From Phapecoctavirus DIJ07P2: a stretch of DNA of 64,000 nucleotides. Under the pieces are notes generated by a model. It saw only the letters and a program-made list of their open reading frames with translations. It ran no database searches and had not been told where the DNA came from. Positions 1 through 64,000 of the stretch are shown in pieces. The number at the start of each line of letters is the position of its first letter. Positions within the stretch are counted from its first letter, which is position 1. Both the position numbers and the translations under genes were made by a program. The stretch is from sequence record OZ035771.1; one strand, 5' to 3'.

Positions 1-681
1 AGCTTCTAAGTTATTCTTTAAGTTTGGTGTTTCGACATAACTTATGTTACCACCATTGCTAATCTGTGCAAAACCTGCTTCATAATCCCATTTTTCAAAA
101 GGATTTGTTACCAACCATACAGGTTGGTGAAAAGAGTTGGTAAGATAATCTCTTTCTACCAAACCTGGGTATTTTTCATTTAAAGCTGTTGCAAACTTAT
201 AGCACAAGGATTCTGCTGGAGTTCCATAAAGACTAAACGCCAAATTAGATCGTTCTTTAAACACAGCACACACATCTTTCATATGTTGCAGAATGCTTTT
301 ACCAAGTTCCTTTTTATCTTTTTCTTCTGGATAAAGGATTTCCAAAGCTTCGGCAAGACCTACATAACCAATACTAATAGAAGCATAACCACCTTCAAAC
401 AAAACACCAATTTCATCATTGGCATTTAAACGCGCTAAAGCCCCTTCCATGAAAAGAATAGGGTTTTCAGATGCTTTGGTATGCCTAATACGGTTTACAC
501 GTAACATGTGAGCATCGTAGGCTATCTCCATATGTTTATTAAGGAGGTCGGTGAAAGATTCTCCTTTACTTCTCGCTTCCGCAGCAATCAGAGGTAAATT
601 GATAGAAACTACTCCAAGGTTGAATCGTCCATCATATTTTTCTCCTTGCTCTGTTGCATAGTATGACAAGAAACTTCTACA
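1..681 (-). CDS. nrdD: Anaerobic ribonucleoside-triphosphate reductase NrdD, exon 2 (3' part; continues beyond window start)
   Basis: Minus-strand translation from 681 downward reads CRSFLSYATEQGEKYDGRFNLGVVSINLPLIAAEA ... GGNISYVETPNLKNNLEA with no stop before position 1; collinear with class III RNR as recalled from T4 NrdD. Confidence 0.85.
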
Positions 682-1451
682 CATTATGTTCAAAGTGGCT
701 CGCAAGGCCACTCCCGCACCATTACGTGCTGCTGCATGTCACCATGCAGATCAGACTATATCTTCATGCTTAAAGCATGTCTACCATTTGGGGTGTCATA
801 GGCTTACACCCTACGCTGCTACATTCATCACAGCTAGTCGTTAGGCATTTCGTAACAGAACTCATAATCATAATTATTTGGTGCTCCTTGCTTTAAGATT
901 GCAGATATTCTTTTTCTGTCCAACCCTAAAGCGTCAGCACAACATCTCAGACTTTTAAAGTAAAAAACTTCACCAGTAGCCTTATGAGTAGCTTTTACAC
1001 TGTGACACCTTGTGTAGAAAGCATAACAGTTATTATCGTAACCCTCTTGCGTGTTGTCTGGACAAGATCCCCACTCAAGATTGTATACACTGTTGTCTTT
1101 CCTATTGTCACCTTTATGCTTCACATAAGGTAAATTGTCTGGATTGGGTAAAAACGCTTCAGCTACAAGTCTGTGCACCCGAAAGCAAACAGTTTTCTTG
1201 TTTTTACGTATTCTGACAAGTTGGTATCCTGTGTTTATTTCTTCCCACGAGCGAAGGATTCTTTCATCCTTATACCTGGTACAATAAACATTTCCAAGCT
1301 CGTCAATTTCATACCCTTCAAAATCACGAATTTGTTTTCTCATATCAGTACCCCCTTCTTCTGTGTTGGGAGTTCTGTTACGTTTAGCACGGGATTGTCT
1401 CTGTTGAGAGTTCCCCCGTTTAGGCAGATTTTACATGAGCAGTTATAGTTT
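682..1451 (-). mobile_element. Group-I-like self-splicing intron interrupting nrdD, carrying an HNH homing endonuclease ORF
   Basis: nrdD reading frame breaks after ...TSMG (last exon codon GGT, ends in U) and resumes at CRSFL; intervening 770 nt begins with in-frame stop, contains core-like sequence CTAAACGGGGGAAC...AGACAATCCCGTGCTAAA and ends in ...AACATAATG (terminal G) before exon 2. Confidence 0.75.
834..1343 (-). CDS. HNH homing endonuclease (intron-encoded)
   Basis: 169 aa; GYEIDELGNVY N-terminal motif and HRLVAEAFLPNP...NLEWGS HNH-type motif; lies wholly inside the nrdD intron. Confidence 0.8.
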   Translation of the reverse strand: MRKQIRDFEGYEIDELGNVYCTRYKDERILRSWEEINTGYQLVRIRKNKKTVCFRVHRLVAEAFLPNPDNLPYVKHKGDNRKDNSVYNLEWGSCPDNTQEGYDNNCYAFYTRCHSVKATHKATGEVFYFKSLRCCADALGLDRKRISAILKQGAPNNYDYEFCYEMPND

Positions 1452-2324
1452 ACCCATACTCGTAACGGTACCATCTGCTGATCCCGTAACTTCTTTGTTC
1501 AAAGGGACAGAAATAAAATCTGGATAAATACGATCAGCACAACATGCCAAAGCTTGTTGCTTAAGGTCGTAGTTAGGATCACTAGGTTTCATGTTAACAC
1601 CTTCTTGTAAAAAGAAAATAACTTTAGGGAATACAGGCGTTACATGATCTTTGCCTAGACCGTTACTATGCACTTTAAGATAGTTAGCTGTGATCATTCT
1701 GCCAAAAACAGAGGTATCCAGACCCATACTGATTGTAATAAAAGGAGATTGTCCATTAACACTCATTAAAGTGTTAACCTGATACAAAAGAGTTTGCATA
1801 GCGTCATATACATCTTGTTCGGTCATTTCTAGGGCTTCTTTCCTTGCATAACAACCGTAGCGACGTTTGGTTATCTCCATGTTTTTAAGGAAACTGGCTT
1901 CAACATAAGGACTAAGACCTTTATCAATGTGCGCACACGTCTGACCTCCATACTGACTGGAGGCAACAGCTTGAATGATTTGAGTTAGCACTGTAGTAGC
2001 TACTCCAATAGATTTTGGTTTTTCTATCTGTGCAGCACCGATCTTAAAACCATTCTCTAACATATCTTGATAATTAACAAGACAACAGTTTGTAAGAGGA
2101 GAGAGTAGGTAATCCAAGTCGTGAATATGTCCAAAACCTTCTGTATGCCATTCTGACAAGTTTTTTGGCAGTATCTGTGTCATTGCCATATGTTTGCTTA
2201 AAATCCCCGCCAAGAGATCTCTATGCGTGTTAACGAGGTGGGAAGGTTTGTTTGCATTCTCTCTAGTGTATGTTTCTGAAGTGCGATCTAAAAAAGAAAA
2301 AACATCTTGGTACAAATCTTTCAT
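1452..2324 (-). CDS. nrdD: Anaerobic ribonucleoside-triphosphate reductase NrdD, exon 1
   Basis: N-terminal part RENANKPSHLVNTHRDLLAGILSKH...HIHDLD...NCCLVNYQDMLENGFKIGAAQIEKPKSIGVAT typical of class III RNR; track ORF 1443-2324 terminates in intron-encoded KL-stop. Confidence 0.88.
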
Positions 2325-2427
2325 TATTAATCCTTATTTTGTGAGTAGAACTATTATTCTACCTCTTCCAACCGAAAAAAGCTTTGAGGGAAATCAAAAA
2401 AGGCGCAAAGTGCGCCTTTAAGTTTTA

Positions 2428-3774
2428 TCATTTGGAGAGGAATTGTCTTCCCATGATCTTACCGTTCTTCACAGCAGTCCCATCGTGTCCATTGTAATCC
2501 CAGGTTCCATCGATATTACGCAAGAAGCTATCACGAACAGTATAGGCTTTACCGTTCTCTACTTTACTTTCTTCCACAATGATTGCCATAACAAGCTTAT
2601 TTTCAATTTCGGTAGTAACCGATTCTTTGATACCCTCTGTAACTTCACGATCATATTGGATATAAACTCGCTCCTCGGTTACTTGCACGTCTACCACATT
2701 TTTAAATGTGTAGGTCTGTTGCGTAGTGTAGAGGACACGAACGACACTCTTCTTACCTACTGGCGGCTTCTGACGACGCTTGCGGTAACGTGGAGACGGG
2801 TTAAGTTTAATATAACCTACAATATCTGATCCATCTCCAGAGTGGCTCCAATACAACGTCTCTGCCAACAAACCTTTTCCTTGGTCCCCATTTCGAAAAA
2901 GAACATTAACAGGACCATCACAAGGGCGTCTACCTCCGATGTGGGCTTGGTATTTTGCTGTTCTTGGGAGAACAAAATATTCTTCAATCTGCCATTCACT
3001 ATCGTATTTCTCCCATTCAAAGTGGTTGGCTTTACATACTTCTAAAACACCATTTTTGTAACGGACTTGAACAAAGTCTTCACAAGGTTGAATACCTGTA
3101 TTAGGAATATAGGTAGGCTCTGTGTCTTCTGGTTCAAAAGTCTCTTTTTGTTGTTCCACATCTTCCACTTTTCTTACATGCTTAGTATAAAACATATCTT
3201 TAAACTCCTGTGCTTCAACCTCAACTGCAAATTCATGTTCTCTGACAGCCGGAGGCACAAGGCTTCCACACTCAAGATGTAGAGCATCCAGACCTGCCAT
3301 TTTATCGTAAAAGATAACTTTTCGATACTTCTTACCGTCTTCTGGAATAGCAGGGTCTACTCGTTTAAGACGGGAAGCATCGCTTTTAGTCCAAAAACTC
3401 TTCCCTGTTGTATTATTGAAAGTAGTAATCATTTCTTCAATTTCTTCTTCAGAAAGGTTACTAGTGTCTGTGTAAACATCTTCAATTTTTAGCGTTTTAG
3501 TTTTCTTAAAAATTAAATCTAGCATTGCATCTCCTGTAAAACGTAGTTCATTATCTCCTACTGTCGGCTCTCCAGTAAATTCATCGGTCCCAACTGTGTG
3601 ACAGATGTATGGAAAATTTGTGCAACCGTGTAAAAGAGCATATTGTCCTGTAAGTTTAGGATCTGTCTCTTTAGTCCAACCATATGCAATCTCAATAGCT
3701 TTGCAAAGCCTATCAAACAAGCCACGATTGTTTGCCGCTGTTACCAAATCCTGTTTATGTGCATATACATTCAT
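2428..3774 (-). CDS. Hypothetical protein (448 aa)
   Basis: Long ORF in operon orientation with nrdD; no motif recognised by eye. Confidence 0.6.
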   Translation of the reverse strand: MNVYAHKQDLVTAANNRGLFDRLCKAIEIAYGWTKETDPKLTGQYALLHGCTNFPYICHTVGTDEFTGEPTVGDNELRFTGDAMLDLIFKKTKTLKIEDVYTDTSNLSEEEIEEMITTFNNTTGKSFWTKSDASRLKRVDPAIPEDGKKYRKVIFYDKMAGLDALHLECGSLVPPAVREHEFAVEVEAQEFKDMFYTKHVRKVEDVEQQKETFEPEDTEPTYIPNTGIQPCEDFVQVRYKNGVLEVCKANHFEWEKYDSEWQIEEYFVLPRTAKYQAHIGGRRPCDGPVNVLFRNGDQGKGLLAETLYWSHSGDGSDIVGYIKLNPSPRYRKRRQKPPVGKKSVVRVLYTTQQTYTFKNVVDVQVTEERVYIQYDREVTEGIKESVTTEIENKLVMAIIVEESKVENGKAYTVRDSFLRNIDGTWDYNGHDGTAVKNGKIMGRQFLSK

Positions 3775-4325
3775 AATAATCCTCCTCGTTTTATTGCAAT
3801 AGATGCCCTAGGCTCTGCGATACCAGTGGCGTATAAATATGGATGACCTTGTGGAGAAGTTCTCATCCCAAACGAACCTAATTCTAACCCATACATATCT
3901 TCCACGTCAAGACCAATATCTGTCTCTATGATTTGAGTTTGAACTTTGTAATACGTCCAAAAGAAATAGCGCATAGTTTCGGCATACTCTTTGATGGACG
4001 CTCCTGGATAAAACTCAATAATTTCCAACTTCAAGAAAATGTTAAAATGAACATCATCTAATTCTTCCTCTGTTCGGTAGCAAGGTGTTAGAGCCATATA
4101 AGGATGATCTGTTGAAAATTCAAAACCATCTTTCTCCATCTGGAGGAAAGACTGCTCTGCACTGGCTACGTAGAACTTACCATTAGGATGCCCCAAGGGG
4201 CGATCCTCTTTACCTTCTGGTAATGTATATGCAAGGATATCTGCATCTACAAGATAAGGGACTTCCAACATCTCCGCAAACCGTCCATAGTAATCAATAG
4301 CTTGAGCAATAACAGCTACGTTCAT
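3771..4325 (-). CDS. Hypothetical protein (184 aa)
   Basis: ORF with 4-nt overlap coupling to neighbours. Confidence 0.55.
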   Translation of the reverse strand: MNVAVIAQAIDYYGRFAEMLEVPYLVDADILAYTLPEGKEDRPLGHPNGKFYVASAEQSFLQMEKDGFEFSTDHPYMALTPCYRTEEELDDVHFNIFLKLEIIEFYPGASIKEYAETMRYFFWTYYKVQTQIIETDIGLDVEDMYGLELGSFGMRTSPQGHPYLYATGIAEPRASIAIKRGGLL

Positions 4326-4573
4326 GATCTTCCTCCTGTGCGGAAAGCGCGTTTAGTAATGTTGGACATAATGATTAAATCTTGTAAAGTCATATCTGGG
4401 AACTGTTGTTCTAAAACTCCCTCGACAGCCCCTATAATATCTGACAATTCAACAAGTTGCATTATTTTGCAATCCTGCTCAACAGCATCAAAAAGTTCTT
4501 CTACTTCCTCTTTAATCTTTTCTATGCTGCCATAAGGTTGTTTCTTAATGTCTGTTATGTGATACCCTGCCAT
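4322..4573 (-). CDS. Small acidic protein, possibly MazG-like nucleotide pyrophosphohydrolase
   Basis: 83 aa with EE..E...D...E..D acidic helix pattern (EEVEELFDAVEQD...LVELSDIIGAVEGVLEQQ); weak by-eye similarity only. Confidence 0.35.
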   Translation of the reverse strand: MAGYHITDIKKQPYGSIEKIKEEVEELFDAVEQDCKIMQLVELSDIIGAVEGVLEQQFPDMTLQDLIIMSNITKRAFRTGGRS

Positions 4574-7204
4574 TTAACGATCCTCTCTGATTTGATTAAT
4601 CTTACGAGCAAGGGCAGCTATAAGCTTATCTTCTTCAGATACAGGAGCCGTGCTCTTACCTAAACGATGCATGTCTAAAATCTCTTGAACAGTTCGGTTC
4701 CATTGCAGACATTTAATACAACGTGTATGTGCAACATACAGAAGATTTCGTTCTGATTCTTCAAGACCTACCCACTCACCCTTCTTATCGTAATTAGAAG
4801 GGAAGTCATTTGCAACAATAACCTGATCCCATTCCAAACCTTTTGATTTGTGGGCTGTAGTTAAAGTAACTTTAGCCGTTGGAGAGTTACGGTGCATACG
4901 TAAAGTGTATGCAATATTATTAGCTTTACCAGAAACAACAATGTTTAAAAGTCGTTTTGCATCAGGATCTGATTCTGCACACTCTACAAATTCTTCCCAA
5001 GAAGTGTAAGGTAGAACTGTCTCATGCTTAACTTTGTCCAAATCACCTCTACGTAAAGCATTAACACTATCAACCATAGAAATGAAATCTTTGGTATCTA
5101 CGTTAATAATAATCTCTTCTCCGTTAGCGATTCGATCCATTGCCTCCATAAGCAAGGTTAAATTCTTGCGAAAGATGATAGTGTAAGGTTTTGTATAGTC
5201 TACAACATCTGATTTGTAGCTACCTACTACAGTATCAAAGCCTTTACCAACCAAAGGATGACGCAAAGGTTCTTTATCGCTTAAAATCATATTGGCAATG
5301 TTTGCCACTTTGGGGCCAAAACGGAAGCAAGCAGTTAATGGAAGCTCTGCCCCATACTTAGCTGTTTCAATCATCATATTAGAGCTACCTCTAAATTGAT
5401 AAATGCAGTTGTGGCTAAGAATTTCATTGCCAAAGAAGTTAGCAGTATCCTCTACTTCAATATCATAATAGATACCCTCACTATCTACAATGTCCACAAT
5501 CTCTTCTGCCGTTACAGTATCACCATCTTTTACCAACACAGACATGCCTTTAAACAAACCCGCTGCCGGAATTAAGTTATATTTGGCAGTGTCTACAGAG
5601 GACATGCATTCTTTTAAAGATGCAAACGGAACTATTTCAAGGATCTTTTGTGCAAAACTCAATGCTTCACAATAAGAATTGAAATATTTACGTACACGGT
5701 AACGACCTTCCAATTTAGCAACACTTACGCTTACACCTGCTTTAATGAGTGAAGCATAGATCGGCATTTCACTTTCTGTCCACTCAAAACTGACTTGTGT
5801 TCCTTTACAACCTTGTGCTCGCAAAGTCACTGTTAACATTTTTCTTTCATCTACTGCACAATTGATGCTGTGCCAATGTGGATAAGCAAAATGATAGTCT
5901 TTATCCTCTAAAAGTTTAAAACCATTCTGTCCGAATTGTTCAAAGATGTTATTGATCCTTTCTTGATTAATGCCGCGTGAACTTGCTTCAAATACACAAG
6001 TAGGAATGCCATATTGTAAACTGTATGCCATTTCTTTTTCCATAGCAGCTTCGCGATTTTCAACAATGTCCAACACCCATAATTTCTGTGCTTTTTCAGA
6101 ACGTGTACGTTGCCCCAGTTTAGAAAAACCTTCTTTATCATCGAATTTGTTAGTGATCCCTACTCGGAAACCTAAATCTTTCCTCCACATTAGGTATACC
6201 ACCATCTGGTCATCTTTCAGAACATAAGATGAAGCCCAAATACGATGGTTATGTGTCATATCTAAAGTTTTACCTGTAGCAGTAATAATATTCCTACCTT
6301 TTGTACGTGTAGATAAAGTCTTATTTGTTACTTTTCTAAATGTAACTTTACCATTAGAATAAGACTCTACCTTATCACCGATTTGCAGGTCTTTCATTGT
6401 AACCTGACCATTCTCGGTGTTAAGTACCGTGTTTTCCGACACACATTGAAATTCATCACCCACAACAACAATACGTTTAGCCGATTTAGCATTACGAAGG
6501 ATAGACAGGAATGCAGGGTTAACATCCTGGAATTCATCTCCAAAAATAATATCGTATCCTAAATCTTCTTTGCTCAATTCAAAGAGTTTCACATAGGTGT
6601 CATGAGTCATAATGGTTTCTGATTTAGGATCAATACGCTCACGCCAAAGTTGCTTCGCATATTTAACAACTTCGTTAATAAGTTTTTGTTCGTTGATGTT
6701 TTTACGTTTTAGGTCTGACATGTGCACTTTAGGAAAATGTTTATGTCCGATATGTTCATCGTCAGAAAACTCATATTTAGCTAAAGTTTGTTTTACCATT
6801 AACCCGATCATTGCACGAGTCAGTAGCACTTTACCATTCTTATCGATCAAGTTCTGAATCTTAAATTTCTTGGCAATCTCACTACCAGTTCCAGCTACGT
6901 TAACATATTGACCTTCTGGACGAGATAATTTGTGTCGAAGGTTTTGTGGAAGACGCTGGTAACAGATAGAATGTAGCGTTCGGCACATAACATTGGGCGG
7001 CATTTTACGTCGAGCTTCCTCTGCCATACTTTTGTTAAATGCCAAATATAGAATACTATCATTTGTGCCATTAGCCAACATATACAGTGTTGACGTTTTA
7101 CCTGATCCAGATTTAGCTTGAATTGTAACGAAACGATTTTCTTTATACCCGCTTTCAATAGCGTATTGTTCATCAGTAGGTGTAAAACTCAATTGTGTAG
7201 ACAC
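4574..7204 (-). CDS. SF1 (UvrD/PcrA-like) DNA helicase containing an intein
   Basis: Walker A AKSGSGKTS, motif II IFGDEFQD, motif III VVVGDEFQ|CIYQFRGS split by insertion, C-terminal TAHKSKGLEW and VAHTRC motifs. Confidence 0.85.
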   Translation of the reverse strand: MSTQLSFTPTDEQYAIESGYKENRFVTIQAKSGSGKTSTLYMLANGTNDSILYLAFNKSMAEEARRKMPPNVMCRTLHSICYQRLPQNLRHKLSRPEGQYVNVAGTGSEIAKKFKIQNLIDKNGKVLLTRAMIGLMVKQTLAKYEFSDDEHIGHKHFPKVHMSDLKRKNINEQKLINEVVKYAKQLWRERIDPKSETIMTHDTYVKLFELSKEDLGYDIIFGDEFQDVNPAFLSILRNAKSAKRIVVVGDEFQCVSENTVLNTENGQVTMKDLQIGDKVESYSNGKVTFRKVTNKTLSTRTKGRNIITATGKTLDMTHNHRIWASSYVLKDDQMVVYLMWRKDLGFRVGITNKFDDKEGFSKLGQRTRSEKAQKLWVLDIVENREAAMEKEMAYSLQYGIPTCVFEASSRGINQERINNIFEQFGQNGFKLLEDKDYHFAYPHWHSINCAVDERKMLTVTLRAQGCKGTQVSFEWTESEMPIYASLIKAGVSVSVAKLEGRYRVRKYFNSYCEALSFAQKILEIVPFASLKECMSSVDTAKYNLIPAAGLFKGMSVLVKDGDTVTAEEIVDIVDSEGIYYDIEVEDTANFFGNEILSHNCIYQFRGSSNMMIETAKYGAELPLTACFRFGPKVANIANMILSDKEPLRHPLVGKGFDTVVGSYKSDVVDYTKPYTIIFRKNLTLLMEAMDRIANGEEIIINVDTKDFISMVDSVNALRRGDLDKVKHETVLPYTSWEEFVECAESDPDAKRLLNIVVSGKANNIAYTLRMHRNSPTAKVTLTTAHKSKGLEWDQVIVANDFPSNYDKKGEWVGLEESERNLLYVAHTRCIKCLQWNRTVQEILDMHRLGKSTAPVSEEDKLIAALARKINQIREDR
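5408..6445 (-). mobile_element. Intein (346 aa) within helicase motif III
   Basis: Starts CVSENTVLNTENGQVTMKDLQIGDKV (block A), has TLDMTHNHRIW (block B), ends YDIEVEDTANFFGNEILSHN followed by extein Cys; codon checks at 6443-6445 (Cys) and 5408-5410 (Asn). Confidence 0.8.
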
Positions 7205-7218
7205 GTATTTCTCCTCTC

Positions 7219-7734
7219 TTAATAAAAACTCTTGACAATCCTCATCATTTCCTTAGCTCTGCTGGCGTAAGGTTCTTTTAGATTAGGTGGCAAATGTGCA
7301 TTAATGTACCCCATTTGTTTTTCCCATGTCCACTTATCTTTAAATCTTGGCATGGTGTCTCCTGCTAAACTGTTTTCTTTTCGTGTTTGAATAATCCAAT
7401 TACATGGAAAATGCACACCACCTTTACGGAAGGGAATATAATGTCCCAATGTGAATGCCTTATTGTTCTTTAAACGTCCAGCTAAATTAAGATTAACAAT
7501 AAGACTACGAAACACGTAGTATTGATAAAGATTGTCAACAGTATATACAGAGTAGTATGCTCTAAGTGCATTATCTCTACTAAGATTACCAACATCCAAA
7601 CTGCACCAGTTTAAATTACTTGGATCGTAGTTGTGATTATCAATCCATTCTTCTCTTTCCTCAAATTCTGCATTAACAGCAGACTGCCCTGCTGTAGATA
7701 CAAAAAGAGAATTTGCATCAAAGAACATACTCAC
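7219..7734 (-). CDS. Hypothetical protein (171 aa)
   Basis: ORF in leftward operon. Confidence 0.55.
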   Translation of the reverse strand: MSMFFDANSLFVSTAGQSAVNAEFEEREEWIDNHNYDPSNLNWCSLDVGNLSRDNALRAYYSVYTVDNLYQYYVFRSLIVNLNLAGRLKNNKAFTLGHYIPFRKGGVHFPCNWIIQTRKENSLAGDTMPRFKDKWTWEKQMGYINAHLPPNLKEPYASRAKEMMRIVKSFY

Positions 7735-7742
7735 TCCCCCCT

Positions 7743-8096
7743 TTAGTTTACATCGTTTAGAGCATTACCAATCTTTAAGATAATAACATCGTTAAGAGCT
7801 TCTTCTCCATTAAGGCCAGAGAAAGCAGGAGTAACGAAAGTTACCATGTAATAATGGTCTTCTTGTAGGATTGCGATAACGCCGTCTAGTTTAACATCTC
7901 CTGTGAAACGAAAAACTTTCAACTTTTGTTCTAAAGGAAGATCTCCTTCGACATTTAAAACCATATCTCCGACACCAAACTTTTCTGCCCCGATGTAGAT
8001 GTAAGCTTGGTCCTCTTTTTTATGGTAATACAATGTTGCTTGTTTGTCTTGTAGTGTTGTGATACCAAACACATCTACATCAATAATATTTTTCAA
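7743..8096 (-). CDS. Hypothetical protein (117 aa)
   Basis: ORF in leftward operon. Confidence 0.5.
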   Translation of the reverse strand: MKNIIDVDVFGITTLQDKQATLYYHKKEDQAYIYIGAEKFGVGDMVLNVEGDLPLEQKLKVFRFTGDVKLDGVIAILQEDHYYMVTFVTPAFSGLNGEEALNDVIILKIGNALNDVN

Positions 8097-8209
8097 AAAA
8101 TTCTCCTCTTATTTTGTGTTGACCTTATTTCGCATTAACCTGTGGGATACAGAGTTGCGAGATCTGTTTAGAACCTTACCAATCCCTGCATGACTATACC
8201 CTTCACTAT

Positions 8210-8572
8210 TTAACCTAAACACATACGTGCGATCAGACCCTGGATGAGTTTATCTGCTTCTTCACGATCATAGTCGGTATCTTCTATACCACCATCTTCG
8301 TCACGATAAACTTTACCTTCCAGGTACCCAGCATCGATCAAACCAATAATCAAATCGAACTGCCAACAAGAATTACCGAAAGGACGTTTTCCACTGAAAC
8401 TGTCTTCTTCTTCCCAAAGTGTAGAGAGCAGTCGTCTGAAATATTCACGCACAGTAACAGTGCCAAGATCATCGTCTTCAAAAACAACATCTAAAGCATC
8501 TGGTTCAGCTTTATCTACAACAGGCACATAACGTTGACCATTAATAACAACATCTACAATCGTTTCTCTCAT
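8210..8572 (-). CDS. Hypothetical acidic protein (120 aa)
   Basis: ORF; overlaps next gene start by 4 nt. Confidence 0.5.
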   Translation of the reverse strand: MRETIVDVVINGQRYVPVVDKAEPDALDVVFEDDDLGTVTVREYFRRLLSTLWEEEDSFSGKRPFGNSCWQFDLIIGLIDAGYLEGKVYRDEDGGIEDTDYDREEADKLIQGLIARMCLG

Positions 8573-8928
8573 TTTTCCTCCTTCTTGTATTCTAAGAACA
8601 TGTCAACTTCATAAGCTGTCCGTTCATCAAATTTGCTAGGATCTACTAAAATAAAAAGTTGTTTATTTATATCTTGAAACTCTTTTACTACAATGTAAAG
8701 GTGTTTCTTACAAGAGAAGCCTGTTGCTTGATAAGCATCACCCCAATCATCCACACCTTTTAATGTTTCTACATACTTACATTTTATTTTATCTTTACCA
8801 TCTTGGTAAAGTGCTTCACCTCCGAACCATGTGAAGAATTTAGTGCGATCTGCCCCAACCTTGAAGCCGTCACGAGCAGAAGCACTGACAGACACCGCCA
8901 ACATTAGGACAAACAGCAACTTTTTCAT
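8569..8928 (-). CDS. Putative secreted protein or lipoprotein (119 aa)
   Basis: N-terminal signal-peptide-like MKKLLFVLMLAVSVSASA. Confidence 0.55.
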   Translation of the reverse strand: MKKLLFVLMLAVSVSASARDGFKVGADRTKFFTWFGGEALYQDGKDKIKCKYVETLKGVDDWGDAYQATGFSCKKHLYIVVKEFQDINKQLFILVDPSKFDERTAYEVDMFLEYKKEEK

Positions 8929-9236
8929 TACATCTCCTCGTCAGACTTTTTGTTTTTGTCGAAGACAACGTGCCACTGGCTACCACACCCATCGTTGATG
9001 TAGAACATGATGTAGTTATCATCTTCATCTACAGCATGTCGGTATTCCAATTCGTAGCTATACAGATGAACATTACCTTCGCAACTAGGAGGATTCCAAA
9101 AGTAGACTTCATCATGAGTTTCACACCACTTGTATTGGCTTAAGTCTTCAAATACCAGTGAAGAAGGGTTTGGATGATCCTTAACAGCTTCTTCGTATGC
9201 CTGGTGAACTTCCACTGCTTTCGTTAATGTGCTCAT
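8928..9236 (-). CDS. Hypothetical protein (102 aa)
   Basis: ORF; start overlaps upstream stop (TAATG). Confidence 0.5.
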   Translation of the reverse strand: MSTLTKAVEVHQAYEEAVKDHPNPSSLVFEDLSQYKWCETHDEVYFWNPPSCEGNVHLYSYELEYRHAVDEDDNYIMFYINDGCGSQWHVVFDKNKKSDEEM

Positions 9237-9409
9237 TATGCCTCCTCATAAGCCTTACAGATGACCAAACGCCAAGTCTGCTTGTAGTGTTCTCTTTTCG
9301 CAAGAGCCTCTTTGTAAGAGGGTATACGTTGCGACAGAAGCATCCATTCACAATCTGCACCCATTCTTCCATAAAGCGCGTAACGGATGTTACTTTGTTT
9401 ATCTCCCAT
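9236..9409 (-). CDS. Hypothetical small protein (57 aa), self-derived
   Basis: ATG preceded by TAAGGAGG RBS; MGDKQSNIRYALYGRMGADCEWMLLSQRIPSYKEALAKREHYKQTWRLVICKAYEEA; stop overlaps next start; preferred over track ORF 9181-9372. Confidence 0.5.
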   Translation of the reverse strand: MGDKQSNIRYALYGRMGADCEWMLLSQRIPSYKEALAKREHYKQTWRLVICKAYEEA

Positions 9410-9452
9410 AAATGCCTCCTTAATCTTGTTTACAAGTATACCCTCTAATTAG

Positions 9453-9650
9453 TTACACTTTTTCCCAAGTACCAAAAGCACAGGAAGGGTAGATTCCAAC
9501 TTGAGGGTTTCCGTTATCATCTTTGAAAGTAAAACTGTTGTTGTCTTTATCAAGAACTGTAGAATAAATCTTACCAACAGTAACGCAGTTGGAAGCTTGA
9601 CCCAGTTCAGTGAGAGTAAGACATTTCATTTTCTGTTTCTTTGTAGCCAT
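9453..9650 (-). CDS. Hypothetical protein (65 aa)
   Basis: ORF with AAGGAG RBS. Confidence 0.5.
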   Translation of the reverse strand: MATKKQKMKCLTLTELGQASNCVTVGKIYSTVLDKDNNSFTFKDDNGNPQVGIYPSCAFGTWEKV

Positions 9651-9732
9651 TTATAAAATCTCCTTAGTAAGTGAATCTTTATTCTACACAAAGAGCTTTG
9701 CACATGTCAAGTAACTCTTTGTCAGATTAGTC

Positions 9733-10002
9733 TTAATGATTGGTGATGTTGATCACAATCTTGGTTTCAACTTTAGCCCAACAGGAGTCTGCTTCATTAA
9801 AACGACTATTCACAATGTATTCTCCTGCACGAGAACCTGTTAAACACACTGCACCTGTATCTGTAGCCAAATAGTATTCTCGTTCTTGTTCATCTACTTC
9901 TGCAATGTAATAGTAGAAAACAGACATAGGTTCAATTTCAGATAAACGGTATAACTTTGGAACAGGGGATTTCTCGATAAACTCAACAGAAGTTTTACTC
10001 AT
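9733..10002 (-). CDS. Hypothetical protein (89 aa)
   Basis: ORF coupled to next gene. Confidence 0.5.
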   Translation of the reverse strand: MSKTSVEFIEKSPVPKLYRLSEIEPMSVFYYYIAEVDEQEREYYLATDTGAVCLTGSRAGEYIVNSRFNEADSCWAKVETKIVINITNH

Positions 10003-10235
10003 TTGTTTTCTCCTAGATCTAAACTAATTAAGAAGTCACGAAGGATGATCATTTGTTCTGTAGACAATGATAATACACCTTCTCCATAAATATCACCAGA
10101 CCATTCAGCAGTAAAATCTAACACACCAGTACCAGGGAACCAGTCTACTGTGATCTGATTACCATTAGAATCAGGTAGTACACCATTAACTAACATAACA
10201 CACTCTCCTATTATTGTTCTTGATCTTACGATCAT
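9999..10235 (-). CDS. Hypothetical protein (78 aa)
   Basis: ORF downstream of intergenic repeat. Confidence 0.45.
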   Translation of the reverse strand: MIVRSRTIIGECVMLVNGVLPDSNGNQITVDWFPGTGVLDFTAEWSGDIYGEGVLSLSTEQMIILRDFLISLDLGENK

Positions 10236-10307
10236 CTACCGATAAGAACAAGTACTTAAATCTCTGTTCTTCGAACATCTAACGATAGAGATTAATCTAT
10301 TACATAA

Positions 10308-10370
10308 TCTACACTCGCTATCGCTCGACCCTTCGGGGTTAGGGTAGCATATTTTTTGAAAAAAGTCAAC
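10308..10370. repeat. Intergenic repeat copy 1 (ACTCGCTATCGCTCG ... TTAGGGTAGCATATTTTTTGAAAAAAGTCAA)
   Basis: About 60 bp near-identical to 36054-36116; includes UUCG-type hairpin and, on minus strand, a TTGACT -35-like box. Confidence 0.6.
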
Positions 10371-10372
10371 AC

Positions 10373-10690
10373 TTATTTTTTGGTAAGTAGATAAATCAAT
10401 TGTTCACCTGCTTCTGGTGCATATAGTGCTTTAGTATCGAAGTCAAAGAAGTGAGTGACCCCTGTTACTTTGGATACCCGGATAGATAATCGTGCAAGCT
10501 TAAGCAGATTATCCATTTCCGCAATCTTTGCACGAAACACTGCACGTGTAGCGTCAAAAGCTGCATGTGGCATGTATTTACGATTTAGACTACTACGTTT
10601 AAATTTACGATAATCTGCAATGATCTTGTTGCGTTCTTTGTTCAAGTGCTTTACCAGTGCAGTGTATACATGTGGTTCTTTGTTAGCCAT
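10373..10690 (-). CDS. Hypothetical basic protein (105 aa)
   Basis: Start moved to internal ATG (MANKEPHVY) preceded by GAGGAG RBS. Confidence 0.5.
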   Translation of the reverse strand: MANKEPHVYTALVKHLNKERNKIIADYRKFKRSSLNRKYMPHAAFDATRAVFRAKIAEMDNLLKLARLSIRVSKVTGVTHFFDFDTKALYAPEAGEQLIYLLTKK

Positions 10691-10895
10691 TGTTAATCTC
10701 CTCTTCATATGTTGGTAGTGCATGGTATGCGATCACAGGTGCCAAGTCAAAATAAAAATGACCATTGATAACAGCTATCGTGCCATTGCGTGTTTTGTTA
10801 ACTTCACAGAATCCCTTCTTGCCGTTTGCCATGATTACAAGCCACTCTCCGATAGGAACATCCTCGGTACCAGATACTTTAATCCATCCACTCAC
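10683..10895 (-). CDS. Hypothetical protein (70 aa)
   Basis: ORF overlapping neighbours by a few nt. Confidence 0.45.
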   Translation of the reverse strand: MSGWIKVSGTEDVPIGEWLVIMANGKKGFCEVNKTRNGTIAVINGHFYFDLAPVIAYHALPTYEEEINNG

Positions 10896-11149
10896 TTTAC
10901 TTCCCCTTTGTAATCGGACACTATACCAGGTCTTACTTTTGCCTTAAGATGTTTCAACTCTACCATAGGAGTTGCCACTTGTATAGGGCTAACTTCAACC
11001 TTGTAGATAGTATATTCATAAGTCGCATATTTACCGATGGAATGCAAATACTTAATTGCGTGTTCAGGGGAATCTGCTTCAACATACCCTAAATCTTTCG
11101 TAGTACGACCTTCGGTATCGCCTTCAGTGGTTACGTGATAAAGTGTCAT
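10892..11149 (-). CDS. Hypothetical protein (85 aa)
   Basis: ORF with ATGA coupling. Confidence 0.5.
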   Translation of the reverse strand: MTLYHVTTEGDTEGRTTKDLGYVEADSPEHAIKYLHSIGKYATYEYTIYKVEVSPIQVATPMVELKHLKAKVRPGIVSDYKGEVK

Positions 11150-11469
11150 AAAACCTCCTTCTGGTTGGCTGCTTCAATCATAACGTTAAGAGTCTCCATA
11201 CCGCTTTCAACTGCTTGAGCAATCTCTTGGAACACTGTTTTCTTAAAGATGTATAAAGATCCTGCCTGTAAGCGTTGCACACAGCATAAGAGGGTTTGGT
11301 GATCCATAACAAAGTCTCCATAAGCACAATCAATTTTCCCTGTGATTGGGTTGTCTCGTGAGCGAGGATCGTATTCTAATGTGATATGCGTTACACCAGG
11401 TAAAGTAACAAACTGACAACGGATGTTGACACGTGGTGCAATTGACACGCTAAACAAACTGTTTGACAT
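11146..11469 (-). CDS. Hypothetical protein (107 aa)
   Basis: ORF with ATGA coupling. Confidence 0.5.
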   Translation of the reverse strand: MSNSLFSVSIAPRVNIRCQFVTLPGVTHITLEYDPRSRDNPITGKIDCAYGDFVMDHQTLLCCVQRLQAGSLYIFKKTVFQEIAQAVESGMETLNVMIEAANQKEVL

Positions 11470-11616
11470 TTAAACCTCCTCGTAGTAAGGCAAAGCTTTG
11501 ATCAGCTGTTCTGAAGTGCCATTCTCTGTCCATGTAACCCCGTTGTCAAGAGAAACATACCCTTTCTTATCGATAAATTTACGGAGACAACCAGTGAACT
11601 TGTTTTTGTAGATCAT
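11470..11616 (-). CDS. Hypothetical small protein (48 aa), self-derived
   Basis: MIYKNKFTGCLRKFIDKKGYVSLDNGVTWTENGTSEQLIKALPYYEEV; stop immediately precedes next start. Confidence 0.4.
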   Translation of the reverse strand: MIYKNKFTGCLRKFIDKKGYVSLDNGVTWTENGTSEQLIKALPYYEEV

Positions 11617-12047
11617 TTCTTCTTTCCTTTCTTTAATTTGTTGTGACCTTTACCCTTATAAAGCTTGTGATTACGAGCAGATGGGTTATTTTGGTTCTCC
11701 AGTCGGCTAACAGGTGTATTCCAAAGATTTCCTGCTACAAAAGATGCTGCCACAAGTTCTTCCAGGTATACGAAATCCAAAGCAGGTATCTTTGTTTCCC
11801 TCATCTTGCGTTCTACATTAGACAACACGCCTTCTTCCTTACTGTCTTCTTTTTCAATTACAGACCAACCCTCTTCCTGCCAAGCTTCCCCTCTGAACCA
11901 AGTTTCCATGTTATAACCGTGTTCGTCGAGAATAACACCATCTCGCATCTCAAACCATTCACCACCGCAAAAATAGCTGTGCTCAACACGTCTACCTTCC
12001 TTCATTGCTTCTTTAGCTTCGGTCCAAGTCAGTTTGATGTTTTGCAT
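11613..12047 (-). CDS. DUF2829-like protein (possible Tad2-type anti-Thoeris sponge) with basic tail
   Basis: WTEAKEAMKEGRRVEH...GGEW...WFRGEAW..EGWSV pattern recalled for DUF2829; first gene downstream of a leftward promoter. Confidence 0.35.
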   Translation of the reverse strand: MQNIKLTWTEAKEAMKEGRRVEHSYFCGGEWFEMRDGVILDEHGYNMETWFRGEAWQEEGWSVIEKEDSKEEGVLSNVERKMRETKIPALDFVYLEELVAASFVAGNLWNTPVSRLENQNNPSARNHKLYKGKGHNKLKKGKKK

Positions 12048-12077
12048 TTGTTTTCTCCTCTCGTTTTGTATGAGTTG

Positions 12078-12105
12078 ATCTTAACAGGACTAAAAAGCAT
12101 GTCAA
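12078..12105 (-). promoter_or_regulatory. Leftward sigma70-type promoter (-35 TTGACA, 16-nt spacer, -10 TAAGAT)
   Basis: Reverse complement of 12078-12105 reads TTGACATGCTTTTTAGTCCTGTTAAGAT; followed by GAGAGGAG RBS and the 11613-12047 ORF. Confidence 0.5.
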
Positions 12106-12108
12106 TAC

Positions 12109-12137
12109 TTGATCTGAAATTATTTTCAGGTATCATA
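12109..12137 (+). promoter_or_regulatory. Rightward sigma70-type promoter (-35 TTGATC, -10 ATCATA/TATCAT)
   Basis: Divergent from the leftward promoter; precedes first rightward gene at 12162. Confidence 0.4.
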
Positions 12138-12161
12138 TATGAATATTAACAAGAGAGGTAG

Positions 12162-12455
12162 ATGATGAACATTACTTTAGCAACTAAGAATATTTCTGAA
12201 ACAATTAACGGTTTTGGTGTCATTGTAGCCTTACACGGTAACAACGAGAAATGGTTGGCTTCTTTTGAAGAGGATCGTCAGCACAACATTATTTTAGATG
12301 CTCCTATAAAAATTATGCATATTGTTGGTGAAAGCAAAGTGCTCACTTCCTCCCGTTCAAAAGAACAAATTACAAATGAATTAGTAAAACTGCTTGACAA
12401 TGTTCTTAACATGTTTGATAATGCACCCATCGATACAAAACGTGTCTTAATGTGA
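12162..12455 (+). CDS. Hypothetical protein (97 aa)
   Basis: First ORF of rightward block. Confidence 0.5.
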   Translation: MMNITLATKNISETINGFGVIVALHGNNEKWLASFEEDRQHNIILDAPIKIMHIVGESKVLTSSRSKEQITNELVKLLDNVLNMFDNAPIDTKRVLM

Positions 12456-12467
12456 GAGGAGAACAAA

Positions 12468-12752
12468 ATGTACTATTCACAAGACGAAGCAGCAAACATT
12501 AAACTGGCAGTTGGCGATCTTATTGTGTCACCTAACTACCATTGGGATAACACAGATTTGGTTGAAGTAGTAACTCATGTTGGGTTTGAGGGCGTTGTGC
12601 TCTACACCCTGGGCGGAGGTGTTGTTGGGGAAATGGAACGTTATACAACAACGAAGAAACTGGTAAGCTCTTATCGCATGTTTTTACACCAAGGTTCGGA
12701 AGAGTATACAGCTTTCTTGTTGAAATTAGACGCAGATCGGGAGAAGGCATGA
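12468..12752 (+). CDS. Hypothetical protein (94 aa)
   Basis: ORF with GAGGAG RBS. Confidence 0.5.
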   Translation: MYYSQDEAANIKLAVGDLIVSPNYHWDNTDLVEVVTHVGFEGVVLYTLGGGVVGEMERYTTTKKLVSSYRMFLHQGSEEYTAFLLKLDADREKA

Positions 12753-13108
12753 TGAAAATTGTACACGATGAAATTCAAATAGAAGAAAGTGACCTGATGG
12801 ATTTGGATGCAGCTTTGGGGAAGGTAATCTATGCAGGAATTAAAGCCTTCCGTGAGAAGGCAAACAATAGCACGTTTGTCATGATCCCCACTAAACTGAT
12901 GCGTGTTTTGTATCCAAATAGAAGTGCGCCGTATACAGATGAAGAAGAGGAGACAGGTAGAAGGGAGTGGTTAAATATTTTAGAAAAGATGGAGAATGCT
13001 TTTATTGATAGCGGTAATCCAGAAATCGTGTATGCTGAAGATCAAAGGAAGGCACGATTAGAGGGCCGTCTTTTATTCGCTAGTTATTTTGATAATCTTT
13101 GGAGCTAA
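12749..13108 (+). CDS. Hypothetical protein (119 aa)
   Basis: ATGA-coupled ORF. Confidence 0.5.
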   Translation: MMKIVHDEIQIEESDLMDLDAALGKVIYAGIKAFREKANNSTFVMIPTKLMRVLYPNRSAPYTDEEEETGRREWLNILEKMENAFIDSGNPEIVYAEDQRKARLEGRLLFASYFDNLWS

Positions 13109-13110
13109 AT

Positions 13111-13287
13111 ATGTCTGAATTCTTCACAATGGCTTTCTTAGGGATCTATCTGATTATTAGTGCTGTTGGCTTAATCATGTCTCTAATAGAAGAAATGGGA
13201 ATTAATTGGAATTGTGCATTCGGTATAGCTCTTATGCTCACTCCGGTTTGGATCTACATCTGCAAAGCAGTTGAACTAATTGGTTAA
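13111..13287 (+). CDS. Small membrane protein (58 aa)
   Basis: Start at ATG (MSEFFT); hydrophobic stretch FLGIYLIISAVGLIMSLI. Confidence 0.45.
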   Translation: MSEFFTMAFLGIYLIISAVGLIMSLIEEMGINWNCAFGIALMLTPVWIYICKAVELIG

Positions 13288-13298
13288 TAGGGGGTAAT

Positions 13299-13550
13299 AT
13301 GATTCAGTTCCAAAAAGGTCAAAAGATGACGGTATACGACGCAAAAGATATGGAATTTGCACTTGAACTTCTCGAAGATGCAGGTTTTGTGTGGATCAAC
13401 GGCGGAGAGAAGCCTACGGCTTGGCTTCCACATGAAAAAGTAGTCAACCACACCTTTCCTGACAGTATCAACTGGCATTCTGATGGTAAGATTTGCCGTG
13501 GAAGTTACCCAACAGGTGTCGAGTGGACCATTAAATTAGGAGGGCTTTAA
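13299..13550 (+). CDS. Hypothetical protein (83 aa)
   Basis: ORF with purine-rich RBS. Confidence 0.5.
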   Translation: MIQFQKGQKMTVYDAKDMEFALELLEDAGFVWINGGEKPTAWLPHEKVVNHTFPDSINWHSDGKICRGSYPTGVEWTIKLGGL

Positions 13551-13551
13551 T

Positions 13552-13890
13552 ATGTTTAGTAAAGAGATGAGAGACGTAATTGCCACTCTGGTAGTTGATC
13601 ATGGTGTTGAAGTTGAGCGTCACGTTTGGAAAGATGAGCCTCCTTTCTTTGATTTGGCATCACGGGCTAAAAGTCACATGTATCTCCTTGAAGACGATAA
13701 GGATTTTATTCTGCGTATGCGTTATGATCGAGAGTTTAGAATTCCTCTTGACACAGATCCTGATGATGTAGTATTGTGGTTGGCAGAGCATTTCGCATTT
13801 AACGCTCTACACGGAAGAAGTTTTGGTAATGAACGTTGGGATACCATTTGTCGTAAACATAATATTGAACCAGAATACGGGAGTCTTTAA
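13552..13890 (+). CDS. Hypothetical protein (112 aa)
   Basis: ORF in operon. Confidence 0.5.
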   Translation: MFSKEMRDVIATLVVDHGVEVERHVWKDEPPFFDLASRAKSHMYLLEDDKDFILRMRYDREFRIPLDTDPDDVVLWLAEHFAFNALHGRSFGNERWDTICRKHNIEPEYGSL

Positions 13891-14141
13891 TGCTAAATAT
13901 CAAGCCTAAGATGATTACTGAAGATCAAAAAGATTACATTTATAAATGTGGTCGGGTGTGGAAAGAATACACTAAAGGTAATGAAGTTATTGTAGTTACG
14001 GAACATGCTATTTCTTTATCAGATCTTTTTGGTGATTATTTGCAAGTCATTAAAATTGGTATTGACAGAGGTTTGGTGCAGGTGTTAACATTATCCCAAG
14101 TTGAAGCAGAACACTTAGACAAAATCATTGTCGAGTTCTAA
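13890..14141 (+). CDS. Hypothetical protein (83 aa)
   Basis: ORF with TAATG coupling. Confidence 0.5.
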   Translation: MLNIKPKMITEDQKDYIYKCGRVWKEYTKGNEVIVVTEHAISLSDLFGDYLQVIKIGIDRGLVQVLTLSQVEAEHLDKIIVEF

Positions 14142-14154
14142 GAGGAGAAAGAAT

Positions 14155-14319
14155 ATGATCTCTTTAGAATCAATAGCTTTTAAGAAGGGGTATACCGCAG
14201 GGTTCAAGTTTGGTATGTTTAATAAAGTAAATCCATATTGTCCAAAGACACACAAAAAGGAATTCGAAGAATGGGAAGATGGATTTTCTAAAGGCTACCA
14301 GGCAAAGGGTTGGTTGTAA
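14155..14319 (+). CDS. Hypothetical protein (54 aa)
   Basis: Start at internal ATG after GAGGAG RBS. Confidence 0.4.
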   Translation: MISLESIAFKKGYTAGFKFGMFNKVNPYCPKTHKKEFEEWEDGFSKGYQAKGWL

Positions 14320-14328
14320 GGAGAGAAT

Positions 14329-14493
14329 ATGATTTTAAACTTCATCATCAACTTGTGTTTGACATTGGGACTACTCTGTGCAATAGTATCCCCTCTGGTT
14401 GGTGAATATTTTTCTGAACTGGCGATGTTTATAGTTCTTGGTGCGGCTGTTGCTAACATGTTTGTCGCTGCGATTTGTATGTTGTGGGAATAG
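14329..14493 (+). CDS. Small membrane protein (54 aa), self-derived
   Basis: TAAGGAGAG RBS; two hydrophobic segments (MILNFIINLCLTLGLLCAIV..., ...AMFIVLGAAVANMFVAAICM). Confidence 0.45.
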   Translation: MILNFIINLCLTLGLLCAIVSPLVGEYFSELAMFIVLGAAVANMFVAAICMLWE

Positions 14494-14504
14494 GAGGGAA
14501 GTTT

Positions 14505-14861
14505 ATGAAAAAATTAATCTTAGCCACATTGCTGGCTACCGTAAGCTTCACCACTTACGCTCAAAAATTTGTAGCAGTTAAAACAGATATTGGTAAAGAT
14601 GTTGTGATCACAGGCAACAAGTTTTACTATACACCTGGGAATGGTGTTCTAGAAGAGTGCAAAGATGTTGAGGCATATACAGGAAAAGAAGATAACACGG
14701 AACGTCCTTTTTATTCGATTATAGCTACTTGCAAAAATGAAATAGTAGCTATTAAACAATACAAAGATGCACCTGGAGGAGAGTACTTATTAATCAAGAA
14801 TATTAAGAGTGAAAAAACTGCAAAGTTTACAGTAATTATTTTAAAAGGAGAAACGTTCTAA
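14505..14861 (+). CDS. Putative secreted protein (118 aa)
   Basis: Signal-peptide-like MKKLILATLLATVSFTTYAQ after AGGAGGG RBS. Confidence 0.55.
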   Translation: MKKLILATLLATVSFTTYAQKFVAVKTDIGKDVVITGNKFYYTPGNGVLEECKDVEAYTGKEDNTERPFYSIIATCKNEIVAIKQYKDAPGGEYLLIKNIKSEKTAKFTVIILKGETF

Positions 14862-16000
14862 TGAAATACACTATTTTTGGAGATGTGGCTGTTGTAAATA
14901 AGGAATATGGTGTTGAAGCTAATAAACTTCCTGCTGGAGTTTGGGTTGTCAACTGCGATCCGCACGGTAACTACTCTTTAGTGCGTGGCGAAAGTTTCTC
15001 TCTTCCGAACACTCTTTATGGGGAAACTAAAGACCGCGCCGCACATATTATTAAAACATTTGCTCGTCGTAGTAAAGAAGGTAAAAATACTGGGGTGTTA
15101 CTGACAGGGACAAAGGGCAGTGGTAAGACGATGTTAGCTAAACTGATTAGCATGTCCCTAATGTCCACAGAAGGTTTAGGTATTCCAACCATTTTGGTGA
15201 CACAGCCTTACACAGATGCTGGATTCTTAGAATTTATGAGTAAAATTACAGATCGTGCTGTTGTTTTATTTGACGAGTTTGATAAAGTGTACGCTAAGAA
15301 AGAAGATCAGGAAGCACTGTTGACCTTGTTGGATGGAACAGGAAGTGGAAATAAACTTTACATCCTCACTAAAAATAGTGGCTATATCTCGGAATATTTT
15401 GTAAACCGTCCTAGTCGTATCTACTACAGTTTCAATTACGATAAACTGTCTAGTGAAACTATGTTAGATTACTTGGATAAGAACTTGGTAAATAAAAAGC
15501 ACGTAGATAACTTCCAACGTTTATGGGATGTTAGCACAGAGTTGTCTTTCGATGTTATTCAAGGCATTGTAGAAGAATTGAATTTCTATCCAAAAATGAC
15601 TTTTAAAGAATGTCTGGAAATGATGGGTATTTCTTTAGGCAACGATGCTAAATGGAATGTGGCTTCTATCGTAGCTAATGGCAAAACACTGAAGGTGAAT
15701 TGGATCAATAACTGGCACGACTTCACCCCTACTAAGTTTTTGTCGGGTGCTTGTTCCCTGAACATCTATCTGCAAAGCTTGAAAGATGATGAAGTTGAAG
15801 CAATGGAAACCAACAGTTATGTTATCCTGGATGAAGATGGTGATCCACATATTGATCTATGTGCAACGGCGGATGGTCTAACTTGTGATCTGATTGAAGG
15901 TGGTAAGATTCTGGTTATGAGCACTACACCAGGAAACACTCTGCGAGTGGTGCTGGAGCCTGTAACACAACGTTCCACCACACTGGGTAGCGTGTTCTAA
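14861..16000 (+). CDS. AAA-family ATPase
   Basis: Walker A GTKGSGKT, Walker B VVLFDEFDK, sensor-like ILTKN. Confidence 0.7.
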   Translation: MKYTIFGDVAVVNKEYGVEANKLPAGVWVVNCDPHGNYSLVRGESFSLPNTLYGETKDRAAHIIKTFARRSKEGKNTGVLLTGTKGSGKTMLAKLISMSLMSTEGLGIPTILVTQPYTDAGFLEFMSKITDRAVVLFDEFDKVYAKKEDQEALLTLLDGTGSGNKLYILTKNSGYISEYFVNRPSRIYYSFNYDKLSSETMLDYLDKNLVNKKHVDNFQRLWDVSTELSFDVIQGIVEELNFYPKMTFKECLEMMGISLGNDAKWNVASIVANGKTLKVNWINNWHDFTPTKFLSGACSLNIYLQSLKDDEVEAMETNSYVILDEDGDPHIDLCATADGLTCDLIEGGKILVMSTTPGNTLRVVLEPVTQRSTTLGSVF

Positions 16001-16017
16001 TAAGGCTACCTTATTAA

Positions 16018-16039
16018 ACCCGCTTCGGCGGGTTTTGTT
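16018..16039 (+). terminator. Intrinsic terminator (ACCCGC-TTCG-GCGGGT + T-tract)
   Basis: GC hairpin with UUCG loop followed by TTTTGTT just after AAA ATPase stop; same hairpin recurs at 39114 and 45251. Confidence 0.6.
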
Positions 16040-16077
16040 ATATTGATTTCAGTTTAATAGGAAGAGAATTGTTAGAT

Positions 16078-17076
16078 ATGCCAGTAAAGAAGAGTATTGA
16101 AACATATATGGAAGAATGTAAGCCGATAGCTGAGGCTAAAGGGATTACCATTCTCGGCACGTATGGAGAAGATAAAGGTGTGCATACGAAGATGATCAAT
16201 AGTTGTGAGCATGGTCATGAATGGAATACTACAACGTTTCACAGTTTTAAAGATGGTCGAGGTTGTCCTAAGTGCGCCTACAGGGAACGTTCGAAAAAGA
16301 GAAGCAAAGCTATCACTATTCCAGACCAGCAACACATACAAGATTTTATGAAGGTAGGTAAATTTAAGGAAGGCACTATTTTCACCAATACAGGGGAACG
16401 TAAAGGGTGTGATATAGTATGGATGGTTGAATGTCCTGTTTGCTCTCATGATGAATATGTGGAAGCTGGGGTGTGTGATGGTAAATTCTATGCTACCGGA
16501 AGTCATCTTAAACGTGGGTGTCTCCCTTGCCGCTGTTCTACGAGTTACAAATACACAGAGGATCAGACCACCTATAGAACAAGAAAGGAAGTAGAAAGGA
16601 GAGGATATATATTGGTAGGATGGATCGGTAAACCTTCAACAATGGGTAAGTTTAAATATAGATGTAAGGAGCACGGGGAACAGATAGGGCGTGCAGATGG
16701 TTTGCTACATAAGGGGAGTGGGTGTCCGCAGTGCGGGGGCCAAAATCAACAACAATGTTACATTAATCATATTTATGATGAAGATGGTATTCTTTGTGCA
16801 CTGAAGTTTGGTATTGCCAATAGTAGTGATCGCCGTATCAAAGAACAGAATAGCCGCAATGTGTTTACTATGAGACAAGTTCAAGTGTGGCAGTTCCCCA
16901 CTGTGAAGCAGTGTAAAAATTCAGAAAAGTATTGCAAAAAGGTGTTAGACACAGAAGCAGTGAGCAAATATGCTATGCCAGACGGCTACACAGAAACAGT
17001 GGAGCTATCTTGTCTGGCATCAATACAAAACATTTATAAACTTTATGGTGGAATATTACAGGAGGAAACATGTTAG
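16078..17076 (+). CDS. Cys-rich protein with repeated G-x-G-C-P-x-C zinc-ribbon-like motifs; possible nuclease
   Basis: DGRGCPKCAY, KRGCLPCRC, GSGCPQCGG repeats; function not assignable by eye. Confidence 0.5.
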   Translation: MPVKKSIETYMEECKPIAEAKGITILGTYGEDKGVHTKMINSCEHGHEWNTTTFHSFKDGRGCPKCAYRERSKKRSKAITIPDQQHIQDFMKVGKFKEGTIFTNTGERKGCDIVWMVECPVCSHDEYVEAGVCDGKFYATGSHLKRGCLPCRCSTSYKYTEDQTTYRTRKEVERRGYILVGWIGKPSTMGKFKYRCKEHGEQIGRADGLLHKGSGCPQCGGQNQQQCYINHIYDEDGILCALKFGIANSSDRRIKEQNSRNVFTMRQVQVWQFPTVKQCKNSEKYCKKVLDTEAVSKYAMPDGYTETVELSCLASIQNIYKLYGGILQEETC

Positions 17077-17435
17077 TTGACGTTCAAATTATGCGCAACG
17101 AAAGAATGGACTTCTTTGAAGCAGTAGAGAAACATCTGATCAGATGGGACTATGAATTTGTTCCTGCTGGATGTGGACCAGTAGAGCATTTAGCGGAAGA
17201 CGACGATGTATACATGATCATTCGTCAAGTGTACCAGACAGACCAGTGTGAAGAAACTCCCGAACTGATTTTGTTTGAGTGTAAAGATCTTGCAAAATAT
17301 TTTGACTATGGCGGAAAAGAGGGTCATAATCTCTCCAGATACAATAAACGTCTACTTATCTTAGACTACATGCGGAACAATAAACACAAACTCATCGACG
17401 CAGACGCAGTTTATGGCTACTGGTGGATGGATTAA
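17070..17435 (+). CDS. Hypothetical protein (121 aa)
   Basis: ORF overlapping upstream stop. Confidence 0.5.
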   Translation: MLVDVQIMRNERMDFFEAVEKHLIRWDYEFVPAGCGPVEHLAEDDDVYMIIRQVYQTDQCEETPELILFECKDLAKYFDYGGKEGHNLSRYNKRLLILDYMRNNKHKLIDADAVYGYWWMD

Positions 17436-17448
17436 CAAAGGAGAAACT

Positions 17449-17628
17449 ATGGCACGTTTAGCAGACCATGAAATCTTTAAACCTATTCTGAACCACTATG
17501 ATGAACTTAAAGCAGTGTTGGATTGTTATAGAGAGGATGAAGAACGTTTGGAAGTCAATCTTAAGATAGTTCTGATGAAAGCTTTTCAAGACGGGCAAGC
17601 TAAAGTTTTAGAAGGCATGAAAAAATGA
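17449..17628 (+). CDS. Hypothetical protein (59 aa)
   Basis: Start at ATG (MARLADH) after AAAGGAG RBS. Confidence 0.45.
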   Translation: MARLADHEIFKPILNHYDELKAVLDCYREDEERLEVNLKIVLMKAFQDGQAKVLEGMKK

Positions 17629-18167
17629 GAATAACTGATGAATATGTATTCTTCTTTTCACATAAAGATGTGTTTAGTAATTGGTATATTGCACCCTTTA
17701 CAGAAACTGAACCAGGTTACAATGAGACTTTCTGTTGTGTTGAGCAATATATGATGTGGCGTAAGGCTTTGCTGTTCAAGGATCATGCGATTGCAGCAGC
17801 TATCCTTGATCACTCAACTATACGTGACAACGAGAGGAAACAAGCATACTACAAACGTATGGGTCGAGCGGTATCTGGTTTTAATAATGATATGTGGGAA
17901 GAGAACCGTGAGCGTATTGTTATGCGAGGTTTATGCTTGAAATATGTACAGAATCCAGATTTGTATGCAGACTTACACCTTTACCAATACAAAACGTTTG
18001 TTGAAGCAAGTCCTTACGATAAGGTTTACGGTATTGGAATGGGAATGTATGAACCAGGGGTGCTAAATCCGGTCAACTGGAAAGGGCAAAATCTTTTAGG
18101 TAAATATCATAACAAACTGATCGAAATACTTTTCCCAGACAAAATACCGCAAAGACGATATTTGTGA
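17625..18167 (+). CDS. NADAR-domain (YbiA/DUF1768-like) protein
   Basis: FFFS..DVFSNWY, CCVEQYMMWRKALLF, VEASPYDKVYGIGMG, GQNLLGKYHNKLIEIL match the NADAR pattern as recalled. Confidence 0.65.
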   Translation: MRITDEYVFFFSHKDVFSNWYIAPFTETEPGYNETFCCVEQYMMWRKALLFKDHAIAAAILDHSTIRDNERKQAYYKRMGRAVSGFNNDMWEENRERIVMRGLCLKYVQNPDLYADLHLYQYKTFVEASPYDKVYGIGMGMYEPGVLNPVNWKGQNLLGKYHNKLIEILFPDKIPQRRYL

Positions 18168-18223
18168 TATTTTAACTTTTTTCATTTTTAGAACAAAGGT
18201 GTCACTTTGTAGCACAGAAATAA

Positions 18224-18259
18224 GGCTCCTACAGCACCGTAGAGAGCCTATTATTTTGT
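18224..18259 (+). terminator. Putative intrinsic terminator after the NADAR gene
   Basis: AGGCTC...GAGCCT stem followed by ATTATTTTG. Confidence 0.45.
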
Positions 18260-18390
18260 CCTATACAAACCCTTGTCTTTTTCAGTTTGCATCACTAGGA
18301 TTCGATCTGAGTGGGTTCCTGAAGGTCTGCCAATAAGATTAAAGGTTATCTCAAATTCCCACTACCTATTATCTCAAAAATCCCTCAAAT

Positions 18391-18456
18391 TATTTAAACT
18401 TTTTAAGAATTTACAAAAGTGAAAGTTGAAAACCAAAATTTAAAGTTTAGGAAAAT
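18391..18456. repeat. AT-rich direct repeat, copy 1
   Basis: TATTTAAACTTTTTAAGAATTTACAAAAGTGAAAGTTGAAAACCAAAATTTAAAGTTTAGGAAAATT; near-duplicate at 18529-18593. Confidence 0.6.
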
Positions 18457-18528
18457 TATCTTAAAATGTCAGATACAAAACAAAACTCAAAAGTCAAGGA
18501 AAATTTTAAAAATTTTGCGCGCCCACAG

Positions 18529-18593
18529 TATTTAAAGTTTTTTTGCTTTTACAAAAATGAAAGTACAAAAGCAAAATTTAAAGTTTACAAAAA
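18529..18593. repeat. AT-rich direct repeat, copy 2
   Basis: TATTTAAAGTTTTTTTGCTTTTACAAAAATGAAAGTACAAAAGCAAAATTTAAAGTTTACAAAAATT. Confidence 0.6.
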
Positions 18594-18607
18594 TTTATGC
18601 AGATGGG

Positions 18608-18655
18608 AATGAGAAGAGTTCTCATATGGAAATGCAAATGATAATGATTCGCATT
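18608..18655. promoter_or_regulatory. Fur-box-like palindromic operator candidates (AATGAGAAGAGTTCTCAT; AATGATAATGATTCGCATT)
   Basis: Resemble the 19-bp Fur consensus GATAATGATAATCATTATC as recalled. Confidence 0.35.
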
Positions 18656-18693
18656 TAGGTTTATAAATGAGATTGATTCTTATTTGATAAGGT

Positions 18694-18714
18694 AAATGAT
18701 AATCATTCTCATTT
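18694..18714. promoter_or_regulatory. Fur-box-like operator candidate (AAATGATAATCATTCTCATTT)
   Basis: About 15 of 19 positions match the Fur consensus by eye; shares ATCATTCTCAT core with sites at 28963 and 29141. Confidence 0.4.
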
Positions 18715-18972
18715 AGAGAATGACGCGCAGGGGCGGTGTTTGTCTCGCGCTCCCGTGTCCCCTCGCCATGTAATAAGAATAACAGATCCAGCCAGGAAAG
18801 CAAGCGATTATTTTATCTTTACATTTCTTTACAAATATATAGCGCCCAGCCTACCGGCGATCAACCTTCCAACCAGCGCCCTGGTATGTTAGCCCCGCCT
18901 TTACGCCGTGGGGGTGGCGCTTCCTCTTCTGTATGTAAAACAGTATAAGCCCGATCCCTGGGCTTGTCAAGA

Positions 18973-19239
18973 TTATTTTTTGTTTTCTTGCCAGGTTAGG
19001 ACACCTAGCCAAAAATGAATATCACCTTTTCCCCAATGTGGTATATTGCTTTCTTTCCCACCTTCACGCGCCCAGGTAAAACCGCCCGTGTAACTTTGTA
19101 ATTGATAACTATCCTCGACCTTATAATCTGATAGGTTGAGAACTGTTTCAACCTTTAAGCCCGTTGCGCTTGCTACCTGGTGCACCGTGCCGCCTTGCCA
19201 GCCCAATGAGTGCATAAGGTGTAATGTAGTATTTGTCAT
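18973..19239 (-). CDS. Hypothetical protein (88 aa) in GC-richer spacer
   Basis: Only leftward ORF in this region; weak RBS. Confidence 0.3.
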   Translation of the reverse strand: MTNTTLHLMHSLGWQGGTVHQVASATGLKVETVLNLSDYKVEDSYQLQSYTGGFTWAREGGKESNIPHWGKGDIHFWLGVLTWQENKK

Positions 19240-19348
19240 GGTGTCGCCCTTTCTTTGTTGTGCGCCCTGGTTGGCGCGGTAGAAAGATGATAGCCCTTTC
19301 CTTTATATATAGCAAGCAAAAAGAAAATAAAAAAGATTGAAAAAGTGA

Positions 19349-19407
19349 TTGACGTTCGCCAGGTGGCGGCATAATATTTACCACGTAGGGCGGCAATGGT
19401 GCCGCTC
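19349..19407 (+). promoter_or_regulatory. Promoter + 5' stem-loop cassette (-35 TTGACG, -10 TAATAT, hairpin GCGGC-AATGGT-GCCGC)
   Basis: 17-nt spacer; hairpin starts a few nt after predicted +1. Confidence 0.55.
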
Positions 19408-19426
19408 ATTATTTGGAATTAAGATC

Positions 19427-19624
19427 ATGGCAACATTGCACATTGTGGCGAAAGCTGGACAAATCAACGTAGTAGTAAACGGTTTTACTGAGTTCAGTCA
19501 TCCCCAGGATGATCATGAAACGGTTTTATCTTTCATTGATTCACTGTTAGAAATGGGAGTCATTACAGAAGACCAGCACGCTACAAAATGCAAACGCGTT
19601 AATCAGATTGCAGGAATAGAATAA
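19427..19624 (+). CDS. Small hypothetical protein (65 aa)
   Basis: First ATG downstream of cassette hairpin; track start at 19349 lies upstream of the promoter. Confidence 0.5.
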   Translation: MATLHIVAKAGQINVVVNGFTEFSHPQDDHETVLSFIDSLLEMGVITEDQHATKCKRVNQIAGIE

Positions 19625-19630
19625 AAAGTA

Positions 19631-19689
19631 TTGACAACAACCAACAACCTGATAAGATGTATCACATAAGGCGGGAAATGGTTTCCCGC
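19631..19689 (+). promoter_or_regulatory. Promoter + 5' stem-loop cassette (TTGACA, TGnTAAGAT, GCGGGAA..TTCCCGC)
   Basis: Extended -10; hairpin followed by ACAACAGAAGAGAG RBS region. Confidence 0.55.
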
Positions 19690-19713
19690 TCACAACAGAA
19701 GAGAGAAATCATC

Positions 19714-19986
19714 ATGGCATCATATAGCGCAACAATGATCGTAGCTGGTACCACTGGTAAACCTATGAGCGGTGGCGGATCTTTCGCTAATATTAATATT
19801 GATGGGCGTTTATCCCTGGACGCAGCGATCACCGTGGCGCGGGAAACATTTAAGAAAGAATGTGATTTCAACAAGCAAGATTATTTAGGTTTTGCTATTG
19901 AAAAAACGGCGCGTTTTGTTGATTATAAAAGTCCGAAAATGGTTGATACTACACTAAAAGCGCAAGATGTAGCCTTTTTGCTTTAA
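19714..19986 (+). CDS. Small hypothetical protein (90 aa)
   Basis: ATG (MASYSATMIV) after cassette and AGAGAG RBS. Confidence 0.5.
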   Translation: MASYSATMIVAGTTGKPMSGGGSFANINIDGRLSLDAAITVARETFKKECDFNKQDYLGFAIEKTARFVDYKSPKMVDTTLKAQDVAFLL

Positions 19987-19989
19987 GGC

Positions 19990-20045
19990 TTGACATTAAC
20001 GAATAATTTGTTAATATGTTACATAAAGCGGGAACTATTCCCGCT
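19990..20045 (+). promoter_or_regulatory. Promoter + 5' stem-loop cassette (TTGACA, TAATAT, AGCGGGAA..TTCCCGCT)
   Basis: Same architecture as other cassettes. Confidence 0.5.
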
Positions 20046-20062
20046 ATTTGTAAGGTGGTAGA

Positions 20063-20320
20063 ATGTTTTACATCAAATTAAAAGGTCACGTGATCGCGTT
20101 CAAGGATAACGCTTTTTACAGATTAGCAAAATATGCGTTAATACATCCCCATTATGTTTATATAAGGGGGCGTGATGAAATAAATATCTTTGATCAAACA
20201 ACATGCGAGAACATCGAGATCCGCAAGGTTGGCGTACGTGACTATCGTACATCTTTCTACCCTTGCAAGGATTCAGCAAGTCTTTTTAAAGTATGCCAAT
20301 TGTTGAAAAAAGGTGGTTAA
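20063..20320 (+). CDS. Small hypothetical protein (85 aa)
   Basis: AAGGTGG RBS. Confidence 0.5.
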   Translation: MFYIKLKGHVIAFKDNAFYRLAKYALIHPHYVYIRGRDEINIFDQTTCENIEIRKVGVRDYRTSFYPCKDSASLFKVCQLLKKGG

Positions 20321-20321
20321 T

Positions 20322-20879
20322 ATGGGCCGCGAATATGTGATCCAGTCTTGGGTAAAACATGAAGCAGATGATCCGCGCATCATTCCTGATTATCTTGTCG
20401 ATGAATCCACGGGCTATAGCGGGGAGCAAATAGGTAACAGATTAGCACGTAGTAACGGCAACGTAAAAGCGCGTTATGTGCGCCCTGGCTGGCTGGCAAA
20501 TGGTAACGCTGATTTATCCAGTGCGGAAGATGCGAGCGACGGCGCGAAAGATAATCCTTTGTACAAAGTTGATCCGGCTTTTCGTGTCCTGGATGAATAC
20601 CCCAGCAAGATAGCGGCGCTCGATCAGGCCCTGGAAAGTAAGCGCATCACCTGGACCGCTTACAACATGGCAAAAAACGTACTTGATGGTAAATTGATTC
20701 AAGCTGAAAGAAAATTAGCCAAAATTGCAGCCATAGCCCAGGAGGAAGACGAGGAGACAACGGAAGAGGAAGAGTACGAAGAGATCCCGCCGTTGTTGTG
20801 TGTTGATGCTTTTCCTGATTATCAGCCGACAGAGGAAGAAAAAAGGATCGCACTAGAAAACTTTGAAAATAGTCTTTGA
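20322..20879 (+). CDS. Hypothetical protein with acidic C-terminal tail (185 aa)
   Basis: ATG after AAAAGGTGG RBS; C-terminus EEDEETTEEEEYEE. Confidence 0.5.
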   Translation: MGREYVIQSWVKHEADDPRIIPDYLVDESTGYSGEQIGNRLARSNGNVKARYVRPGWLANGNADLSSAEDASDGAKDNPLYKVDPAFRVLDEYPSKIAALDQALESKRITWTAYNMAKNVLDGKLIQAERKLAKIAAIAQEEDEETTEEEEYEEIPPLLCVDAFPDYQPTEEEKRIALENFENSL

Positions 20880-20932
20880 CATATCGCCGCCACTGGCATA
20901 ATATTTACCACGTAGGGCGGCAATGGTGCCGC
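20876..20932 (+). promoter_or_regulatory. Promoter + 5' stem-loop cassette (TTGACA, TAATAT, GGCGGC-AATGGT-GCCGC)
   Basis: Near-identical to cassette at 19349. Confidence 0.55.
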
Positions 20933-20962
20933 TCATAGTGAAATTATGCAAGAGGCTTACAA

Positions 20963-21058
20963 TGATTAATAAAGGAAATAGCTTGACGGTTGGAACGATT
21001 AACGCTATCATTCTCGCCGTTCCATTTTGGGTTGTAGTAGCGGCTATTATTTTCTAAA
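20963..21058 (+). CDS. Micro-ORF, hydrophobic peptide (31 aa), self-derived
   Basis: AAGAGG RBS 6 nt before ATG; MINKGNSLTVGTINAIILAVPFWVVVAAIIF. Confidence 0.4.
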
Positions 21059-21066
21059 AAATATTC

Positions 21067-21127
21067 TTGACAACGTTTTTTAATCTGATAAGATGTATCA
21101 CATAGGGCGGCGGAATACTTCCCCGCC
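21067..21127 (+). promoter_or_regulatory. Promoter + 5' stem-loop cassette (TTGACA, TGATAAGAT, GGGCGGCGGAA..TTCCCCGCC)
   Basis: Conserved block TAAGATGTATCACATAGGGCGG. Confidence 0.55.
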
Positions 21128-21148
21128 AAAACAAAAAAGGGTAACACA

Positions 21149-21511
21149 ATGAGCAAGCAAATCAATACTATCATGTTTAATCTGGTATCTTTCCGCGATG
21201 ATATGAAAAATTTACCACGTGAAACGGTTGATATTCATGTTTCAGCTTATCGCGCCCTTATTGACATGTTACCGCTAAAACGTGATCAACATGCCGCTAA
21301 TATGATGCTTAATGCTATGCTTAAAAAGATGATTCAAACGGATCTCACCCTGGCATATGAGTATCAAGGGCGCTTATATGCAAATTACAACAGAGCGGTA
21401 CCTGGTCTGGGAAGTACTGAAGAGTTGCACGGCTTAAACCTGGATCAAAACACTTGGGATAGTATGCGCCGCGTTATGGTATGGGCCGAAAGCGGTAAAA
21501 TTTACGAATAA
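21149..21511 (+). CDS. Small hypothetical protein (120 aa)
   Basis: ORF after cassette. Confidence 0.5.
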   Translation: MSKQINTIMFNLVSFRDDMKNLPRETVDIHVSAYRALIDMLPLKRDQHAANMMLNAMLKKMIQTDLTLAYEYQGRLYANYNRAVPGLGSTEELHGLNLDQNTWDSMRRVMVWAESGKIYE

Positions 21512-21517
21512 AAACGG

Positions 21518-21575
21518 TTGACACTGTTTTTTATTCTGGTATAGTTTATCACGTAGGGCGGCAATGGTGCCGCCA
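21518..21575 (+). promoter_or_regulatory. Promoter + 5' stem-loop cassette (TTGACA, TATAGT, GGCGGC-AATGGT-GCCGCC)
   Basis: Same architecture. Confidence 0.5.
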
Positions 21576-21594
21576 ACAATAAAAGGTTAACATC

Positions 21595-21774
21595 ATGACC
21601 ATCATTGCAAAAACTGAGATTATAGGTTTAGATTCGATCCTCCTGGCTTATGAGGAAACTTTAAAAATGTATGTAGTGACCTATGGTGATTATGTGCGTG
21701 AATACGAATACATTGATCTTGCTTTCGAATGTTACATTCGCCAGGTCAATAAAGCCTATAACGATTATCGTTAA
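21595..21774 (+). CDS. Small hypothetical protein (59 aa), self-derived
   Basis: ATG after AAAAGG RBS; MTIIAKTEIIGLDSILLAYEETLKMYVVTYGDYVREYEYIDLAFECYIRQVNKAYNDYR. Confidence 0.45.
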   Translation: MTIIAKTEIIGLDSILLAYEETLKMYVVTYGDYVREYEYIDLAFECYIRQVNKAYNDYR

Positions 21775-21793
21775 AAGTTTTAGTCTTATACTA

Positions 21794-21846
21794 TTGACAA
21801 TGAGTGATAGTATAAGCATAATAACTTTTATCGGGAATACTTCCCA
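21794..21846 (+). promoter_or_regulatory. Promoter + imperfect 5' stem-loop cassette (TTGACA, CATAAT)
   Basis: Hairpin CGGGAA-TAC-TTCCC(A) degenerate. Confidence 0.45.
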
Positions 21847-21870
21847 CTAACCAAAAAAGAGAGTAATATC

Positions 21871-22236
21871 ATGGCTATTAATATCAATGTTTCCTCTTAT
21901 GCTACCCTGGCTGACACGGCTAAAATTGAATTATCCAGCATTGAGGCGGTGCATATTAGCGCCCGTCGTTGGTTTCAACAGTCCTACGGTAACACATATT
22001 TTTCTTTAATGGTTGACGTTGAGATCGGCGGTAAACTGATCGAGGTGGTTAACGTTCCGTTTCAATATGGTTATGGTGATCATTTTGATACCGTCGCCCT
22101 GGAAGAATTTAGCAAGGTTATTAATATGGAAGGTAAAGAGTTTTCACGCGGCGCGTATCTTTCCCGTTTTTGCCGTGATAATGGGATCACTGTATACAGT
22201 CATGCGAGCGATGTTAAACGTAAAAAAGATTTATAA
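21871..22236 (+). CDS. Small hypothetical protein (121 aa)
   Basis: ORF after cassette; N-terminus MAINI shared with 22744 ORF. Confidence 0.5.
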   Translation: MAININVSSYATLADTAKIELSSIEAVHISARRWFQQSYGNTYFSLMVDVEIGGKLIEVVNVPFQYGYGDHFDTVALEEFSKVINMEGKEFSRGAYLSRFCRDNGITVYSHASDVKRKKDL

Positions 22237-22243
22237 AAAGCAT

Positions 22244-22302
22244 TGACAGCACGAATAAAAAGAGTAAACTGTATTACATAGAGAGCGGGAACACTTCCCG
22301 CC
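22244..22302 (+). promoter_or_regulatory. Promoter + 5' stem-loop cassette (TTGACA, TAAACT, GCGGGAA..TTCCCGCC)
   Basis: Conserved block TAAACTGTATTACATAG. Confidence 0.5.
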
Positions 22303-22326
22303 TCACTGAAAAAAGAGATTAACATC

Positions 22327-22566
22327 ATGGCTAAATCAAAAATGTTCTTAGGTCACAAAAATAAAACTCATTGGAATGTAAGCCTTTGGATTAATAACGA
22401 TGAATCGTTATATCGGTTGGCGAAAGAATTTATCGCCGCTAATACTAATCGTAATGATGCTGCCCGTGATATGATGTTATTCCTGGAACAAACTGGACAA
22501 GATAAAACTCCAGACGGTTTCAAGTATAGCACTACAGCGATCCGCGCCGCGATGGTTGGAATGTAA
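22327..22566 (+). CDS. Small hypothetical protein (79 aa)
   Basis: ORF after cassette. Confidence 0.5.
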   Translation: MAKSKMFLGHKNKTHWNVSLWINNDESLYRLAKEFIAANTNRNDAARDMMLFLEQTGQDKTPDGFKYSTTAIRAAMVGM

Positions 22567-22661
22567 AGGAGATATAAAAATGAAACATCGTTCTACCTAT
22601 CTAACAAAACGTTTTAGCTTAGATCATAAATTGGGCTATTACGGAAGAAATAGAAAATAAT

Positions 22662-22721
22662 TTGACAACGTTTAAAATTAGTGTAAGATGTATCACATAG
22701 GGCGGGAAGTGGTTTCCCGCC
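22662..22721 (+). promoter_or_regulatory. Promoter + 5' stem-loop cassette (TTGACA, TAAGAT, GGGCGGGAA..TTCCCGCC)
   Basis: Same architecture. Confidence 0.55.
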
Positions 22722-22743
22722 AACAACAGAGAGATTAAAGATT

Positions 22744-22971
22744 ATGGCTATCAATATTGTTCGCGTATCCGGCACCGTTGGCACTTCCCAAGTTATTGCA
22801 GTTGTAACAAACAAAAAGATTAATGATGTATGTGAAAGCTTGAATAAGTGGGCTATTGTTAATTTTGGGGAATATGCAAGCGTCGAGTACATCGAATCCT
22901 ACCAGGTGCCAACCATCAGCCTAACCGATCTCAACGTTGATCGCTTGTTGTGCCTGGATGAATTAATCTGA
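22744..22971 (+). CDS. Small hypothetical protein (75 aa)
   Basis: ORF after cassette. Confidence 0.5.
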   Translation: MAINIVRVSGTVGTSQVIAVVTNKKINDVCESLNKWAIVNFGEYASVEYIESYQVPTISLTDLNVDRLLCLDELI

Positions 22972-22982
22972 AAAAAGATTGT

Positions 22983-23037
22983 TGACACCGGAAAGAAAAA
23001 GAGTAGAATATATTACATAGGGCGGCAATGGTGCCGC
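22983..23037 (+). promoter_or_regulatory. Promoter + 5' stem-loop cassette (TTGACA, TAGAAT, GGCGGC-AATGGT-GCCGC)
   Basis: Same architecture. Confidence 0.55.
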
Positions 23038-23062
23038 TCACAACAGAAGAGAGATTATCACG

Positions 23063-23278
23063 ATGGCTAATATCCGCACTTTACTGAAAAATGCAAGTCA
23101 AGTTTTATTTTCAGATGATGAGTATTTCAATAAAGACATTACAGGCGTGAAAAATTTAAAAGACGTGAAGGATGTTATCGGTATTCGTGGATCTTTACGT
23201 AAAGGTGACTACTATGGTAACAAGGTGCAATATAAACTGTCAAAGGATTACAATTTTACTTTGACAATTATTTCATAA
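23063..23278 (+). CDS. Small hypothetical protein (71 aa)
   Basis: ORF after cassette. Confidence 0.5.
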   Translation: MANIRTLLKNASQVLFSDDEYFNKDITGVKNLKDVKDVIGIRGSLRKGDYYGNKVQYKLSKDYNFTLTIIS

Positions 23279-23283
23279 AACCG

Positions 23284-23345
23284 CTTGCAATACTGCAAAA
23301 ATAAAGTAAACTGTATTCATCAAGGCGGTGGAATAGCCAACCGCC
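23284..23345 (+). promoter_or_regulatory. Promoter + 5' stem-loop cassette (CTTGCA, TAAACT, GGCGG..CCGCC)
   Basis: Weaker -35; hairpin retained. Confidence 0.45.
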
Positions 23346-23369
23346 TAACAAAGAGAAGAGGAAAACATC

Positions 23370-23537
23370 ATGATCACTTTCGCTACCCGTGAAGCCGCTC
23401 GCAACGTTGCACGTAAAGTTAACGCCGCCAACCTGGGCGCTACGCTTAAAGCTCCGGTAAAAGATGAATCAGGCAAATGGATCTTCCCTGGTCTGCGTCA
23501 TGCTGACAAGTTAGGTACTTTAAGCCTTAAAAAATAA
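23370..23537 (+). CDS. Small basic protein (55 aa), self-derived
   Basis: GAGAAGAGG RBS; MITFATREAARNVARKVNAANLGATLKAPVKDESGKWIFPGLRHADKLGTLSLKK. Confidence 0.45.
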   Translation: MITFATREAARNVARKVNAANLGATLKAPVKDESGKWIFPGLRHADKLGTLSLKK

Positions 23538-23540
23538 TCG

Positions 23541-23580
23541 TTGACTTTTCGTTATAGCGCCTTACAATGGGCGCTATAGA
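23541..23580 (+). promoter_or_regulatory. Promoter variant (TTGACT, TTACAAT) with hairpin AGCGCC..GGCGCT overlapping the -10
   Basis: Differs from canonical cassette in that the stem-loop spans the -10 element. Confidence 0.4.
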
Positions 23581-23612
23581 GAAGAGAAACCACTACTAAC
23601 AAGGAAACCATT

Positions 23613-23834
23613 ATGATCACTTTCGCTATTGTCGCCGTTGTTGCTGGTCAAGTTTACGTAAATGAGACATTTACTACAGAAGACAAGGCAGCAGGAGATA
23701 TAACCGCCGTTTACAATGAGTGCAAGGCAGTAGAAAGGATGTTAGCGCCTTGTATGCTAATGAGTGAACGCCAGGACGGAATAACAGTATTTACTAACAT
23801 TGGAACAGGGTACCAAATGGTAGTAACAAAATAA
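23613..23834 (+). CDS. Small membrane-anchored protein (73 aa)
   Basis: N-terminal hydrophobic MITFAIVAVVAGQVYV. Confidence 0.5.
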   Translation: MITFAIVAVVAGQVYVNETFTTEDKAAGDITAVYNECKAVERMLAPCMLMSERQDGITVFTNIGTGYQMVVTK

Positions 23835-23837
23835 AGC

Positions 23838-23895
23838 TTGACACCGATTTAATTTTTAGTAAACTGTTACACGTAGGGCGGGAATAGTTCCCGCT
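23838..23895 (+). promoter_or_regulatory. Promoter + 5' stem-loop cassette (TTGACA, TAAACT, GGGCGGGAA..TTCCCGC)
   Basis: Same architecture. Confidence 0.55.
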
Positions 23896-23913
23896 CAAAA
23901 AGAGAGAAAGATC

Positions 23914-24267
23914 ATGAAAGCACAAAATGCAATTAAAGAGTACATCCTTGCCGCTATCGGTTTTAATGATTACGGTATTACAACAGAAAAAGAGAAGATC
24001 GCGGAATTGATGCGCCGTTTTAATTCCGAGTACTGGTACCCTGATAACCAATCACGTTTTAATTATAGTATTGTTAAAGCACTTGCATCATGGTTACAAG
24101 GTTTGCCATCAGATATTAATATCGCTTTCGAATATTGGGAAGTGGATCGCTTGTTAACATCCTGGGGATACATTAAAGAGAATAGCAGCGATGATAAAAT
24201 CCAACGAGAAAGGGAAAATTATTGGCTTTATATTGCAGGCGTGATCCTTGCTTGCTCTTATGAATGA
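23914..24267 (+). CDS. Small hypothetical protein (117 aa)
   Basis: ORF after cassette. Confidence 0.5.
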   Translation: MKAQNAIKEYILAAIGFNDYGITTEKEKIAELMRRFNSEYWYPDNQSRFNYSIVKALASWLQGLPSDINIAFEYWEVDRLLTSWGYIKENSSDDKIQRERENYWLYIAGVILACSYE

Positions 24268-24273
24268 TAAACC

Positions 24274-24328
24274 TTGACAATTTTACAAAACAGTTTAAAT
24301 TAACAATATAGCGGCAATGGTGCCGCTC
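24274..24328 (+). promoter_or_regulatory. Promoter + 5' stem-loop cassette (TTGACA, hairpin AGCGGC-AATGGT-GCCGCT)
   Basis: -10 less clear (TTTAAAT/TAACAAT). Confidence 0.45.
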
Positions 24329-24346
24329 ATATAAAGAGGAAACAAA

Positions 24347-24493
24347 ATGAATACATCTAATCGCGCAGAAAAAATTCAATCTTCCAAGATCCGCAAGGCC
24401 TGGAACGAGGAAGTGATCCGCAAAGGCGACAAGCGTAATAAAACAAAGCGCGGGAAGAGTGACAAATATAATTGGATGGATTTAGAGGATTAA
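24347..24493 (+). CDS. Small basic protein (48 aa), self-derived
   Basis: AAAGAGG RBS; MNTSNRAEKIQSSKIRKAWNEEVIRKGDKRNKTKRGKSDKYNWMDLED. Confidence 0.45.
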   Translation: MNTSNRAEKIQSSKIRKAWNEEVIRKGDKRNKTKRGKSDKYNWMDLED

Positions 24494-24500
24494 CATAACA

Positions 24501-24527
24501 AGGGCGCACCAAGCGCCCTTTCTTTTT
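24501..24527 (+). terminator. Intrinsic terminator (AGGGCGC-ACCAA-GCGCCCT + TTTCTTTTT)
   Basis: GC stem followed by T-tract directly after stop at 24493. Confidence 0.65.
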
Positions 24528-24548
24528 ATATGCAGAGGATAAACAAAG

Positions 24549-24734
24549 ATGACTTTAAACGAGCTTAAAACAGCCTACAACGCAACATTAAAAATAGCCG
24601 TGCGTTACCGTGATGCGTATGGTTTTATCGCGCAGGGCGTGATCCTGGGCTTTTCTGACGATGGTTTGATCTATGTTGATGCACATCACAACAAGGTTAA
24701 ACCTGAAAACGTCATTAATATAAAATATCTTTAA
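24549..24734 (+). CDS. Small hypothetical protein (61 aa)
   Basis: ORF after terminator, no cassette upstream. Confidence 0.4.
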   Translation: MTLNELKTAYNATLKIAVRYRDAYGFIAQGVILGFSDDGLIYVDAHHNKVKPENVINIKYL

Positions 24735-24740
24735 AAATGG

Positions 24741-24800
24741 TTGACACCATAACCGGACCTGTTAAACTGTATTACATCAGGCGGGGAATAGTTCCCCACC
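24741..24800 (+). promoter_or_regulatory. Promoter + 5' stem-loop cassette (TTGACA, TAAACT, GCGGGGAA..TTCCCCAC)
   Basis: Same architecture. Confidence 0.55.
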
Positions 24801-24819
24801 ATACAAAAAGGTAAATATT

Positions 24820-25026
24820 ATGATCACCGCAAAACAAGAAAAAATCATTATCGACGTTGCAGCCGTTGCCGCTATCGCTATTATTGGATCTTATTATGAT
24901 ACCCGTTTCCCGTCGGCTATGCATGAGGTCGCCGCCGTTGCATCAGTTGGCGTACTGTTTTACGTTGGTAAACGCTATTTATCACCAATGATTAACAAGC
25001 TGACACCGTGGAAAAATAAAGGTTGA
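24820..25026 (+). CDS. Small membrane protein (68 aa)
   Basis: Hydrophobic IIIDVAAVAAIAIIGSYY and VAAVASVGVLFYVG segments. Confidence 0.5.
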   Translation: MITAKQEKIIIDVAAVAAIAIIGSYYDTRFPSAMHEVAAVASVGVLFYVGKRYLSPMINKLTPWKNKG

Positions 25027-25078
25027 TCCTGTTTTACATTATGTTATAGTTATCGTGTAGGGCGGCAATGGTGCCGCG
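25023..25078 (+). promoter_or_regulatory. Promoter + 5' stem-loop cassette (TTGATC, TATAGT, GGCGGC-AATGGT-GCCGC)
   Basis: Same architecture; track ORF start at 25068 falls inside the hairpin. Confidence 0.5.
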
Positions 25079-25097
25079 CCCCTTTGAGGATGCAATC

Positions 25098-25382
25098 ATG
25101 AGTAAAGCTAACACCGTGCTAATGTTTTCCCTGATTAATGATCTCGCTTACTTGTCCAACATGACGCAGGAGGGTAACACATTAACGGCAACATTCACCA
25201 ATAAGCTTGACCGAGTGATCATCGTCTCACTGAAAACAGTTAGTAAAGGCTTTTACTTGTTAGCTTATCATTGTATCACTGATACCGATGAGACAAGCCA
25301 GGACTATAGCGCCCCTTTCCCTGAATCAATGGCACGGGAGATCATCGCCGCCGTTGTAAATGATGGTTTGTTTACTGCATAA
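25098..25382 (+). CDS. Small hypothetical protein (94 aa)
   Basis: Start moved to ATG (MSKANTVL) downstream of hairpin. Confidence 0.5.
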   Translation: MSKANTVLMFSLINDLAYLSNMTQEGNTLTATFTNKLDRVIIVSLKTVSKGFYLLAYHCITDTDETSQDYSAPFPESMAREIIAAVVNDGLFTA

Positions 25383-25400
25383 AATAATTTAGAAAAAGGC

Positions 25401-25460
25401 TTGCAATCATTTTGAGATAGTGTATATTTAATTCATAGGGCGGCGGGAATAGTTCCCAAA
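25401..25460 (+). promoter_or_regulatory. Promoter + imperfect 5' stem-loop cassette (TTGCAA, TATATT)
   Basis: Hairpin GGGCGGCGGGAATAGTTCCC degenerate. Confidence 0.4.
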
Positions 25461-25480
25461 GCAAACGAGAGGATTACACG

Positions 25481-25600
25481 ATGAGCAAGTACACAGTAGA
25501 ATACACGGTAGAGAATCCGGCAGTATCCGAAGGTAAAAAGATGACATTTACCATCAGTATAATCGCTTTCGTTGTCACTATCTTATCAATCATCTTATAA
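25481..25600 (+). CDS. Micro-ORF, single-pass membrane peptide (39 aa), self-derived
   Basis: GAGAGG RBS; MSKYTVEYTVENPAVSEGKKMTFTISIIAFVVTILSIIL. Confidence 0.4.
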   Translation: MSKYTVEYTVENPAVSEGKKMTFTISIIAFVVTILSIIL

Positions 25601-25610
25601 GGTGCACACC

Positions 25611-25772
25611 ATGAAAACAACAGATATTATCAAAGAGATCGCCCTTGCCGCTGGCGTTGAGATCGAGGAAGTGATCGCGCTCAATCTTACAGAAAACGAT
25701 CTGCGCAACTATGAAGCGGAAAGCGTGAAAGCAAGTGGCGCGGTCCTGGCATATAATCCGGCTAACAAATAG
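25611..25772 (+). CDS. Small hypothetical protein (53 aa)
   Basis: ATG (MKTTDIIKEI) after AAGGTG RBS. Confidence 0.45.
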   Translation: MKTTDIIKEIALAAGVEIEEVIALNLTENDLRNYEAESVKASGAVLAYNPANK

Positions 25773-25773
25773 T

Positions 25774-25830
25774 TTGACAAGCTGAATCAACCTGATAAGA
25801 TGTATCACATAGGGGCGACAAGCGCCCCGC
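25774..25830 (+). promoter_or_regulatory. Promoter + 5' stem-loop cassette (TTGACA, TGATAAGAT, GGGGCG-ACAA-GCGCCCC)
   Basis: Same architecture with different hairpin sequence. Confidence 0.55.
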
Positions 25831-25849
25831 CTAACAGAGAGATAGAATC

Positions 25850-26128
25850 ATGACCATCGCCAAATTATCCGCCGAAGAAATCGAACAAGTGCTAACTACT
25901 AACCTGGAACAATGGAAACGTGAGGCAGATATACAATCAGCACAATGGCTTAACGAGAAGTTAACACCGGATGATCTGAGTAAGATTATAGATCCTCAAT
26001 TCTACGAAGATATTCACGACACCGTTTTAAGCGTCGAGGATGTACTTGATAAGCATTATATTGCTACTGATTTGCAGGTTTACGGGCGTAAAAACTTTAT
26101 TACTATTCACGACATTTACAATAACTAA
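25850..26128 (+). CDS. Small hypothetical protein (92 aa)
   Basis: ORF after cassette. Confidence 0.5.
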   Translation: MTIAKLSAEEIEQVLTTNLEQWKREADIQSAQWLNEKLTPDDLSKIIDPQFYEDIHDTVLSVEDVLDKHYIATDLQVYGRKNFITIHDIYNN

Positions 26129-26136
26129 GGGATAAC

Positions 26137-26265
26137 ATGAATCCGAAAGATATGCAAGCATGGAAAGGGTACGACGATCTAAGCGCCTTGCGCAATAAGT
26201 CAAGCCGTAACCTTAGACGGTTAGAAGCAAAGAAAAAGAAAAAACAGTTTGACAAGTCCGCTTAA
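26137..26265 (+). CDS. Small basic protein (42 aa), self-derived
   Basis: MNPKDMQAWKGYDDLSALRNKSSRNLRRLEAKKKKKQFDKSA; 3' end overlaps next cassette -35. Confidence 0.35.
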   Translation: MNPKDMQAWKGYDDLSALRNKSSRNLRRLEAKKKKKQFDKSA

Positions 26266-26306
26266 TCTGGTAAAGTGTATCTCGTAGGGCGGCAATGATG
26301 CCGCTC
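26249..26306 (+). promoter_or_regulatory. Promoter + 5' stem-loop cassette (TTGACA, TAAAGT, GGCGGC-AATGAT-GCCGC)
   Basis: Same architecture. Confidence 0.55.
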
Positions 26307-26325
26307 ACAAGAAGAGAGAAAAATC

Positions 26326-26610
26326 ATGAAGATCACAAAAAGCCTAACTAATTATGCAGCACGTCGCGGATTATGCTTAACCGTTGAAAACTCAGGGAAA
26401 GAAGACTTTTTGTGTTTTTGGGAGCTTGAAAATGATTGCGAGTGGATGTTTTCTTATTCTATCTGCGAAGATCAAAACGGTTGTTTGTTAACCTGGCGCG
26501 GTAATATCTATTTACCGGAAGAAATTAAAGAAGAGTTACCAGGTACGATCATGACAGAGAGACAGCTTAAGGAAGTGATCAATTTTGTAGGGCAAAACAT
26601 TAAAAAATAA
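26326..26610 (+). CDS. Small hypothetical protein (94 aa)
   Basis: ORF after cassette. Confidence 0.5.
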   Translation: MKITKSLTNYAARRGLCLTVENSGKEDFLCFWELENDCEWMFSYSICEDQNGCLLTWRGNIYLPEEIKEELPGTIMTERQLKEVINFVGQNIKK

Positions 26611-26611
26611 T

Positions 26612-26674
26612 TTGACAGCACGCAAACAACGTAGTAAAGTTTACCACATAGGGCGGCGGAATGGTCCACCGCTC
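26612..26674 (+). promoter_or_regulatory. Promoter + 5' stem-loop cassette (TTGACA, TAAAGT, GGGCGGCGGAATGGTCCACCGCTC)
   Basis: Same architecture. Confidence 0.5.
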
Positions 26675-26695
26675 ACAACAGAAGAGAAACAAATC

Positions 26696-26866
26696 ATGAT
26701 CCCGACTATGTTTTATGTATCGCGCAAAGGTCACAATATTTTTTGGTCTGAAGATTTAAATGAAGCCATGACGTTTGCCCGTGATCGTGTTGCTATCGGT
26801 GGCGTTAACATCACCGTAACCGATGAAAATGGCATTGAATACTATAACGGCGACGATGAAGAGTAA
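26696..26866 (+). CDS. Small hypothetical protein (56 aa)
   Basis: Start moved to ATG (MIPTMFYVS) downstream of hairpin. Confidence 0.45.
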   Translation: MIPTMFYVSRKGHNIFWSEDLNEAMTFARDRVAIGGVNITVTDENGIEYYNGDDEE

Positions 26867-26931
26867 TTAATAAGGCGGGGAATACTTCCCGCCACGCAGT
26901 GAATTTTCCGTTTGGGAAGTAAAAAATAAAT

Positions 26932-26993
26932 CTTGACGATAATTTGTTATCTGATAGAATGTATTTCGTAGGGCGGGGCAATAAGGCAAGCCC
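26932..26993 (+). promoter_or_regulatory. Promoter + 5' stem-loop cassette (TTGACG, TAGAAT, GGGC..GCCC)
   Basis: Same architecture; a second hairpin (GCGGGGAATACTTCCCGCC) sits just upstream at 26875-26895. Confidence 0.5.
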
Positions 26994-27010
26994 ACAAAGA
27001 GGAAAATAAA

Positions 27011-27379
27011 ATGAGCAAATCAGCAATTAAAGCACTTGAAAAAGCACAAGAAGTGATCGCAACGTCAACCACTGGCGCAAAGGTTAATCTCGTTTGTTAT
27101 CTGACAGATGAAACTATCCGTAAAAATTGGCGTAATGCTGATTTACTGGCTTGCTTATTGATTAATAGTGTCGCTAATGCTTTCCAGTGTGAAACAGCCG
27201 AGAGCCTGGAGGAAAACTTGTTTGATAATATGGATCAAGCCATTGAAACCTATATACAATCAAACCTGGATAGCTGGAACAGTAAAACATGGCCCGACAA
27301 TTTACGCGATACAACTGATCAACTGATCCGCCTTGCCCTGATGGTTGAACGCGATAACGTTTACAACAGCACAAAGTAA
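27011..27379 (+). CDS. Small hypothetical protein (122 aa)
   Basis: ORF after cassette. Confidence 0.5.
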   Translation: MSKSAIKALEKAQEVIATSTTGAKVNLVCYLTDETIRKNWRNADLLACLLINSVANAFQCETAESLEENLFDNMDQAIETYIQSNLDSWNSKTWPDNLRDTTDQLIRLALMVERDNVYNSTK

Positions 27380-27388
27380 GATTATACA

Positions 27389-27410
27389 AGGGCGCACTAA
27401 GCGCCCTTTA
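27389..27410 (+). terminator. Putative terminator hairpin (AGGGCGC-ACTAA-GCGCCCT)
   Basis: GC hairpin after stop; weak T-tract. Confidence 0.4.
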
Positions 27411-27443
27411 ACGTAAAGAAATGTAAATAATGCGCTATCCCTA

Positions 27444-27470
27444 TTGACAGGGGATCGGCGTTATATTATA
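27444..27470 (+). promoter_or_regulatory. Sigma70-type promoter without stem-loop (TTGACA, TATATT)
   Basis: Last promoter of the array, precedes 27518 ORF. Confidence 0.45.
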
Positions 27471-27517
27471 TTTAACTTACTGGCAGCAAACAACGAAACG
27501 AAACAAAGGACAACATC

Positions 27518-27937
27518 ATGAACATTAAATCAAATAATCCAGCTTACTCCTTCGATAACGCTTTTTGTCACGGTAGCGCCGCCAAAGGCTTCGAAATCGA
27601 TGGTAAATTGGTTATCGTGAACGTTGACGGGGAAGAGGTTGCAGTGTATCCGGTAAACGATGTTAAAAGCCGTTTACAATGCCGCATGGATGTTACCGCA
27701 TATCAGCTTGATCCGGTCCGTGTAGTTGCCCTGGTATTAGAGGAAGAGATCAAAGCAATGCATCACAGTAATAAGTTTATTGGTGACGCGCAGGATAATA
27801 TGAACGTTTGCCGCCATAAAGTTAATGAAGCATTGAAAGAATGCGGTTTTAAGGATCTGATGATTAAACGTGATGAAAAATTCCGCTTTCGTAATGACCT
27901 GGCAAACCGGATCTACTCAATCTATGAAGCTTTATAA
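27518..27937 (+). CDS. Hypothetical protein (139 aa)
   Basis: Last ORF of the array, followed by strong terminator. Confidence 0.5.
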   Translation: MNIKSNNPAYSFDNAFCHGSAAKGFEIDGKLVIVNVDGEEVAVYPVNDVKSRLQCRMDVTAYQLDPVRVVALVLEEEIKAMHHSNKFIGDAQDNMNVCRHKVNEALKECGFKDLMIKRDEKFRFRNDLANRIYSIYEAL

Positions 27938-27952
27938 TCGACAACAAAACAA

Positions 27953-27979
27953 GGGGCGCACAAAGCGCCCTTTCTTTTT
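27953..27979 (+). terminator. Intrinsic terminator (GGGCGC-ACAAA-GCGCCC + TTTCTTTTT)
   Basis: GC stem plus T-tract after stop at 27937. Confidence 0.65.
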
Positions 27980-27989
27980 GCCCGAACAA

Positions 27990-28900
27990 TGTTGATAGCT
28001 TTCGCCTATGAAAAACCGACACAGAACAAAACTGAATAAATCGCGGTATCGAGCTAATCAACCAGCAAACGAATAACCATACCTCCCAGGGTTACAGGCT
28101 GTTAGAGAGCCATTTAGAGCGGTTAAAATCGATCAACAACCAACAACAAACCATCAAAAACACCCTTTTACCTCCTTTCTAGTGCAATGATAACCATTAT
28201 CATCTACCCATGATTATCTATGCAATATAAGCGCATAATTATAATGTTGATAATAGTTCGCAACAACTAACCAACAAACAACATAAAACAATAAGCAAAC
28301 TAATCATAATCAAAGGAATAATAGCAAGATGATTGATAACGACAAACAATCGAACCATGATGAATACTAAGCAAGATAACGATAACACGACAAAACAACC
28401 AACTAACGAACAATAACAAACGAAACCATTAAAATAATAACTATTAGCAAAATAGTGCCTGAATGAAATCATTACAAAACGAATCATTCACAGAGTCATC
28501 ATTAGCACGCTATGCCGGACACATAGCGAGCTAATAATAAGCCAACTACACCCCAACAATCATAACCATCGGTGACGGTTATTTCTTGTTACTGCGTAGC
28601 TTGCAATAATTGCAAGCGTAATGACGCTTACACTTATTGCGCTGGCTTATTATTAGCATTATATGTAATTACCAAGATCATAACATTAGCGCAATAACAA
28701 TAGTCATTGTAATAATTACATGAGTTATCACTATCGTTCAGTGTGATCATCATTAGCACAGTGAATAATTGCACGTAGCAACATGAGCGAATAGCGACAG
28801 GTTGCATAGTGTGCACATAGTGTATAAACATACAAGAAAATAAAGGCTAATCTTTTGGGGGCGAATACTATCGCGTAGCGATATGTTGAGCACCTTCTCT
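27990..28900. other. Non-coding region with strong A+C strand skew, GATAA-type hexamers and palindromes
   Basis: Plus strand dominated by A/C (e.g. CAACAACCAACAACAAACCATCAAAAACACC); palindromes TGATAACCATTATCA (28188-28202) and CTTGCAATAATTGCAAG (28600-28616); no convincing ORF. Confidence 0.5.
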
Positions 28901-28962
28901 TAAACGTAAATAAAATCAGAAAATTCTTGATTTATTTTAGTTTTTATGTTAATAAACGTTTA

Positions 28963-28980
28963 AATAATAATCATTCTCAT
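28963..28980. promoter_or_regulatory. Fur-box-like operator candidate (AATAATAATCATTCTCAT) followed by TATAAATA
   Basis: Shares ATCATTCTCAT core with 18694 site. Confidence 0.35.
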
Positions 28981-29140
28981 ATAAATAATAGTCTGCTTGT
29001 CATGAGCGGGATTAGTTGACAATGTTCCGTCATATGATGAAGTTGCCAAGCCATTGATAAATAAGTGTTTGTGTGATTTATAATCAGGTGGCCCACCTTG
29101 TCGCTATGTTGGCATGAGCCTTGCATAAGTCATTGAATAC

Positions 29141-29161
29141 GAATGATAATTATTCTCATTC
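29141..29161. promoter_or_regulatory. Fur-box-like palindromic operator candidate (GAATGATAATTATTCTCATTC)
   Basis: Near-palindrome; matches Fur consensus at most positions by eye. Confidence 0.4.
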
Positions 29162-29501
29162 GCATGATATTTGGGAATTGTCGCTGCGTGGACCTGACGG
29201 CCCGAAAATTCGCGTTAAGCACTTCTTACGTATACGCCATGATTTTTGCCATATGATATTGATTCTATTAGATATTCTTGCCATTATTGCCATGAAACAT
29301 GGTGTCCCGAAATAATCTCTCCCCGTAGATATTTTGGGTTACTTTTTATACAAGAGTGGGGTGTCAAAAATAATCAGTATATATGGGATAATTGATAGGA
29401 ATCCCCTATGATAATTCGATTGTAATTCCCTAAGATTGATCGTATGATGTTGGTGATTGATGATTGCCATGAAAGATGGCTAACGATGAGAGGAGATTGT
29501 C

Positions 29502-29876
29502 ATGCAAGAGAGTAAAAATGTTCCGTTGAGTAGTGCAACATTGCTTCGCTTCTATAAAGCATGGATTGCCAACTATCCTGCAATGAATCGCACAACGAGT
29601 GGCTTATGTGGTTGTCTGGTAGATTATGTAAATGATTTTGTTGGTGAGACAACTAGAGAAGAAGATAGAAGATGGCGGGATAGTTTGTTGGACCGTTTGA
29701 AATATGAAATGAGGAAACAATTTACATGTGCAGGGCTGGACTATAATCTTCCGTTCAATGCAGATTGCATGGATTACCTTTCAGAGTGTATAAACTTGGC
29801 GTGTCATACCAACACGTTACGTCTTCAGTGGGTGAAAGACAGAATTGAAGATGCAAATAATGCTTGCATTGAATAA
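29502..29876 (+). CDS. Hypothetical protein, paralog family member A (124 aa)
   Basis: GAGGAG RBS; shares GLCGCL, LPFN and RLQWVKDRI motifs with ORFs at 33354 and 34659. Confidence 0.55.
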   Translation: MQESKNVPLSSATLLRFYKAWIANYPAMNRTTSGLCGCLVDYVNDFVGETTREEDRRWRDSLLDRLKYEMRKQFTCAGLDYNLPFNADCMDYLSECINLACHTNTLRLQWVKDRIEDANNACIE

Positions 29877-29925
29877 AGATGTTTGTATAATGGATGACAT
29901 AACAGATAGCCAATGAGGAGATGAA

Positions 29926-30135
29926 ATGAAGAATTTGAAAACTGTCACAATGTTCTTGACTAATCCTACACGTGTGCAAGCACTGGCTAAAGCCAGCCGT
30001 GTAGCTGTAGAATTCCAAAACTTTAAGCCGTCCGTTGTGACAGGCAGTGAAACGTGTGTTATCGATTTCATTAACGAATACTTCCGAGGGAATCCGGTTG
30101 GTCGTTACTTTATTAAGGGTCTGAAGGATGCATAA
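29926..30135 (+). CDS. Hypothetical protein (69 aa)
   Basis: ORF with GAGGAG RBS. Confidence 0.5.
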   Translation: MKNLKTVTMFLTNPTRVQALAKASRVAVEFQNFKPSVVTGSETCVIDFINEYFRGNPVGRYFIKGLKDA

Positions 30136-30358
30136 CATGAAACGCATGAAAATTCGTATTGAGAATGATGGTGGTTATAAAGGATTGGCACATGCAAAAT
30201 TTCCACTTGTGTTGGAAGCTACGGTGGAATACAGTGGGCTTGCTCATGTGCGATTCTCGAAGATGATGGAAGTGCAGGAATGGTTTTGGGACGAGATAGA
30301 TGCACGAGAAGGAGAAGATTATGTTTTCTTTCCTCACGAATATAACATTGTCTATTAA
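30128..30358 (+). CDS. Hypothetical protein (76 aa)
   Basis: Overlapping-coupled ORF. Confidence 0.5.
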   Translation: MHNMKRMKIRIENDGGYKGLAHAKFPLVLEATVEYSGLAHVRFSKMMEVQEWFWDEIDAREGEDYVFFPHEYNIVY

Positions 30359-30370
30359 AGGTTGTGTGCA

Positions 30371-30610
30371 ATGATCACACCACAACAGAATGAAGCAGCA
30401 ATGGATCTTCTTGATAGTTTGTATTTCGATAATTGGTACTCTGAATGTGAATGGATGAATATGCAAACTCTGAAAGAGAAGACAAAAGCGTTGATTACAG
30501 TAGATCAATTTCTTGCAGAGACGGAAAGAATGAATTATGATATGGCATCTCGCGCACGACGCGTTTCCATTTTCAATAAAATGTTAGCATTATGGGGAGG
30601 TAGAAAATGA
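30371..30610 (+). CDS. Hypothetical protein (79 aa)
   Basis: Start at ATG (MITPQQ). Confidence 0.5.
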   Translation: MITPQQNEAAMDLLDSLYFDNWYSECEWMNMQTLKEKTKALITVDQFLAETERMNYDMASRARRVSIFNKMLALWGGRK

Positions 30611-30834
30611 GACAATTCACTATACTGGAAGCACATGTGCAATGTGTTGCAGATTATGTCAAAGAACATTCAAGTTTGTTGGATGTAACCTGTGCAGTGC
30701 AAAATGATGTAGGTATTGTCTGTGTGCAACATATCCTATCTGAAACTCGTTACGAAGTATTCCGTGCTACCTTGTTTGGATGTGATCGTGTGAACTGGGT
30801 AAAAGAACGTGTAGCAGAAGAAATAATTGGTTGA
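30607..30834 (+). CDS. Hypothetical protein (75 aa)
   Basis: ATGA-coupled ORF. Confidence 0.5.
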   Translation: MRQFTILEAHVQCVADYVKEHSSLLDVTCAVQNDVGIVCVQHILSETRYEVFRATLFGCDRVNWVKERVAEEIIG

Positions 30835-30859
30835 CAGAAGGATCTGTCTTTGTCATAAT
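30831..30859 (+). promoter_or_regulatory. Sigma70-type promoter (TTGACA, 17 nt, CATAAT)
   Basis: Precedes ORF at 30889. Confidence 0.45.
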
Positions 30860-30888
30860 CATCTCATCGAAACAGAGAGGAGAAAATC

Positions 30889-31302
30889 ATGAAAAAGTTT
30901 ATTTGCACCCGTTCCACTAACAGTGATATCCTTGTAGGTAAGGTTATCAAAGGAGAACTCTTCCATGCAAACGGTAAGAAATATATTCTGCTGAAAGATT
31001 CTTTCAACGGGGAATATCCGCGCTGCACTTTCTTCAATTACAACACTCCATTTGCTTTAGAAGGAGATGCTTGGGAATGGGCTGAACTCAATCCTTGTTG
31101 TGAGGAAGAAGAATCTATGTTCTTAGGTTTAAACGTTTACCGTGTAGATTACACCATGTGCGGAGCGGAACATTCTGTTCGCGTAGAAGCCGAATCCAAA
31201 CTACAAGCACCTTTCAAGGCAGGATTGACTTTGGGTCATTGTTTGGCAAACATTGAAGATGTTGTGATCCAAAGAGTTGTTTTAGAGAAAGAGGCTATTT
31301 GA
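30889..31302 (+). CDS. Hypothetical protein (137 aa)
   Basis: GAGAGGAG RBS. Confidence 0.55.
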   Translation: MKKFICTRSTNSDILVGKVIKGELFHANGKKYILLKDSFNGEYPRCTFFNYNTPFALEGDAWEWAELNPCCEEEESMFLGLNVYRVDYTMCGAEHSVRVEAESKLQAPFKAGLTLGHCLANIEDVVIQRVVLEKEAI

Positions 31303-31327
31303 CAGAAGACGGTACAATATTTAAAAT
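31299..31327 (+). promoter_or_regulatory. Sigma70-type promoter (TTGACA, 17 nt, TAAAAT)
   Basis: Precedes ORF at 31357. Confidence 0.45.
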
Positions 31328-31356
31328 ATAAAGATTAACCACAAAAGGAGAGAAAC

Positions 31357-31656
31357 ATGCAAGTTGAAGACCTGATCAAGATTCTGAATAAAGCCAAAGA
31401 GAAGGGTGCTATCAAAGACTGGAAACGTGAAACAAGTGAAGATTTATCTCATTGTTGTCGAGAATTTTACATTGAAGGTATTGCTAACGATCATTATACT
31501 ATTGAATGGTATATTAACTTAATGACTCTTAAACACGGTTCATTTGAGGTTTGGTTTGATGACATTGATGTAAATGGTTTTCATCCTGGCTATAAAATCG
31601 CTATGCAGTTATCTTATCGTAGAGAAGTTGTAGCACATTTGGGTTTACATAACTAA
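31357..31656 (+). CDS. Hypothetical protein (99 aa)
   Basis: AAGGAGAG RBS. Confidence 0.55.
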   Translation: MQVEDLIKILNKAKEKGAIKDWKRETSEDLSHCCREFYIEGIANDHYTIEWYINLMTLKHGSFEVWFDDIDVNGFHPGYKIAMQLSYRREVVAHLGLHN

Positions 31657-31666
31657 GGAGAAAAGA

Positions 31667-31990
31667 ATGCAAGCAGTTGTTAACGAAGCTATTATGAACT
31701 TATCCTTCTTGTTAGCTGGTTTAGGAGGTGTTCTCATAGGTTTGGCTCTTATCTGGTGTATTCGTCGATTAATCGGGTACCGACAAAAAGGTGTTTCATG
31801 TTTTGTATCTTACAATTTTACAACTGCTTACAGCAATGAGGTTGGATCTGGTAATGCTCAAGCATTTTTACCAACATATCCTCCTACGGTGGAGGATATT
31901 CGAAACTTGGAAGTAGAACTTATGGGACTAAGTGATAACTATACATCTCTCGTTATTCAAAATATTTTTCGACTAAAACAGGAGGCGTGA
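31667..31990 (+). CDS. Membrane protein (107 aa)
   Basis: TM segment LSFLLAGLGGVLIGLALIWCI. Confidence 0.5.
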   Translation: MQAVVNEAIMNLSFLLAGLGGVLIGLALIWCIRRLIGYRQKGVSCFVSYNFTTAYSNEVGSGNAQAFLPTYPPTVEDIRNLEVELMGLSDNYTSLVIQNIFRLKQEA

Positions 31991-32203
31991 ATGAAGGCAC
32001 ATTACCCTCATCCCTTTGATCCTAAAAACAAAGCCGTAATTCTTCGTCAGTGGCAACGGGTTTGTCGTACTAAATGTCCAATTAATAGCCAACACAATGT
32101 GGACAAGGATTATCTTGGGACATTTGTTGAATACACTTACATAGACAAAAACAAGCGTAAACAACATGTCGAGGAATACTGCTTAAAAGTAGAATGGCTG
32201 TAA
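31991..32203 (+). CDS. Hypothetical protein (70 aa)
   Basis: ORF coupled to upstream gene. Confidence 0.5.
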   Translation: MKAHYPHPFDPKNKAVILRQWQRVCRTKCPINSQHNVDKDYLGTFVEYTYIDKNKRKQHVEEYCLKVEWL

Positions 32204-32215
32204 ATAATAAATACC

Positions 32216-32244
32216 TTGACAAGTGTTTATTCGTTTTGTAAAGT
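32216..32244 (+). promoter_or_regulatory. Sigma70-type promoter (TTGACA, 17 nt, TAAAGT)
   Basis: Precedes the recombinase gene. Confidence 0.45.
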
Positions 32245-32273
32245 GAGAATACAGCAATGGTTTAGGAGTGGTT

Positions 32274-32945
32274 ATGAAAAAGTTTGTTGTTTACAGTCGT
32301 CTTTCTAAACAGAAAAAAGGTGAGGCACAATATGGTATGGAGAGCCAAGAGAACGATATCCGTTACTTCTTAGACTCTGTGCCTGATGCTGAAGTTATTG
32401 GTCAATTTTCTGAATACTATTCGGGTAAGGGCGATTGGAAGCAACGTAAGGAACTGGTTAAAGCGGTTGAAATGTGTAAAGCTACCGGAGCAACTTTATT
32501 GGTAGCTAAAGTTGACCGCTTGGGTCGTAACAACGCATCCGTAGCAACTCTTCTAGAAATGATTGATGTTAAGATAGCCATCATGCCAGACGCAGATAAA
32601 ATGGTTATACAGCTTCTGTCTGTTCTGGCTGAACAAGAAGTTAGAGGTATTGCTGATCGTATTAAAAAGGGTCTTGCTGTAGCAAAAAGCAAAGGTGTTT
32701 TATTAGGCAGTGCTAATCCTAAAACTGCTGCTGCACGTAGAAAAGGAAAAATGGAATACAATTCTGTTAAAGCAGACGCTTTTGCAGAGACATTTCGTGA
32801 ACGCTTGGAGATCCTTAGAGATTTAAATACACCTTACAAAACTATTGCTGAAAAATTCAATAGTAAGAAAATAGCAACAGCACGTGGTGGTAAATGGGAT
32901 GCTAAAACTGTTTCTCGTTTGTGTGCCAGACTTAACATTAAATAG
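32274..32945 (+). CDS. Serine recombinase (resolvase/invertase family)
   Basis: YSRLS N-terminal motif, LVAKVDRLGRN, AEQEVRGIADRIKKGLAVAKSKG match resolvase catalytic-domain motifs as recalled; C-terminal HTH-like region. Confidence 0.65.
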   Translation: MKKFVVYSRLSKQKKGEAQYGMESQENDIRYFLDSVPDAEVIGQFSEYYSGKGDWKQRKELVKAVEMCKATGATLLVAKVDRLGRNNASVATLLEMIDVKIAIMPDADKMVIQLLSVLAEQEVRGIADRIKKGLAVAKSKGVLLGSANPKTAAARRKGKMEYNSVKADAFAETFRERLEILRDLNTPYKTIAEKFNSKKIATARGGKWDAKTVSRLCARLNIK

Positions 32946-32953
32946 GAGAGGAT

Positions 32954-33376
32954 ATGAAACAAGAAAATGAATCTGTAGATCACTTAATCATGCTGTCAGC
33001 CCTTTTTGCCGGATGGGACGTATTTTTTGAAAATTTATTCAATTCTGCTACAGATGGTTCCGATTTTATGCGGCAGTTTAAACGACGAACTGTTGAGGAC
33101 TATGCTTTCTATTCAGGTCGGATTGAAAAAGGTTACGAAGATACAAATACAACACTCACCATTAAAGTTTTAGATGTGATGTTTAGTGTTATAGATGCTA
33201 TCGACGAAAGTCTTCCGATCCTAGACAATTGTAATACGAAAGCCTATGTTTACAAAATAGCTCGTGCTTATGTGTCTGCAAACAGTTGTCTTCTTTCCAC
33301 CCAGATTGCCGTGAACAATCTTGCCAACTTGTTTGACGAAGGAGAAACTTTTTATGACAATCGATTTGAAGTGTAA
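32954..33376 (+). CDS. Hypothetical protein (140 aa)
   Basis: ORF with GGAGAGG RBS. Confidence 0.5.
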   Translation: MKQENESVDHLIMLSALFAGWDVFFENLFNSATDGSDFMRQFKRRTVEDYAFYSGRIEKGYEDTNTTLTIKVLDVMFSVIDAIDESLPILDNCNTKAYVYKIARAYVSANSCLLSTQIAVNNLANLFDEGETFYDNRFEV

Positions 33377-33719
33377 GAGGATTCTTTTAGATTTCTATAA
33401 TAATTGGTTAGAACACCTCCGTCTCTTTCCAAGAGAAAGTGGTTACGCTGATGTTGGCTTATGCCGAGGTCTGCGTATGTATATAAGTGATGAATTTCGG
33501 GCCGAGCATTCTTTAGCATATTCTGTTTATGGTATGCAATTAGCCAGTTTTGAAAACGCTGGCTTAGATACAACTTTCCCATTTAACACAGCAAAATCTT
33601 TTGAGCAAGAGTGTAAGGAAAAACGTTGCATGTTTAATGAAAAACGTGTACAGTGGGTTAAGGATCGAGTTAAACAACTGGAACAAGAGTTGGATTTCTT
33701 TTATGACGAGGCAGAATAA
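33354..33719 (+). CDS. Hypothetical protein, paralog family member B (121 aa)
   Basis: Start at MTIDLK after AAGGAG; contains GLCRGL, GLDTTFPFN, RVQWVKDRV. Confidence 0.5.
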   Translation: MTIDLKCKRILLDFYNNWLEHLRLFPRESGYADVGLCRGLRMYISDEFRAEHSLAYSVYGMQLASFENAGLDTTFPFNTAKSFEQECKEKRCMFNEKRVQWVKDRVKQLEQELDFFYDEAE

Positions 33720-33991
33720 TGGATAGACAAACCTTAAAAACAATGGCAGATGCTACTAATTCCCCGTACTTTGAAAAAGTAAGTAAATTGGTAGTTCAAG
33801 CCGCAGAGGAAGGATATTATAACATAAACATCCACAACCCAAATCTTATACTAGAAATGCCAAGTGATAAGAAGATACAAGAGAGTATCTGTGAAGGTAT
33901 TGTTAGTTACTGGCGCGAGCGTGGGTGTGGTGCAAACATGGCTTTAGACAGTGCAAACATTGTAAGATATATAAATATTTCTTGGGGATGA
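33719..33991 (+). CDS. Hypothetical protein (90 aa)
   Basis: TAATG-coupled ORF. Confidence 0.5.
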   Translation: MDRQTLKTMADATNSPYFEKVSKLVVQAAEEGYYNINIHNPNLILEMPSDKKIQESICEGIVSYWRERGCGANMALDSANIVRYINISWG

Positions 33992-33995
33992 TTTT

Positions 33996-34607
33996 ATGAT
34001 TCAATGCACTCATATCCAAATTACTTGGAGAGATGAACTTTACCATTTGGGACAATTTACTGTAGGGGAAACATACCTTGTCATTAAACATAATCCTAAC
34101 ATCGCAAACTTTGACAGGATGGTTCTTGTTGAGGACGATCTAGGTCAAACTTATTCTTTAGATCTAAAATATCCGTTTTCTTACGGCTACGATTGGATCG
34201 TTACTTTTGAAGACGTGGAGGAAAATAAAACAATGAACGAAAAAAATTCTTGGTATTATCGTTGTGAACTGCCGCCAGTAGGTGAAAAGGTTATCTTTGT
34301 TCCTGATTTGGAAAGATATTCTTGGGACAGTTCTTATTCTGTTCCTAAAGAAGGCACCGAAGTTGAAGTTATTGCACATCGCACAACTTCGCATGGTAAC
34401 GATGTAGCAGTTGTTTTCTGGGATGATGAAGGCGCTGCTTGTGCAGGTGGCTTTGTTGCAGGTAATTTTGAACCGCTGCCAGATCCTTTGAAGGAGGCAA
34501 TTTTAGGCGTAGCTTCTTTTGGACTCTCTTACACATCTGCACAAGAGATCGTAGAAGGTATTTTAAACGGTACCGTTCCAAACGAAATTTTTAAACAGAT
34601 TAAATAA
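33996..34607 (+). CDS. Hypothetical protein (203 aa)
   Basis: ORF followed by terminator. Confidence 0.55.
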   Translation: MIQCTHIQITWRDELYHLGQFTVGETYLVIKHNPNIANFDRMVLVEDDLGQTYSLDLKYPFSYGYDWIVTFEDVEENKTMNEKNSWYYRCELPPVGEKVIFVPDLERYSWDSSYSVPKEGTEVEVIAHRTTSHGNDVAVVFWDDEGAACAGGFVAGNFEPLPDPLKEAILGVASFGLSYTSAQEIVEGILNGTVPNEIFKQIK

Positions 34608-34612
34608 TAGTT

Positions 34613-34637
34613 GCACCCCGTTCTGCGGGGTGTTATT
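34613..34637 (+). terminator. Intrinsic terminator (CACCCCG-TTCT-GCGGGGTG + T-rich)
   Basis: Hairpin immediately after stop at 34607. Confidence 0.55.
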
Positions 34638-34658
34638 GTATACGTAAAGGAGGCGCTA

Positions 34659-35019
34659 ATGTATTACACTGAAGACTACATATTGTATAACTTTTTTAAA
34701 GGCTGGTTGAAATGGGCTGAACAAGCTCCTGTCGGAGATTGTGTTTTTCCTTGGGATTCTCGTCAAGGTTTGTGTCGTTGTTTGGAAGATTGGCTTATAA
34801 CCACAAACTACAACTCAGAAACTAAGAAATCTACATCACAGAGACTAAAAAATGTTATTTGAAGAAGATGGTTTAGATCCGATTTATCCTTTCGGTGAGG
34901 AAAGTTTCCACAATGGTCTTTTCCTTGGCACTCAACATTATGATAAAGATCGTGTAGATTGGGTAAAAGAAAAGGTAGCACAGTATGAATGGGGGTTAAG
35001 AATTATCACCGCTGGTTAG
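34659..35019 (+). pseudogene. Paralog family member C with +1 frameshift (possible pseudogene, programmed shift or sequence error)
   Basis: Frame 0 encodes ...GLCRCLEDW... to stop at 34862; +1 frame from 34861 encodes GLDPIYPFG...DRVDWVKEKV, the conserved C-terminal half; A6 run near junction. Confidence 0.45.
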
Positions 35020-35189
35020 AAAGCTATCTTAAGAAATGCGAACTTGGTGTTCCAGGTTATACTTACGACACGGACGAGATTCTTGATGAAATGGAAGTTT
35101 GGTTTAAAGAGCCTCGTGAACTATTGGCAAATATTCTAATGGCTTGGGATGGTACGGCACAAAGCATCGAAGGAGGTAGAAATGAGTAA
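34989..35189 (+). CDS. Hypothetical protein (66 aa)
   Basis: ORF overlapping the end of the frameshifted paralog. Confidence 0.45.
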   Translation: MGVKNYHRWLESYLKKCELGVPGYTYDTDEILDEMEVWFKEPRELLANILMAWDGTAQSIEGGRNE

Positions 35190-35316
35190 GAAATTGTTTA
35201 ATATTCGTGAGAATCGTGATGGATCGTTCTCTGTAGTCAATGAATTTAACGTTTCGGTTGGGACTTTTATTACTAAACGTCAAGCAGAACAAGTAAGAGA
35301 TACTTTAAACAAGTAA
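35182..35316 (+). CDS. Small hypothetical protein (44 aa), self-derived
   Basis: GAAGGAGG RBS; MSKKLFNIRENRDGSFSVVNEFNVSVGTFITKRQAEQVRDTLNK. Confidence 0.45.
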   Translation: MSKKLFNIRENRDGSFSVVNEFNVSVGTFITKRQAEQVRDTLNK

Positions 35317-35333
35317 GTTTTTAAGGGGGACTT

Positions 35334-35753
35334 ATGTTAGGTAAGATCAAAGCTTTTTTCAAACGTGTTATTGAAGGAAGTCCAACAGAAGGTGCATTAG
35401 GAAGATCCCTAACAGGAGAACCACTTGCCATAATTTCTATCAGTCGGCATGGTGGATATTCCATTCGACAAACACCTTTAGGTATAAAAGGTAGTATGCT
35501 TTCTTGGACAATATCTCAAGTTGGTGATAACAGGCTTGCAGCTATAGCATTGCTTCGTGGGGAGTATGACTATTGTTTATCAGCATCTTGTAAAAAGCAC
35601 CTTATAGAGCACATTAGAGACAGAGTAGAAAGAGAAGGCGGATACTTCTTCGAAACTAAGAGAAACCAACAAGGGACTCTTGACTTCACTAAGGTTTACT
35701 GGGACAATCATACTCGTCAAACTGTTGAACAAATTCTGGAGGAAAGATGTTAA
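35334..35753 (+). CDS. Hypothetical protein (139 aa)
   Basis: AAGGGGG RBS. Confidence 0.55.
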   Translation: MLGKIKAFFKRVIEGSPTEGALGRSLTGEPLAIISISRHGGYSIRQTPLGIKGSMLSWTISQVGDNRLAAIALLRGEYDYCLSASCKKHLIEHIRDRVEREGGYFFETKRNQQGTLDFTKVYWDNHTRQTVEQILEERC

Positions 35754-35956
35754 AAGCTTTTGCTATATACTCTACTGTAGGATTCTTTTATTGGATTATA
35801 GTTATTGTTGGATGTTGGTTAGGTTCTTGTGTTGTAATGGGAGAATGGTTAACATACAATGTATTTGAATGGGATGTAGTTTGTAGATCATTACTTGTTA
35901 TATGGACTGTTATTGTTTGTTGGATAACTGTTAGTCTAACATTGGATCTATACTGA
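35747..35956 (+). CDS. Small membrane protein (69 aa)
   Basis: Two hydrophobic segments. Confidence 0.45.
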   Translation: MLKAFAIYSTVGFFYWIIVIVGCWLGSCVVMGEWLTYNVFEWDVVCRSLLVIWTVIVCWITVSLTLDLY

Positions 35957-36053
35957 TTAATAGATGGTAGATAGATGATCATAGTTTATCTACCTTCACT
36001 TACGTTTCATACCTCACTATCGTGAGTAACATGAAACATTATTATATAGAAAT

Positions 36054-36116
36054 CTACTACTCGCTATCGCTCGTAAACATATGTTTAGGGTACCATATTT
36101 TTTTGAAAAAGTCAAT
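36054..36116. repeat. Intergenic repeat copy 2 (ACTCGCTATCGCTCG ... TTAGGGTACCATATTTTTTTGAAAAAGTCAA)
   Basis: Near-identical to 10308-10370, same orientation. Confidence 0.6.
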
Positions 36117-36249
36117 GCTGATTCACCTATCAATTATCTGTTTAAGATAAGTCTTACCTATCAATCTAAGTCTTAACTAGTATTGCACCTATAGTAAGAC
36201 TATTCCTATAGTTATTAACCCTCTTCTTCTGTAGAATGTAATTAGATCC

Positions 36250-36278
36250 TTGACAAACTCACAAAACTTGTGTTACAT
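36250..36278 (+). promoter_or_regulatory. Sigma70-type promoter (TTGACA, 17 nt, TTACAT)
   Basis: Precedes ORF at 36317 with AGGAGG RBS. Confidence 0.45.
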
Positions 36279-36316
36279 TGTGTCTCACAGGTGAATAATA
36301 CCGAACAGGAGGAAGA

Positions 36317-36532
36317 ATGAGTTCCAATTTTCTATACAAAGCAAAAGATTCACGAGATGGAGAGAACCATTGGTGGTTGATCACAGAAGATGGTGTTATC
36401 ATCCTACCGTGGGACGGAGAGACGAAAGTTCAAATATTAGAGAAAGTAAAAGGTGTTAGTTTTAATGTTAGTCATGACATAACAACTTTCAAAGCTTTTG
36501 CTATGAATCCTAGTCTTGTTGCTGAATGGTAA
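36317..36532 (+). CDS. Hypothetical protein (71 aa)
   Basis: ORF after promoter. Confidence 0.55.
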   Translation: MSSNFLYKAKDSRDGENHWWLITEDGVIILPWDGETKVQILEKVKGVSFNVSHDITTFKAFAMNPSLVAEW

Positions 36533-36545
36533 TCCAGGAGAAAAT

Positions 36546-36764
36546 ATGACTAAAATGTATGCAGCCGTTGATAAGCTGGATGGGTCTGATTCTGTTTTTA
36601 TTTTGAATAAAATGGGTGTCTTAGTTTATGCCCGAACTTCTCAAAACATAGAACACCAAGTGGAAGCAGCACAAATTTTAGAGCAAATAACCCCTCCATA
36701 CCTATACTCAAATGTTGAGCGTTTTAACGATGCACTTGGTTTGACGTTAATAGCGGAATGGTAA
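36546..36764 (+). CDS. Hypothetical protein (72 aa)
   Basis: Start at MTKMY after AGGAG. Confidence 0.5.
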   Translation: MTKMYAAVDKLDGSDSVFILNKMGVLVYARTSQNIEHQVEAAQILEQITPPYLYSNVERFNDALGLTLIAEW

Positions 36765-36964
36765 TAATGGCGAAAATGTTGGAAATTGATAATGTCGTAA
36801 CAATCACTACGTCCATACCTTGTCCTCCTATGCCTTGCCCCTATTGTGGTGGTGCAGGATATGTTATGGCGGATGTAGGTCAAATTTACGAGTGTAACCC
36901 GTGCAAAACCACAGGCTATATCGAAATAGAATCAGAGGAGAAACACTATGAGCCAAAACGCTAA
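36758..36964 (+). CDS. Small Cys-rich protein (68 aa)
   Basis: CPPMPCPYCGG...CNPCKTTG zinc-ribbon-like. Confidence 0.5.
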   Translation: MVIMAKMLEIDNVVTITTSIPCPPMPCPYCGGAGYVMADVGQIYECNPCKTTGYIEIESEEKHYEPKR

Positions 36965-37397
36965 AGAAAAAGAAGTAATCACGGTAATCCGTCAGATGGA
37001 AGGTGCCGAAAACAATGCTTTTGTTACTAAGATTCTTCTTAATATCTTTGAAGATATTATTTTAAACAATCCTGGTCATAAAGATTATCAGTATGATGTT
37101 ATGATGGGTGCTTTGCTTGAGATTAACAAAAACACTTTTGCTGAATATGAGCAACACATGCTTTTACCAGAGGAAGATCAGGATTATTTGTTATCTGGTG
37201 CTTTAAGTGCACAAGAAAATTTCTACCACGTTCTTAATATGGCTTATGCAGATGAACTTGCTGTTTCCCTTGAAGAGCGTATTCAAATGGTTCGTGATGT
37301 GATGAATGAACAAATCCAAGAAGTTGAAGACTTGGTAGCAGAACCTTTAGCAGAAATTCGTGCAGCTATTGAAAAACAAAAAGGAACTCAATCATGA
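36948..37397 (+). CDS. Hypothetical acidic protein (149 aa)
   Basis: ORF in operon. Confidence 0.55.
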   Translation: MSQNAKEKEVITVIRQMEGAENNAFVTKILLNIFEDIILNNPGHKDYQYDVMMGALLEINKNTFAEYEQHMLLPEEDQDYLLSGALSAQENFYHVLNMAYADELAVSLEERIQMVRDVMNEQIQEVEDLVAEPLAEIRAAIEKQKGTQS

Positions 37398-37561
37398 TGC
37401 AAGTAGGTGATGTGGTTTGCCTTAAAGGTGCAAACAAACAAATGACAGTAATAGAAAGTTATGGTGAATCTTGTAAAGTAACTTGGTTCGATGAAAACGG
37501 GGAATTGCAACACGCCATATTCGATCAAAAAGCTTTGAGGAAGGTTGAAGAAAAAGAATGA
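37394..37561 (+). CDS. Small hypothetical protein (55 aa), self-derived
   Basis: AAGGA RBS; ATGA coupling to next gene. Confidence 0.45.
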   Translation: MMQVGDVVCLKGANKQMTVIESYGESCKVTWFDENGELQHAIFDQKALRKVEEKE

Positions 37562-37821
37562 GCCATCCGTCAATATTTTTCTGTTTTGTAGATCTTGAAA
37601 ACGAGTCTTTAATCGTTGATAGTGAGGGTTACTTCACTTATTGGGAATCCGAGCACGAAACTATAAGCGTAGTGAAAGAAATTATGCAAACTAATCCAAA
37701 CCTACCAGCACATAAGTACGGTATTGCAAAAGTGTTTGTTACTAAAACAGAGTACACAAAAGAGCGAAGCACTTTGTATCATAATATTGAAGTGATTCAC
37801 TATTTCAAAGATGTTATTTAG
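37558..37821 (+). CDS. Hypothetical protein (87 aa)
   Basis: ATGA-coupled. Confidence 0.5.
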   Translation: MSHPSIFFCFVDLENESLIVDSEGYFTYWESEHETISVVKEIMQTNPNLPAHKYGIAKVFVTKTEYTKERSTLYHNIEVIHYFKDVI

Positions 37822-37829
37822 GAGGTTAT

Positions 37830-38438
37830 ATGGAAGAGAAGATTTGGGATGGTAAAGATCCTTTAGAAGTGGGACATGTAGCACGTGTCAAAAAATCTAC
37901 TACAGGCCCTGGTTTTTCTGGTTCGTATCATATACCAGAAGAGGGTCAGCACGTTACAATTTTGGCTCGTGACAAACAAAACGGAGCAACGCCTGTGTGG
38001 ATTGTTCGTTGGTATGACAAAGATCTTAACATTTGCTTGTCACCTATTATGGCTCATTTGCTGGAAGCCCCTTGCTCTGAAGAAGCTCTCATTTTTGTTT
38101 CGGCTTTTCAGAAAGCCACAGGTTTAACATTAGATGCAAAAGATGTGCAAAAAGCATTTGACATTATTCAGGAAGACAACGATACTACATCTAACGACGA
38201 ACTGGTTGAAGTTACAATCTTATCTTCAGCAGATATTCGAGAGATTGATAATTGTGATTTTCCAATCACATTTAAAATGTCACAGAAAGACGTGCAGTCA
38301 TCTGGAAGTTGTTTTGGTATACCTCGTTGGTTTTTTGATTCTATCAAAAATTCTACTACAGAGGGATCAGATTATGATCAAGATGACATGCTTTGGTTCT
38401 TAAAAAACCGAGAGATTGTTCTCTCACCACTTAAGTAA
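37830..38438 (+). CDS. Hypothetical protein (202 aa)
   Basis: GGAGG RBS. Confidence 0.55.
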   Translation: MEEKIWDGKDPLEVGHVARVKKSTTGPGFSGSYHIPEEGQHVTILARDKQNGATPVWIVRWYDKDLNICLSPIMAHLLEAPCSEEALIFVSAFQKATGLTLDAKDVQKAFDIIQEDNDTTSNDELVEVTILSSADIREIDNCDFPITFKMSQKDVQSSGSCFGIPRWFFDSIKNSTTEGSDYDQDDMLWFLKNREIVLSPLK

Positions 38439-38447
38439 GGAGAAATA

Positions 38448-38549
38448 ATGGTTTCATTTATCGTAGGTGTAGTTGTAGGCTATCTTATTAACAAATATCA
38501 AGACGTTATCACGGCAAAAGTAAAAGACATTTTAGACTCATCTAAATAA
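38448..38549 (+). CDS. Micro-ORF membrane peptide (33 aa), self-derived
   Basis: AAGGAG RBS; MVSFIVGVVVGYLINKYQDVITAKVKDILDSSK. Confidence 0.4.
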   Translation: MVSFIVGVVVGYLINKYQDVITAKVKDILDSSK

Positions 38550-38574
38550 TCTATCAAAGCTGCATCTTCAATAG

Positions 38575-38775
38575 GTGCAGCCTTTTAAAAGGAGATACGG
38601 CATGACTAAACGCACTGATTTTAAATGTATGCATTGTGGGAAATCTTTTGGGGATCATCAAGCTCGCACATTCAATTGTCCACGTAAAGGTCGCGGAAAT
38701 TTTAAAGGTTTTAATACCGCACATGTTTATTCTCCAGATTACGATAAACCAGAAGAAGAAAAATTTGTTATTTAA
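38575..38775 (+). CDS. Small Cys-containing basic protein (66 aa)
   Basis: CMHCGKSFGDHQARTFNCP zinc-finger-like. Confidence 0.5.
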   Translation: MQPFKRRYGMTKRTDFKCMHCGKSFGDHQARTFNCPRKGRGNFKGFNTAHVYSPDYDKPEEEKFVI

Positions 38776-38787
38776 TAAGGAGGTAAT

Positions 38788-39069
38788 ATGGAACTCGTTC
38801 AAGAACTGTATAATGCTTTAGGAGCAAAAGGAAAAGATTGGCCCGAACATGCGCTTATTGCTATAAGAGACTCCGATGGTGAGATTAAGTTTTCAAGCGT
38901 AAGTAAAGAGCACATTGTACAAACAAAACTGGGTATTTATATGCGTGGAACTTATTGCTTATTCAACACCAGAATGGTAGAAGCCCCTGTTATCGAGGAT
39001 GGAACAAAAGGTTGCCCCACAATCGTAACAAAAGCTGAATATGAGAAGTTTTTCTACGCTAAGGCTTGA
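38788..39069 (+). CDS. Hypothetical protein (93 aa)
   Basis: AAGGAGG RBS. Confidence 0.55.
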   Translation: MELVQELYNALGAKGKDWPEHALIAIRDSDGEIKFSSVSKEHIVQTKLGIYMRGTYCLFNTRMVEAPVIEDGTKGCPTIVTKAEYEKFFYAKA

Positions 39070-39113
39070 CACAGAAACAATACTATAGGATAGTGATTCT
39101 ATCGTAGCAATAG

Positions 39114-39136
39114 AACCCGCTTCGGCGGGTTTTTTC
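39114..39136 (+). terminator. Intrinsic terminator (ACCCGC-TTCG-GCGGGT + TTTTTT)
   Basis: Identical hairpin to 16018; strong T-tract. Confidence 0.65.
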
Positions 39137-39160
39137 ATATCTGTAGCAATAGGAGGTCGT

Positions 39161-39391
39161 GTGTTAAATAAAATCGAAGAAGGTTGTATGGCATTTTTGG
39201 TAGATAACCCGTTTCCGTTTATGGTTAAGATCCACATAGGAGAGTATTTAGGTAATGACGAATGGGATTGTAGTATCAATAGTGAAATGCACCACTACCA
39301 ACCAACAATCCTTAAGACGGATCAAATGGCGCGTATTACAGTAGAGGATGAATTGATTATTGAGTTATACGAGAGAGCACTACACAAGTAA
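39161..39391 (+). CDS. Hypothetical protein (76 aa, GTG start)
   Basis: AGGAGG RBS. Confidence 0.45.
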   Translation: MLNKIEEGCMAFLVDNPFPFMVKIHIGEYLGNDEWDCSINSEMHHYQPTILKTDQMARITVEDELIIELYERALHK

Positions 39392-39460
39392 GCTAGAACC
39401 CACCTAAATCAAACAGAGACGCTCTAAAATAGGAAAGGCACCCAAGTGGGTGCCTTTATT

Positions 39461-39733
39461 TTATTCTTCGTTAGATTGCGTTTCAGACGCGTTAAATTCG
39501 GTTTCAGTACAACTTGCTAGGTAACTTATGTTTTGCATCACTACAACTACAGGTGTTTTAAGTTTATCTTCTAGCCCAGCAGCCACTTGAGCCAAGGCAT
39601 TATCAATATTTGATTTCCTAACACCTGTTCCATGCCCTGTTGCCAAGTAAAGATTACCTTCCCCTTTTTGTGTAGCATTAGCAAAGTAGTAAACGTAATG
39701 TGCAAGGTAGTAATCACGGATTTCTTCAGTCAT
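39461..39733 (-). CDS. Hypothetical protein (90 aa)
   Basis: Last gene of the leftward block. Confidence 0.5.
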   Translation of the reverse strand: MTEEIRDYYLAHYVYYFANATQKGEGNLYLATGHGTGVRKSNIDNALAQVAAGLEDKLKTPVVVVMQNISYLASCTETEFNASETQSNEE

Positions 39734-39747
39734 TTTATTCTCCTAAT

Positions 39748-39767
39748 AAGAAAGGGGCCGAAGCCCC
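39748..39767 (-). terminator. Intrinsic terminator on minus strand (AGGGGC-TTCG-GCCCCT + T-tract)
   Basis: Lies between SIR2 stop and next RBS. Confidence 0.55.
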
Positions 39768-39776
39768 TTGAGTGGT

Positions 39777-40577
39777 TTATTTGTTTAAATGGTCTTCAAC
39801 CATTTTGATAAAGCCTTCATCACTGAAGACTGTTCCTGCTTTCTCTCGGTAGACAAGCACTCCACGTTCTTCGTAGAGAGTTTGTTCTACAAAATTCAAA
39901 CCTGGGTTAACTACAACCATCTTAACCCCAATATTCAGGGCAGGGAAGAGTTCCCAGTTGAAGTTGATTACTTGGTTAGAGCAGCCTACAACGATAACCA
40001 TATCTTGTGATGTTAGTTGATCCAGTTTGTGATACATGTCTGTGTAGAGCGGTGCATTCTCACCAAAAAACACCACATTAGGCTTCACATATTTGTAATC
40101 GTCTACATCAATAGCTGCGTAACCCACATCTTTGATAATTTTGTTATCAACAACAACTTCTGGCAAGAAACCATGAACGTGCAATATTTCTTCTCTATCG
40201 ATTCCAGCGCGTTCTAATAGATCGTCAACGTTAGTAGTGATGTTAATAATCCTTTCTGCACCGTATTTTTCGAACCATTCTCCAATCTGAAGATGTGCTG
40301 GATTCGGGTCAACTTTCTCTAATTCCACGCGACGTTTATTGTAGAAGTCGTGAGTTTTACGGTAGAGGTTATATCCTTCCACATCTAAGCCACCCATAGC
40401 ATCAGGAATACCCTGTTCTTGCTGATAACCGGCACGGAAGTTGAAAATGTCACAAACCTCAGAAAGATCATAAGAAGACCATAACGCCTCCCCTGAAGAA
40501 GTATCTGTTCTAAAAGCTGGGATACCGCTATCCACAGATAGTCCTGCGCCAGTTATGAATATGACTCTACGCGGCAT
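39777..40577 (-). CDS. SIR2-family (sirtuin-like) NAD-dependent protein, zinc-ribbon-less
   Basis: GAGLSVDSGIPAFR, TTNVDDLLERAG, LHVHG, VVFFGE, VVGCSNQV motifs; no CxxC pairs. Confidence 0.7.
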   Translation of the reverse strand: MPRRVIFITGAGLSVDSGIPAFRTDTSSGEALWSSYDLSEVCDIFNFRAGYQQEQGIPDAMGGLDVEGYNLYRKTHDFYNKRRVELEKVDPNPAHLQIGEWFEKYGAERIINITTNVDDLLERAGIDREEILHVHGFLPEVVVDNKIIKDVGYAAIDVDDYKYVKPNVVFFGENAPLYTDMYHKLDQLTSQDMVIVVGCSNQVINFNWELFPALNIGVKMVVVNPGLNFVEQTLYEERGVLVYREKAGTVFSDEGFIKMVEDHLNK

Positions 40578-41307
40578 AAATCTCCTCCTTATATTTTTCG
40601 CAAATGCTTTTATTTGCAGGTTTATATTTTTCTTTCATCACCTTCAATCTTAGCTTCTCCAGAGCTATAGCACATCTCTCTGGATCGTTGAAACCATATT
40701 TGCAATACGTGGTCTTGTCAAACACAAACTTGAAAAAGAATGTTCTCTCTCTTGTTGCCACAAACACACAACTTAATCCTGAAGTGTTATCTATACGCTT
40801 CTTTTCTTTTTTGATATAAGATCCTTTCAAAATTTCTTGTTTTGCTAAAGCTCTAGCTACAATAGCTTCCTCTTTAGTTTTGAAACCTGAAACAGAGAAA
40901 GTTTCTTGGTTGTAGTTTATAACCCAAAGAAAAACACCATCCTTTTCATAAATACCTTCTAACCCATCCACATGTCTATTATTATTATTTAATAAATAGT
41001 TACTATCTAATAAATTACTTTCCGCATTATTAAGTTTATTGCCGTCGTCATGGTCTATAACATCTGGACAGTAATTATGGTACATTTTAAAACAAACTCT
41101 GTGCTCCAAGTATACAATACCATCTATTTTGACATGAGAGTAACCAACTTTATCAATAGTCCCTGCAATCTTCCCTGCGTATCTGCTATTCCACCTTTTG
41201 TTCTCTTTTGTTGTAGAAGGTTTAGGTTTCCAAACAAGACGACCATTCTCCACACTAAACCTTGATAACAAGTAATCTCTATCTGGTAAGGGTTTTCGTT
41301 CTATCAT
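40567..41307 (-). CDS. Freestanding homing endonuclease (HNH with AP2-like DNA-binding domain)
   Basis: HRVCFKMYHN...IDHDDGNKLNN HNH-like motif and VSGFKTKEEAIVARALAKQE AP2-like segment; overlaps SIR2 start by 11 nt. Confidence 0.65.
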   Translation of the reverse strand: MIERKPLPDRDYLLSRFSVENGRLVWKPKPSTTKENKRWNSRYAGKIAGTIDKVGYSHVKIDGIVYLEHRVCFKMYHNYCPDVIDHDDGNKLNNAESNLLDSNYLLNNNNRHVDGLEGIYEKDGVFLWVINYNQETFSVSGFKTKEEAIVARALAKQEILKGSYIKKEKKRIDNTSGLSCVFVATRERTFFFKFVFDKTTYCKYGFNDPERCAIALEKLRLKVMKEKYKPANKSICEKYKEEIYAA

Positions 41308-41792
41308 TCACCCTCGTCCTCCTCAAATGGATCATAAGAATCATATTCGTAAGTATCATCTTCTGAAAATTCTACTTCAAAGTAAATATCAAACTCTGCA
41401 AACAAACGTAGAATGTTGGACATGCTGTAATAGTTATCATAAGCTTCCTCTGCTTCATAGTAGAGGCGTAGCAAACGTTCAGCTTCTTCATCTTCTACCC
41501 ATTTATGATCGACATAGACAGAAGCAGCGTAGGTATTGTAGGCTTGTTCCCGAATATCGACAAGATTTCGGCTCAACAGTTCAGGGAAGTCCTTATAATT
41601 TACATTCAGTCTTCCGCATAACCACAAAGCAATATCATGCCAATCTGCATCCATACCACTAAAGCAACTTGCTTCTTCTCCAAAAGAAGCTTCTCCTAAA
41701 TCACCACTAATACGAACAACATTAGATGAATTATAGCCACACGTTTCACAATCAGAGTAACTATTATGCACATTGATATTTACTTGAAACAT
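41304..41792 (-). CDS. Hypothetical acidic protein (162 aa)
   Basis: ATGA-coupled. Confidence 0.5.
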   Translation of the reverse strand: MFQVNINVHNSYSDCETCGYNSSNVVRISGDLGEASFGEEASCFSGMDADWHDIALWLCGRLNVNYKDFPELLSRNLVDIREQAYNTYAASVYVDHKWVEDEEAERLLRLYYEAEEAYDNYYSMSNILRLFAEFDIYFEVEFSEDDTYEYDSYDPFEEDEGE

Positions 41793-41803
41793 ATTCCCTC
41801 CTA

Positions 41804-41835
41804 TAAAAGAAAAGCCCCCTGAAACAGGAGGCTTT
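41804..41835 (-). terminator. Putative minus-strand terminator hairpin
   Basis: AGCCTCCTG-TTTC-AGGGGGCT then TTTCTTTT on minus strand. Confidence 0.45.
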
Positions 41836-41850
41836 GTTCAGATGTTGGCA

Positions 41851-42501
41851 CTATACCAGACTTTGTAGGTATTTGTCAAGGGCTTCTTGATCACCTTGGC
41901 AAACATAGCAACGAAAGTCTTTAACAGATGGTACTTTATTCTCATCCCAGTCCCACATTATATTACCTTTGTAACGTGAACTAGGGAAGTCGAAAAATGC
42001 TGTATGGGTGATGTGGTGTGGACCGCCCCAAACCTCTGTAAAGGTGAACTGCGGATACGCTACCTTCACCGCCTCCATAAACCAAGCTTTACGAATCAAA
42101 GCATTGTTGATAAAATGCGCGTGACGTTCCATTTCTTCCCAGTTCTTCCACACACTTTTCTCGTCAAGGGAGAATACAAGATCCTCTTCAATATACAAGC
42201 CATCTTCGCATTCATCAAAATCTGCCTCAAGACCTCCTACAGGTTCGTCGAGTCTAACACCATCAAAAGCAGAATATACCCACCAACCATCTTCCAGTAA
42301 GGCTTTGATAGGGACGAAGCCTTTATCAGCATATTGATCGAATTGTTTGACACGGTGGCTTGTGCAGTCTTCAAACTCACATTCTAAACGATATGCACCT
42401 TTTCGACGAGCCTCAAGACCGTGTGTACTGAAAATAACAACACTTCCTTCACCATCATTACGATCTACTTGATAAGCAACCACTGGTTTTGAATTTGACA
42501 T
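41851..42501 (-). CDS. Hypothetical protein (216 aa)
   Basis: ORF in operon. Confidence 0.55.
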   Translation of the reverse strand: MSNSKPVVAYQVDRNDGEGSVVIFSTHGLEARRKGAYRLECEFEDCTSHRVKQFDQYADKGFVPIKALLEDGWWVYSAFDGVRLDEPVGGLEADFDECEDGLYIEEDLVFSLDEKSVWKNWEEMERHAHFINNALIRKAWFMEAVKVAYPQFTFTEVWGGPHHITHTAFFDFPSSRYKGNIMWDWDENKVPSVKDFRCYVCQGDQEALDKYLQSLV

Positions 42502-43184
42502 TATTTCTCCTTATCTAGAAGATTGTTAGACAAAAACACTGCACGAGCAAAACCACGTGCGGTTAGTGATCTAAGTTGTTTTGTTTTTGCACTAGCTCCA
42601 CCTAAGCTTTTCCAACCCCAGAAGCAGCCTATATGATCTACTGGTTTCTTCACTGGTTGAACAAAACCATTGCCGTGCCAAATACAAGTTTTCTTTGTAT
42701 ACCCATCACGGGTAGGCATTTTAGGATGAAAGCTTCCTTCCTCTTCAAACAAATACCCACCATACTCATAAGGATCAAAGTAAAAATCTGGTTTACGCCA
42801 TAAGGTTGAAAGTTTACCTACTGGGTTCTCAATCATCCAAGGAACATTATATTTGTTACCCAAAGCTTCCACTACACGAATATTAGCTAAAGCTTCATCT
42901 AATTCCTCTGTGCTACGTTCGTGTTTGCTACCACTACCTGCTAACATAGTGCAAGGTGGAAATCCAAAAATAATATCGGGTTTAGGTATTCCATGATCTT
43001 CAGGGTTGAATGTAGAATCTATCCAAGCATTCACATAGGTTATGTTTGGGTGCTCCATCCTAACCTCGTATTTACCGTGATCCCCTTCATCAGCGTTTAC
43101 ACAAAAACACTTGTGACCTGCTTCGGCATAACGTAACACCATGATCCCAGATCCGTCAAACATAGACAAAACTGTTTTACTCAT
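42501..43184 (-). CDS. Short C5-methyltransferase-like protein
   Basis: Motif I-like SMFDGSG, motif IV-like FGFPPC (Pro-Cys), motif VI-like ENPVG; only ~227 aa; start moved to M15 after GGAGGGG RBS. Confidence 0.45.
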   Translation of the reverse strand: MSKTVLSMFDGSGIMVLRYAEAGHKCFCVNADEGDHGKYEVRMEHPNITYVNAWIDSTFNPEDHGIPKPDIIFGFPPCTMLAGSGSKHERSTEELDEALANIRVVEALGNKYNVPWMIENPVGKLSTLWRKPDFYFDPYEYGGYLFEEEGSFHPKMPTRDGYTKKTCIWHGNGFVQPVKKPVDHIGCFWGWKSLGGASAKTKQLRSLTARGFARAVFLSNNLLDKEK

Positions 43185-43575
43185 TACCCCTCCATTCAAG
43201 ACAAGCCATAACTTTACGCCAATCACTTTCTGTTAGGAAGATCTGTTCTGAACTGATCCACAAATCTAAATCTTCTACATCTGGAAGGCGGTAGCGTAAC
43301 TCCAAGAGATCATGTTCTTCAGGAGAAATGTATCCCAAATGTTCTGCCATATCGTGGAACCAAGCCCAACCGTGCATATTTTTAACTACATGCTCTCGTT
43401 GCGTCATGACTTTACGTTTCAGTCCAAACCAAGAAGTGATTACCACTTTACTCTCTCGGAGACGTTTGTCAATAGCCACTGTTTCTTTTTCGATACTCAA
43501 CAACTTCACTCTTGCTTTGTTGAGATCCGCATGTGTTACTTTGAAGTAACTTTGTGACTGATCACACCAACCCAT
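43177..43575 (-). CDS. Hypothetical protein (132 aa)
   Basis: ORF in operon. Confidence 0.5.
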   Translation of the reverse strand: MGWCDQSQSYFKVTHADLNKARVKLLSIEKETVAIDKRLRESKVVITSWFGLKRKVMTQREHVVKNMHGWAWFHDMAEHLGYISPEEHDLLELRYRLPDVEDLDLWISSEQIFLTESDWRKVMACLEWRGNE

Positions 43576-43576
43576 A

Positions 43577-44248
43577 TCAATAACCTCCTTCGTAAGGTTT
43601 CACCTTAGCCCTATCATAATATAACATCTCTGCCTCCTTCCGTTTACGAATAGCTTCTTCTTTACTGTTACCATAGTATAAACTAATATGCTCTCCATTG
43701 ACTCGGATGTATGCAATCCATTTGCCCCTATCTTTTCTGTATTTTACCCCACAAATACCGGATAGATTATCTTTCCTTAGTTTTTGATCATAAGATTGCA
43801 TTGCGAGTGAAGCCCACTCACAGGTTTCTTTGCTATAAACATCAGCAGAATTAATTCTGTTTAAGGTTGTGTTTTGTGGTCTACTACCCATATCCTCAAC
43901 GAAATTCAAAAAACCTAAGTCCCCCTTCTCTAACCATCTACAGCATACAGAAACTCCACTACCTCCATACTTAGGATAATTCGGTGAGTTCTCATTGGTG
44001 CACCTGTCTATCATGGCATTGTAGGAATTATATGTATATCTATCCTCAATGAACTTGTAATGGTAACGCTCACAACCACAAGATTTAGTTTTACCAGATT
44101 TTAATCTTTCGGCTGTAGTAACAAACTTCTCACCGCAATGACAAATACAATTCCATTTTGTAGATCGTCCAGTCTCCTTAATTGCTACATCAAGAACTGT
44201 TATACCATTGAATACCATTCCAGACAGGTTTTCTAATTTCCTCCCCAT
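43577..44248 (-). CDS. Freestanding homing endonuclease-like protein with AP2-like domain
   Basis: Cys cluster CICHCGEKF...SCGCE and ICGVKYRKDRGKWIAYIRVNGEHISLYYGNSKEEAIRKRKE AP2-like segment; start moved to M27. Confidence 0.55.
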   Translation of the reverse strand: MGRKLENLSGMVFNGITVLDVAIKETGRSTKWNCICHCGEKFVTTAERLKSGKTKSCGCERYHYKFIEDRYTYNSYNAMIDRCTNENSPNYPKYGGSGVSVCCRWLEKGDLGFLNFVEDMGSRPQNTTLNRINSADVYSKETCEWASLAMQSYDQKLRKDNLSGICGVKYRKDRGKWIAYIRVNGEHISLYYGNSKEEAIRKRKEAEMLYYDRAKVKPYEGGY

Positions 44249-44249
44249 A

Positions 44250-45185
44250 CTATTCCTCAAAAGGTTTAAGTAAGTGTTTATTAGCGTGGAATCTTTTGAT
44301 GTAATCATCTTCTCCCATACTTTCATAAAGCTTCATCACGACATGGAAGGATTCATAGGCATATTCACGAAACCAACCACTAGTGATAGATGTGCAAACT
44401 TTAGATAAAGCCATCATAAAACTTTGCTTAGGTGTTGGACCTCCGATCTCTTCACCGAAAGGAATTTGTGAACGTTCCAAAGCCAAAACACACGCTTCTT
44501 CATAAACACCTAACAGGCGCACATGTTTTGGTTGAGCAAAAAACTTTTCTTTGCTGGTCATAACTTCACTTCCATCTTTCATATAAGATTTATATGCTGG
44601 AGCATCCATTACCGCGATTGCTTCATGGATAGAATCATGATCATAAACATACGGAACCTCATCACCTTTAAAGAAGTCTTTACTTTTTACGTTTAAGTTC
44701 GGATGAGAGTAAGTGTATGTTTCTTTCTCACGCAACTCATAAATACTCTTAAGATTTTCTGGGATCTTTGCGCCCAGTGACCGCATGAAATGAATATCTT
44801 TCATAGTTTTAAAGAAGTGAGGACTATCCTTTTTAAAACGATGACTCATTTTAAGAAGGTAGAGCACATCTAAAGGAGCAACAACATGTCCAGCGTAAGT
44901 TCGACGAACATCATCAGAATCTTCACAATAACTAATCAAAGCTTCTGTGCTATCTCCTTGAGAAGCAATATCGTATTCCAAATGTGCACCAGCTATCATT
45001 TTGACGTGGCCTTTGTTCCCTTTACGTTCTACAAGTTCAACAAACTCGTCTTGAGAGAACATTTTTGATAATTCTTCCCACTCTTGTTCTGTACAGAGAT
45101 AATCTAAATCTACACAAGGGCGATACAAGTCTTTTCCCATGTCCATAGCATGAATTTGTAATGCACGGCTACCAATTAACACCAT
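44250..45185 (-). CDS. Hypothetical protein with possible Pol-beta-type nucleotidyltransferase motif
   Basis: LIGSRALQIHAMDMGKDLYRPCVDLDY loosely resembles GS...D.D signature; speculative. Confidence 0.4.
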   Translation of the reverse strand: MVLIGSRALQIHAMDMGKDLYRPCVDLDYLCTEQEWEELSKMFSQDEFVELVERKGNKGHVKMIAGAHLEYDIASQGDSTEALISYCEDSDDVRRTYAGHVVAPLDVLYLLKMSHRFKKDSPHFFKTMKDIHFMRSLGAKIPENLKSIYELREKETYTYSHPNLNVKSKDFFKGDEVPYVYDHDSIHEAIAVMDAPAYKSYMKDGSEVMTSKEKFFAQPKHVRLLGVYEEACVLALERSQIPFGEEIGGPTPKQSFMMALSKVCTSITSGWFREYAYESFHVVMKLYESMGEDDYIKRFHANKHLLKPFEE

Positions 45186-45245
45186 AATATTTCTCCTCTA
45201 TTGGTTGATAGGTTAAGTTTATCAAGCTTCCAGATTTCTGTCAAT

Positions 45246-45266
45246 AAAAAACCCGCCGAAGCGGGT
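45246..45266 (-). terminator. Intrinsic terminator on minus strand (ACCCGC-TTCG-GCGGGT + T-tract)
   Basis: Third copy of the same hairpin as 16018/39114, inverted. Confidence 0.6.
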
Positions 45267-45275
45267 TATTATTTA

Positions 45276-45548
45276 CTAACACATTGAGGAAGAAGAGATC
45301 CAAACACCTCTTGTGGTTAAACCATTTTCATCCAACTCTACACCATAATCTTCACAAATGAAATCAATATAGTGATCTGCGGCTGGCGTTCCTGTAGGGT
45401 AATAAGTTTCTCCGTTACCGTAGTCACCTATCCAAGCTTGTTCCTGAAACTGTTCACAAAGTTCTTCGATTTCCTTACGAAACTTTCTTTGTGCTTGTTC
45501 CATCTCTTTAACTTTCTTTTTTATCAGCAGTTCGCCTTCAGACTCCAC
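45276..45548 (-). CDS. Small acidic protein, W-SSS-C-tail family member 1
   Basis: Ends ...GVWISSSSMC. Confidence 0.55.
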   Translation of the reverse strand: MESEGELLIKKKVKEMEQAQRKFRKEIEELCEQFQEQAWIGDYGNGETYYPTGTPAADHYIDFICEDYGVELDENGLTTRGVWISSSSMC

Positions 45549-45557
45549 AATCTCTCC

Positions 45558-45773
45558 TTAACAGCTACTACTGTGCCAAACGCCTTGAGAATTAACGACG
45601 AAACCATCATCACCTTCACCATAACAAGAAGAGGATTGCCAATCTTCAAAACAGATTGCGTTATCTTCTAAACTAAGACCAAAACCAGCATCTTCAGCTT
45701 CTTTTGTAAGTTCGTCCACTAAAGCCATAATAGCTTGGGCTTTTTCAGTTAATTCTTCAACATTACGATCACT
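45558..45773 (-). CDS. Small acidic protein, W-SSS-C-tail family member 2
   Basis: Start moved to MSDRNVEEL after GGAGGAG RBS; internal EDWQSSSC and C-terminal GVWHSSSC. Confidence 0.55.
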   Translation of the reverse strand, partial: SDRNVEELTEKAQAIMALVDELTKEAEDAGFGLSLEDNAICFEDWQSSSCYGEGDDGFVVNSQGVWHSSSC

Positions 45774-45775
45774 CA

Positions 45776-46051
45776 TTAGTATTTCTCCTCCGGTTGGAAA
45801 ACTGAACGACAAGCCCACATACTAGCTTCTTTTAAATGTTTAATAGCACAACGGATTTGATCAATACGCTCGTATGCAACATCTAATTCTTTTTCTGTGC
45901 CGTCAAAAGACCCATGATATGCTTCACAATACTCTTCCTCTAAAGCTTTGAAGATTAAACCTAAACGCTCTTCTGCATCTTTAATAGCGTTAACCTTGCC
46001 AATCTTATCGTCAGTATGCGCCTTATAACCTTTGATATCTTCGATTCCCAC
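45776..46051 (-). CDS. Hypothetical protein (about 91 aa, GTG start)
   Basis: AGGAGG RBS 5 nt before GTG. Confidence 0.45.
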   Translation of the reverse strand: MGIEDIKGYKAHTDDKIGKVNAIKDAEERLGLIFKALEEEYCEAYHGSFDGTEKELDVAYERIDQIRCAIKHLKEASMWACRSVFQPEEKY

Positions 46052-46062
46052 TTTACCTCCTA

Positions 46063-46260
46063 TTAACAACTTAAAGAAGATGGATGCCAATTTGTCCCAG
46101 TATTCTCATTTTCATCTTCTGGATCATAATAACCACCCATCCCATATTCAGGGGAGAAACGGAAACCTTCTCCAGTCTCGTCTGCTAACTGCTCTGCTTC
46201 CGCTAAAGCATCATAAGCTGCTTTTACGGCTTCTTCTACTGTTTTAAACTTGGTCGTCAT
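46063..46260 (-). CDS. Small acidic protein, W-SSS-C-tail family member 3
   Basis: Ends ...TNWHPSSLSC; GGAGAGGAG RBS. Confidence 0.55.
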   Translation of the reverse strand: MTTKFKTVEEAVKAAYDALAEAEQLADETGEGFRFSPEYGMGGYYDPEDENENTGTNWHPSSLSC

Positions 46261-46534
46261 AAAATTTCTCCTCTCCTAAAGACATGGTGACATGAAATGC
46301 ACGATATGTAAATTCGTTGTCCGTTGTATTTGAATAAAACTCAAATTGAACAACACCGTCTTGAGAAGACAAATACATGCCAATTTGAACTGTACCTTCT
46401 GGTACTAGGTAAGCATACTCTGGGCGTAGTGTTACATTGTAAAAATAAAGTTCACCAACACCCATTTCATCCCAAGCTTCCCAAGCGGTAACGAAGTTAC
46501 TTTCAAAACTTGTTACTGATCCGAACTCTGCCAT
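46244..46534 (-). CDS. Hypothetical protein (96 aa)
   Basis: ORF in operon. Confidence 0.5.
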   Translation of the reverse strand: MAEFGSVTSFESNFVTAWEAWDEMGVGELYFYNVTLRPEYAYLVPEGTVQIGMYLSSQDGVVQFEFYSNTTDNEFTYRAFHVTMSLGEEKFYDDQV

Positions 46535-47025
46535 AAAACCTCCTCAATTTTGTAGTTTGACTCCATCTCCAACACATTTCCACGAACGTCTCTCCGAAGA
46601 AAGGCATAAGCTTTATTAGGTATTGTAGACTCATATTTAACCATATCTGGCACAGCAAAAGATACTACTACTCCTGCTGGGCTTCTGTCAAGAGCCTTAT
46701 TAATATTTCTAAGGATATCGTTAGCCAAGATTTCTGCCAATTCTCCAAGAACAGTTTCTGTTATATCTTTATATCCCATTAAGTATTTGTTGATATCTTT
46801 CATCTCCGTATTGTTCAGAGTATAGTCCAAAGGATAGAAATTCAAAGCGGAGTCACTTTTATGTGTCCACATGAAATGCACCCGATCCGAGCAGAATCGT
46901 AACCCTCTTTGAAGAATATCTTCTACAACAGGCAGAATTTCTTTTGTCACATCATTAACCATGTTGTAATCTAAGATTTCTGCCAAGTTTGTTCTTTGTT
47001 CACCACGTTTACGTTTAGGAATCAC
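46513..47025 (-). CDS. Hypothetical protein (170 aa)
   Basis: ORF in operon. Confidence 0.5.
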   Translation of the reverse strand: MIPKRKRGEQRTNLAEILDYNMVNDVTKEILPVVEDILQRGLRFCSDRVHFMWTHKSDSALNFYPLDYTLNNTEMKDINKYLMGYKDITETVLGELAEILANDILRNINKALDRSPAGVVVSFAVPDMVKYESTIPNKAYAFLRRDVRGNVLEMESNYKIEEVLWQSSDQ

Positions 47026-47620
47026 TTGTTATTGCCCTCATTACCAAAGGTCGTAGAAAATCGTAAATCTCTTGTTTTGTTTTCCCACGAATGTTTAAAC
47101 AAGGAACATTATTGGCTTTAGCTATCTTCCAAGCCGTAGCTGTTCCACCTTTTGCATCTCCATGTTTATCAGTATTAGCACAAGCCAACAAGAAACATGA
47201 TGGAGCAGGATTCTCCAAATCTCTACCTAACACTTGATGCACATTACGTTGGTGCAATTTTCTAGCACCCTGCTTAAGCTTTTCATAGGCTGGGTGAACA
47301 TCTTTGATCCATTGCACAGAGATAGCATAGTTCATTGTATCTGGTTTTGCAAGAACAATAACATCCCCTGGAATCTGATTACCTTTGAAATTTTCCCAAG
47401 GAACATAAATCTCCTTGTTAGTAGGATTTTCAGACTCTTGGACACCTGTTTCAAAAGCAGAATCACTACCCTCTGCCTTCCCAGACCTTAATTTAAACCC
47501 AAGGTTTGAAAGCCATTTCCCTATGCCTACCATCAAAGCCCACTCTTCTTCGGATATGTCTCTACTTCCAACTCCCGTATAGAACAGTTCTGCCATAATC
47601 ACCTCAACAAGTAATTTCAA
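47015..47620 (-). CDS. DprA/Smf-like (SLOG Rossmann-fold) protein
   Basis: YTGVGSRDIS, LRSGKAEGSDSAF, HQRNVHQVLG, GGTATAWKIA segments resemble the DprA fold as recalled. Confidence 0.4.
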   Translation of the reverse strand: MKLLVEVIMAELFYTGVGSRDISEEEWALMVGIGKWLSNLGFKLRSGKAEGSDSAFETGVQESENPTNKEIYVPWENFKGNQIPGDVIVLAKPDTMNYAISVQWIKDVHPAYEKLKQGARKLHQRNVHQVLGRDLENPAPSCFLLACANTDKHGDAKGGTATAWKIAKANNVPCLNIRGKTKQEIYDFLRPLVMRAITSDS

Positions 47621-47912
47621 AAGGTGTATAGGGTTCCGTATTTCTCATGATCCAAGGACTGCTAGGATTGCTCGGATCATAAGGACCAAAAGGTTTTATG
47701 GTAGGTTGTGTTTCTTTCTTCTGAATCTCTTCAAAAATACGACGAAGTTCAGAATATTCTTGATCCACCATAAGATTCGGTGCATCTGATTCTACAGCTT
47801 GCAGATTATCTTCCTTAAAAAGAATCTCACGAACAAGATTAACATCTTCTGTTTCTAAGATAACTTCTTTACGGATATTGCCTACACTTTGAATAATTGT
47901 AATCTTATACAT
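47604..47912 (-). CDS. Hypothetical protein (102 aa)
   Basis: ORF in operon. Confidence 0.5.
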   Translation of the reverse strand: MYKITIIQSVGNIRKEVILETEDVNLVREILFKEDNLQAVESDAPNLMVDQEYSELRRIFEEIQKKETQPTIKPFGPYDPSNPSSPWIMRNTEPYTPFEITC

Positions 47913-48655
47913 TAATCCTCCTCAAGAGTTGAATAAAATTGAAGACCACCGTCCATATCGAAATAAGCAAATGTTAAGTTATTATTGAACACAGATCCAG
48001 TATCCATATAAACACGATTCGCATTGATAATAGGTGTTTTTACATAAGAGTGTCCATGAAACACATAGTCCACACCCATCACAACAGGAAGTTTCATTCC
48101 CTCTTTAGCACAGTCCACCATATCTCTGTCCCACATAAGTGCTTCAGCAAAACGGTTTTCCTGTGTTTTTGTCATCTTCAAAGTGTATTCTGGAATATCT
48201 GTTACAGGGAGATATTCCAAAGAAGATGGATACCCACCATGAATAAACGCAAGTTTCATGCCTCTGTAGTTAACAATGAGAACAACAGGTAAATCTTCTG
48301 TCATCATTGCTAAGGCTGTAGCTCCTTCTTCACCACATTCTTCAAGGACTGTATATCCTCCATTTTGATACCAACACTCGAAGTAGCTACGATCTCCTTC
48401 CAGCATAGCTTTAATCATCATGTCTTCATGATTTCCACGAATAGCATAGCGATTGTGTTTACGAGTAAATTCTAAAACACAACGAAAGTTTTGCTTTCCA
48501 CGGTCAGTAAGATCTCCTAAAGATACAACTACATCTGTATCTCGGATACCTAACTTTGCCTTTCCTTTTTCATACAAATTATAACAACCGTGCAGATCTC
48601 CAATTATAAAAAGATCTTGATCGCTTTTAACAGTAATTTCTCTATGTATGATCAC
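47912..48655 (-). CDS. Ser/Thr protein phosphatase (metallophosphoesterase)
   Basis: GDLHG, GDLTDRG, GNHE calcineurin-like motifs. Confidence 0.8.
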   Translation of the reverse strand: MIIHREITVKSDQDLFIIGDLHGCYNLYEKGKAKLGIRDTDVVVSLGDLTDRGKQNFRCVLEFTRKHNRYAIRGNHEDMMIKAMLEGDRSYFECWYQNGGYTVLEECGEEGATALAMMTEDLPVVLIVNYRGMKLAFIHGGYPSSLEYLPVTDIPEYTLKMTKTQENRFAEALMWDRDMVDCAKEGMKLPVVMGVDYVFHGHSYVKTPIINANRVYMDTGSVFNNNLTFAYFDMDGGLQFYSTLEED

Positions 48656-48981
48656 TTATCCTCCTCAAAATCTAAGAAAATAAAAATATTCACCTTTCCT
48701 TCAATCTTTTGTTCTAAAACAAGATCGGCAAATTCTGCATAAGCTTTCTCTTCAACTTTTTCAATATGCTCTGCGGCATCTTTAAAAGGTGTATCCCCAT
48801 CCACCTTTACTAATAAGAAAAGAGATCGCATTTCGACGCTTTTACTGTTACGAGGAAGGAAATCTACAGCTTCAACAATTCTCCAACCCAAATAGCCAGG
48901 AGTTTTATGAATCTCCCCTAAATGCTTTTCTAAGATTTTACGACCCTCGTCGATAAGGGCTTGTTCTGTAGTAATTTCCAT
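48652..48981 (-). CDS. Hypothetical protein (109 aa)
   Basis: ATGA-coupled. Confidence 0.5.
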   Translation of the reverse strand: MEITTEQALIDEGRKILEKHLGEIHKTPGYLGWRIVEAVDFLPRNSKSVEMRSLFLLVKVDGDTPFKDAAEHIEKVEEKAYAEFADLVLEQKIEGKVNIFIFLDFEEDK

Positions 48982-48991
48982 TCCTTCCTCC

Positions 48992-49582
48992 TCAAATTAT
49001 TAACGAAACCGCATGACTAAATTTTGGTTCAGATATAACCTCTGCTACAGTCACATATGTATCGTGCAGCCAAAAAGATTCTACTCTACAAACACAAATA
49101 CCGTTGATAATGAAATCTACACAGGCTTTATTATTTTCGCACACTTGTTGTCTATAAACAACCCCTAAAGAGTCATAAAGTGATCTCACTGTTGCTACCA
49201 TTTCATCTGTTTCATCTTCGTGCGAAACAAAGAAAACGAATACAGACAAGTTGTTAGCGAAAGTACTGCTATTCTCTACTTCAACCGACTTACAAGGTAA
49301 AAAGGAGTAATATTTACCGTTAGGTATCAATTTCGCCTCAACCTGGTTAAGTATGCTTTGAGATGGTTTTGTTACATAAAAAAGATTTTCTGTTGGGTTT
49401 TCAACATTACTCCTTACTATGCAACGAGTGGGGTTCGAAGGATCAAAAACATGATCGAAATCGACACACACAGGTAAGTTAACAACTTTAAACTTTTTGC
49501 TAAGAATGCTTACTGCGGTAAAAATCAAACCAGCGTTTATTTTGCCAGTGAAAGTTGAACGCATAACTACTCCTCGGATCAT
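48992..49582 (-). CDS. Hypothetical protein (196 aa)
   Basis: ORF in operon. Confidence 0.5.
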   Translation of the reverse strand: MIRGVVMRSTFTGKINAGLIFTAVSILSKKFKVVNLPVCVDFDHVFDPSNPTRCIVRSNVENPTENLFYVTKPSQSILNQVEAKLIPNGKYYSFLPCKSVEVENSSTFANNLSVFVFFVSHEDETDEMVATVRSLYDSLGVVYRQQVCENNKACVDFIINGICVCRVESFWLHDTYVTVAEVISEPKFSHAVSLII

Positions 49583-49773
49583 TCTACCAAAGAGAATTCC
49601 GCCTCTTCCAGGTAGATTACAGACCTTGTTGCATGATATTTAACGCTCCAGAAATTACCTTCGCGCCGTAAAAGTATCTCATTCACATCAAGATTACTTA
49701 GAAAAACCATATAACTTAAAGCTTGTTGACGCGTTGAGAATTGTTTCTCTAAAAGTTCTTCTCCGCTCTGCAT
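49579..49773 (-). CDS. Hypothetical protein (64 aa)
   Basis: ATGA-coupled. Confidence 0.45.
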   Translation of the reverse strand: MQSGEELLEKQFSTRQQALSYMVFLSNLDVNEILLRREGNFWSVKYHATRSVIYLEEAEFSLVE

Positions 49774-49783
49774 AATCCCTCCT

Positions 49784-49810
49784 TAAAAATACTCCCTCCG
49801 AGAAGGGAGT
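49784..49810 (-). terminator. Putative minus-strand terminator (ACTCCCT..AGGGAGT + T-tract)
   Basis: Hairpin followed on minus strand by ATTTTTAA and GGAGGG RBS. Confidence 0.45.
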
Positions 49811-50021
49811 ATAAGTATATCACGTAGTTGTTATGTTGTCTTCTTGGATACCAGAATCCACTTCTGCAAACATATCTTCTGCACTGTAATTATTTCCAGT
49901 CCAGCGTGATAGAAGGATAGCACCAATCTCTTTTGCATGAGATTCAGACTCCGCATAAACGTTAGTCCCAGTGTCACCTTTTTCTTTTCATGTGCATAAA
50001 TGCAGTAATAATTGTAAGCCA

Positions 50022-50258
50022 TTAGTCTTCCCAGTCATTGTTCTCGGTAGAGTGAACCAAAGCTCGCACGATGCCGCCATAGTCTACTGCTTGGTTTGCA
50101 GCATGTTCGGCATAAACTTCAATAGCTTTTTTGAAGAAAAGAGCAGTAGCTGCTTCAATATTATCCATTTCACCCTCTACATCAGTAGAAAGTGAAAGGT
50201 TGAGGCTTTCATCTACTTCATCAAAATCAATAGCCACTGTCATAATTAGTTTACCCAT
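50022..50258 (-). CDS. Hypothetical acidic protein (78 aa)
   Basis: ORF in operon. Confidence 0.5.
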   Translation of the reverse strand: MGKLIMTVAIDFDEVDESLNLSLSTDVEGEMDNIEAATALFFKKAIEVYAEHAANQAVDYGGIVRALVHSTENNDWED

Positions 50259-50270
50259 AGTTCACACTCC

Positions 50271-50780
50271 TTAAACAAAATAAAATGGTTGAGAGAGGCC
50301 CAAACGATTCTTTGGGTCGTATACATACCAAGCGTATGCTGTCTTATCTGTTCCACCTGCAACAAACGAAGGCCGTTCTGAAAGAACTATAAGGTTTGTC
50401 GGTGGATTCTTTTGATGGAACTCTCGTCGTTTCTTTGACTCCAAGAAGCCCAACCGAAGAAGATAAATACAAACATCCGCCTCTTTTAAGCTCTTTTCCA
50501 AGAACTCCATTGCTAACTTAAATGGAGGGTTTGTGATTATAATGTCGGGACGATTTTCCCACTCGTGACTAAAATAATCCTTACCTTCTTCAAGTTCACA
50601 ATATTCTGAACCTTCAGGAAAATGGCGATAAATCGCTTCAGCTTCACCTCTGCAAGGTTCTGCAAAAACCCAACCTTCTTCCTTTAGATTTTTGAAATCT
50701 ATAACACTAAACAAACTATTGATTGCTTTTTGCGGTGTAGGATAATAATCGCTCGTTGGGCGATCATAATCTAATGCCAT
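50271..50780 (-). CDS. Small N6-adenine DNA methyltransferase-like protein
   Basis: IIITNPPF motif (N/DPPF/Y catalytic motif IV); 169 aa. Confidence 0.45.
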   Translation of the reverse strand: MALDYDRPTSDYYPTPQKAINSLFSVIDFKNLKEEGWVFAEPCRGEAEAIYRHFPEGSEYCELEEGKDYFSHEWENRPDIIITNPPFKLAMEFLEKSLKEADVCIYLLRLGFLESKKRREFHQKNPPTNLIVLSERPSFVAGGTDKTAYAWYVYDPKNRLGLSQPFYFV

Positions 50781-51198
50781 CTAAAATCTCCTCTTTTGTA
50801 ATATTATCCAACTCTTTAAAAGATGAAATCTCGTTTAATAATCCTATTTGATCAGCCTCTAGAGGATAAGTGTTTTTATCTGTTTTTCTAGACAAAATAT
50901 CCTCAACAAACTTATCAATAGCCAAAGAAGAATCATAAAATTTTAAAAGTTGGTAATCCATAGGAGATATTTTGTCATCTCTTAGAAATATTTCTAACAT
51001 GTTTTCAGGAGTATCGTGGTTTAGTTTATGTTCACCAAAAATATTAACTTCGTAAACATCTTTGCCAAACCAACGTTTCTTCTTTTCAACAGTATAGGTT
51101 TTTGCCACCAGACCATCTAAACAGTTTCTTGCCCTCTTACATGTTTGACGGTAAGAGTGGATAGCGCCTTCAACAAACTTAGCAGGAACTTGTAACAT
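50764..51198 (-). CDS. Hypothetical protein (144 aa)
   Basis: ORF in operon. Confidence 0.5.
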   Translation of the reverse strand: MLQVPAKFVEGAIHSYRQTCKRARNCLDGLVAKTYTVEKKKRWFGKDVYEVNIFGEHKLNHDTPENMLEIFLRDDKISPMDYQLLKFYDSSLAIDKFVEDILSRKTDKNTYPLEADQIGLLNEISSFKELDNITKEEILDGIRL

Positions 51199-51216
51199 TA
51201 TTAATCTCCTATGTTT

Positions 51217-51238
51217 AAGAAATGCCCCCGAAGGGGCA
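51217..51238 (-). terminator. Minus-strand terminator (TGCCCC-TTCG-GGGGCA + T-tract)
   Basis: Between HslV-like stop and next RBS. Confidence 0.5.
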
Positions 51239-51243
51239 GTTTG

Positions 51244-51936
51244 TTAAATAGCGGTTCCTTCGAAATCCGCCACATTTACGAGATTAATATTTTCAGATTT
51301 AGAAGTCAAGTTGTTTTCTGCAACAGATTTTTCTTCAGTATCCGCCTCGTTACCTGCCACGTTACGAGGTTCTTCTTCACCGTAGGGATTACCGAATTTC
51401 AAAAGATTGATTAATTCTTCTTTGGAGAAGTTTTCTAAATCATCGTCTGTTAATTCAATAATCTCGTCTTGTTCTTCAATAAATGTTTCACCACCAGAAA
51501 AAGCATCTCGCTTTTTAGCTACTTCCATAGCTTGTTCTGGTGTTGCCCCTGCATCAAGAGCAGCTAAAGCAAAGTCTGACCCACTTCCTACTGCATAATA
51601 TTCTTCATCAATCGGATATGCACGTGTTGGATTGTTACCTTCGTGCAGGAAAATACGTCCGTCTGGATGAACAACAAGCGCAATAAACTCTTCATCTTCT
51701 TTATCTGGATCAGAATGAATCATCAAACCAGGGACAGCATCACGTGCTGCTTCGCACTGTAGGTTTTGTTCAAACCATTGAAAGAAAGAAAGCACGGAGG
51801 TCAGACGACCAGCACCACCTACAAGGTAATCTCCAATTTTTCGGACCTTTTTGAAATTAATAGAATCTACACGTCCGCCAAAAGTTACCTTACCATCACT
51901 CAAAATCTTATTCTTGGTTGCAATAATTGTCGTCAC
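51244..51936 (-). CDS. HslV/proteasome-beta-like Ntn peptidase with acidic C-terminal extension
   Basis: MTTIIA N-terminus (Thr after Met), FKKVRKIGDYLVGGAG and YYAVGSGSDFALAAL resemble HslV; about 60-aa acidic tail. Confidence 0.6.
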   Translation of the reverse strand: MTTIIATKNKILSDGKVTFGGRVDSINFKKVRKIGDYLVGGAGRLTSVLSFFQWFEQNLQCEAARDAVPGLMIHSDPDKEDEEFIALVVHPDGRIFLHEGNNPTRAYPIDEEYYAVGSGSDFALAALDAGATPEQAMEVAKKRDAFSGGETFIEEQDEIIELTDDDLENFSKEELINLLKFGNPYGEEEPRNVAGNEADTEEKSVAENNLTSKSENINLVNVADFEGTAI

Positions 51937-52439
51937 TATTCTTCCTCCTCTGTTAATGTTTTAAGAACCGCTTTCCCGCCATTCACATATTTGCAGATGT
52001 ATTCTATCGCACGTAGTGTCTCTTTGTCAACAAAAATTTGATCAGACGTTGCGAGCGGGTTATTAAGAAGATCACTGCAATCACGAACAAGCAGTGCTTT
52101 CTTATTAAACAAATTACTTAAGAACAGTAACTTCGCCTCTTCTTCTGTTATGTGCAGAAGGCTAGGATCGGAGCCAGCTATTCCTATTATACAATCAAAC
52201 AAGCTTTCTTTACTATCAGAAAGTTCTTGAAAATGGTTTAAAAGCCAATCTTCTCCTAGACACCAACATTTAAACATTTCCAGTTTATCTCGGAGGGTCA
52301 TATTCTCTAAAGTAAGAGCAATCTCTTTTTCAATATGGTTTACACAAATTTGACGAAATTCGTTAGGTTTTACGAGTCCCGTTTGATAGCACTCATCTAT
52401 ACCACTTCTTCCGATAGCTATTGTTGCTACACCCATCAA
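51936..52439 (-). CDS. Hypothetical protein (167 aa)
   Basis: Stop-start overlaps HslV-like gene. Confidence 0.5.
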   Translation of the reverse strand: MMGVATIAIGRSGIDECYQTGLVKPNEFRQICVNHIEKEIALTLENMTLRDKLEMFKCWCLGEDWLLNHFQELSDSKESLFDCIIGIAGSDPSLLHITEEEAKLLFLSNLFNKKALLVRDCSDLLNNPLATSDQIFVDKETLRAIEYICKYVNGGKAVLKTLTEEEE

Positions 52440-52471
52440 TCCTCCTTATAAATGGCTTCCCTGCCACGTTA

Positions 52472-53230
52472 TTAAATAAACACTTCAGTAATCAGTTTAG
52501 ACAAACGTCCACGTTTATTATCGTCCGTTGTCAGTTCAACATATCCAATAAAATCTACAATTGGCTCACGAACACCTTCTTCATTTTCTGGATATAAAAG
52601 TTCCAAAATTTGATGCAGACCATTGCTACGTTTTTTAATTGCATATGTCTGGCGAACATCGCCTAATACAATAACATGCGTATTAATACCTGCACGTTCA
52701 ATAAGAAGTTTAAGTGTTTCTGTTGACATAAGTTGTGCTTCGTCAATAATGACAATTGTATTATCCAGGGTAGCTCCCAACAAATAGTTAGGAATATTCA
52801 ATTCGATCTTACCTGATCCAATATCATTTTCCAATTTATTGGCTGTCATGAATTGCTGGAAAATACGTTTTGTAGATTCGTAGTGTGCTGCTAGTTTATC
52901 TGTTTTATCCCCAGACAAGAAACCAATCTGGTCATCTCCGACTTCAGTAGGGTTCTTGATAAAAAGTAGTTTACGGAAGTCTCCTGAACGAAGCATCTGC
53001 AAAGCTTTCCATAAAGCAACAGAGGTTTTACCAGTCCCTGCCGGAGCATTTACAACAGTCAGATCATTCCAAATCATGCTTTGAACAATCTTATTTTGGT
53101 CCCCTTCAGGCATAAATTCATCTAAACGGTAATCGTCATTACCTACCGCTTTTGCTGCATAACGGCTTTCAATCTTTGCTGAATTAGCCAGTTTCTGCCG
53201 TTGTGTTTTAGCTGCGGTTTTATTTCCCAT
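52472..53230 (-). CDS. phoH: PhoH-like ATPase
   Basis: Walker A PAGTGKTS and Walker B VIIDEAQ; start moved to MGNK after AAGGAG. Confidence 0.85.
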   Translation of the reverse strand: MGNKTAAKTQRQKLANSAKIESRYAAKAVGNDDYRLDEFMPEGDQNKIVQSMIWNDLTVVNAPAGTGKTSVALWKALQMLRSGDFRKLLFIKNPTEVGDDQIGFLSGDKTDKLAAHYESTKRIFQQFMTANKLENDIGSGKIELNIPNYLLGATLDNTIVIIDEAQLMSTETLKLLIERAGINTHVIVLGDVRQTYAIKKRSNGLHQILELLYPENEEGVREPIVDFIGYVELTTDDNKRGRLSKLITEVFI

Positions 53231-53246
53231 AGTAGCACTCCTTTTA

Positions 53247-53266
53247 GAAGGGGCCGAAGCCCCTTT
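53247..53266 (-). promoter_or_regulatory. Conserved GGGGC-CGAA-GCCCC stem-loop between lysozyme and phoH
   Basis: Same hairpin as at 39754 and 58609, here without minus-strand T-tract. Confidence 0.4.
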
Positions 53267-53267
53267 A

Positions 53268-53768
53268 TTAGTTGTAAGCATCTAAAGTTCCAGAAGTCAG
53301 AACTTTAATTACTCGTTCAGCACGGTTTGGCGTCTGGCTATACCATCGGCTTTTACGCATGTTTTTACCTGCTTGAGTATAATATGCATTGCTGATTAAA
53401 GTCAAGCTATTTTTAAACCCTTCAGCACCTTTTAACCCCAACTGGAAAACCATGTTGATTATTCCCAATTTACGAGTATCACTCACCTTATCATAGATTG
53501 GTGATAAGATAGCACTGTTTTTTATGTCTCTCTTCACTTTTGCAACATCGTCAGCAAAGATTTGACGGGCTTCTTTTTCTGTGATAACTCCATTGGTCTT
53601 ACGACCAAGGAGATTATCTAAGATTTGAATAGCCTTTGCTTTATCTTTTATTTTAGTCAGAAGGTGTCCTATGCCGACTGTCCAATAACCAAGATGGTCT
53701 TGATAAACAGTAAGCTTCAGTCCTTCATCGACTCGTAGCATATCAAACTCATCTACTACTTTAGCCAT
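53268..53768 (-). CDS. T4-type lysozyme (endolysin)
   Basis: FDMLRVDEGLKLTVYQDHLGYWTVGIGHLLTK and NMVFQLG...SRWYSQTPNRAERVI closely parallel T4 lysozyme as recalled. Confidence 0.9.
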   Translation of the reverse strand: MAKVVDEFDMLRVDEGLKLTVYQDHLGYWTVGIGHLLTKIKDKAKAIQILDNLLGRKTNGVITEKEARQIFADDVAKVKRDIKNSAILSPIYDKVSDTRKLGIINMVFQLGLKGAEGFKNSLTLISNAYYTQAGKNMRKSRWYSQTPNRAERVIKVLTSGTLDAYN

Positions 53769-53775
53769 TTACTTC

Positions 53776-53925
53776 CTATTCGTCATCTCCTACTCCGTGA
53801 TCCAACTCGTTAAACAACAGGTGTTCTGGAGAAGTTTCACGTTTTGGTTTCGTTTTCTTTATGTTGGACTTCAGCTCATTTGCCAAAGCACGAGAAAAGA
53901 TCTTACGTTTCTGTTTACTTTTCAT
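53776..53925 (-). CDS. Small basic protein (49 aa), self-derived
   Basis: MKSKQKRKIFSRALANELKSNIKKTKPKRETSPEHLLFNELDHGVGDDE. Confidence 0.35.
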   Translation of the reverse strand: MKSKQKRKIFSRALANELKSNIKKTKPKRETSPEHLLFNELDHGVGDDE

Positions 53926-53930
53926 AATTG

Positions 53931-54191
53931 TTACTCCGCAATTTGAGCCATGAGATCACGCAGTTCGGTAAAACCGCCTACGTATGTTACCTCCCCGTTC
54001 ACTTCAGACAGAATTTGTGGAAATGTGCGTGGAGGAACTCCGGTAAGATCAACAACTGTTTTAGTCATTGATTCTAAATCGTAGTCTTGGTCAAGACTTA
54101 AATATTCAAACTGTTTATTGCGCATGGTTAATAGTTGTTTTGACATTTCGCAAAATTGACAGTTAGGTTTACCAAAAATTACAAATTCCAT
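53931..54191 (-). CDS. Glutaredoxin/thioredoxin-like redox protein (probable RNR reductant)
   Basis: 86 aa with CQFC active-site motif; lies between rmlD and lysozyme in the nrd operon. Confidence 0.6.
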   Translation of the reverse strand: MEFVIFGKPNCQFCEMSKQLLTMRNKQFEYLSLDQDYDLESMTKTVVDLTGVPPRTFPQILSEVNGEVTYVGGFTELRDLMAQIAE

Positions 54192-55033
54192 TACCTCTCC
54201 TTATTAAGTAATACTGCTAAAGACCGTTCAATACCTTTATTTAAATCTGATTTTGTAAGATAGTGACTGGTTACTAATTGTGACTTCACCGGACGTGCTG
54301 CTGGAGCATTATAGGTTGAAGCTGATACCGCCGATATCTTAACAGGTTCTGGCATCTGTGTCAAGATCTTTTCCGCAAACTCCGCCCAAGAAATAAGATG
54401 GCTTCCTGCAAAATGGTAAGTCTTTACAGATCTTGACCAACCTGTTTTTAATACTTCAAAAATAGCTTCTGCTAAATCTGGGGCATATGTTGGACAAGAG
54501 AACTGATCAGCAACAATAATAAAATCACGTTGTCCATCATTATAGCGAGACAACATGGTTTTTAGAAAGTTATTTCCAAATTCACTATATACAGACGCTG
54601 TTCGAATAATATATGCGTTTGGGTTAACTCCTCGCACCATTTTTTCACCGAGTTCTTTCGTATACCCATAATTGTTTATCGGGTTAGGTGTAGTGTCTTC
54701 AAAAATAGGATGAGAATAATTAAAAATATAGTCTGTAGAAATATGCACAAAATCAATTTTAAGTTTGCTGCACACTGCCGCAATATTTGCAGGGCCATAG
54801 GCATTAACAGCCAAAGCAGTAGCAAAATCCTGTTCTGCTTTATCTACAGCCGTATAAGCAGCGCAATTAATAACACCATCTACATAATCTTCAACAATAG
54901 CGTTTCGCACAGCTTCAAAATTTGTAATATCTACACGTTCTTTAGGATAAATTAAAGACACATTTGAAGGAGCCACTTTACGTAAAGCTTGTCCCAGTTG
55001 TCCATTACCACCCAATACCAGATATGTTAGCAT
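54191..55033 (-). CDS. rmlD: dTDP-4-dehydrorhamnose reductase
   Basis: LVLGGNGQLG Rossmann motif, STDYIF and YGYTK motifs. Confidence 0.8.
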   Translation of the reverse strand: MLTYLVLGGNGQLGQALRKVAPSNVSLIYPKERVDITNFEAVRNAIVEDYVDGVINCAAYTAVDKAEQDFATALAVNAYGPANIAAVCSKLKIDFVHISTDYIFNYSHPIFEDTTPNPINNYGYTKELGEKMVRGVNPNAYIIRTASVYSEFGNNFLKTMLSRYNDGQRDFIIVADQFSCPTYAPDLAEAIFEVLKTGWSRSVKTYHFAGSHLISWAEFAEKILTQMPEPVKISAVSASTYNAPAARPVKSQLVTSHYLTKSDLNKGIERSLAVLLNKER

Positions 55034-55593
55034 ACACCCTCGCTACGTAGCTGTTGAAAAGACTTAGCCATTGCATCTTTTGTTGATAAGATAGGTTTAA
55101 AATCTTCGTCAAAAATCATATCGAAGCCCCAATCAATCCCTATATCAGGATCATCCCAACGTAAACTTTGTTCGCTGGAAGGGTCGTATGGAGTTGTGCA
55201 TTTGTATTCGAAGATAGCATCCATACTCAACACTATAAAACCATGCGCCAAACCAGGTGGAAGCCAGAACTGTGTATGGTGTCGTGCACGAAGAACAACA
55301 CCGTCCCAAGCACCGTAAGTAGGACTATCTTTACGTAGGTCTACAGCGAAATCCAATACTTCCCCACTTACACAACGAACAAGCTTACCTTGCGGATTAT
55401 TTGTTTGAAAGTGCATTCCTCGCAAAACACCGAAGTTTGATTTAGACATGTTATCTTGAACGAAAGTTTGTCTACCGATGATATCTTCGTATTTTTGTTC
55501 ATTATATGTTTCTAAAAAGAAACCACGATCATCTTTATAAACGTCTGGTTTGATAATTACCGCACCTTCAATTTTTGTTTTTTCTACTTTCAT
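55027..55593 (-). CDS. rmlC: dTDP-4-dehydrorhamnose 3,5-epimerase
   Basis: KIEGAVIIKPDVYKDDRGFF, GMHFQ, WLPPGLAHGF cupin motifs; start moved to MKVEKTK after GGAGAG. Confidence 0.8.
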   Translation of the reverse strand: MKVEKTKIEGAVIIKPDVYKDDRGFFLETYNEQKYEDIIGRQTFVQDNMSKSNFGVLRGMHFQTNNPQGKLVRCVSGEVLDFAVDLRKDSPTYGAWDGVVLRARHHTQFWLPPGLAHGFIVLSMDAIFEYKCTTPYDPSSEQSLRWDDPDIGIDWGFDMIFDEDFKPILSTKDAMAKSFQQLRSEGVC

Positions 55594-55737
55594 TTTCTCT
55601 CCGCTAATTTGAGTAGGTATTGCCCGTACTCTGTTTTCTTCAGTGAGTTTCCATGATATACCAAAGTCTCTAAAGAAATCCACCCTTTTTTGAAAGCAAT
55701 TTCTTCCAGGCACGCAATCTTCAACCCTTGACGGTTC

Positions 55738-56658
55738 TCAATAGTTTGCACTCCAACCCAGTTCAGACTCTATCTTAGAAGGATTGATTTCATAACGCAA
55801 GTCATGCCCTTTACGATCTTCAACAAAAGTTATCAAGTTGGAAGAAGGGTAGGTTCCTGCTTCTGGATGTACAGCATCCATGTAGTCACAAACCATATAG
55901 ATGATCTCCATATTGGTTTTGGGATTACGTGTTCCCACATTATACGTTTTACCTGGTTCTCCACCTGTTGCCACTTGAAGAATAGCTCGCGCATGATCCT
56001 CAACAAAAAGCCAGTCTCGCACCTGATCGCCTTTACCATACACCGGAATCTCTTTATTCGTCAAGATACTTGTGATGATTTTTGGGATCAGCTTTTCTGG
56101 ATGTTGATAGGGTCCAAAGTTATTGGAGCAGTTGGTTATCACAACAGGCAAATCGTAGGTACGGTGCCAAGCTTTCACAAGATGGTCAGATGCTGCCTTA
56201 GACGCACTGTATGGGCTTGAAGGGGCATAAGCTGTCTCTTCGGTAAAGGGAACGCCAGAGTCTGCCATATCGCCGTACACTTCGTCTGTGGAGACGTGTA
56301 CGAACATCTTCAGTTTATTCTTTGGGAGGAGCCTTGCAGCTTCCAATAAATTGTATGTACCAATAATATTGGAGTCGATGAAAACTCGTGGATTCTTGAT
56401 AGAATTATCCACATGACTCTCTGCCGCTAAGTGAATGATGAAATCGGGATTGCACTCTACTACTAAACTTTTTACTTGGGCTTCGTTTGCCAAATCTGTC
56501 ATGCTTAGTTTAACGTGAGTGATATCGCCTACATTCTCAATATCTGCTGCATAGCTCATCTTATCAACGACAAAAACTTCGTTATTAGGATCTTGACAAA
56601 GAGAGCGCACCACGGCACTCCCAATAAAACCAAGACCACCTGTTACCAGATAGCGCAT
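55738..56658 (-). CDS. rmlB: dTDP-glucose 4,6-dehydratase
   Basis: MRYLVTGGLGFIGS, YSASKAASDHLV (YxxxK), HVSTDEVYG. Confidence 0.85.
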   Translation of the reverse strand: MRYLVTGGLGFIGSAVVRSLCQDPNNEVFVVDKMSYAADIENVGDITHVKLSMTDLANEAQVKSLVVECNPDFIIHLAAESHVDNSIKNPRVFIDSNIIGTYNLLEAARLLPKNKLKMFVHVSTDEVYGDMADSGVPFTEETAYAPSSPYSASKAASDHLVKAWHRTYDLPVVITNCSNNFGPYQHPEKLIPKIITSILTNKEIPVYGKGDQVRDWLFVEDHARAILQVATGGEPGKTYNVGTRNPKTNMEIIYMVCDYMDAVHPEAGTYPSSNLITFVEDRKGHDLRYEINPSKIESELGWSANY

Positions 56659-56667
56659 CAGTTCTCC

Positions 56668-56994
56668 TTACCAGACGTTTTGTGATACTAATGTTTCAGT
56701 TTCAATATTATACTTATTAAGCAGTTCAAAATAGATCTCATTCGCTTTTTTATTTAAGCTTGTGAGGTCTATGGCACAAGCACCACAGCCGCTACACAGC
56801 TTGACACCGAAGACACAATCTTCAGGATCTGCATCGTACCACGGGGAAATGTTTTCCAAGCCCAAACCTTCGCAGAGAAACCAATTAAAGTCCCCATCGA
56901 ACTGGTCTTCAACTTGTGGGTCGTCTCCAAATATTTCTTTCCATTTATCATATGGTGCACCCTGTAACATACGCCATTCGATATCAATACCCAT
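56668..56994 (-). CDS. Cys-containing small protein (108 aa)
   Basis: CSGCGAC cluster; upstream of rmlB. Confidence 0.5.
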   Translation of the reverse strand: MGIDIEWRMLQGAPYDKWKEIFGDDPQVEDQFDGDFNWFLCEGLGLENISPWYDADPEDCVFGVKLCSGCGACAIDLTSLNKKANEIYFELLNKYNIETETLVSQNVW

Positions 56995-57148
56995 TATTCA
57001 TCTCCTCCTCTTCTTGAGCAGCTTTAATAATTGCTTCATAAATATCGTAAGCAATACCTCCACAACATCTAGCTTCGAAAGCTATTGCTTCTGCAATGTG
57101 ATCTGTTAATTCTCGTGGAATGCGGACATACTCTTTTTCACTCTCCAT
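56984..57148 (-). CDS. Small protein (54 aa), self-derived
   Basis: MESEKEYVRIPRELTDHIAEAIAFEARCCGGIAYDIYEAIIKAAQEEEEMNNGY; overlaps both neighbours. Confidence 0.4.
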   Translation of the reverse strand: MESEKEYVRIPRELTDHIAEAIAFEARCCGGIAYDIYEAIIKAAQEEEEMNNGY

Positions 57149-57290
57149 CTTCTACCTCCAACCCTTCTTTTTCAAAGACTACTACTCGCCCCTCACCATG
57201 ACAATTCAGGCAAGGAAATGTTACCATAATTTCCACTTCCATTTGTCCAGTCCCACCACACACAGGACAAAAAATAAGTTTTTCAGCCAT
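57138..57290 (-). CDS. Zinc-ribbon micro-protein (50 aa), self-derived
   Basis: AGGAGG RBS; CPVCGG...CLNCHG two CxxC pairs; TAATG overlap with upstream stop. Confidence 0.45.
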   Translation of the reverse strand: MAEKLIFCPVCGGTGQMEVEIMVTFPCLNCHGEGRVVVFEKEGLEVEDGE

Positions 57291-57499
57291 TATTCCTCCT
57301 TAATTATTTCAAACTTGGCAACACCATTTACAATAATATGACCACAAGACATAACTCCTAGCCAAGGATCGCCGTTTTTCTTCAGGCGTTTACCGAATAC
57401 ATCACAAAAACCATTCTTCATTTCAGAGGCTTCATAAGAAGCCCCTTTATCAAAAACGTCTTTGAATGTGTCGATTATACCAACACATTTCAAAATCAT
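57290..57499 (-). CDS. Hypothetical protein (69 aa)
   Basis: ORF just downstream of nrdB. Confidence 0.5.
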   Translation of the reverse strand: MILKCVGIIDTFKDVFDKGASYEASEMKNGFCDVFGKRLKKNGDPWLGVMSCGHIIVNGVAKFEIIKEE

Positions 57500-58584
57500 T
57501 CGAAGTCAAGCTCCTCATCATCAGAGAGATCTTTGTTAGCTGAATTTAATTTGTAGTTAGTTAACTGAATCTCTTGGGCTGCTGACTGAATCAAATCAGG
57601 ATTCAACCATTTTTCCATCCAAGCTAAAGGACTATGTTTAGGTGCTTTAAACTTGGCTTTCATTTTCAATCGACGATAAATAGGAGCAGCATTGAAATAA
57701 ACCCATTGTTTAGACAATTCGGCGTTAAGACCTACAATAAAACGCCCTTCACTAAACAGGTAGTCACACCACTGTTCCTCTTGTTCAACAACAGTGTCGA
57801 GAATCAAAGTCAACTCTTCGATATTGTCTTCGTAAATTTTACGCCAAATTGGGTCATGCATCAATGCATCAATTACAGCATAATCCATCTTAACATGCAA
57901 GATTTCATCTAGCATAATTTTCTGGATCAGTTTACAAGCTCCAACAAACAGTTGTTGTTCTGCCATAGCAAAAGTAGCAGAGAAGGAAGATATAAACTGA
58001 ATACCTTCTAACCCAATCAGGGCTACCATCCCTTTAAGAATCAGCAGTCGAAGTTCATCGTTAGCTTCAATCAATCCTAGAGCATACTTATGACCAGCTT
58101 CTTCCAACTGACCCATGATATCAGCAATGATACCCATACGATTGAAAATTTTATCATTAATCATAATCTGATTGATGACTTCGATTGGATCTGGAGTACA
58201 TTGACGGATTATTTCAGAATACGTTAACGCATGGAGAACTTCCATTTCACTCTGCTTCATCATCATAGCACAGGCTTCATTGTTACTCAAGAATGGAGAG
58301 AACAAAGTGATGATTGATTTTGCAAGAGAATCATTTTCCCATTGGAACGATAAGTTTTTAATCATAACATCATAGTTGTTTTTAGAACAAGCTACGAAAT
58401 CTTTACGTGTCTGATCCAAGTTAACTTCGTTTTCATCCCAATCTTGTGCTTTTTGAAGTTTGTAGAGTTTGTGCATTTCTGGATAAGTCACGTTAACAGA
58501 ATCAAAGATCCCTAATTGTTCCCCTAAAAATACTGGATATTTTCCTGTTTTGTAAACTTCATTGTGTAAATTAATTGCTGCCAT
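57496..58584 (-). CDS. nrdB: Ribonucleotide reductase small subunit (class I)
   Basis: 362 aa with E..H iron-ligand motifs (EMEVLHALTYSE, LEGIQFISSF, EILHVK). Confidence 0.9.
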   Translation of the reverse strand: MAAINLHNEVYKTGKYPVFLGEQLGIFDSVNVTYPEMHKLYKLQKAQDWDENEVNLDQTRKDFVACSKNNYDVMIKNLSFQWENDSLAKSIITLFSPFLSNNEACAMMMKQSEMEVLHALTYSEIIRQCTPDPIEVINQIMINDKIFNRMGIIADIMGQLEEAGHKYALGLIEANDELRLLILKGMVALIGLEGIQFISSFSATFAMAEQQLFVGACKLIQKIMLDEILHVKMDYAVIDALMHDPIWRKIYEDNIEELTLILDTVVEQEEQWCDYLFSEGRFIVGLNAELSKQWVYFNAAPIYRRLKMKAKFKAPKHSPLAWMEKWLNPDLIQSAAQEIQLTNYKLNSANKDLSDDEELDFE

Positions 58585-58601
58585 TTAAAATTCTCCTCGA
58601 T

Positions 58602-58622
58602 AAAAAAGGGGGCCGAAGCCCC
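58602..58622 (-). terminator. Minus-strand terminator (GGGGC-TTCG-GCCCC + TTTTTT)
   Basis: Between endonuclease stop and nrdB RBS. Confidence 0.55.
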
Positions 58623-58629
58623 TTTATAT

Positions 58630-59286
58630 TTAGCCTCGAAACACTGTTTTTGTTTCAGCCAGATGCCAATAGAAATCCGCCTTGTTTACAAGAGTGTTGT
58701 ACACCTCTTGATAAAAATGTTCTTCCTCTTTGTAACGATCCGCTGTTTCCCTGATTGACTTAGCTTTATCCTTTAGCCAAGCGAAGTGTGCCTCTTCCTC
58801 TGTAGCGAAGTAACCTAAATGCTTACCTTTGCTCCCAGAAGCTTTGGCATAAATCTTACCATCTTTCCTAACATGTGCTCCTAGTAAGTATTTTCTTTCA
58901 TACCTCTTAGCATAACTTAAGAGTGTATTTATGTAAGGAGGAACAAACCTACAATATTCAGGACAGTAAACAGTATTTCCTTCAAGAACAAGATCTTTAT
59001 CTAAAACAAAGCCTTCCACGTTATGTTCTTGATACCAGTTATCAAAGTTTGAAAAGGTGAACCAAGCATCACACACGGTAACATCTTTATAACCTGGTCT
59101 AATGTTTTCCATACGATATGCGCGATTAAACATGCCTTTCCAAGCTGCATAGGAAGGATCTATGAATGTATTAACCCTTTTTCCATTGATAACACCACCT
59201 TCCCACAATCTACGTTCAACATCCACAATCAAGGGGATTTCTCCCCTCTCTGTGAGAACGGTAACTTTACGTTTACCCTTCTTCAT
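58630..59286 (-). CDS. Freestanding homing endonuclease-like protein (AP2-like domain) between nrdA and nrdB
   Basis: GKHLGYFATEEEAHFAW AP2-like segment; intergenic position between nrdA and nrdB. Confidence 0.55.
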   Translation of the reverse strand: MKKGKRKVTVLTERGEIPLIVDVERRLWEGGVINGKRVNTFIDPSYAAWKGMFNRAYRMENIRPGYKDVTVCDAWFTFSNFDNWYQEHNVEGFVLDKDLVLEGNTVYCPEYCRFVPPYINTLLSYAKRYERKYLLGAHVRKDGKIYAKASGSKGKHLGYFATEEEAHFAWLKDKAKSIRETADRYKEEEHFYQEVYNTLVNKADFYWHLAETKTVFRG

Positions 59287-59297
59287 CTGTTCTCCTA

Positions 59298-61541
59298 CTA
59301 CATTTTACAGGCACTACACCCTTCGTCTTCAGAATCTTCTTGTGCTAAAGAATCTGCTGATTTTGTTCTACTGTTAAGATAATACAACGACTTGCCACCC
59401 AATCTAGCAAAATTCAGAATAAACTGCATCTCGGCTTTCACTGATAAACGTCCACCTACCAATTTAGAATAATCTAGCCAAGAATCACAAGAAATTCCTT
59501 GGTCTGTAAACTTGGTAAAGATACCATACATTTCTGCAAGGTCTTTAGCCGGAGTATCCCAGGCGGATTGGTAGAACATTTTCAGTTTTTCGTAGTCTGG
59601 AACAATAAATAATACACTACCTTTCTGACTTTGTTTATACATAATAGTATCACGAACAGGGTACAGAGAGTTAGTAGTATTGCTTACCAAACTGCTGGAC
59701 TCATTAGGTGCAATAGCAGCCAAGACACTATTACGGATACCACCTTGTTCAATGATTTCAGCACGTAAACCTTCCCAGTCCATTTTAAGATCAAAGTTAC
59801 CGACACTATCTACTGCTTTAGCATAGGTGTCAATCGGTAGCCAACCTTGAGGCCATTTGGTCTTATCGATCCATTCTGCATTACCTTTTTCCTTAGCCAG
59901 ACGCAAAGAGGCTTTTGCCAACCAAAAGTAATGACGTTCTGCAAGTTCATGCATTAATTTTTTAGCATAATCATCTGAATAATTTACAAAATTACTTGCC
60001 AAGTAATGTGCTAAGTTTGTAATGCCTACACCAATAGATCTACGTGCTTTAGCAGTTATTTCGTTATGTTTAAATGGATAATCCATTGTTTCAATAACGT
60101 TGTCAATTGTCAATACAGTGTAGTATGCAACATCCTCATATTCTTCAGGTAATACACGACCAGCAACAATAGAAGATAAGAAACATAAAGCCAATTCTTG
60201 ATCTTCTGTATTTTCACCAGTAAAGAGATCCGGCATACTGTGAAAAGCTTTAGTTGGTAAGAAGATCTCTTGACACAGGTTTGATTGATACACCGTATCC
60301 AAGAAAGGTGTATGGTTGTTAACGTTGTCAGCAAAGAACATGTAAATACGTCCTGTTTCTGCACGTTGAACAATAATCTCTGTCAGAAGATCACGAGCCT
60401 TAACAAATTTTTTCTTAATGCGACGTCGGCTTACTTTGTCATAAACTGCATCAAACTCTTCTTCACTTTTATACAAAGCTTCATAAAGTTCAGGAGCATC
60501 ATCACAACTAACTAACATCCAGTCTTCGTTTTTTGCTGCTCGACGCAAGAACGAACGGTTAACAACAATAGAATAATCCAGTTTGTCTACTCGTTTATCT
60601 ATAGGTGTTGTTGGATTCTTCAGTCGAATCAGATCGTCGAAGTCTGGTTCAAGTATGGTAAAGGTAACTGTAGCACTACCTCCACGGCTTGCTTGCTTCG
60701 AAGCTCCAACACTATCTTCCATCCATTTCAGATACGGAAGAAGACCACCGTGAATAATACGATTATTCTTAACACCTTGACCTGTGGCACGAGTTTGAAG
60801 ATTAACACCAATACCTGCGTTATTCAATGTATACTCATGAGCTAAGTAATTAGCAATGGCTAAAGATTCTGCCGTATCGTCTGCACGGAATAAACAACAA
60901 GACGCACTTCCTTTGATTGGAGTTCGTAGAGTCGTCAGATACGGCGATGGCAGATTAATCTTAAGATCGCTAACATAAGTATAAAGTTTTTTAATATCTT
61001 CTATACGGCGTTCTTTTGGTTGGATCTCCATAACCTTCATTGCGATACCAATGAAAAGAAACTGTGGAGACTCATGCACCACATCGTTTACTGCATCTCG
61101 AATAAGATATTTATCTACCATCTGACGTAAAACAGAATAACCATAAGTTAGATTTTTATTATGCTTTACAATCTTACCGATTTCTTTGATCTCTTCGTCA
61201 GTATAATCCATTTTAGCCCAATGTCCACGTTCTACCATATCATGATAAAAGGTATTCAGTGAAGGGATACTGTGGTATCCCCCATGAGCCTGTTTGTAAA
61301 TCATACCCAGAAGAAGTCTTCCTGCCATATCACTGTAAGCTTGTGTTTTCTTGTCAATACACGCTGCAATCATTGCTTTATGCAGATCACGTGTAGACAC
61401 ACCGTCATAACACCGCTTCACAGCTTCTAATTCAATTTCAGACCAGTTTAGTTTACCTGCTGCAAATTCAGACCACTTGCGAAGTTTTTCTGGATTAAAC
61501 TCCTCTGTCTTACCGTTAGATTTAGTTACAAAACGAATCAA
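59298..61541 (-). CDS. nrdA: Ribonucleotide reductase large subunit (class Ia)
   Basis: 747 aa; N-terminal ATP-cone-like segment, catalytic-core similarity by eye. Confidence 0.9.
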   Translation of the reverse strand: MIRFVTKSNGKTEEFNPEKLRKWSEFAAGKLNWSEIELEAVKRCYDGVSTRDLHKAMIAACIDKKTQAYSDMAGRLLLGMIYKQAHGGYHSIPSLNTFYHDMVERGHWAKMDYTDEEIKEIGKIVKHNKNLTYGYSVLRQMVDKYLIRDAVNDVVHESPQFLFIGIAMKVMEIQPKERRIEDIKKLYTYVSDLKINLPSPYLTTLRTPIKGSASCCLFRADDTAESLAIANYLAHEYTLNNAGIGVNLQTRATGQGVKNNRIIHGGLLPYLKWMEDSVGASKQASRGGSATVTFTILEPDFDDLIRLKNPTTPIDKRVDKLDYSIVVNRSFLRRAAKNEDWMLVSCDDAPELYEALYKSEEEFDAVYDKVSRRRIKKKFVKARDLLTEIIVQRAETGRIYMFFADNVNNHTPFLDTVYQSNLCQEIFLPTKAFHSMPDLFTGENTEDQELALCFLSSIVAGRVLPEEYEDVAYYTVLTIDNVIETMDYPFKHNEITAKARRSIGVGITNLAHYLASNFVNYSDDYAKKLMHELAERHYFWLAKASLRLAKEKGNAEWIDKTKWPQGWLPIDTYAKAVDSVGNFDLKMDWEGLRAEIIEQGGIRNSVLAAIAPNESSSLVSNTTNSLYPVRDTIMYKQSQKGSVLFIVPDYEKLKMFYQSAWDTPAKDLAEMYGIFTKFTDQGISCDSWLDYSKLVGGRLSVKAEMQFILNFARLGGKSLYYLNSRTKSADSLAQEDSEDEGCSACKM

Positions 61542-61557
61542 CTTCTCCTCCCTATTA

Positions 61558-61812
61558 TTAATGCATATTCAAAACATCTACATCATAACCGAACTTCATT
61601 TCATTAAAAAGTCCATTAGCATATAGAAAACCTTCAAAATGAGTTATGTCATCAAACCCTTTTGCTTTTGCTCGACGGTCTGCTTCTTGTCTTTTAGGAG
61701 ATAAACGTTTTGAAGTGTCTAGAATTACAGTTACATTACAACCAACAGTTTCATCAAAATAGACTTCGATTTCACAGCCTTCATATTTATTATCAGTCAT
61801 TGTCCCTCTCAT
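61558..61812 (-). CDS. Hypothetical protein (84 aa)
   Basis: ORF upstream of nrdA. Confidence 0.5.
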   Translation of the reverse strand: MRGTMTDNKYEGCEIEVYFDETVGCNVTVILDTSKRLSPKRQEADRRAKAKGFDDITHFEGFLYANGLFNEMKFGYDVDVLNMH

Positions 61813-62219
61813 TGATTAGCATCATCTGCTTTCGCAGGATCATAAGAGTTACCGAAATCATCCATCTTAATATGTGACGCACCCCAACCTGTAAATTCTT
61901 CATCACCAAAATGAAAAATATCATTTTCTTGATAGATTCGTTTAAAACCACAATTAGGTGAAACAGGGAAAGTGAAAAGCGTTGTATTTGCAAACACTAC
62001 TCGCTTATCGTTATTGCTTCGGATATTCACATTACGCTCAACAGAATAGTGTGAATCTTCAGCCATACCCAGCATTACAAGCGACGCTCTAATAATAGCA
62101 TTTTGTTTCTCGTGTGGGATATTGCCATTGTGTTTATTTGATTCTAGTTTCCAGATAGGGGTAGACATTACAGTAGACATGCTTACGGTAGCCCAAGTTG
62201 TAGTATTTACTAATGACAT
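61809..62219 (-). CDS. Hypothetical protein (about 136 aa)
   Basis: Start moved to MSLVNTT after AAGGAG. Confidence 0.5.
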   Translation of the reverse strand: MSLVNTTTWATVSMSTVMSTPIWKLESNKHNGNIPHEKQNAIIRASLVMLGMAEDSHYSVERNVNIRSNNDKRVVFANTTLFTFPVSPNCGFKRIYQENDIFHFGDEEFTGWGASHIKMDDFGNSYDPAKADDANQ

Positions 62220-62318
62220 ATTTTCTCCTTCATTTTGAATGGGAGGACTCACCTCCTCCCAGTATTGTGCTATATTATACTAAAACTAATACTAAAGTCA
62301 ATAACTATTTAAAACAGA

Positions 62319-63317
62319 TCACCATTTAGTATGATTTGTTAAAAGTTGACGATGTTGAATCCAGCCTTTGAAATTGCCAGACCAAAACTTACCATTACGA
62401 TCTACATGGGTAATACCTGGCTCCCAAGAGTTAAAATCCCAGGGAGCATTGATAAACCAATCTTCAAAACAATTCTCTCCGTATTGTTCGCATGTTTCTT
62501 GCATTGGGGTGGCTTGATGTTCAAACGGAGAAGCATGAACCTTGCGCCCAGTCAGCAAACGACCATAGATATCTAAAGCTTTATCTTTAGTTGCATTTAA
62601 ACGACGATAGCTAACCTGTGCACAACACGACGCTGAAATAGCTTTAGCTTCTTCCAAAGTAAGCATAACAACTTCTCCAGATTCGTCTTGAACACAGTAT
62701 CCACCAAAAACAAAATGATCATCACCTTCTGTGCCAATATTATCGTAGAAATGATCTACATAAGGTGTATGCCATTGTCCTGGTTCCAGCACTTCTGGTG
62801 TAGATTCTTCATACTCTTTGTGCATCTCTTTAGCCAAAGCTTCGATAGTAGGATCAGCTTCTTTGTCATCACGTAGCCACCAGAAATTTTCATACTCTGT
62901 TGCTGTCAGAACTGTTTTAATTCGTTGGAAAGGTTCCAGAAGACGGTTTGCAACTTGTTTGTGGTACCCTGCCAAAGAGAATTCTTCTGCGAAACGTGCT
63001 GCACTAAGCGCGGCAAGATCCCACCACTCTTGAGCAGTATAACCTGCATCAATAAGAGCGTCATGATCAACACCTTTATCCTGCATACCAGGTTGGTTAG
63101 CCCCAAAACGATAAGGACGAGCAGGTTGATTTCGCACCATTTCAATCAGTGTTTTAACAGGTATAGCACGGCTAGAAGCAGCATTACGACTGAACAGGCG
63201 GTGAGTCATCAATTCTGAATGAATAATACGTGGATATTCCAGTTCAAAAGTTACAATCTCTTTTCCGTCTTCAGTGATGGAATGCGCAATAATACTAGCC
63301 GAAATCTGTTTTGTCAT
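62319..63317 (-). CDS. thyX: Flavin-dependent thymidylate synthase
   Basis: ThyX signature-like THRLFSRNAASSRAIP (RHR...S..R). Confidence 0.8.
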   Translation of the reverse strand: MTKQISASIIAHSITEDGKEIVTFELEYPRIIHSELMTHRLFSRNAASSRAIPVKTLIEMVRNQPARPYRFGANQPGMQDKGVDHDALIDAGYTAQEWWDLAALSAARFAEEFSLAGYHKQVANRLLEPFQRIKTVLTATEYENFWWLRDDKEADPTIEALAKEMHKEYEESTPEVLEPGQWHTPYVDHFYDNIGTEGDDHFVFGGYCVQDESGEVVMLTLEEAKAISASCCAQVSYRRLNATKDKALDIYGRLLTGRKVHASPFEHQATPMQETCEQYGENCFEDWFINAPWDFNSWEPGITHVDRNGKFWSGNFKGWIQHRQLLTNHTKW

Positions 63318-63326
63318 TTTTTCTCC

Positions 63327-63935
63327 TTAGTTTTTAAAATTGTTCAAAGTGTTAAAAACGTCCAAACATGTTAGCCACTGATCTTCTAAACCTGTGATCA
63401 CAACATTTGGTTTTTTCTTTAGTTCTTCTAGATGGTTATCTTTATAAGGTGTATTAAAATATATTTTAACCACTTCATCTGGAAAATATAGTAGGTTATC
63501 AGCCCTGTCATCTATTGCTATATCACAAGGCAATAAATATTTTTCTTTTGTAGCAAAAAAGCCGTTACCAGATCCTTTGCTAAAATCAATCGTATCTAAT
63601 GTTCTTAAAACATGTTTATGCTTGGAACTCAAGTGACCACCTTTTGTCACACTTGCGATCAAAATATTGCTGCCTTTCCTTGAAACACACTTTAAGAAAT
63701 CTGGCATACCTGTAACAAAACCCATTGTATCATAGAGATGAGGATTATCCAGGAATCCGTAAGGATCTATATTGAACTCCTCCCTGAAACCAGGGAAGTA
63801 GTTGGTAAGATCGTAGTCTGCATTTTTTGTGAATGTGTCTATCTTAACACCAAGTCCACTAATCTTATTCAACCATTCTAACCAAGCAACATCTAATGGA
63901 GCCACAACTAAATCCCAATCACATACGATCTGCAT
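63327..63935 (-). CDS. HAD-superfamily 5'(3')-deoxyribonucleotidase-like protein
   Basis: N-terminal IVCDWDLVV (DxD) and overall length typical of NT5C-like nucleotidases. Confidence 0.5.
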   Translation of the reverse strand: MQIVCDWDLVVAPLDVAWLEWLNKISGLGVKIDTFTKNADYDLTNYFPGFREEFNIDPYGFLDNPHLYDTMGFVTGMPDFLKCVSRKGSNILIASVTKGGHLSSKHKHVLRTLDTIDFSKGSGNGFFATKEKYLLPCDIAIDDRADNLLYFPDEVVKIYFNTPYKDNHLEELKKKPNVVITGLEDQWLTCLDVFNTLNNFKN

Positions 63936-64000
63936 AAAACCTCCTCTCTCTTTTAGTATAGTTATCTTATACTAACTTTCAATTTCCTGCAATAGGATTT

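Follow-up and report, generated by a model that had tools for sequence, protein, structure and literature searches.

The array of small genes at 19349-27518 (+ strand) is probably a hyperplastic early-gene region built from portable expression cassettes, with short transcripts that would begin with a hairpin and with recombination from cassette to cassette. The window, that is, the whole 64 kb stretch analysed, comes from a Phapecoctavirus (phAPEC8-like coliphage, myovirus), with 95-96% identity to Phapecoctavirus genomes and about 95% to phage tuntematon. The array contains 22 near-consensus sigma-70 promoters, 20 of them with a G+C-rich hairpin, driving 27 ORFs. The initial annotation had listed 22 promoter and stem-loop cassettes; all the promoters were found, but a downstream hairpin accompanies only 20 of them. 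The array is indeed richer in GC than its flanks, as had been noticed by eye, and the difference is small (0.407 vs 0.384 elsewhere; rank fourth among 277 segments of equal size). The early character of the array is suggested by the host-type promoters and a homologue of T7 gene 1.1.

At least 10 of the 12 consensus positions are matched by 19 of the 22 promoters, and about 10 of the 22 carry a TGn extension. Promoters with at least 10 matches have a density of 2.3 per kb in the array; elsewhere in the window it is 0.40 per kb per strand (Poisson P = 2e-9). The order of elements is promoter, hairpin, T-poor leader, purine-rich ribosome site and usually ATCATG. A portable cassette takes some 75-100 bp. 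An A-rich stretch comes first, in which the preceding gene usually has its stop codon; the near-consensus host sigma-70 promoter and the conserved initial-transcribed box (G)TATCAC(A/G)TAGG follow. Behind these are the G+C-rich hairpin at a fixed position, a leader poor in T and rich in A and C, and the purine-rich ribosome site with (A)TCATG. The alignment of the cassettes shows conservation of the hexamers, box and stem but not of the -35/-10 spacer. The conserved block proposed previously, between -10 and stem, is confirmed, being seen both in the alignment and in repeat families D1-D8. The AGAGAG-type ribosome site had been described too broadly: it is present in about 9-10 cassettes, but the others have AAGG, GAGG or AAGGTGG.

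All cassettes lie on the + strand; the -35/-10 hexamers and the hairpin positions follow each in brackets. Cassette 1 occupies 19349-19426 (TTGACG and TAATAT at 19372, 19388-19407, 59 bits with covariance model R1), cassette 2 19631-19713 (TTGACA/TAAGAT, 19670-19690, 88 bits), cassette 3 19990-20062 (TTGACA/TAATAT, 20027-20045) and cassette 4 20876-20961 (TTGACA/TAATAT, core 20915-20934, extended fold 20909-20940). Cassette 4 holds a 42-nt identical copy of cassette 1 (repeat family D4). Next are cassettes 5 at 21067-21148 (TTGACA/TAAGAT, 21106-21127), 6 at 21518-21594 (TTGACA/TATAGT, 21553-21577), the degenerate 7 at 21794-21870 (TTGACA/CATAAT, weak hairpin 21833-21845), 8 at 22243-22326 (TTGACA/TAAACT, 22281-22304), 9 at 22662-22743 (TTGACA/TAAGAT, 22701-22721), 10 at 22982-23062 (TTGACA/TAGAAT, 23020-23039) and 11 at 23285-23369 (TTGCAA/TAAACT, 23323-23346). 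Cassette 12 (23541-23612, TTGACT/TACAAT) is atypical, with an inverted repeat ATAGCGCC/GGCGCTAT around its own -10 and no downstream hairpin. It is followed by cassettes 13 at 23838-23913 (TTGACA/TAAACT, 23876-23896), 14 at 24274-24346 (TTGACA/TAAATT, 24306-24332), 15 at 24741-24819 (TTGACA/TAAACT, 24780-24800), 16 at 25023-25097 (TTGATC/TATAGT, 25060-25080), whose -35 overlaps the upstream stop codon, 17 at 25401-25480 (TTGCAA/TATATT, weak hairpin 25440-25462), 18 at 25774-25849 (TTGACA/TAAGAT, 25812-25828), 19 at 26249-26325 (TTGACA/TAAAGT, core 26287-26306, extended fold 26281-26311), 20 at 26612-26695 (TTGACA/TAAAGT, 26651-26674) and 21 at 26933-27010 (TTGACG/TAGAAT, 26968-26995). The last promoter, 22 (27444-27517, TTGACA/TATATT), is the second exception: folding of the sequences after the 22 array promoters gave no hairpin there. 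An orphan hairpin, GGCGGGGAATACTTCCCGCC, lies at 26874-26893 without a promoter, directly 3' of the stop codon of ORF 26696-26866.

About 26 ORFs of 31-185 aa had been expected; there are 27 of 26-185 aa, all translating cleanly. They lie on the + strand at 19427-19624, 19714-19986, 20063-20320, 20322-20879, 20962-21057, 21149-21511, 21595-21774, 21871-22236, 22327-22566, 22580-22660, 22744-22971, 23063-23278, 23370-23537, 23613-23834, 23914-24267, 24347-24493, 24549-24734, 24820-25026, 25098-25382, 25481-25600, 25611-25772, 25850-26128, 26137-26265, 26326-26610, 26696-26866, 27011-27379 and 27518-27937. Since 25 of the 27 belong to PHROG families (24 of unknown function, one annotated as membrane protein), these are real conserved genes. 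The 25 families are all different and the ORFs are not paralogues, hence gene duplication does not account for the similarity of the cassettes. The only Pfam matches are ORF 24347 (Phage_1_1, the T7 gene 1.1 family) and ORF 22327 (DUF7249). The statement that the ORFs have no recognisable function is therefore nearly right, the exceptions being these two and three small membrane proteins. The genes encode putative small early proteins, whose candidate roles are host take-over or anti-defence.

The covariance model R1, seeded with the 20 hairpin cassettes of the window, recovered all of them and, in the remaining 55 kb searched, one weak extra match (62217-62313, - strand). In tuntematon there are about 30 matches within the array; another 86 kb of its sequence (36,000-122,000 of the record) has two. 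BLAST with the cassettes found 878 places in 198 phage records. Arrays are present in 11 Phapecoctavirus relatives and in phi92, slur16, 19-1-2, phiTE and the jumbo phage PBECO4, and similar ones occur in rV5-like phages. The possibility that the cassettes are not conserved in related genomes is not borne out. The stretches shared with the Phapecoctavirus arrays are 84-90% identical in slur16 and 89-93% in 19-1-2, and in phi92 the gene order is permuted. These observations suggest that modules have been exchanged and re-ordered across genera and subfamilies.

Folding bears out the G+C-rich hairpin after 20 of the 22 promoters, with dG from -5.5 to -17.7 kcal/mol and z-scores against shuffles mostly from -2.5 to -4.7 (between -0.8 and -1.9 in four cassettes). 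The GC core (GGCGG...) begins 9-11 nt past the -10 in all 20 hairpin cassettes; in five of them the minimum-energy fold has weak outer pairs beginning 4-7 nt past the -10. When all genera are taken together, the fold begins 10-12 nt past the -10 in 44 of 69 cases, earlier starts being due to weak added outer pairs. The 69 hairpins comprise 56 distinct sequences, 17-34 nt in total length with loops of 3-6 nt. The stems covary. In each of the eight modelled pairs both sides have changed, and the share of cells that are paired, 86.9%, exceeds the 73.2% of shuffles and the values for slid controls, which do not go above 78%. This pattern suggests that selection acts on the structure of the hairpin rather than on its sequence. 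A rigid double-stranded DNA operator would hardly tolerate such variable spacing between the arms, and thus the hairpin would act as a folded strand of nucleic acid, in the simplest case RNA. In a sense-strand RNA, G.U pairs should outnumber A.C mismatches; they do so only weakly (33 vs 18, P = 0.05; 23 vs 14, P = 0.19 in the non-redundant set).

The GC core lies 3-5 nt past the start expected for sigma-70, and hence the hairpin should form the 5' end of the transcript of its own cassette, as judged from promoter geometry. Host RNA polymerase would start about 3-5 nt before the core and produce a short hairpin-first transcript for each small gene. Tentatively, the most likely job of the hairpin is protection of the RNA end. 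It would keep 5'-end-dependent decay, which involves RppH and RNase E, away from the start of its transcript; in transcripts that read through, the gene before it would have a barrier on its downstream side. That 5'-terminal stem-loops stabilise mRNA in E. coli is established (Emory 1992 and Bouvet & Belasco 1992, both listed in PMC3997798). The Belasco papers reportedly set an upper limit to the single-stranded 5' tail that still allows protection; the predicted tail here, 3-6 nt, is near that limit, which speaks against end protection. Units of hairpin plus ribosome site without a promoter (26874-26893 in the window, approximately 10778-10800 of L001 in tuntematon) indicate some role of the hairpin that is independent of the primary 5' end.

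Both the 5' box and the apical loop motif AAU(A/G)G are conserved beyond the need of a pure stabiliser, which hints at a specific binding partner. One possibility, rather doubtful in our opinion, is that the box and the hairpin are read by a dedicated phage or host protein, making the early transcripts or promoters one regulon; the roles might include early-gene shut-off, nut/boxB-like antitermination or targeted cleavage. Indeed, the distance of the element from the promoter is constant, and Stephanstirmvirinae, Vequintavirinae and PBECO4, with a Pectobacterium phage among them, share the box CAC(A/G)TAGG, the apical motif and the outer stem GGCGG/CCGCY, which are conserved beyond what pairing requires. 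However, no candidate binding protein was identified, an Rfam lookup gave no family for the hairpin, and many functional-looking cassettes differ considerably in both stem and loop, e.g. GGGGCG-ACAA-GCGCCCC of cassette 18 and GGGGCAAG-AUUGA-CUUGCCUC. Shared ancestry and cassette exchange could also explain the similarity.

It is unlikely that the hairpins are attenuators or terminators stopping transcription that arrives from upstream cassettes, so that expression does not accumulate along the array. This was the role first proposed for the PeSL stem-loops of T4-type phages, and one stem-loop of RB49 is reported to lower lacZ expression to roughly the same degree as a terminator does (PMC2839356). 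GenBank entry MZ726793 labels these very hairpins 'rho-independent terminator predicted by WebGeSTer'. Promoterless hairpins do occur between ORFs, and the scan of the array found no other terminator between most genes. However, 51 of the 69 hairpins have 0-1 T within 10 nt after the stem, and only one of the 20 window cassettes, cassette 1, passes a scan for a hairpin with a T-run. As most lack the U-tract, they are not canonical terminators, and the concern that they merely terminate upstream genes is not supported. The phage uses textbook terminators where needed. Three genuine ones with a GC stem and a T-run are found elsewhere in the array. On the + strand lie a canonical intrinsic terminator at 24500-24527 (repeat family D12) and the canonical intrinsic terminator closing the array at 27951-27979. 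At 27390-27415 (+ strand) there is a terminator-like hairpin, also of family D12 but with a T tail that is shorter; it is a recombination partner of 27954 in nepoznato and anhysbys. Fixed spacing to its own -10 is needless for a pure upstream terminator, and a terminator with its core 9-11 nt past that -10 would also act on its own transcript. In RB49 the hairpin sits within the promoter spacer instead.

Comparison of the window with the 11 relatives revealed 19 distinct indel or replacement events, 17 of which touch a cassette. Cassettes make up 24.6% of the sequence and contain 24 of the 38 endpoints (P = 5e-7). The junction overlaps inside cassettes reach 33, 59 and 77 nt. In a deletion found in four relatives cassette 6 is the left and cassette 7 the right partner, with a 33-nt overlap. 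Cassettes 10 and 11 are recombination partners as well. At cassette 12 a gene of about 310 bp is inserted in four relatives, nepoznato lacks 62 nt of cassette 13 (23835-23896, from promoter to hairpin), and cassette 18 with its ORF (348 nt) is missing from six relatives. The orphan hairpin is the left edge of 2.4-3.0 kb carried by relatives and absent from the window. Chimeric cassettes switch from the left to the right type between the spacer and the -10 in nieznany and nepoznato, and at the RBS/ATG in ECO340P2. The breakpoints in relatives thus back the initial description of a recombination-prone module, and suggest that gain, loss and swapping of genes take place at the cassettes. Some 20-30 near-identical head-to-tail cassettes offer stretches of homology, at which recombination or template switching would delete, insert, replace and re-order modules of cassette plus ORF, leaving expression unbroken.

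Breakpoints are expected in intergenic DNA anyway, since ORF-breaking indels are selected against and cassettes make up almost all intergenic DNA. The specific argument for exchange between cassettes comes only from the long junction overlaps and the chimeras. It is quite improbable that the cassettes are plain conserved regulatory regions of genes derived by descent and duplication, with no special role in recombination, and that indel endpoints lie there just because intergenic indels survive. Several junctions do show hardly any overlap or none (sgap -5 to -8 or positive), and one deletion used two terminators and not cassettes (27411-27948, 26-nt overlap). Against this stand the 33-77 nt overlaps, the clean chimeras, the permuted gene order between genera, the near-identical modules in different subfamilies, and ORFs that are not paralogues.

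That the hairpins are structure-specific sites similar to integron attC, cut and joined by a phage recombinase, is highly improbable. The palindromes are conserved in structure and not in sequence, the authors of the PeSL study speculated on a specific DNA-binding protein (PMC2839356), and a resolvase-family gene (serine recombinase, 32268-32945) lies 4.3 kb downstream. However, the crossovers are scattered (spacer/-10, RBS/ATG, the -35 edge) and not centred on the hairpin, and hairpins of about 20 nt are far shorter than attC. The hix/gix-type sites of serine invertases are A/T-rich, and the hairpins are unlike them.

The closest known kind of element is the promoter-early stem-loop (PeSL) of T4-type phages, a resemblance that had been noted initially. 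The likeness is one of kind and not of identity: in the RB49 PeSLs inspected the hairpin lies inside the -35/-10 spacer, whereas in Phapecoctavirus it lies in the predicted transcribed leader, and the sequences of the two are unrelated.

Almost every gene in the array at 19349-27518 (+) is preceded by a repeated, structurally constrained unit that consists of a promoter, a hairpin and a leader. Reading of the sequence and three independent scans identify 22 sigma-70-type promoters on the plus strand between 19349 and 27472, 19 of which match at least 10 of the 12 consensus positions. This agrees with the initial annotation, which had described a repeated promoter module before nearly every small ORF and whose overall reading of the array was essentially right. 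The promoter density is 2.3 per kb in the array compared to 0.40 per kb per strand in the remainder of the window (P = 2e-9), and the -35 hexamer mostly starts just 1-10 nt past the preceding ORF's stop codon.

The cassettes, named here by the start of the -35 box, have a constant architecture. The consensus of their alignment (AAAAAAA..TTGACA ... AGAG..ATCATG) has an A/T-rich stretch upstream of the -35 box and a Shine-Dalgarno box with a start codon at the 3' end. The block conserved between the -10 box and the stem, (G)TATCAC(A/G)TAGG, corresponds to the gTATcACaTAG noticed earlier and is real. A G+C-rich hairpin follows, and the start of its GC core is 9-11 nt past the -10 box in all 20 cases; for five cassettes, weak outer pairs that begin earlier than this core are also part of the minimum-energy fold. 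Downstream of the stem are a T-poor leader (CACAACAGAAGAGAG and variants) and a purine-rich ribosome site, and very often ATCATG comes next. The stem-loop, initially assigned to all 22 cassettes, was found by RNA folding downstream of 20 of the 22 promoters, where it is stable (dG from -5.5 to -17.7 kcal/mol, z mostly from -2.5 to -4.7 relative to shuffles). The exceptions are promoter 23541, where an inverted repeat brackets the -10 box itself, and promoter 27444, which has no hairpin. Conversely, promoterless units of a hairpin and a ribosome site occur between ORFs in the window (26874-26893) and in the close relative tuntematon.

The stems were realigned with a covariance model on a supplied structure, and the pairing statistics therefore come from an alignment fitted to that structure; RNAalifold applied to the raw MAFFT alignment, in which the stems are misaligned, yielded no structure. 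Among 82 distinct copies in the structure-fitted alignment, all eight base pairs have changed on both sides, and 86.9% of paired cells are complementary versus 73.2% in shuffles and 23-78% when the partners are slid. The 69 well-folded copies represent 56 different hairpin sequences with an overall length of 17-34 nt and loops of 3-6 nt. As judged from this alignment, the hairpin is selected as a structure. Since the lengths of hairpins and loops vary, the outer arms GGCGG...CCGCY lie at a variable distance. This is not easily squared with a double-stranded operator that binds a dimeric protein, and it agrees with a folded single strand. The excess of G.U over A.C mismatches (33 versus 18), a test of selection on RNA as opposed to DNA, is a weak asymmetry. 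A scan of 18500-29500 against Rfam 15 produced matches at chance level only (E of 0.9 or more).

The hairpins resemble intrinsic terminators in being GC-rich, with 6-9 bp and a short loop. However, most copies have no U-tract (51 of 69 are followed by zero or one T in the next 10 nt), and the hairpins follow a promoter, not the end of a gene. A scan for hairpins with T-runs is passed by only one of the 20 cassette hairpins in the window, that of the first cassette. The same features, pointing to something other than canonical terminators, speak against two readings, namely that the hairpins terminate the upstream genes, the alternative named in the initial annotation, and that they act as attenuators of transcription. 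Three textbook terminator-type hairpins do exist within the array, at 24500, 27390 and 27951, as identified by the terminator scan and a repeat family. GenBank record MZ726793 labels each cassette as 'promoter' followed by 'rho-independent terminator predicted by WebGeSTer'; such annotations of the cassette hairpins are probably misleading.

Transcription from sigma-70 promoters usually starts about 7 nt after the -10 box. Given the position of the GC core, the transcript of each cassette should carry the hairpin at its 5' end, with the core beginning 3-5 nt into the RNA and a predicted unpaired tail of 3-6 nt. Such an unpaired tail is at the limit for protection by 5' stabilisers of the ompA/papA type. 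Most likely, the hairpin protects RNA ends: transcripts would start just before it, it would shield the 5' end of its own transcript, and in read-through RNA it would form a barrier downstream of the preceding gene. We infer this role because 5'-terminal stem-loops behave in this way in E. coli, where they stabilise mRNAs such as ompA and papA (Emory/Bouvet/Belasco, as listed among the references of PMC3997798). The cassettes share with these stabilisers a stable hairpin a few nucleotides from the predicted 5' end and an accessible ribosome site next to it. However, the ompA and papA elements are single and gene-specific, whereas here one hairpin family tags about 20 transcripts in one array. 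A function as an 'insulator' that keeps the ribosome site open was rejected as the main one, as the computed effect is too small: in primary transcripts the ribosome-site window has an unpaired probability of 0.66 when the hairpin is intact versus 0.61 when it is shuffled, and in read-through transcripts the values are 0.53 versus 0.54.

Another possibility is that the hairpin serves as a protein-binding tag. This would account for the sequence that is kept beyond the needs of pairing, namely the box, the outer stem and the apical AAU(A/G)G motif. An extended form of this idea, which we regard as rather unlikely, is that the box and the hairpin, as the cis-acting element CAC(A/G)UAGG-GGCGG...AAU(A/G)G...CCGCY, constitute an RNA tag on essentially all early transcripts in Stephanstirmvirinae, Vequintavirinae and the Asteriusvirus jumbo phages that is read by a dedicated protein. 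Were it true, this protein would set the fate of the early regulon, for example by shielding it from a phage-induced RNase, by shutting it off at a set time or by modifying the polymerase, and the cassette, besides being a mobile expression unit, would act as a regulatory address label.

A covariance model of the whole cassette (R1), built from 20 copies in the window with 8 base pairs, finds these 20 copies in the array and one weak additional match in the 64 kb window (62217-62313, minus strand). It identifies about 30 copies in the homologous array of tuntematon and only two in a further 86 kb (positions 36,000-122,000 of the record). The conservation in related genomes by which the initial annotation proposed to judge the cassettes is evident. 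There are 19 matches of the same architecture in phi92 (Justusliebigvirus), the same architecture is present in slur16 (Vequintavirus), 19-1-2 (Avunavirus) and Pectobacterium phage phiTE (Certrevirus), and the jumbo phage PBECO4 (348 kb) has six matches in 4 kb. The 91-nt consensus was found by BLAST at 878 places in 198 phage records. The same consensus has no BLAST match in 5,426 complete E. coli genomes, and mimicry of a host element was rejected on this basis. A 15-mer scan of IMG/VR produced 26 loci; R1 confirms real cassettes on two contigs only (97 kb and 149.5 kb), and the remaining loci are chance matches. A literature search, conducted outside the phi92 and PVP-SE1 genome papers, found no description of the cassettes in phAPEC8, phi92 or rV5-type phages; the rV5 paper merely lists 33 promoters and 20 terminators.

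Isolated cassette-like units of a promoter and a hairpin also occur outside the array, at 62217-62313 (-) in the window and at 3256-3346 and 37305-37401 of two tuntematon segments (L018 and L019, respectively). The window unit has a different stem, GGGAGGA/TCCTCCC, and one of the tuntematon units is upstream of a gene encoding a TerC-like membrane protein.

The cassettes are followed by 27 ORFs of 26-185 aa. Thus the tiny-ORF array stands as first described, with a slightly different count and minimum (about 26 ORFs of 31-185 aa had been reported). Matches to PHROG families were found for 25 ORFs, each to a different family, and two ORFs belong to none. Hence these ORFs are no paralogues of one another, and the repetition of cassettes did not arise as a side effect of gene duplication. 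The claim that the ORFs have no recognisable function holds for most of them, as 24 of the 25 families are of unknown function, but not for all. A 39-aa ORF matches a PHROG annotated as 'membrane protein' in the moron/host-takeover category. Pfam with curated cut-offs identifies a 48-aa member of the T7 gene 1.1 family behind a cassette (24347-24493, +; Phage_1_1, E = 5e-13) and DUF7249 (22327-22566), and nothing else; T7 gene 1.1 is an early-region gene of an unrelated podovirus. The six largest ORFs gave nothing below E = 0.08 against PDB sequences. The composition of the ORFs suggests three small membrane proteins, and several products are basic or very acidic (e.g., 185 aa with a net charge of -17 and 92 aa with a net charge of -10). 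Such a putative mixture is typical of early host-interaction genes, and the genes of the array are likely candidates for host take-over or anti-defence functions.

An 87-nt insertion at 22567-22653 (+), present in the window and absent from eight relatives whose alignment is uninterrupted up to the junction, carries a good Shine-Dalgarno box (AGGAG) and a basic 26-aa ORF without a family and without its own cassette. The ORF at 24549-24734 (+) lies directly behind the strong terminator 24500-24527 (both within 24494-24734), without its own sigma-70 promoter; it may be transcribed by read-through or from another class of promoters.

The 8.2 kb around the array match Phapecoctavirus genomes (tuntematon, Mt1B1_P17, Ro121c4YLVW and others) at 95-96% identity. 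The phAPEC8-like relatives are virulent myoviruses of about 150 kb from the subfamily Stephanstirmvirinae. Annotations beneath this match read 'hypothetical' or 'membrane protein', with the exception of one 'phosphoribosylpyrophosphate synthetase'. Genomes that are 85-95% identical to the array of this coliphage are filed as phages of Campylobacter (9 records), Pseudomonas (PsgM04F), Acinetobacter (ABPW7), Klebsiella (ZCKP1) and Serratia, and some of these host labels deserve scepticism. The array is indeed GC-richer than its flanks, as had been judged by eye, although the difference is small (0.407 versus 0.384 in the remainder of the window). A tRNA search of the window found no tRNAs.

Just upstream of the array are genes for an AAA ATPase (14861-16000, +), a CapR-homology-domain protein (16069-17076, +) and a NADAR-domain protein (17625-18167, +). 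The latter may be an anti-defence gene, since NADAR enzymes reverse DNA ADP-ribosylation by DarT. A 17-bp palindrome ATGATAATCATTCTCAT has ten strand matches at six sites, with 0.39 expected: three within 18638-18712, and one each at 28187-28203, 28964-28980 and 29143-29159. All six fall into the two non-coding regions that flank the array. The palindrome is very similar to the E. coli Fur box (GATAATGATAATCATTATC), and the sites could be operators for the host Fur or a phage repressor, or origin-type iterons. An A/T-rich direct repeat of 72 nt (18386-18595; two copies, 82% identical, 138 nt apart) adjoins the Fur-box-like sites in the non-coding DNA upstream of the array, where the tuntematon record has a 'repeat_region'. 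The gene of a serine recombinase (32268-32945, +; Resolvase N-terminal domain, E = 5e-18) lies 4.3 kb downstream of the array, in a virulent myovirus; nothing ties it to the cassettes.

The homologous arrays of 11 relatives were compared with the window by chaining BLAST alignments against it, yielding 19 distinct indel or replacement events. Indels between relatives use cassettes: 17 of the 19 events touch one, and 24 of the 38 endpoints are within cassettes, which constitute 24.6% of the region (P = 5e-7). Such clustering is not in itself proof that cassettes promote exchange. Indels that disrupt ORFs are removed by selection and the cassettes are nearly all of the intergenic DNA, so surviving indels would accumulate there even if the cassettes had no role in recombination. 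The junctions themselves provide the specific evidence that suggests cassette-promoted exchange, as they have long overlaps and chimeric cassettes. The ORF 23063-23278 is absent from nieznany and nepoznato, with an overlap of 59-77 nt at the junction, where only one cassette is left in each phage, a chimera of the left type through the spacer and of the right type from the -10 box on. The ORF 21595-21774 is absent from four phages with a 33-nt overlap, and a chimera in ECO340P2 switches from left to right at the ribosome site and ATG. Site-specific recombination at the hairpin was rejected, since the crossovers are scattered over the cassette. The description of the cassettes as recombination-prone modules thus agrees with the junctions.

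The 348-nt unit 25772-26119, comprising cassette 25774 and its ORF, is missing as a block from six relatives, and nepoznato lacks 62 nt of cassette 23838 from promoter to hairpin (23835-23896). The window, in turn, lacks a gene of about 300 bp found in relatives at the atypical cassette 23541, and 2.4-3.0 kb that relatives carry between the orphan hairpin 26874-26893 and cassette 26933. Deletion 27411-27948 used two copies of a terminator rather than cassettes, which means that any short repeat can serve. Compared with Phapecoctavirus, phi92 has its modules in a permuted order. The arrays of Phapecoctavirus and Vequintavirinae share stretches of 0.2-1.1 kb at 84-93% identity, which indicates exchange of modules across subfamilies.

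The phAPEC8, phi92 and rV5 types are widely used in therapy and biocontrol, and the cassettes mark their most plastic and least understood early genes. As the hairpin is predicted to be transcribed at a fixed spot, the purpose of the stem-loop is directly testable, and about 20 natural variants allow one to assay the same element as a 5' stabiliser, an attenuator or a protein-binding site. The cassettes also offer strong and compact parts, ready-made for expression in E. coli.

Several known systems share some of these features. Like integron cassettes, the array consists of small promoter-dependent ORFs with structure-conserved palindromes between them, and cassettes are gained and lost. However, every unit here brings its own promoter, attC sites are much longer than the hairpins, a tyrosine integrase is absent, and the crossovers do not lie at the hairpin. 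Morons of lambdoid phages are units of a promoter, a gene and a terminator, and are likewise self-expressed accessory genes between other genes, present or absent as a block as is 25772-26119. Morons, however, have no common flanking sequence and are thought to be inserted by illegitimate recombination, whereas here the shared cassette itself supplies the homology.

Among described elements, the nearest are the PeSLs (promoter-early stem-loops) of T4-type phages (RB49/phi1, PST/T4, nt-1/KVP40), cassettes of an early promoter and a stem-loop in hyperplastic regions, for which modular shuffling, mini-circles formed by exchange between neighbours and five variable positions have been described (Arbiol 2010, PMC2839356; Comeau 2014, PMC4122927). 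The archetypal stem-loop is placed within the promoter, overlapping it or upstream. By sequence, the cassettes of the array have the features that define PeSLs: an A/T-rich upstream region, a near-consensus sigma-70 early promoter, a G/C stem-loop, a conserved leader, a Shine-Dalgarno box and ATG, repeated before many small ORFans and concentrated in a hyperplastic region, where indels between close relatives end in cassettes and neighbouring cassettes are recombination partners. The resemblance proposed initially extends to all of this, but not to the position and sequence of the stem-loop, and the phage lineages also differ. The inspected cassettes of RB49 have the form AAAAAGTTGTTGACA-GGGG..loop..CCCC-TATAAT-leader-AGGAGAATCAAAATG. 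Their stem-loop lies in the spacer that separates the -35 box from the -10 box, directly before TATAAT, and thus is absent from the cassette's own transcript. Here it is downstream of the -10 box in the predicted transcribed leader, behind the conserved box and without U or A/U after it; cassette 23541 is the sole one in the window with an RB49-like layout. The best R1 match in 100 kb of RB49 scores 30 bits (E = 0.01), compared to 50-88 bits for the cassettes here. PeSL phages are Straboviridae, whereas the present cassettes belong to Stephanstirmvirinae, Vequintavirinae and Asteriusvirus. The idea of regulatory cassettes as recombination linkers that shuffle accessory genes is thereby extended to at least three other large virulent phage groups, and with this spread beyond T4-type phages it looks like a general solution rather than a peculiarity of T4.

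What the first reader, a model, noticed from the sequence alone, without database searches (positions are those of the whole stretch)
27990..28900. About 0.9 kb non-coding stretch with extreme A+C strand skew, GATAA hexamers and palindromes
The plus strand is almost devoid of G and T over long runs and contains clustered GATAA/TGATAA motifs, perfect palindromes TGATAACCATTATCA and CTTGCAATAATTGCAAG, and TCATCATTAGCAC repeats. No credible ORF or RBS is present. Candidate roles include a replication origin, a packaging or pause site, a protein-titration array, or a G-poor non-coding RNA.
Basis: seen in the sequence. Interest (0 to 1): 0.55.

Follow-up and report, generated by a model that had tools for sequence, protein, structure and literature searches.

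The report
Non-coding region beside phage genome end
This gene-free stretch lies just inside the right end of a large E. coli virus's linear chromosome and carries a binding-site sequence for the host iron regulator Fur, a lopsided A-rich/G-poor spacer and a conserved cluster of DNA hairpins, a layout that recalls the unexplained 'injection-stop' region of phage T5 and most likely serves replication or packaging of the chromosome end.

Summary
The window is a phAPEC8-like myovirus (Phapecoctavirus). The finding lies in a 1.56-kb gene-less gap (27938-29501) and ends at the left edge of the 329-bp direct terminal repeat (DTR, 28889-29217). That edge was mapped from the phi92 annotation and from a relative's record that carries the segment at both ends.

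The A+C skew is real and is the window maximum (z about 5.4), but it covers only about 28000-28550. Across genera only G-poverty plus A-richness, length (210-390 nt) and position are kept, not sequence. There is no conserved ORF, Rfam match, DnaA box or conserved promoter.

The GATAA/TGATAA palindrome is a Fur box. A matrix built from the phage's boxes picks out the three Fur-controlled ent-fep promoter regions of E. coli. It also scores phage T5's annotated injection-stop repeats at 21-27 bits.

Positions 28498-28662 form a multi-hairpin element with strong covariation. It folds 14-24 kcal/mol better on the bottom strand in 15 of 15 variants.

Best reading (about 0.4): a cis-acting DNA region for genome-end replication or processing. 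Rivals are a packaging signal, an ncRNA, Fur titration and a pause site. It is a new variant of a known kind; interest is moderate.

The parts
27951..27983 (+). Intrinsic terminator T1 that ends the upstream rightward operon (last gene 27518-27937).
   Evidence: 9-bp stem with 6 GC pairs plus a T run. Conserved in all clades, with changes inside the loop and stem. Annotated as a terminator in phAPEC8 and PATM.
27990..28085 (.). Conserved block I. It holds the dyad GATAGC...GCCTAT (27994-28010) and the invariant 22-mer ATCGCGGTATCGAGCTAATCAA (28040-28061, which contains an inverted ATTAGC).
   Evidence: 76-80% identity to phi92-like phages and 68% to Klebsiella phages. Searches agree. No promoter or ORF was found.
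28186..28204 (.). Fur box A (AATGATAACCATTATCATC).
   Evidence: 15/19 match to the Fur consensus. 21.8 bits with the phage-box matrix, which also picks out the E. coli ent-fep Fur operators. Positionally conserved in every clade.
28219..28263 (.). Dyad TATGCA-N-GCATA (28219-28237), the invariant GCATAAT, and box B (28245-28263). Box B is a weak Fur-type site here but strong in phi92-like phages.
   Evidence: Invariant columns in alignment A1. Box B scores 16.6-20.6 bits in phi92 and the metagenomic clades. No conserved sigma-70 promoter on either strand.
28263..28497 (.). A-rich, G-poor (here also T-poor) tract, the core of the reported A+C skew. It is T/G-rich and C-poor on the bottom strand. 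A shorter A+C run lies at 28120-28175.
   Evidence: Composition is A 53%, C 19%, G 10.6%, T 17%. The homologous position has 5% G in phi92-like and Klebsiella phages. A non-homologous G-poor tract sits before the DTR of rV5-like LL12. The tract is structure-free as RNA (-10.9 kcal/mol, z 0.15). No period-3 or 10.5-nt order. TAAC/AAC words are over-represented.
28498..28662 (-). Multi-hairpin element: H1 28508-28528; closing stem S2 28530-28544 with 28643-28657; H3 28562-28582; H4 CTTGCAATAATTGCAAG 28600-28616; an inner stem or alternative hairpin 28617-28642.
   Evidence: RNAalifold finds 48 pairs, 13 with double changes. On 15 distinct sequences 97.6% of pairs are kept against 89.6% in shuffles (0/500), and 20-43% when the partner is slid. 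MFE z is -6.2 on the plus strand and -8.3 on the minus strand as RNA, and -7.1 and -9.4 as DNA. The minus strand is better in 15/15 variants.
28443..28851 (.). ATTAGC-type short repeats: plus orientation at 28443, 28501, 28652, 28685 and 28752; inverted at 28053, 28530 and 28846. They include the 13-mer TCATCATTAGCAC at 28496 and 28747.
   Evidence: 8 copies in the interval against 0.5-0.9 expected, reached by 0/500 shuffles. Extra copies occur in KP13-26 and the metagenomic clades.
28666..28856 (.). Hypervariable zone and mosaic break-point.
   Evidence: Identity to other Phapecoctavirus members falls from 90-95% left of about 28690 to 47-66% to the right of it. Indels are visible in A1.
28857..28888 (.). 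Cut-site module: GGGGGC, the GC hairpin TATCGC-GTA-GCGATA (28869-28883), and the invariant TGTTG^A. The DTR starts at 28889.
   Evidence: TGTTGAGC is invariant. The hairpin covaries between clades. The whole unit is tandemly repeated 2-3 times in tuntematon, muut, KP13-26, KP2025, L020 and L028. The boundary is fixed by the phi92 DTR annotation and by the end of the Mt1B1_P17 record.
28889..29217 (.). Direct terminal repeat (329 bp), just outside the finding. It holds Fur boxes C (28963-28981) and D (29142-29160), an IHF consensus site (29047-29059), TTGACA at 29015, and the right cut motif GTTA^AGC.
   Evidence: Published DTRs of 342-343 bp in relatives (phi92 record).

Best explanation
SHOWN.
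- The interval is the right-hand subterminal untranslated region of a phi92/phAPEC8-type linear chromosome.
- It runs from the terminator of the last gene to the left edge of the 329-bp direct terminal repeat.
- It is a composite of conserved DNA modules: a Fur box (or boxes), an A-rich/G-poor tract, a roughly 165-nt multi-hairpin element, ATTAGC repeats and the cut-site module.

INFERRED MECHANISM.
- It acts in cis at the DNA level on the bottom strand.
- DNA synthesis sometimes enters the chromosome from the terminal repeat. This could be recombination- or repeat-primed replication of the linear or concatemeric genome, or regeneration of the repeat at a concatemer junction.
- In that situation the bottom strand is the displaced, lagging-template strand.
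- The hairpin cluster would then serve as a single-strand initiation or assembly signal for helicase, primase or a structure-specific enzyme.
- The adjacent C-poor, T/G-rich bottom-strand tract (GTT/GTTA-rich) would be a structure-free landing and priming zone.
- The Fur boxes recruit, or soak up, host Fur on the flanks.

Confidence is about 0.9 that this is the DTR-adjacent non-coding cis region, and about 0.35-0.4 for the replication or end-processing mechanism.
For: Location:
- The phi92 DTR annotation aligns to 28889-29217.
- The Mt1B1_P17 record ends at 28889 and starts at 29216.
- The literature reports DTRs for this subfamily.

Non-coding status.

Hairpin element:
- It has real covariation.
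- In all 15 distinct variants it is 14-24 kcal/mol more stable on the minus strand, with 5-10 G.U(T) pairs against 0-3 on the plus strand.
- The same asymmetry appears with DNA parameters.
- Two hairpins have 8-9-bp stems with 3-nt loops, which is typical of DNA palindromes.

Against a transcript: no conserved promoter on either strand and no terminator, and no Rfam family.

Tract:
- G-poverty with A-richness is kept across genera although the sequence is not.
- A comparable tract recurs before the DTR of rV5-like LL12.
- The tract is structure-free and enriched in AAC/TAAC, which is bottom-strand GTT/GTTA.

Linkage to the end: the element always lies 170-530 nt from the DTR edge in every locus found. 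There is no mirror element right of the DTR.
Against: - No experiment and no transcript or replication data are available.
- The primase specificity of these phages is unknown.
- The strand asymmetry of the hairpins and the G-poverty of the tract could both be footprints of a C-to-T mutational bias on the bottom strand rather than of selection. That would still imply the bottom strand is often single-stranded.
- Within the genus the tract is no better conserved (94-95%) than the flanking genes.
- ATTAGC repeats and dyads are equally what a double-strand packaging (pac) site would look like.
- The cumulative GC skew does not switch at this position.
Confidence: 0.4

Rival explanations
1. Double-strand packaging or concatemer-junction signal. 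Small terminase and accessory proteins bind the ATTAGC repeats and dyads next to the cut site GTTG^AGC. The hairpins would act as in the T7 junction, where a hairpin intermediate accompanies duplication of the terminal repeat.
For: - The interval sits immediately next to the invariant cut motif, which is shared by both DTR edges (GTTG^AGC and GTTA^AGC).
- ATTAGC occurs 8 times against about 0.7 expected.
- The cut-site module is tandemly duplicated in several relatives.
- A conserved IHF consensus lies in the DTR.
- T7 precedent: an untranslated spacer with short repeats and phiOR before the terminal repeat, and a hairpin seen during T7 infection (PMC4281155, citing Chung and Hinkle 1990).
Against: - Protein binding to duplex DNA does not predict the consistent bottom-strand wobble asymmetry.
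- It does not predict compensatory changes in four separate stems.
- The T7 spacer is not compositionally skewed.
- The element is 225-390 bp from the cut site and separated from it by a hypervariable zone.
Confidence: 0.25
2. A non-coding RNA gene. The candidate is a structured RNA of about 165 nt, better on the minus strand, with or without the unstructured tract as a leader or trailer.
For: - Covariation supports the structure.
- MFE z-scores are strong, -6 to -12.
- The G.U asymmetry points to one strand.
- The tract would be an unstructured RNA with C/G > 1.
Against: - No Rfam match even at E = 5.
- No positionally conserved promoter on either strand, and no intrinsic terminator flanking the block.
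- 3-nt loops on long perfect stems.
- No wobble intermediates at all in H1 or S2.
- The (ARN)n and AANAANAA Hfq-type motifs are not enriched beyond what the composition gives.
Confidence: 0.12
3. The point of the dyad motifs is Fur control or Fur titration. Either iron-dependent repression of phage promoters, or sequestration of host Fur by many replicating copies of the boxes, which would de-repress iron uptake for the phage. This concerns the boxes, not the tract or the hairpins.
For: - The boxes match the Fur consensus at 14-16 of 19 positions and are confined to two non-coding regions.
- The matrix built from the phage boxes ranks the fepB|entC, fepD|entS and fepA|fes regions as its top 4 hits in 26 kb of E. 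coli.
- There are 7 strong boxes in the window, 9 per virion when the second DTR copy is counted.
- They are conserved in all clades and in the DTR of rV5-like LL12.
- They are present as arrays in the T5-like iss regions.
- They mostly do not overlap recognisable promoters, which fits titration or an architectural role better than classical repression.
Against: - Only one strong box lies inside the reported interval.
- Binding has not been tested.
- A conserved phage protein with Fur-like specificity is not excluded.
- Whether Fur titration would benefit the phage is speculative.
Confidence: 0.25
4. A DNA-entry pause or stop signal like the T5 iss. The repeat- and palindrome-rich untranslated zone would halt or time genome injection.
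For: - It shares the T5 'direct repeat C / palindromes E-I' motif, which lies under the annotated iss.
- The overall make-up is the same: an untranslated, repeat- and palindrome-rich zone at a terminal-repeat boundary (Davison 2020, bioRxiv 10.1101/866236).
- The window's other Fur-box array (18608-18716) lies about 10.5 kb from the right end, compared with 9.6 kb for T5.
Against: - If the right end entered first, no gene would lie distal to boxes A and B, so a stop here would expose nothing to express.
- The T5-type DnaA-box pairs and DRD repeats are absent.
- Two-step injection is unknown in this family.
- The iss mechanism in T5 is itself unproven.
Confidence: 0.08
5. A transcription insulator. 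A C>G, structure-free rut-like tract followed by pause hairpins would give Rho-dependent back-up termination, keeping read-through from the right-end operon out of the terminal repeat and the early genes.
For: - C/G is above 1 in nearly all 78-nt windows, with a median of 1.6-3.9.
- The RNA would be unstructured.
- Stable hairpins follow the tract.
- The tract lies downstream of terminator T1 and upstream of the conserved rightward DTR promoter.
Against: - C is not enriched (14-19%, the genome average), and YC dinucleotides are not over-represented.
- The hairpins are optimised for the opposite strand.
- It does not explain the Fur boxes or the repeats.
Confidence: 0.08
6. The skewed tract is a largely neutral spacer. 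Its composition would be a mutational footprint (C-to-T on a frequently single-stranded bottom strand), and only the flanking modules would be functional.
For: - The tract sequence cannot be aligned between genera while its neighbours can.
- Composition in phi92-like and Klebsiella phages fits a simple G-to-A conversion.
- There is no internal order apart from the TAAC words.
- Within-genus identity equals that of the flanking genes.
- The same bias would explain the A.C mismatches on the top strand of the hairpins.
Against: - Length and position are kept in five or more clades, and an analogue exists in rV5-like LL12.
- Phapecoctavirus is in addition T-poor, which G-to-A change does not explain.
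- Divergence in the tract (about 5%) is below that at third codon positions (10.7%).
Confidence: 0.15
7. A host-type (DnaA-dependent) replication origin.
For: An AT-rich asymmetric tract sits next to dyads and repeats, which resembles the layout of the lambda origin (ori) (recalled from memory). There is a local reversal of GC and AT skew.
Against: - No TTATCCACA or TTWTNCACA boxes in the gap, and relaxed DnaA-box matches are below expectation.
- Cumulative GC skew follows gene orientation and does not switch here.
- The window holds a more origin-like iteron and AT-rich region at 18386-18600.
Confidence: 0.04

Closest known systems
Phage T5 'Repeat Region 3' / injection stop signal (iss), AY587007 9194-10409
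   Same: - Both are untranslated zones of 1.2-1.6 kb that begin after a terminator and straddle or abut a terminal-repeat boundary.
[quoted passage not shown]
- They share the same 19-21-bp dyad: T5 DRC/palE-I AAATGAGAATCATTATCATTT matches this phage's box consensus at 20/21, and VEc33 matches at 21/21.
- Both have a strongly strand-asymmetric tract of about 200 bp near the boundary (T5 9900-10100, C-poor).
   Different: - In T5 the zone lies inside a 10-kb repeat at its inner edge. Here it lies outside a 329-bp repeat.
- The T5 DnaA-box pairs, DRD repeats and site-specific nick have no counterpart here.
- Sequence similarity is confined to the Fur-type boxes.
- The covarying hairpin element was not found in T5.
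- The function of the T5 region is inferred from its position only.
E. coli Fur box ('iron box', GATAATGATAATCATTATC; 7-1-7 or hexamer-array models)
   Same: - The boxes match the consensus at 14-16 of 19 positions and have the 7-1-7 dyad architecture.
- In the reciprocal test, the matrix built from the phage boxes finds the ent-fep Fur operators as its top 4 hits in 26 kb.
- Box D extends as an array of 5-6 hexamers.
   Different: - The boxes are mostly not placed over a -35/-10 pair.
- They occur in arrays at a genome terminus.
- Fur binding has not been demonstrated.
T7 concatemer-junction region (phiOR, short repeats SRR, terminal repeat; hairpin intermediate)
   Same: Both have an untranslated spacer between the last gene and the terminal repeat, containing short repeats and an inverted repeat. 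A DNA hairpin has been implicated in duplication of the repeat (Chung, Nardone and Hinkle 1990, recalled from memory).
   Different: The T7 spacer is 239 bp, is not skewed (21% G), has no Fur-type boxes and depends on the T7 RNA polymerase promoter phiOR. There is no sequence similarity.
Single-strand initiation signals / primosome assembly sites (phiX174 n' site, G4 origin of complementary-strand synthesis, plasmid ssi) - recalled from memory
   Same: These are strand-specific clusters of stable hairpins of about 100-170 nt that function only on the displaced or lagging-template strand. They need no promoter or ORF.
   Different: No sequence similarity was tested or is known. Recognition by PriA, DnaG or a phage primase is untested. 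Known examples lie in ssDNA phages and plasmids, not at the ends of large dsDNA phages.

Membership tests
Direct-terminal-repeat (DTR) genome end, subterminal region | The same segment is present at both ends of the virion DNA, with fixed boundaries. | tested here: met
   The phi92 annotated right DTR aligns to 28889-29217. The Mt1B1_P17 record (95-97% identical) starts at window 29216 and ends at 28889. Other records break at the same two points. Not measured on this phage's own virions.
Fur box | A 19-bp dyad matching GATAATGATAATCATTATC (7-1-7). | tested here: met
   Box A matches 15/19, box C 14/19 and box D 15/19. 6 of the window's 16 hits at >=14/19 fall in the gap, against 0.39 expected.
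Fur box | Equivalence to validated Fur operators. | tested here: met
   The matrix built from the phage boxes ranks fepB|entC (22.0 and 16.1 bits), fepD|entS (18.2) and fepA|fes (15.9) as its top four hits in 26 kb of K-12. These regions make up 2.8% of the sequence.
Fur box | The box overlaps the promoter it represses. | tested here: not met
   No promoter at box A. Boxes C and D flank the DTR promoter (about 34 nt upstream of the -35 hexamer and about +95) rather than overlapping it.
Fur box | Fur-Fe2+ binds the site. | not testable with these tools
   Needs a gel shift (EMSA), ChIP or a FURTA assay.
T5-type injection stop region (Repeat Region 3) | An untranslated repeat- and palindrome-rich cluster at a terminal-repeat boundary with DRC-type dyads. 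| tested here: met
T5-type injection stop region (Repeat Region 3) | Paired DnaA boxes in IRD'/IRC', and DRD repeats. | tested here: not met
   No consensus DnaA boxes in the gap. No similarity to T5 beyond the dyads.
T5-type injection stop region (Repeat Region 3) | Two-step DNA transfer that stops at the site. | not testable with these tools
   Needs interrupted-infection experiments.
Structured non-coding RNA gene | A conserved secondary structure supported by covariation. | tested here: met
Structured non-coding RNA gene | Its own promoter and terminator, or a known RNA family. | tested here: not met
   No positionally conserved promoter on either strand and no terminator. No Rfam hit.
DnaA-dependent replication origin | A cluster of DnaA boxes next to an AT-rich unwinding element. 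| tested here: not met
   0 strict or consensus DnaA boxes in the gap. 10 relaxed matches against 20.5 expected.
Rho-dependent terminator (rut plus pause) | A C-rich, G-poor, YC-rich unstructured RNA followed by pause sites. | tested here: inconclusive
   C/G is above 1 and the RNA would be unstructured. However, C is not enriched and YC is not over-represented.
Single-strand initiation signal (ssi/PAS) | A strand-specific hairpin cluster that works on the displaced strand. | tested here: inconclusive
   The strand specificity of the fold is met (15/15). Priming or primosome assembly cannot be tested here.
Protein-coding gene | A conserved ORF, or a protein-family match. | tested here: not met

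The most novel reading that the evidence does not exclude
Arrays of high-quality Fur boxes are a shared, previously unrecognised hallmark of the untranslated terminal regions of unrelated virulent enterobacterial phages with terminal repeats. These include the annotated injection-stop signal of T5-like phages, the DTR of rV5-like phages, and the DTR plus subterminal region of phi92/phAPEC8-like phages. If so, the host iron regulator Fur (or iron status) takes part in genome-end biology: DNA entry or pausing, early takeover, or de-repression of iron uptake by titration. Next to the boxes sits a new strand-specific DNA hairpin element that primes or organises end replication.
Probability: 0.3. 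Interest if true: 0.8.

Novelty: new variant of a known kind. Interest (0 to 1): 0.55.

Why it matters
How linear phage genomes with terminal repeats replicate, regenerate and package their ends is understood in detail only for T7. The cis-acting 'injection stop' of T5 has been unexplained for decades.

This region gives three concrete, mutable handles in a therapeutically popular phage group (phAPEC8, phi92 and rV5 relatives):
- an exact cut-site motif (GTTR^AGC) at both repeat edges;
- a covarying, strand-specific hairpin element;
- Fur boxes that are shared with the T5 iss repeats.

The Fur link is directly testable with fur mutants, iron chelation, gel shift (EMSA), ChIP or a FURTA assay. 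It could connect iron physiology to phage infection.

For annotation, it shows that the small ORFs called here by automatic pipelines are spurious. It also shows where genome records of this family should start.

Tried and rejected
- **Coding.** Six-frame ORFs in the window and in relatives are not conserved. The gap ORFs have no PHROG family. Flanking genes have no Pfam DNA-binding domain.
- **Known RNAs.** No tRNA or tmRNA. No Rfam hit at gathering thresholds, and only chance hits at E <= 5.
- **DnaA, IHF, Chi.** No DnaA boxes and no Chi. One IHF consensus site, in the DTR only.
- **Hfq sponge.** (ARN)n and AANAANAA are not above what the composition gives.
- **Bent DNA.** No 10-11-nt phasing of A.
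- **Rut site.** No YC excess.
- **Special conservation of the tract within the genus.** This was my first impression. I withdrew it, which showed the same 94-95% identity in flanking genes and a mosaic break at about 28690.
- **Promoters.** No conserved sigma-70-type promoter in the box A-B module or on the minus strand right of the hairpins. Only the rightward DTR promoter is conserved.
- **Mirror-image element right of the DTR.** None found.
- **T7 right spacer as a compositional analogue.** Not G-poor.
- **Collection scans.** Three hits (L021, L024, L030) were chance matches in unrelated GC-rich DNA.
- **Second non-coding region.** The GC-rich segment at 18715-18990 shows no significant fold on either strand.
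- **Not done.** No covariance model was built and no whole-genome scan was run for further copies of the hairpin element.
Full report
**What the window is.** The 2.1 kb around the finding are 96-98% identical to Escherichia phages phAPEC8, phAPEC8_ev052, Ro121c4YLVW and about 125 other records. The window is therefore a phAPEC8-like myovirus (Phapecoctavirus, Stephanstirmvirinae). In curated records the stretch between the homologues of window genes 27518-27937 and 29502-29876 carries no gene. Only automatic pipelines place tiny ORFs there.

**Checking the observation.**
- The A+C fraction peaks here for the whole 64 kb: 0.74 over 200 nt at 28261 against a mean of 0.507 (sd 0.043), 0.77 over 100 nt, and 0.677 over 400 nt. 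For 28001-28500 the GC skew is -0.279 and the AT skew +0.366.
- The skew stops at about 28550. The second half of the reported interval is balanced.
- G-poverty alone is equalled by minus-strand gene blocks elsewhere in the window. The exceptional feature is joint depletion of G and T.
- GATAA occurs 8 times against about 3 expected (3/500 shuffles). TGATAA occurs 5 times against about 1.1. The 13-mer TCATCATTAGCAC is present twice. The two 'palindromes' are inverted repeats with 3-nt centres.
- The 82-aa minus-strand ORF translates to hydrophobic, Cys-rich low-complexity sequence. It is fragmented in phiWec186 and absent in phi92. No gap ORF matches a PHROG family.

**Where it lies: the genome end.**
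- In phi92 the homologous stretch sits just before the annotated 343-bp right terminal repeat.
- Read against the window and in a 14-genome alignment, the two phi92 repeat edges correspond to window 28889 and 29217.
- The record of Mt1B1_P17, a close relative, starts at window 29216 and ends exactly at 28889, so it carries this segment at both ends. Other records break at the same two points.
- Publications report 342-bp DTRs for BME3 and DTRs for the subfamily in general.
- Both edges are invariant and share a motif, GTTG^AGC on the left and GTTA^AGC on the right.
- The finding is therefore the right-hand subterminal untranslated region. It ends at the left edge of the DTR.

**Anatomy from comparison.** The alignment of phAPEC8-like, phi92-like and Klebsiella-phage gaps, plus IMG/VR and metagenome loci found with the invariant hairpin as a pattern, shows a fixed order of modules:
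- terminator T1;
- conserved block I (27990-28085);
- Fur-type box A, a TATGCA/GCATA dyad, and box B;
- an A-rich, G-poor tract;
- a hairpin block;
- a hypervariable zone;
- a GGGGGC-plus-hairpin-plus-TGTTGA cut-site module, tandemly repeated in several relatives;
- the DTR.

**The skewed tract.**
- It is 10.6% G, 53% A and 17% T here. It is 5% G, 41% A and 36% T in phi92-like phages, and 5-6% G in the Klebsiella phages. Lengths are 210-390 nt.
- Its sequence cannot be aligned between genera, while its neighbours can.
- My first impression of exceptional within-genus conservation was wrong. Its 94-95% identity equals that of the upstream genes. A mosaic break at about 28690 separates a 90-95% left part from a 47-66% right part.
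- rV5-like LL12 has a PhageTerm-mapped 459-bp DTR in a 2.5-kb gene-less gap. It has a non-homologous G-poor tract 300-500 nt before that DTR.
- T5 has a C-poor tract just before the inner edge of its repeat. T7 has no skewed tract.
- The tract has no period-3 or 10.5-nt order and no excess of Hfq-type or YC motifs.
- It would be structure-free as RNA.
- It shows only an excess of AAC/TAAC words.

**The GATAA motifs are Fur boxes.**
- The palindrome at 28186 and two sites in the DTR match the E. coli Fur consensus at 14-15 of 19 positions. A further cluster lies at 18608-18716, where the best site matches 16/19. Six of the window's 16 hits at >=14/19 fall in the gap, against 0.39 expected.
- A symmetric matrix was built only from the seven phage boxes and scanned over 26 kb of E. 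coli K-12. Its top four hits fall in the fepB|entC (two hits), fepD|entS and fepA|fes intergenic regions, which make up 2.8% of the sequence. These are the classical Fur-controlled divergent promoters (established knowledge).
- In the window the seven boxes score 20-27 bits and the next best site scores 10.6.
- The boxes are positionally conserved in every clade. LL12 has three in its DTR.
- The same box is phage T5's 'direct repeat C copies 1-4 / palindromes E-I', next to the 7.9% nick. It scores 21-27 bits there and matches this phage's consensus at 20-21 of 21 positions.
- The array matches 520 phage records. In T5 record AY543070 the hit lies under the feature 'injection stop signal (iss)'.
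- Davison (bioRxiv 10.1101/866236) describes that T5 zone as a conserved 1.2-kb untranslated repeat and palindrome cluster that straddles the repeat end.
- I found no paper linking it to Fur.
- Similarity between this terminus and T5 is limited to these boxes.
- Only one strong box lies inside the reported interval.

**The hairpin element.**
- Positions 28498-28662 fold into a hairpin (H1) followed by a 15-bp closing stem (S2) that encloses three or four further helices.
- RNAalifold on 9 sequences finds 48 pairs, 13 of them with compensatory double changes.
- On 15 distinct sequences, 97.6% of pairs are kept against 89.6 +/- 0.7% in shuffles (0/500). When the 3' partners are slid, only 20-43% are kept. 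Every change in H1 and S2 is fully compensated.
- The fold is far better than shuffles on both strands, but always better on the minus strand. For RNA the energies are -76.4 kcal/mol (z -8.3) against -56.5 (z -6.2). With DNA parameters they are -45.4 (z -9.4) against -36.9 (z -7.1).
- In all 15 variants the minus strand is 14-24 kcal/mol more stable and uses 5-10 G.U pairs against 0-3.
- No Rfam family matches.
- The only positionally conserved promoter in the whole gap is the rightward one inside the DTR.
- There is no mirror-image element right of the DTR.

**Interpretation.**
- What is shown: this is a non-coding, modular, conserved region next to the DTR. It holds a Fur-box sequence, a compositionally constrained tract and a structure-forming element.
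- What is inferred: it works as DNA, on the bottom strand. Three points support this:
  - the structure is optimised for one strand;
  - no promoter or terminator brackets it;
  - two helices are near-perfect palindromes with 3-nt loops.
- The bottom strand is the one displaced, or used as lagging-strand template, when synthesis moves inward from the right terminal repeat.
- I therefore favour a single-strand initiation or assembly signal, with an adjacent structure-free, GTT-rich landing zone. It would be used in end-primed replication or in regeneration of the repeat.
- A caveat applies. A C-to-T bias on a frequently single-stranded bottom strand would by itself produce both the G-poor top strand and the A.C mismatches. 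That still points to bottom-strand exposure, but not necessarily to selection.
- A double-strand packaging signal is the main rival. It is supported by proximity to the cut site, the repeats, an IHF site in the DTR and the T7 precedent.
- An ncRNA, Fur control or titration, a T5-like entry pause, a Rho-dependent insulator and a neutral spacer remain possible at lower weight.
- A DnaA-type origin is not supported.

**Verdict.** The interval is one part of a larger terminal control region. It is a new variant of a known kind, namely the subterminal untranslated regions of terminal-repeat phages such as T5 Repeat Region 3 or the T7 junction. Two features are new to my knowledge and to the searched literature: the Fur-box identity shared with the T5 iss repeats, and the covarying bottom-strand hairpin element.

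Noticed in passing
window 18168-19650: A second large non-coding region. It holds four Fur-type dyads spaced exactly 29 bp apart (18608, 18637, 18666, 18695; 20-27 bits). They are preceded by a C-poor AT-rich zone with a 72-nt direct repeat and AAAATTTAAAGTTTA-type iterons (18386-18600). This array gives the strongest match to the T5 iss repeats.
   Followed up: partly
window 18695-18940: The GC-rich segment after that array is conserved at 68-85% DNA identity in 351 phage records. These span Stephanstirmvirinae, rV5-like phages, Cronobacter CR3, Proteus Mydo, Pectobacterium CB7 and Raoultella Ro1, and the segment is mostly unannotated. It has no significant fold on either strand. It may be a small conserved gene (ORF 18736-18948, plus strand, 70 aa) or a cis element.
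   Followed up: partly
window 18608-18716 relative to 29217: The 18.6-kb Fur-box array lies about 10.5 kb from the virion right end. All genes between it and the end (19349-27937) read toward the end. This resembles the T5 first-step-transfer segment, whose iss lies about 9.6 kb from the end. It raises the untested idea of staged DNA entry in this family.
   Followed up: no
window 28884-28891 and 29210-29222: Both DTR edges share the motif GTTR^AGC(A/C)C. The left-edge unit (GGGGGC, GC hairpin, TGTTGAGC) is tandemly repeated 2-3 times in tuntematon, muut, KP13-26, KP2025, L020 and L028.
   Followed up: partly
window about 28690: A mosaic break-point. Other Phapecoctavirus members (phiWec186/188, PsgM04F) are 90-95% identical to the left of it and only 47-66% to the right. 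The right part includes the variable zone, the DTR and the first left-end gene, 29502-29876.
   Followed up: yes
window 29015-29050 and 29047-29059: A rightward sigma-70-type promoter inside the DTR (TTGACA-17-TAGACT in phi92-like and metagenomic clades) is positionally conserved. Its -10 element is degenerate in the window's own clade. A consensus IHF site sits in an invariant block next to it.
   Followed up: partly
window 32268-32945 (+): A 225-aa ORF with a serine-recombinase (Resolvase, PF00239, E = 5e-18) domain lies about 3 kb inside the left end. phAPEC8 annotates only a 99-aa protein at the corresponding place.
   Followed up: no
L031 (LL12, MH491969) 2467-2925 and 1950-2150: The rV5-like phage LL12 has three Fur-type boxes inside its 459-bp DTR, the first one 10 nt from the physical end. 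A G-poor tract lies 300-500 nt upstream.
   Followed up: partly
L036 (T5, AY587007) 9468-9637 and 9900-10100: The T5 annotated DRC copies and palindromes E-I score as Fur boxes (up to 26.9 bits). A C-poor, purine-rich tract of about 200 bp precedes the LTR end at 10139.
   Followed up: partly
database records matching window 27400-29500: Records labelled Campylobacter phage (B15, A150, C3), Pseudomonas phage PsgM04F and Acinetobacter phage ABPW7 are 78-96% identical to this coliphage region. The host labels are probably wrong, or the isolates came from contaminating enterobacteria.
   Followed up: no
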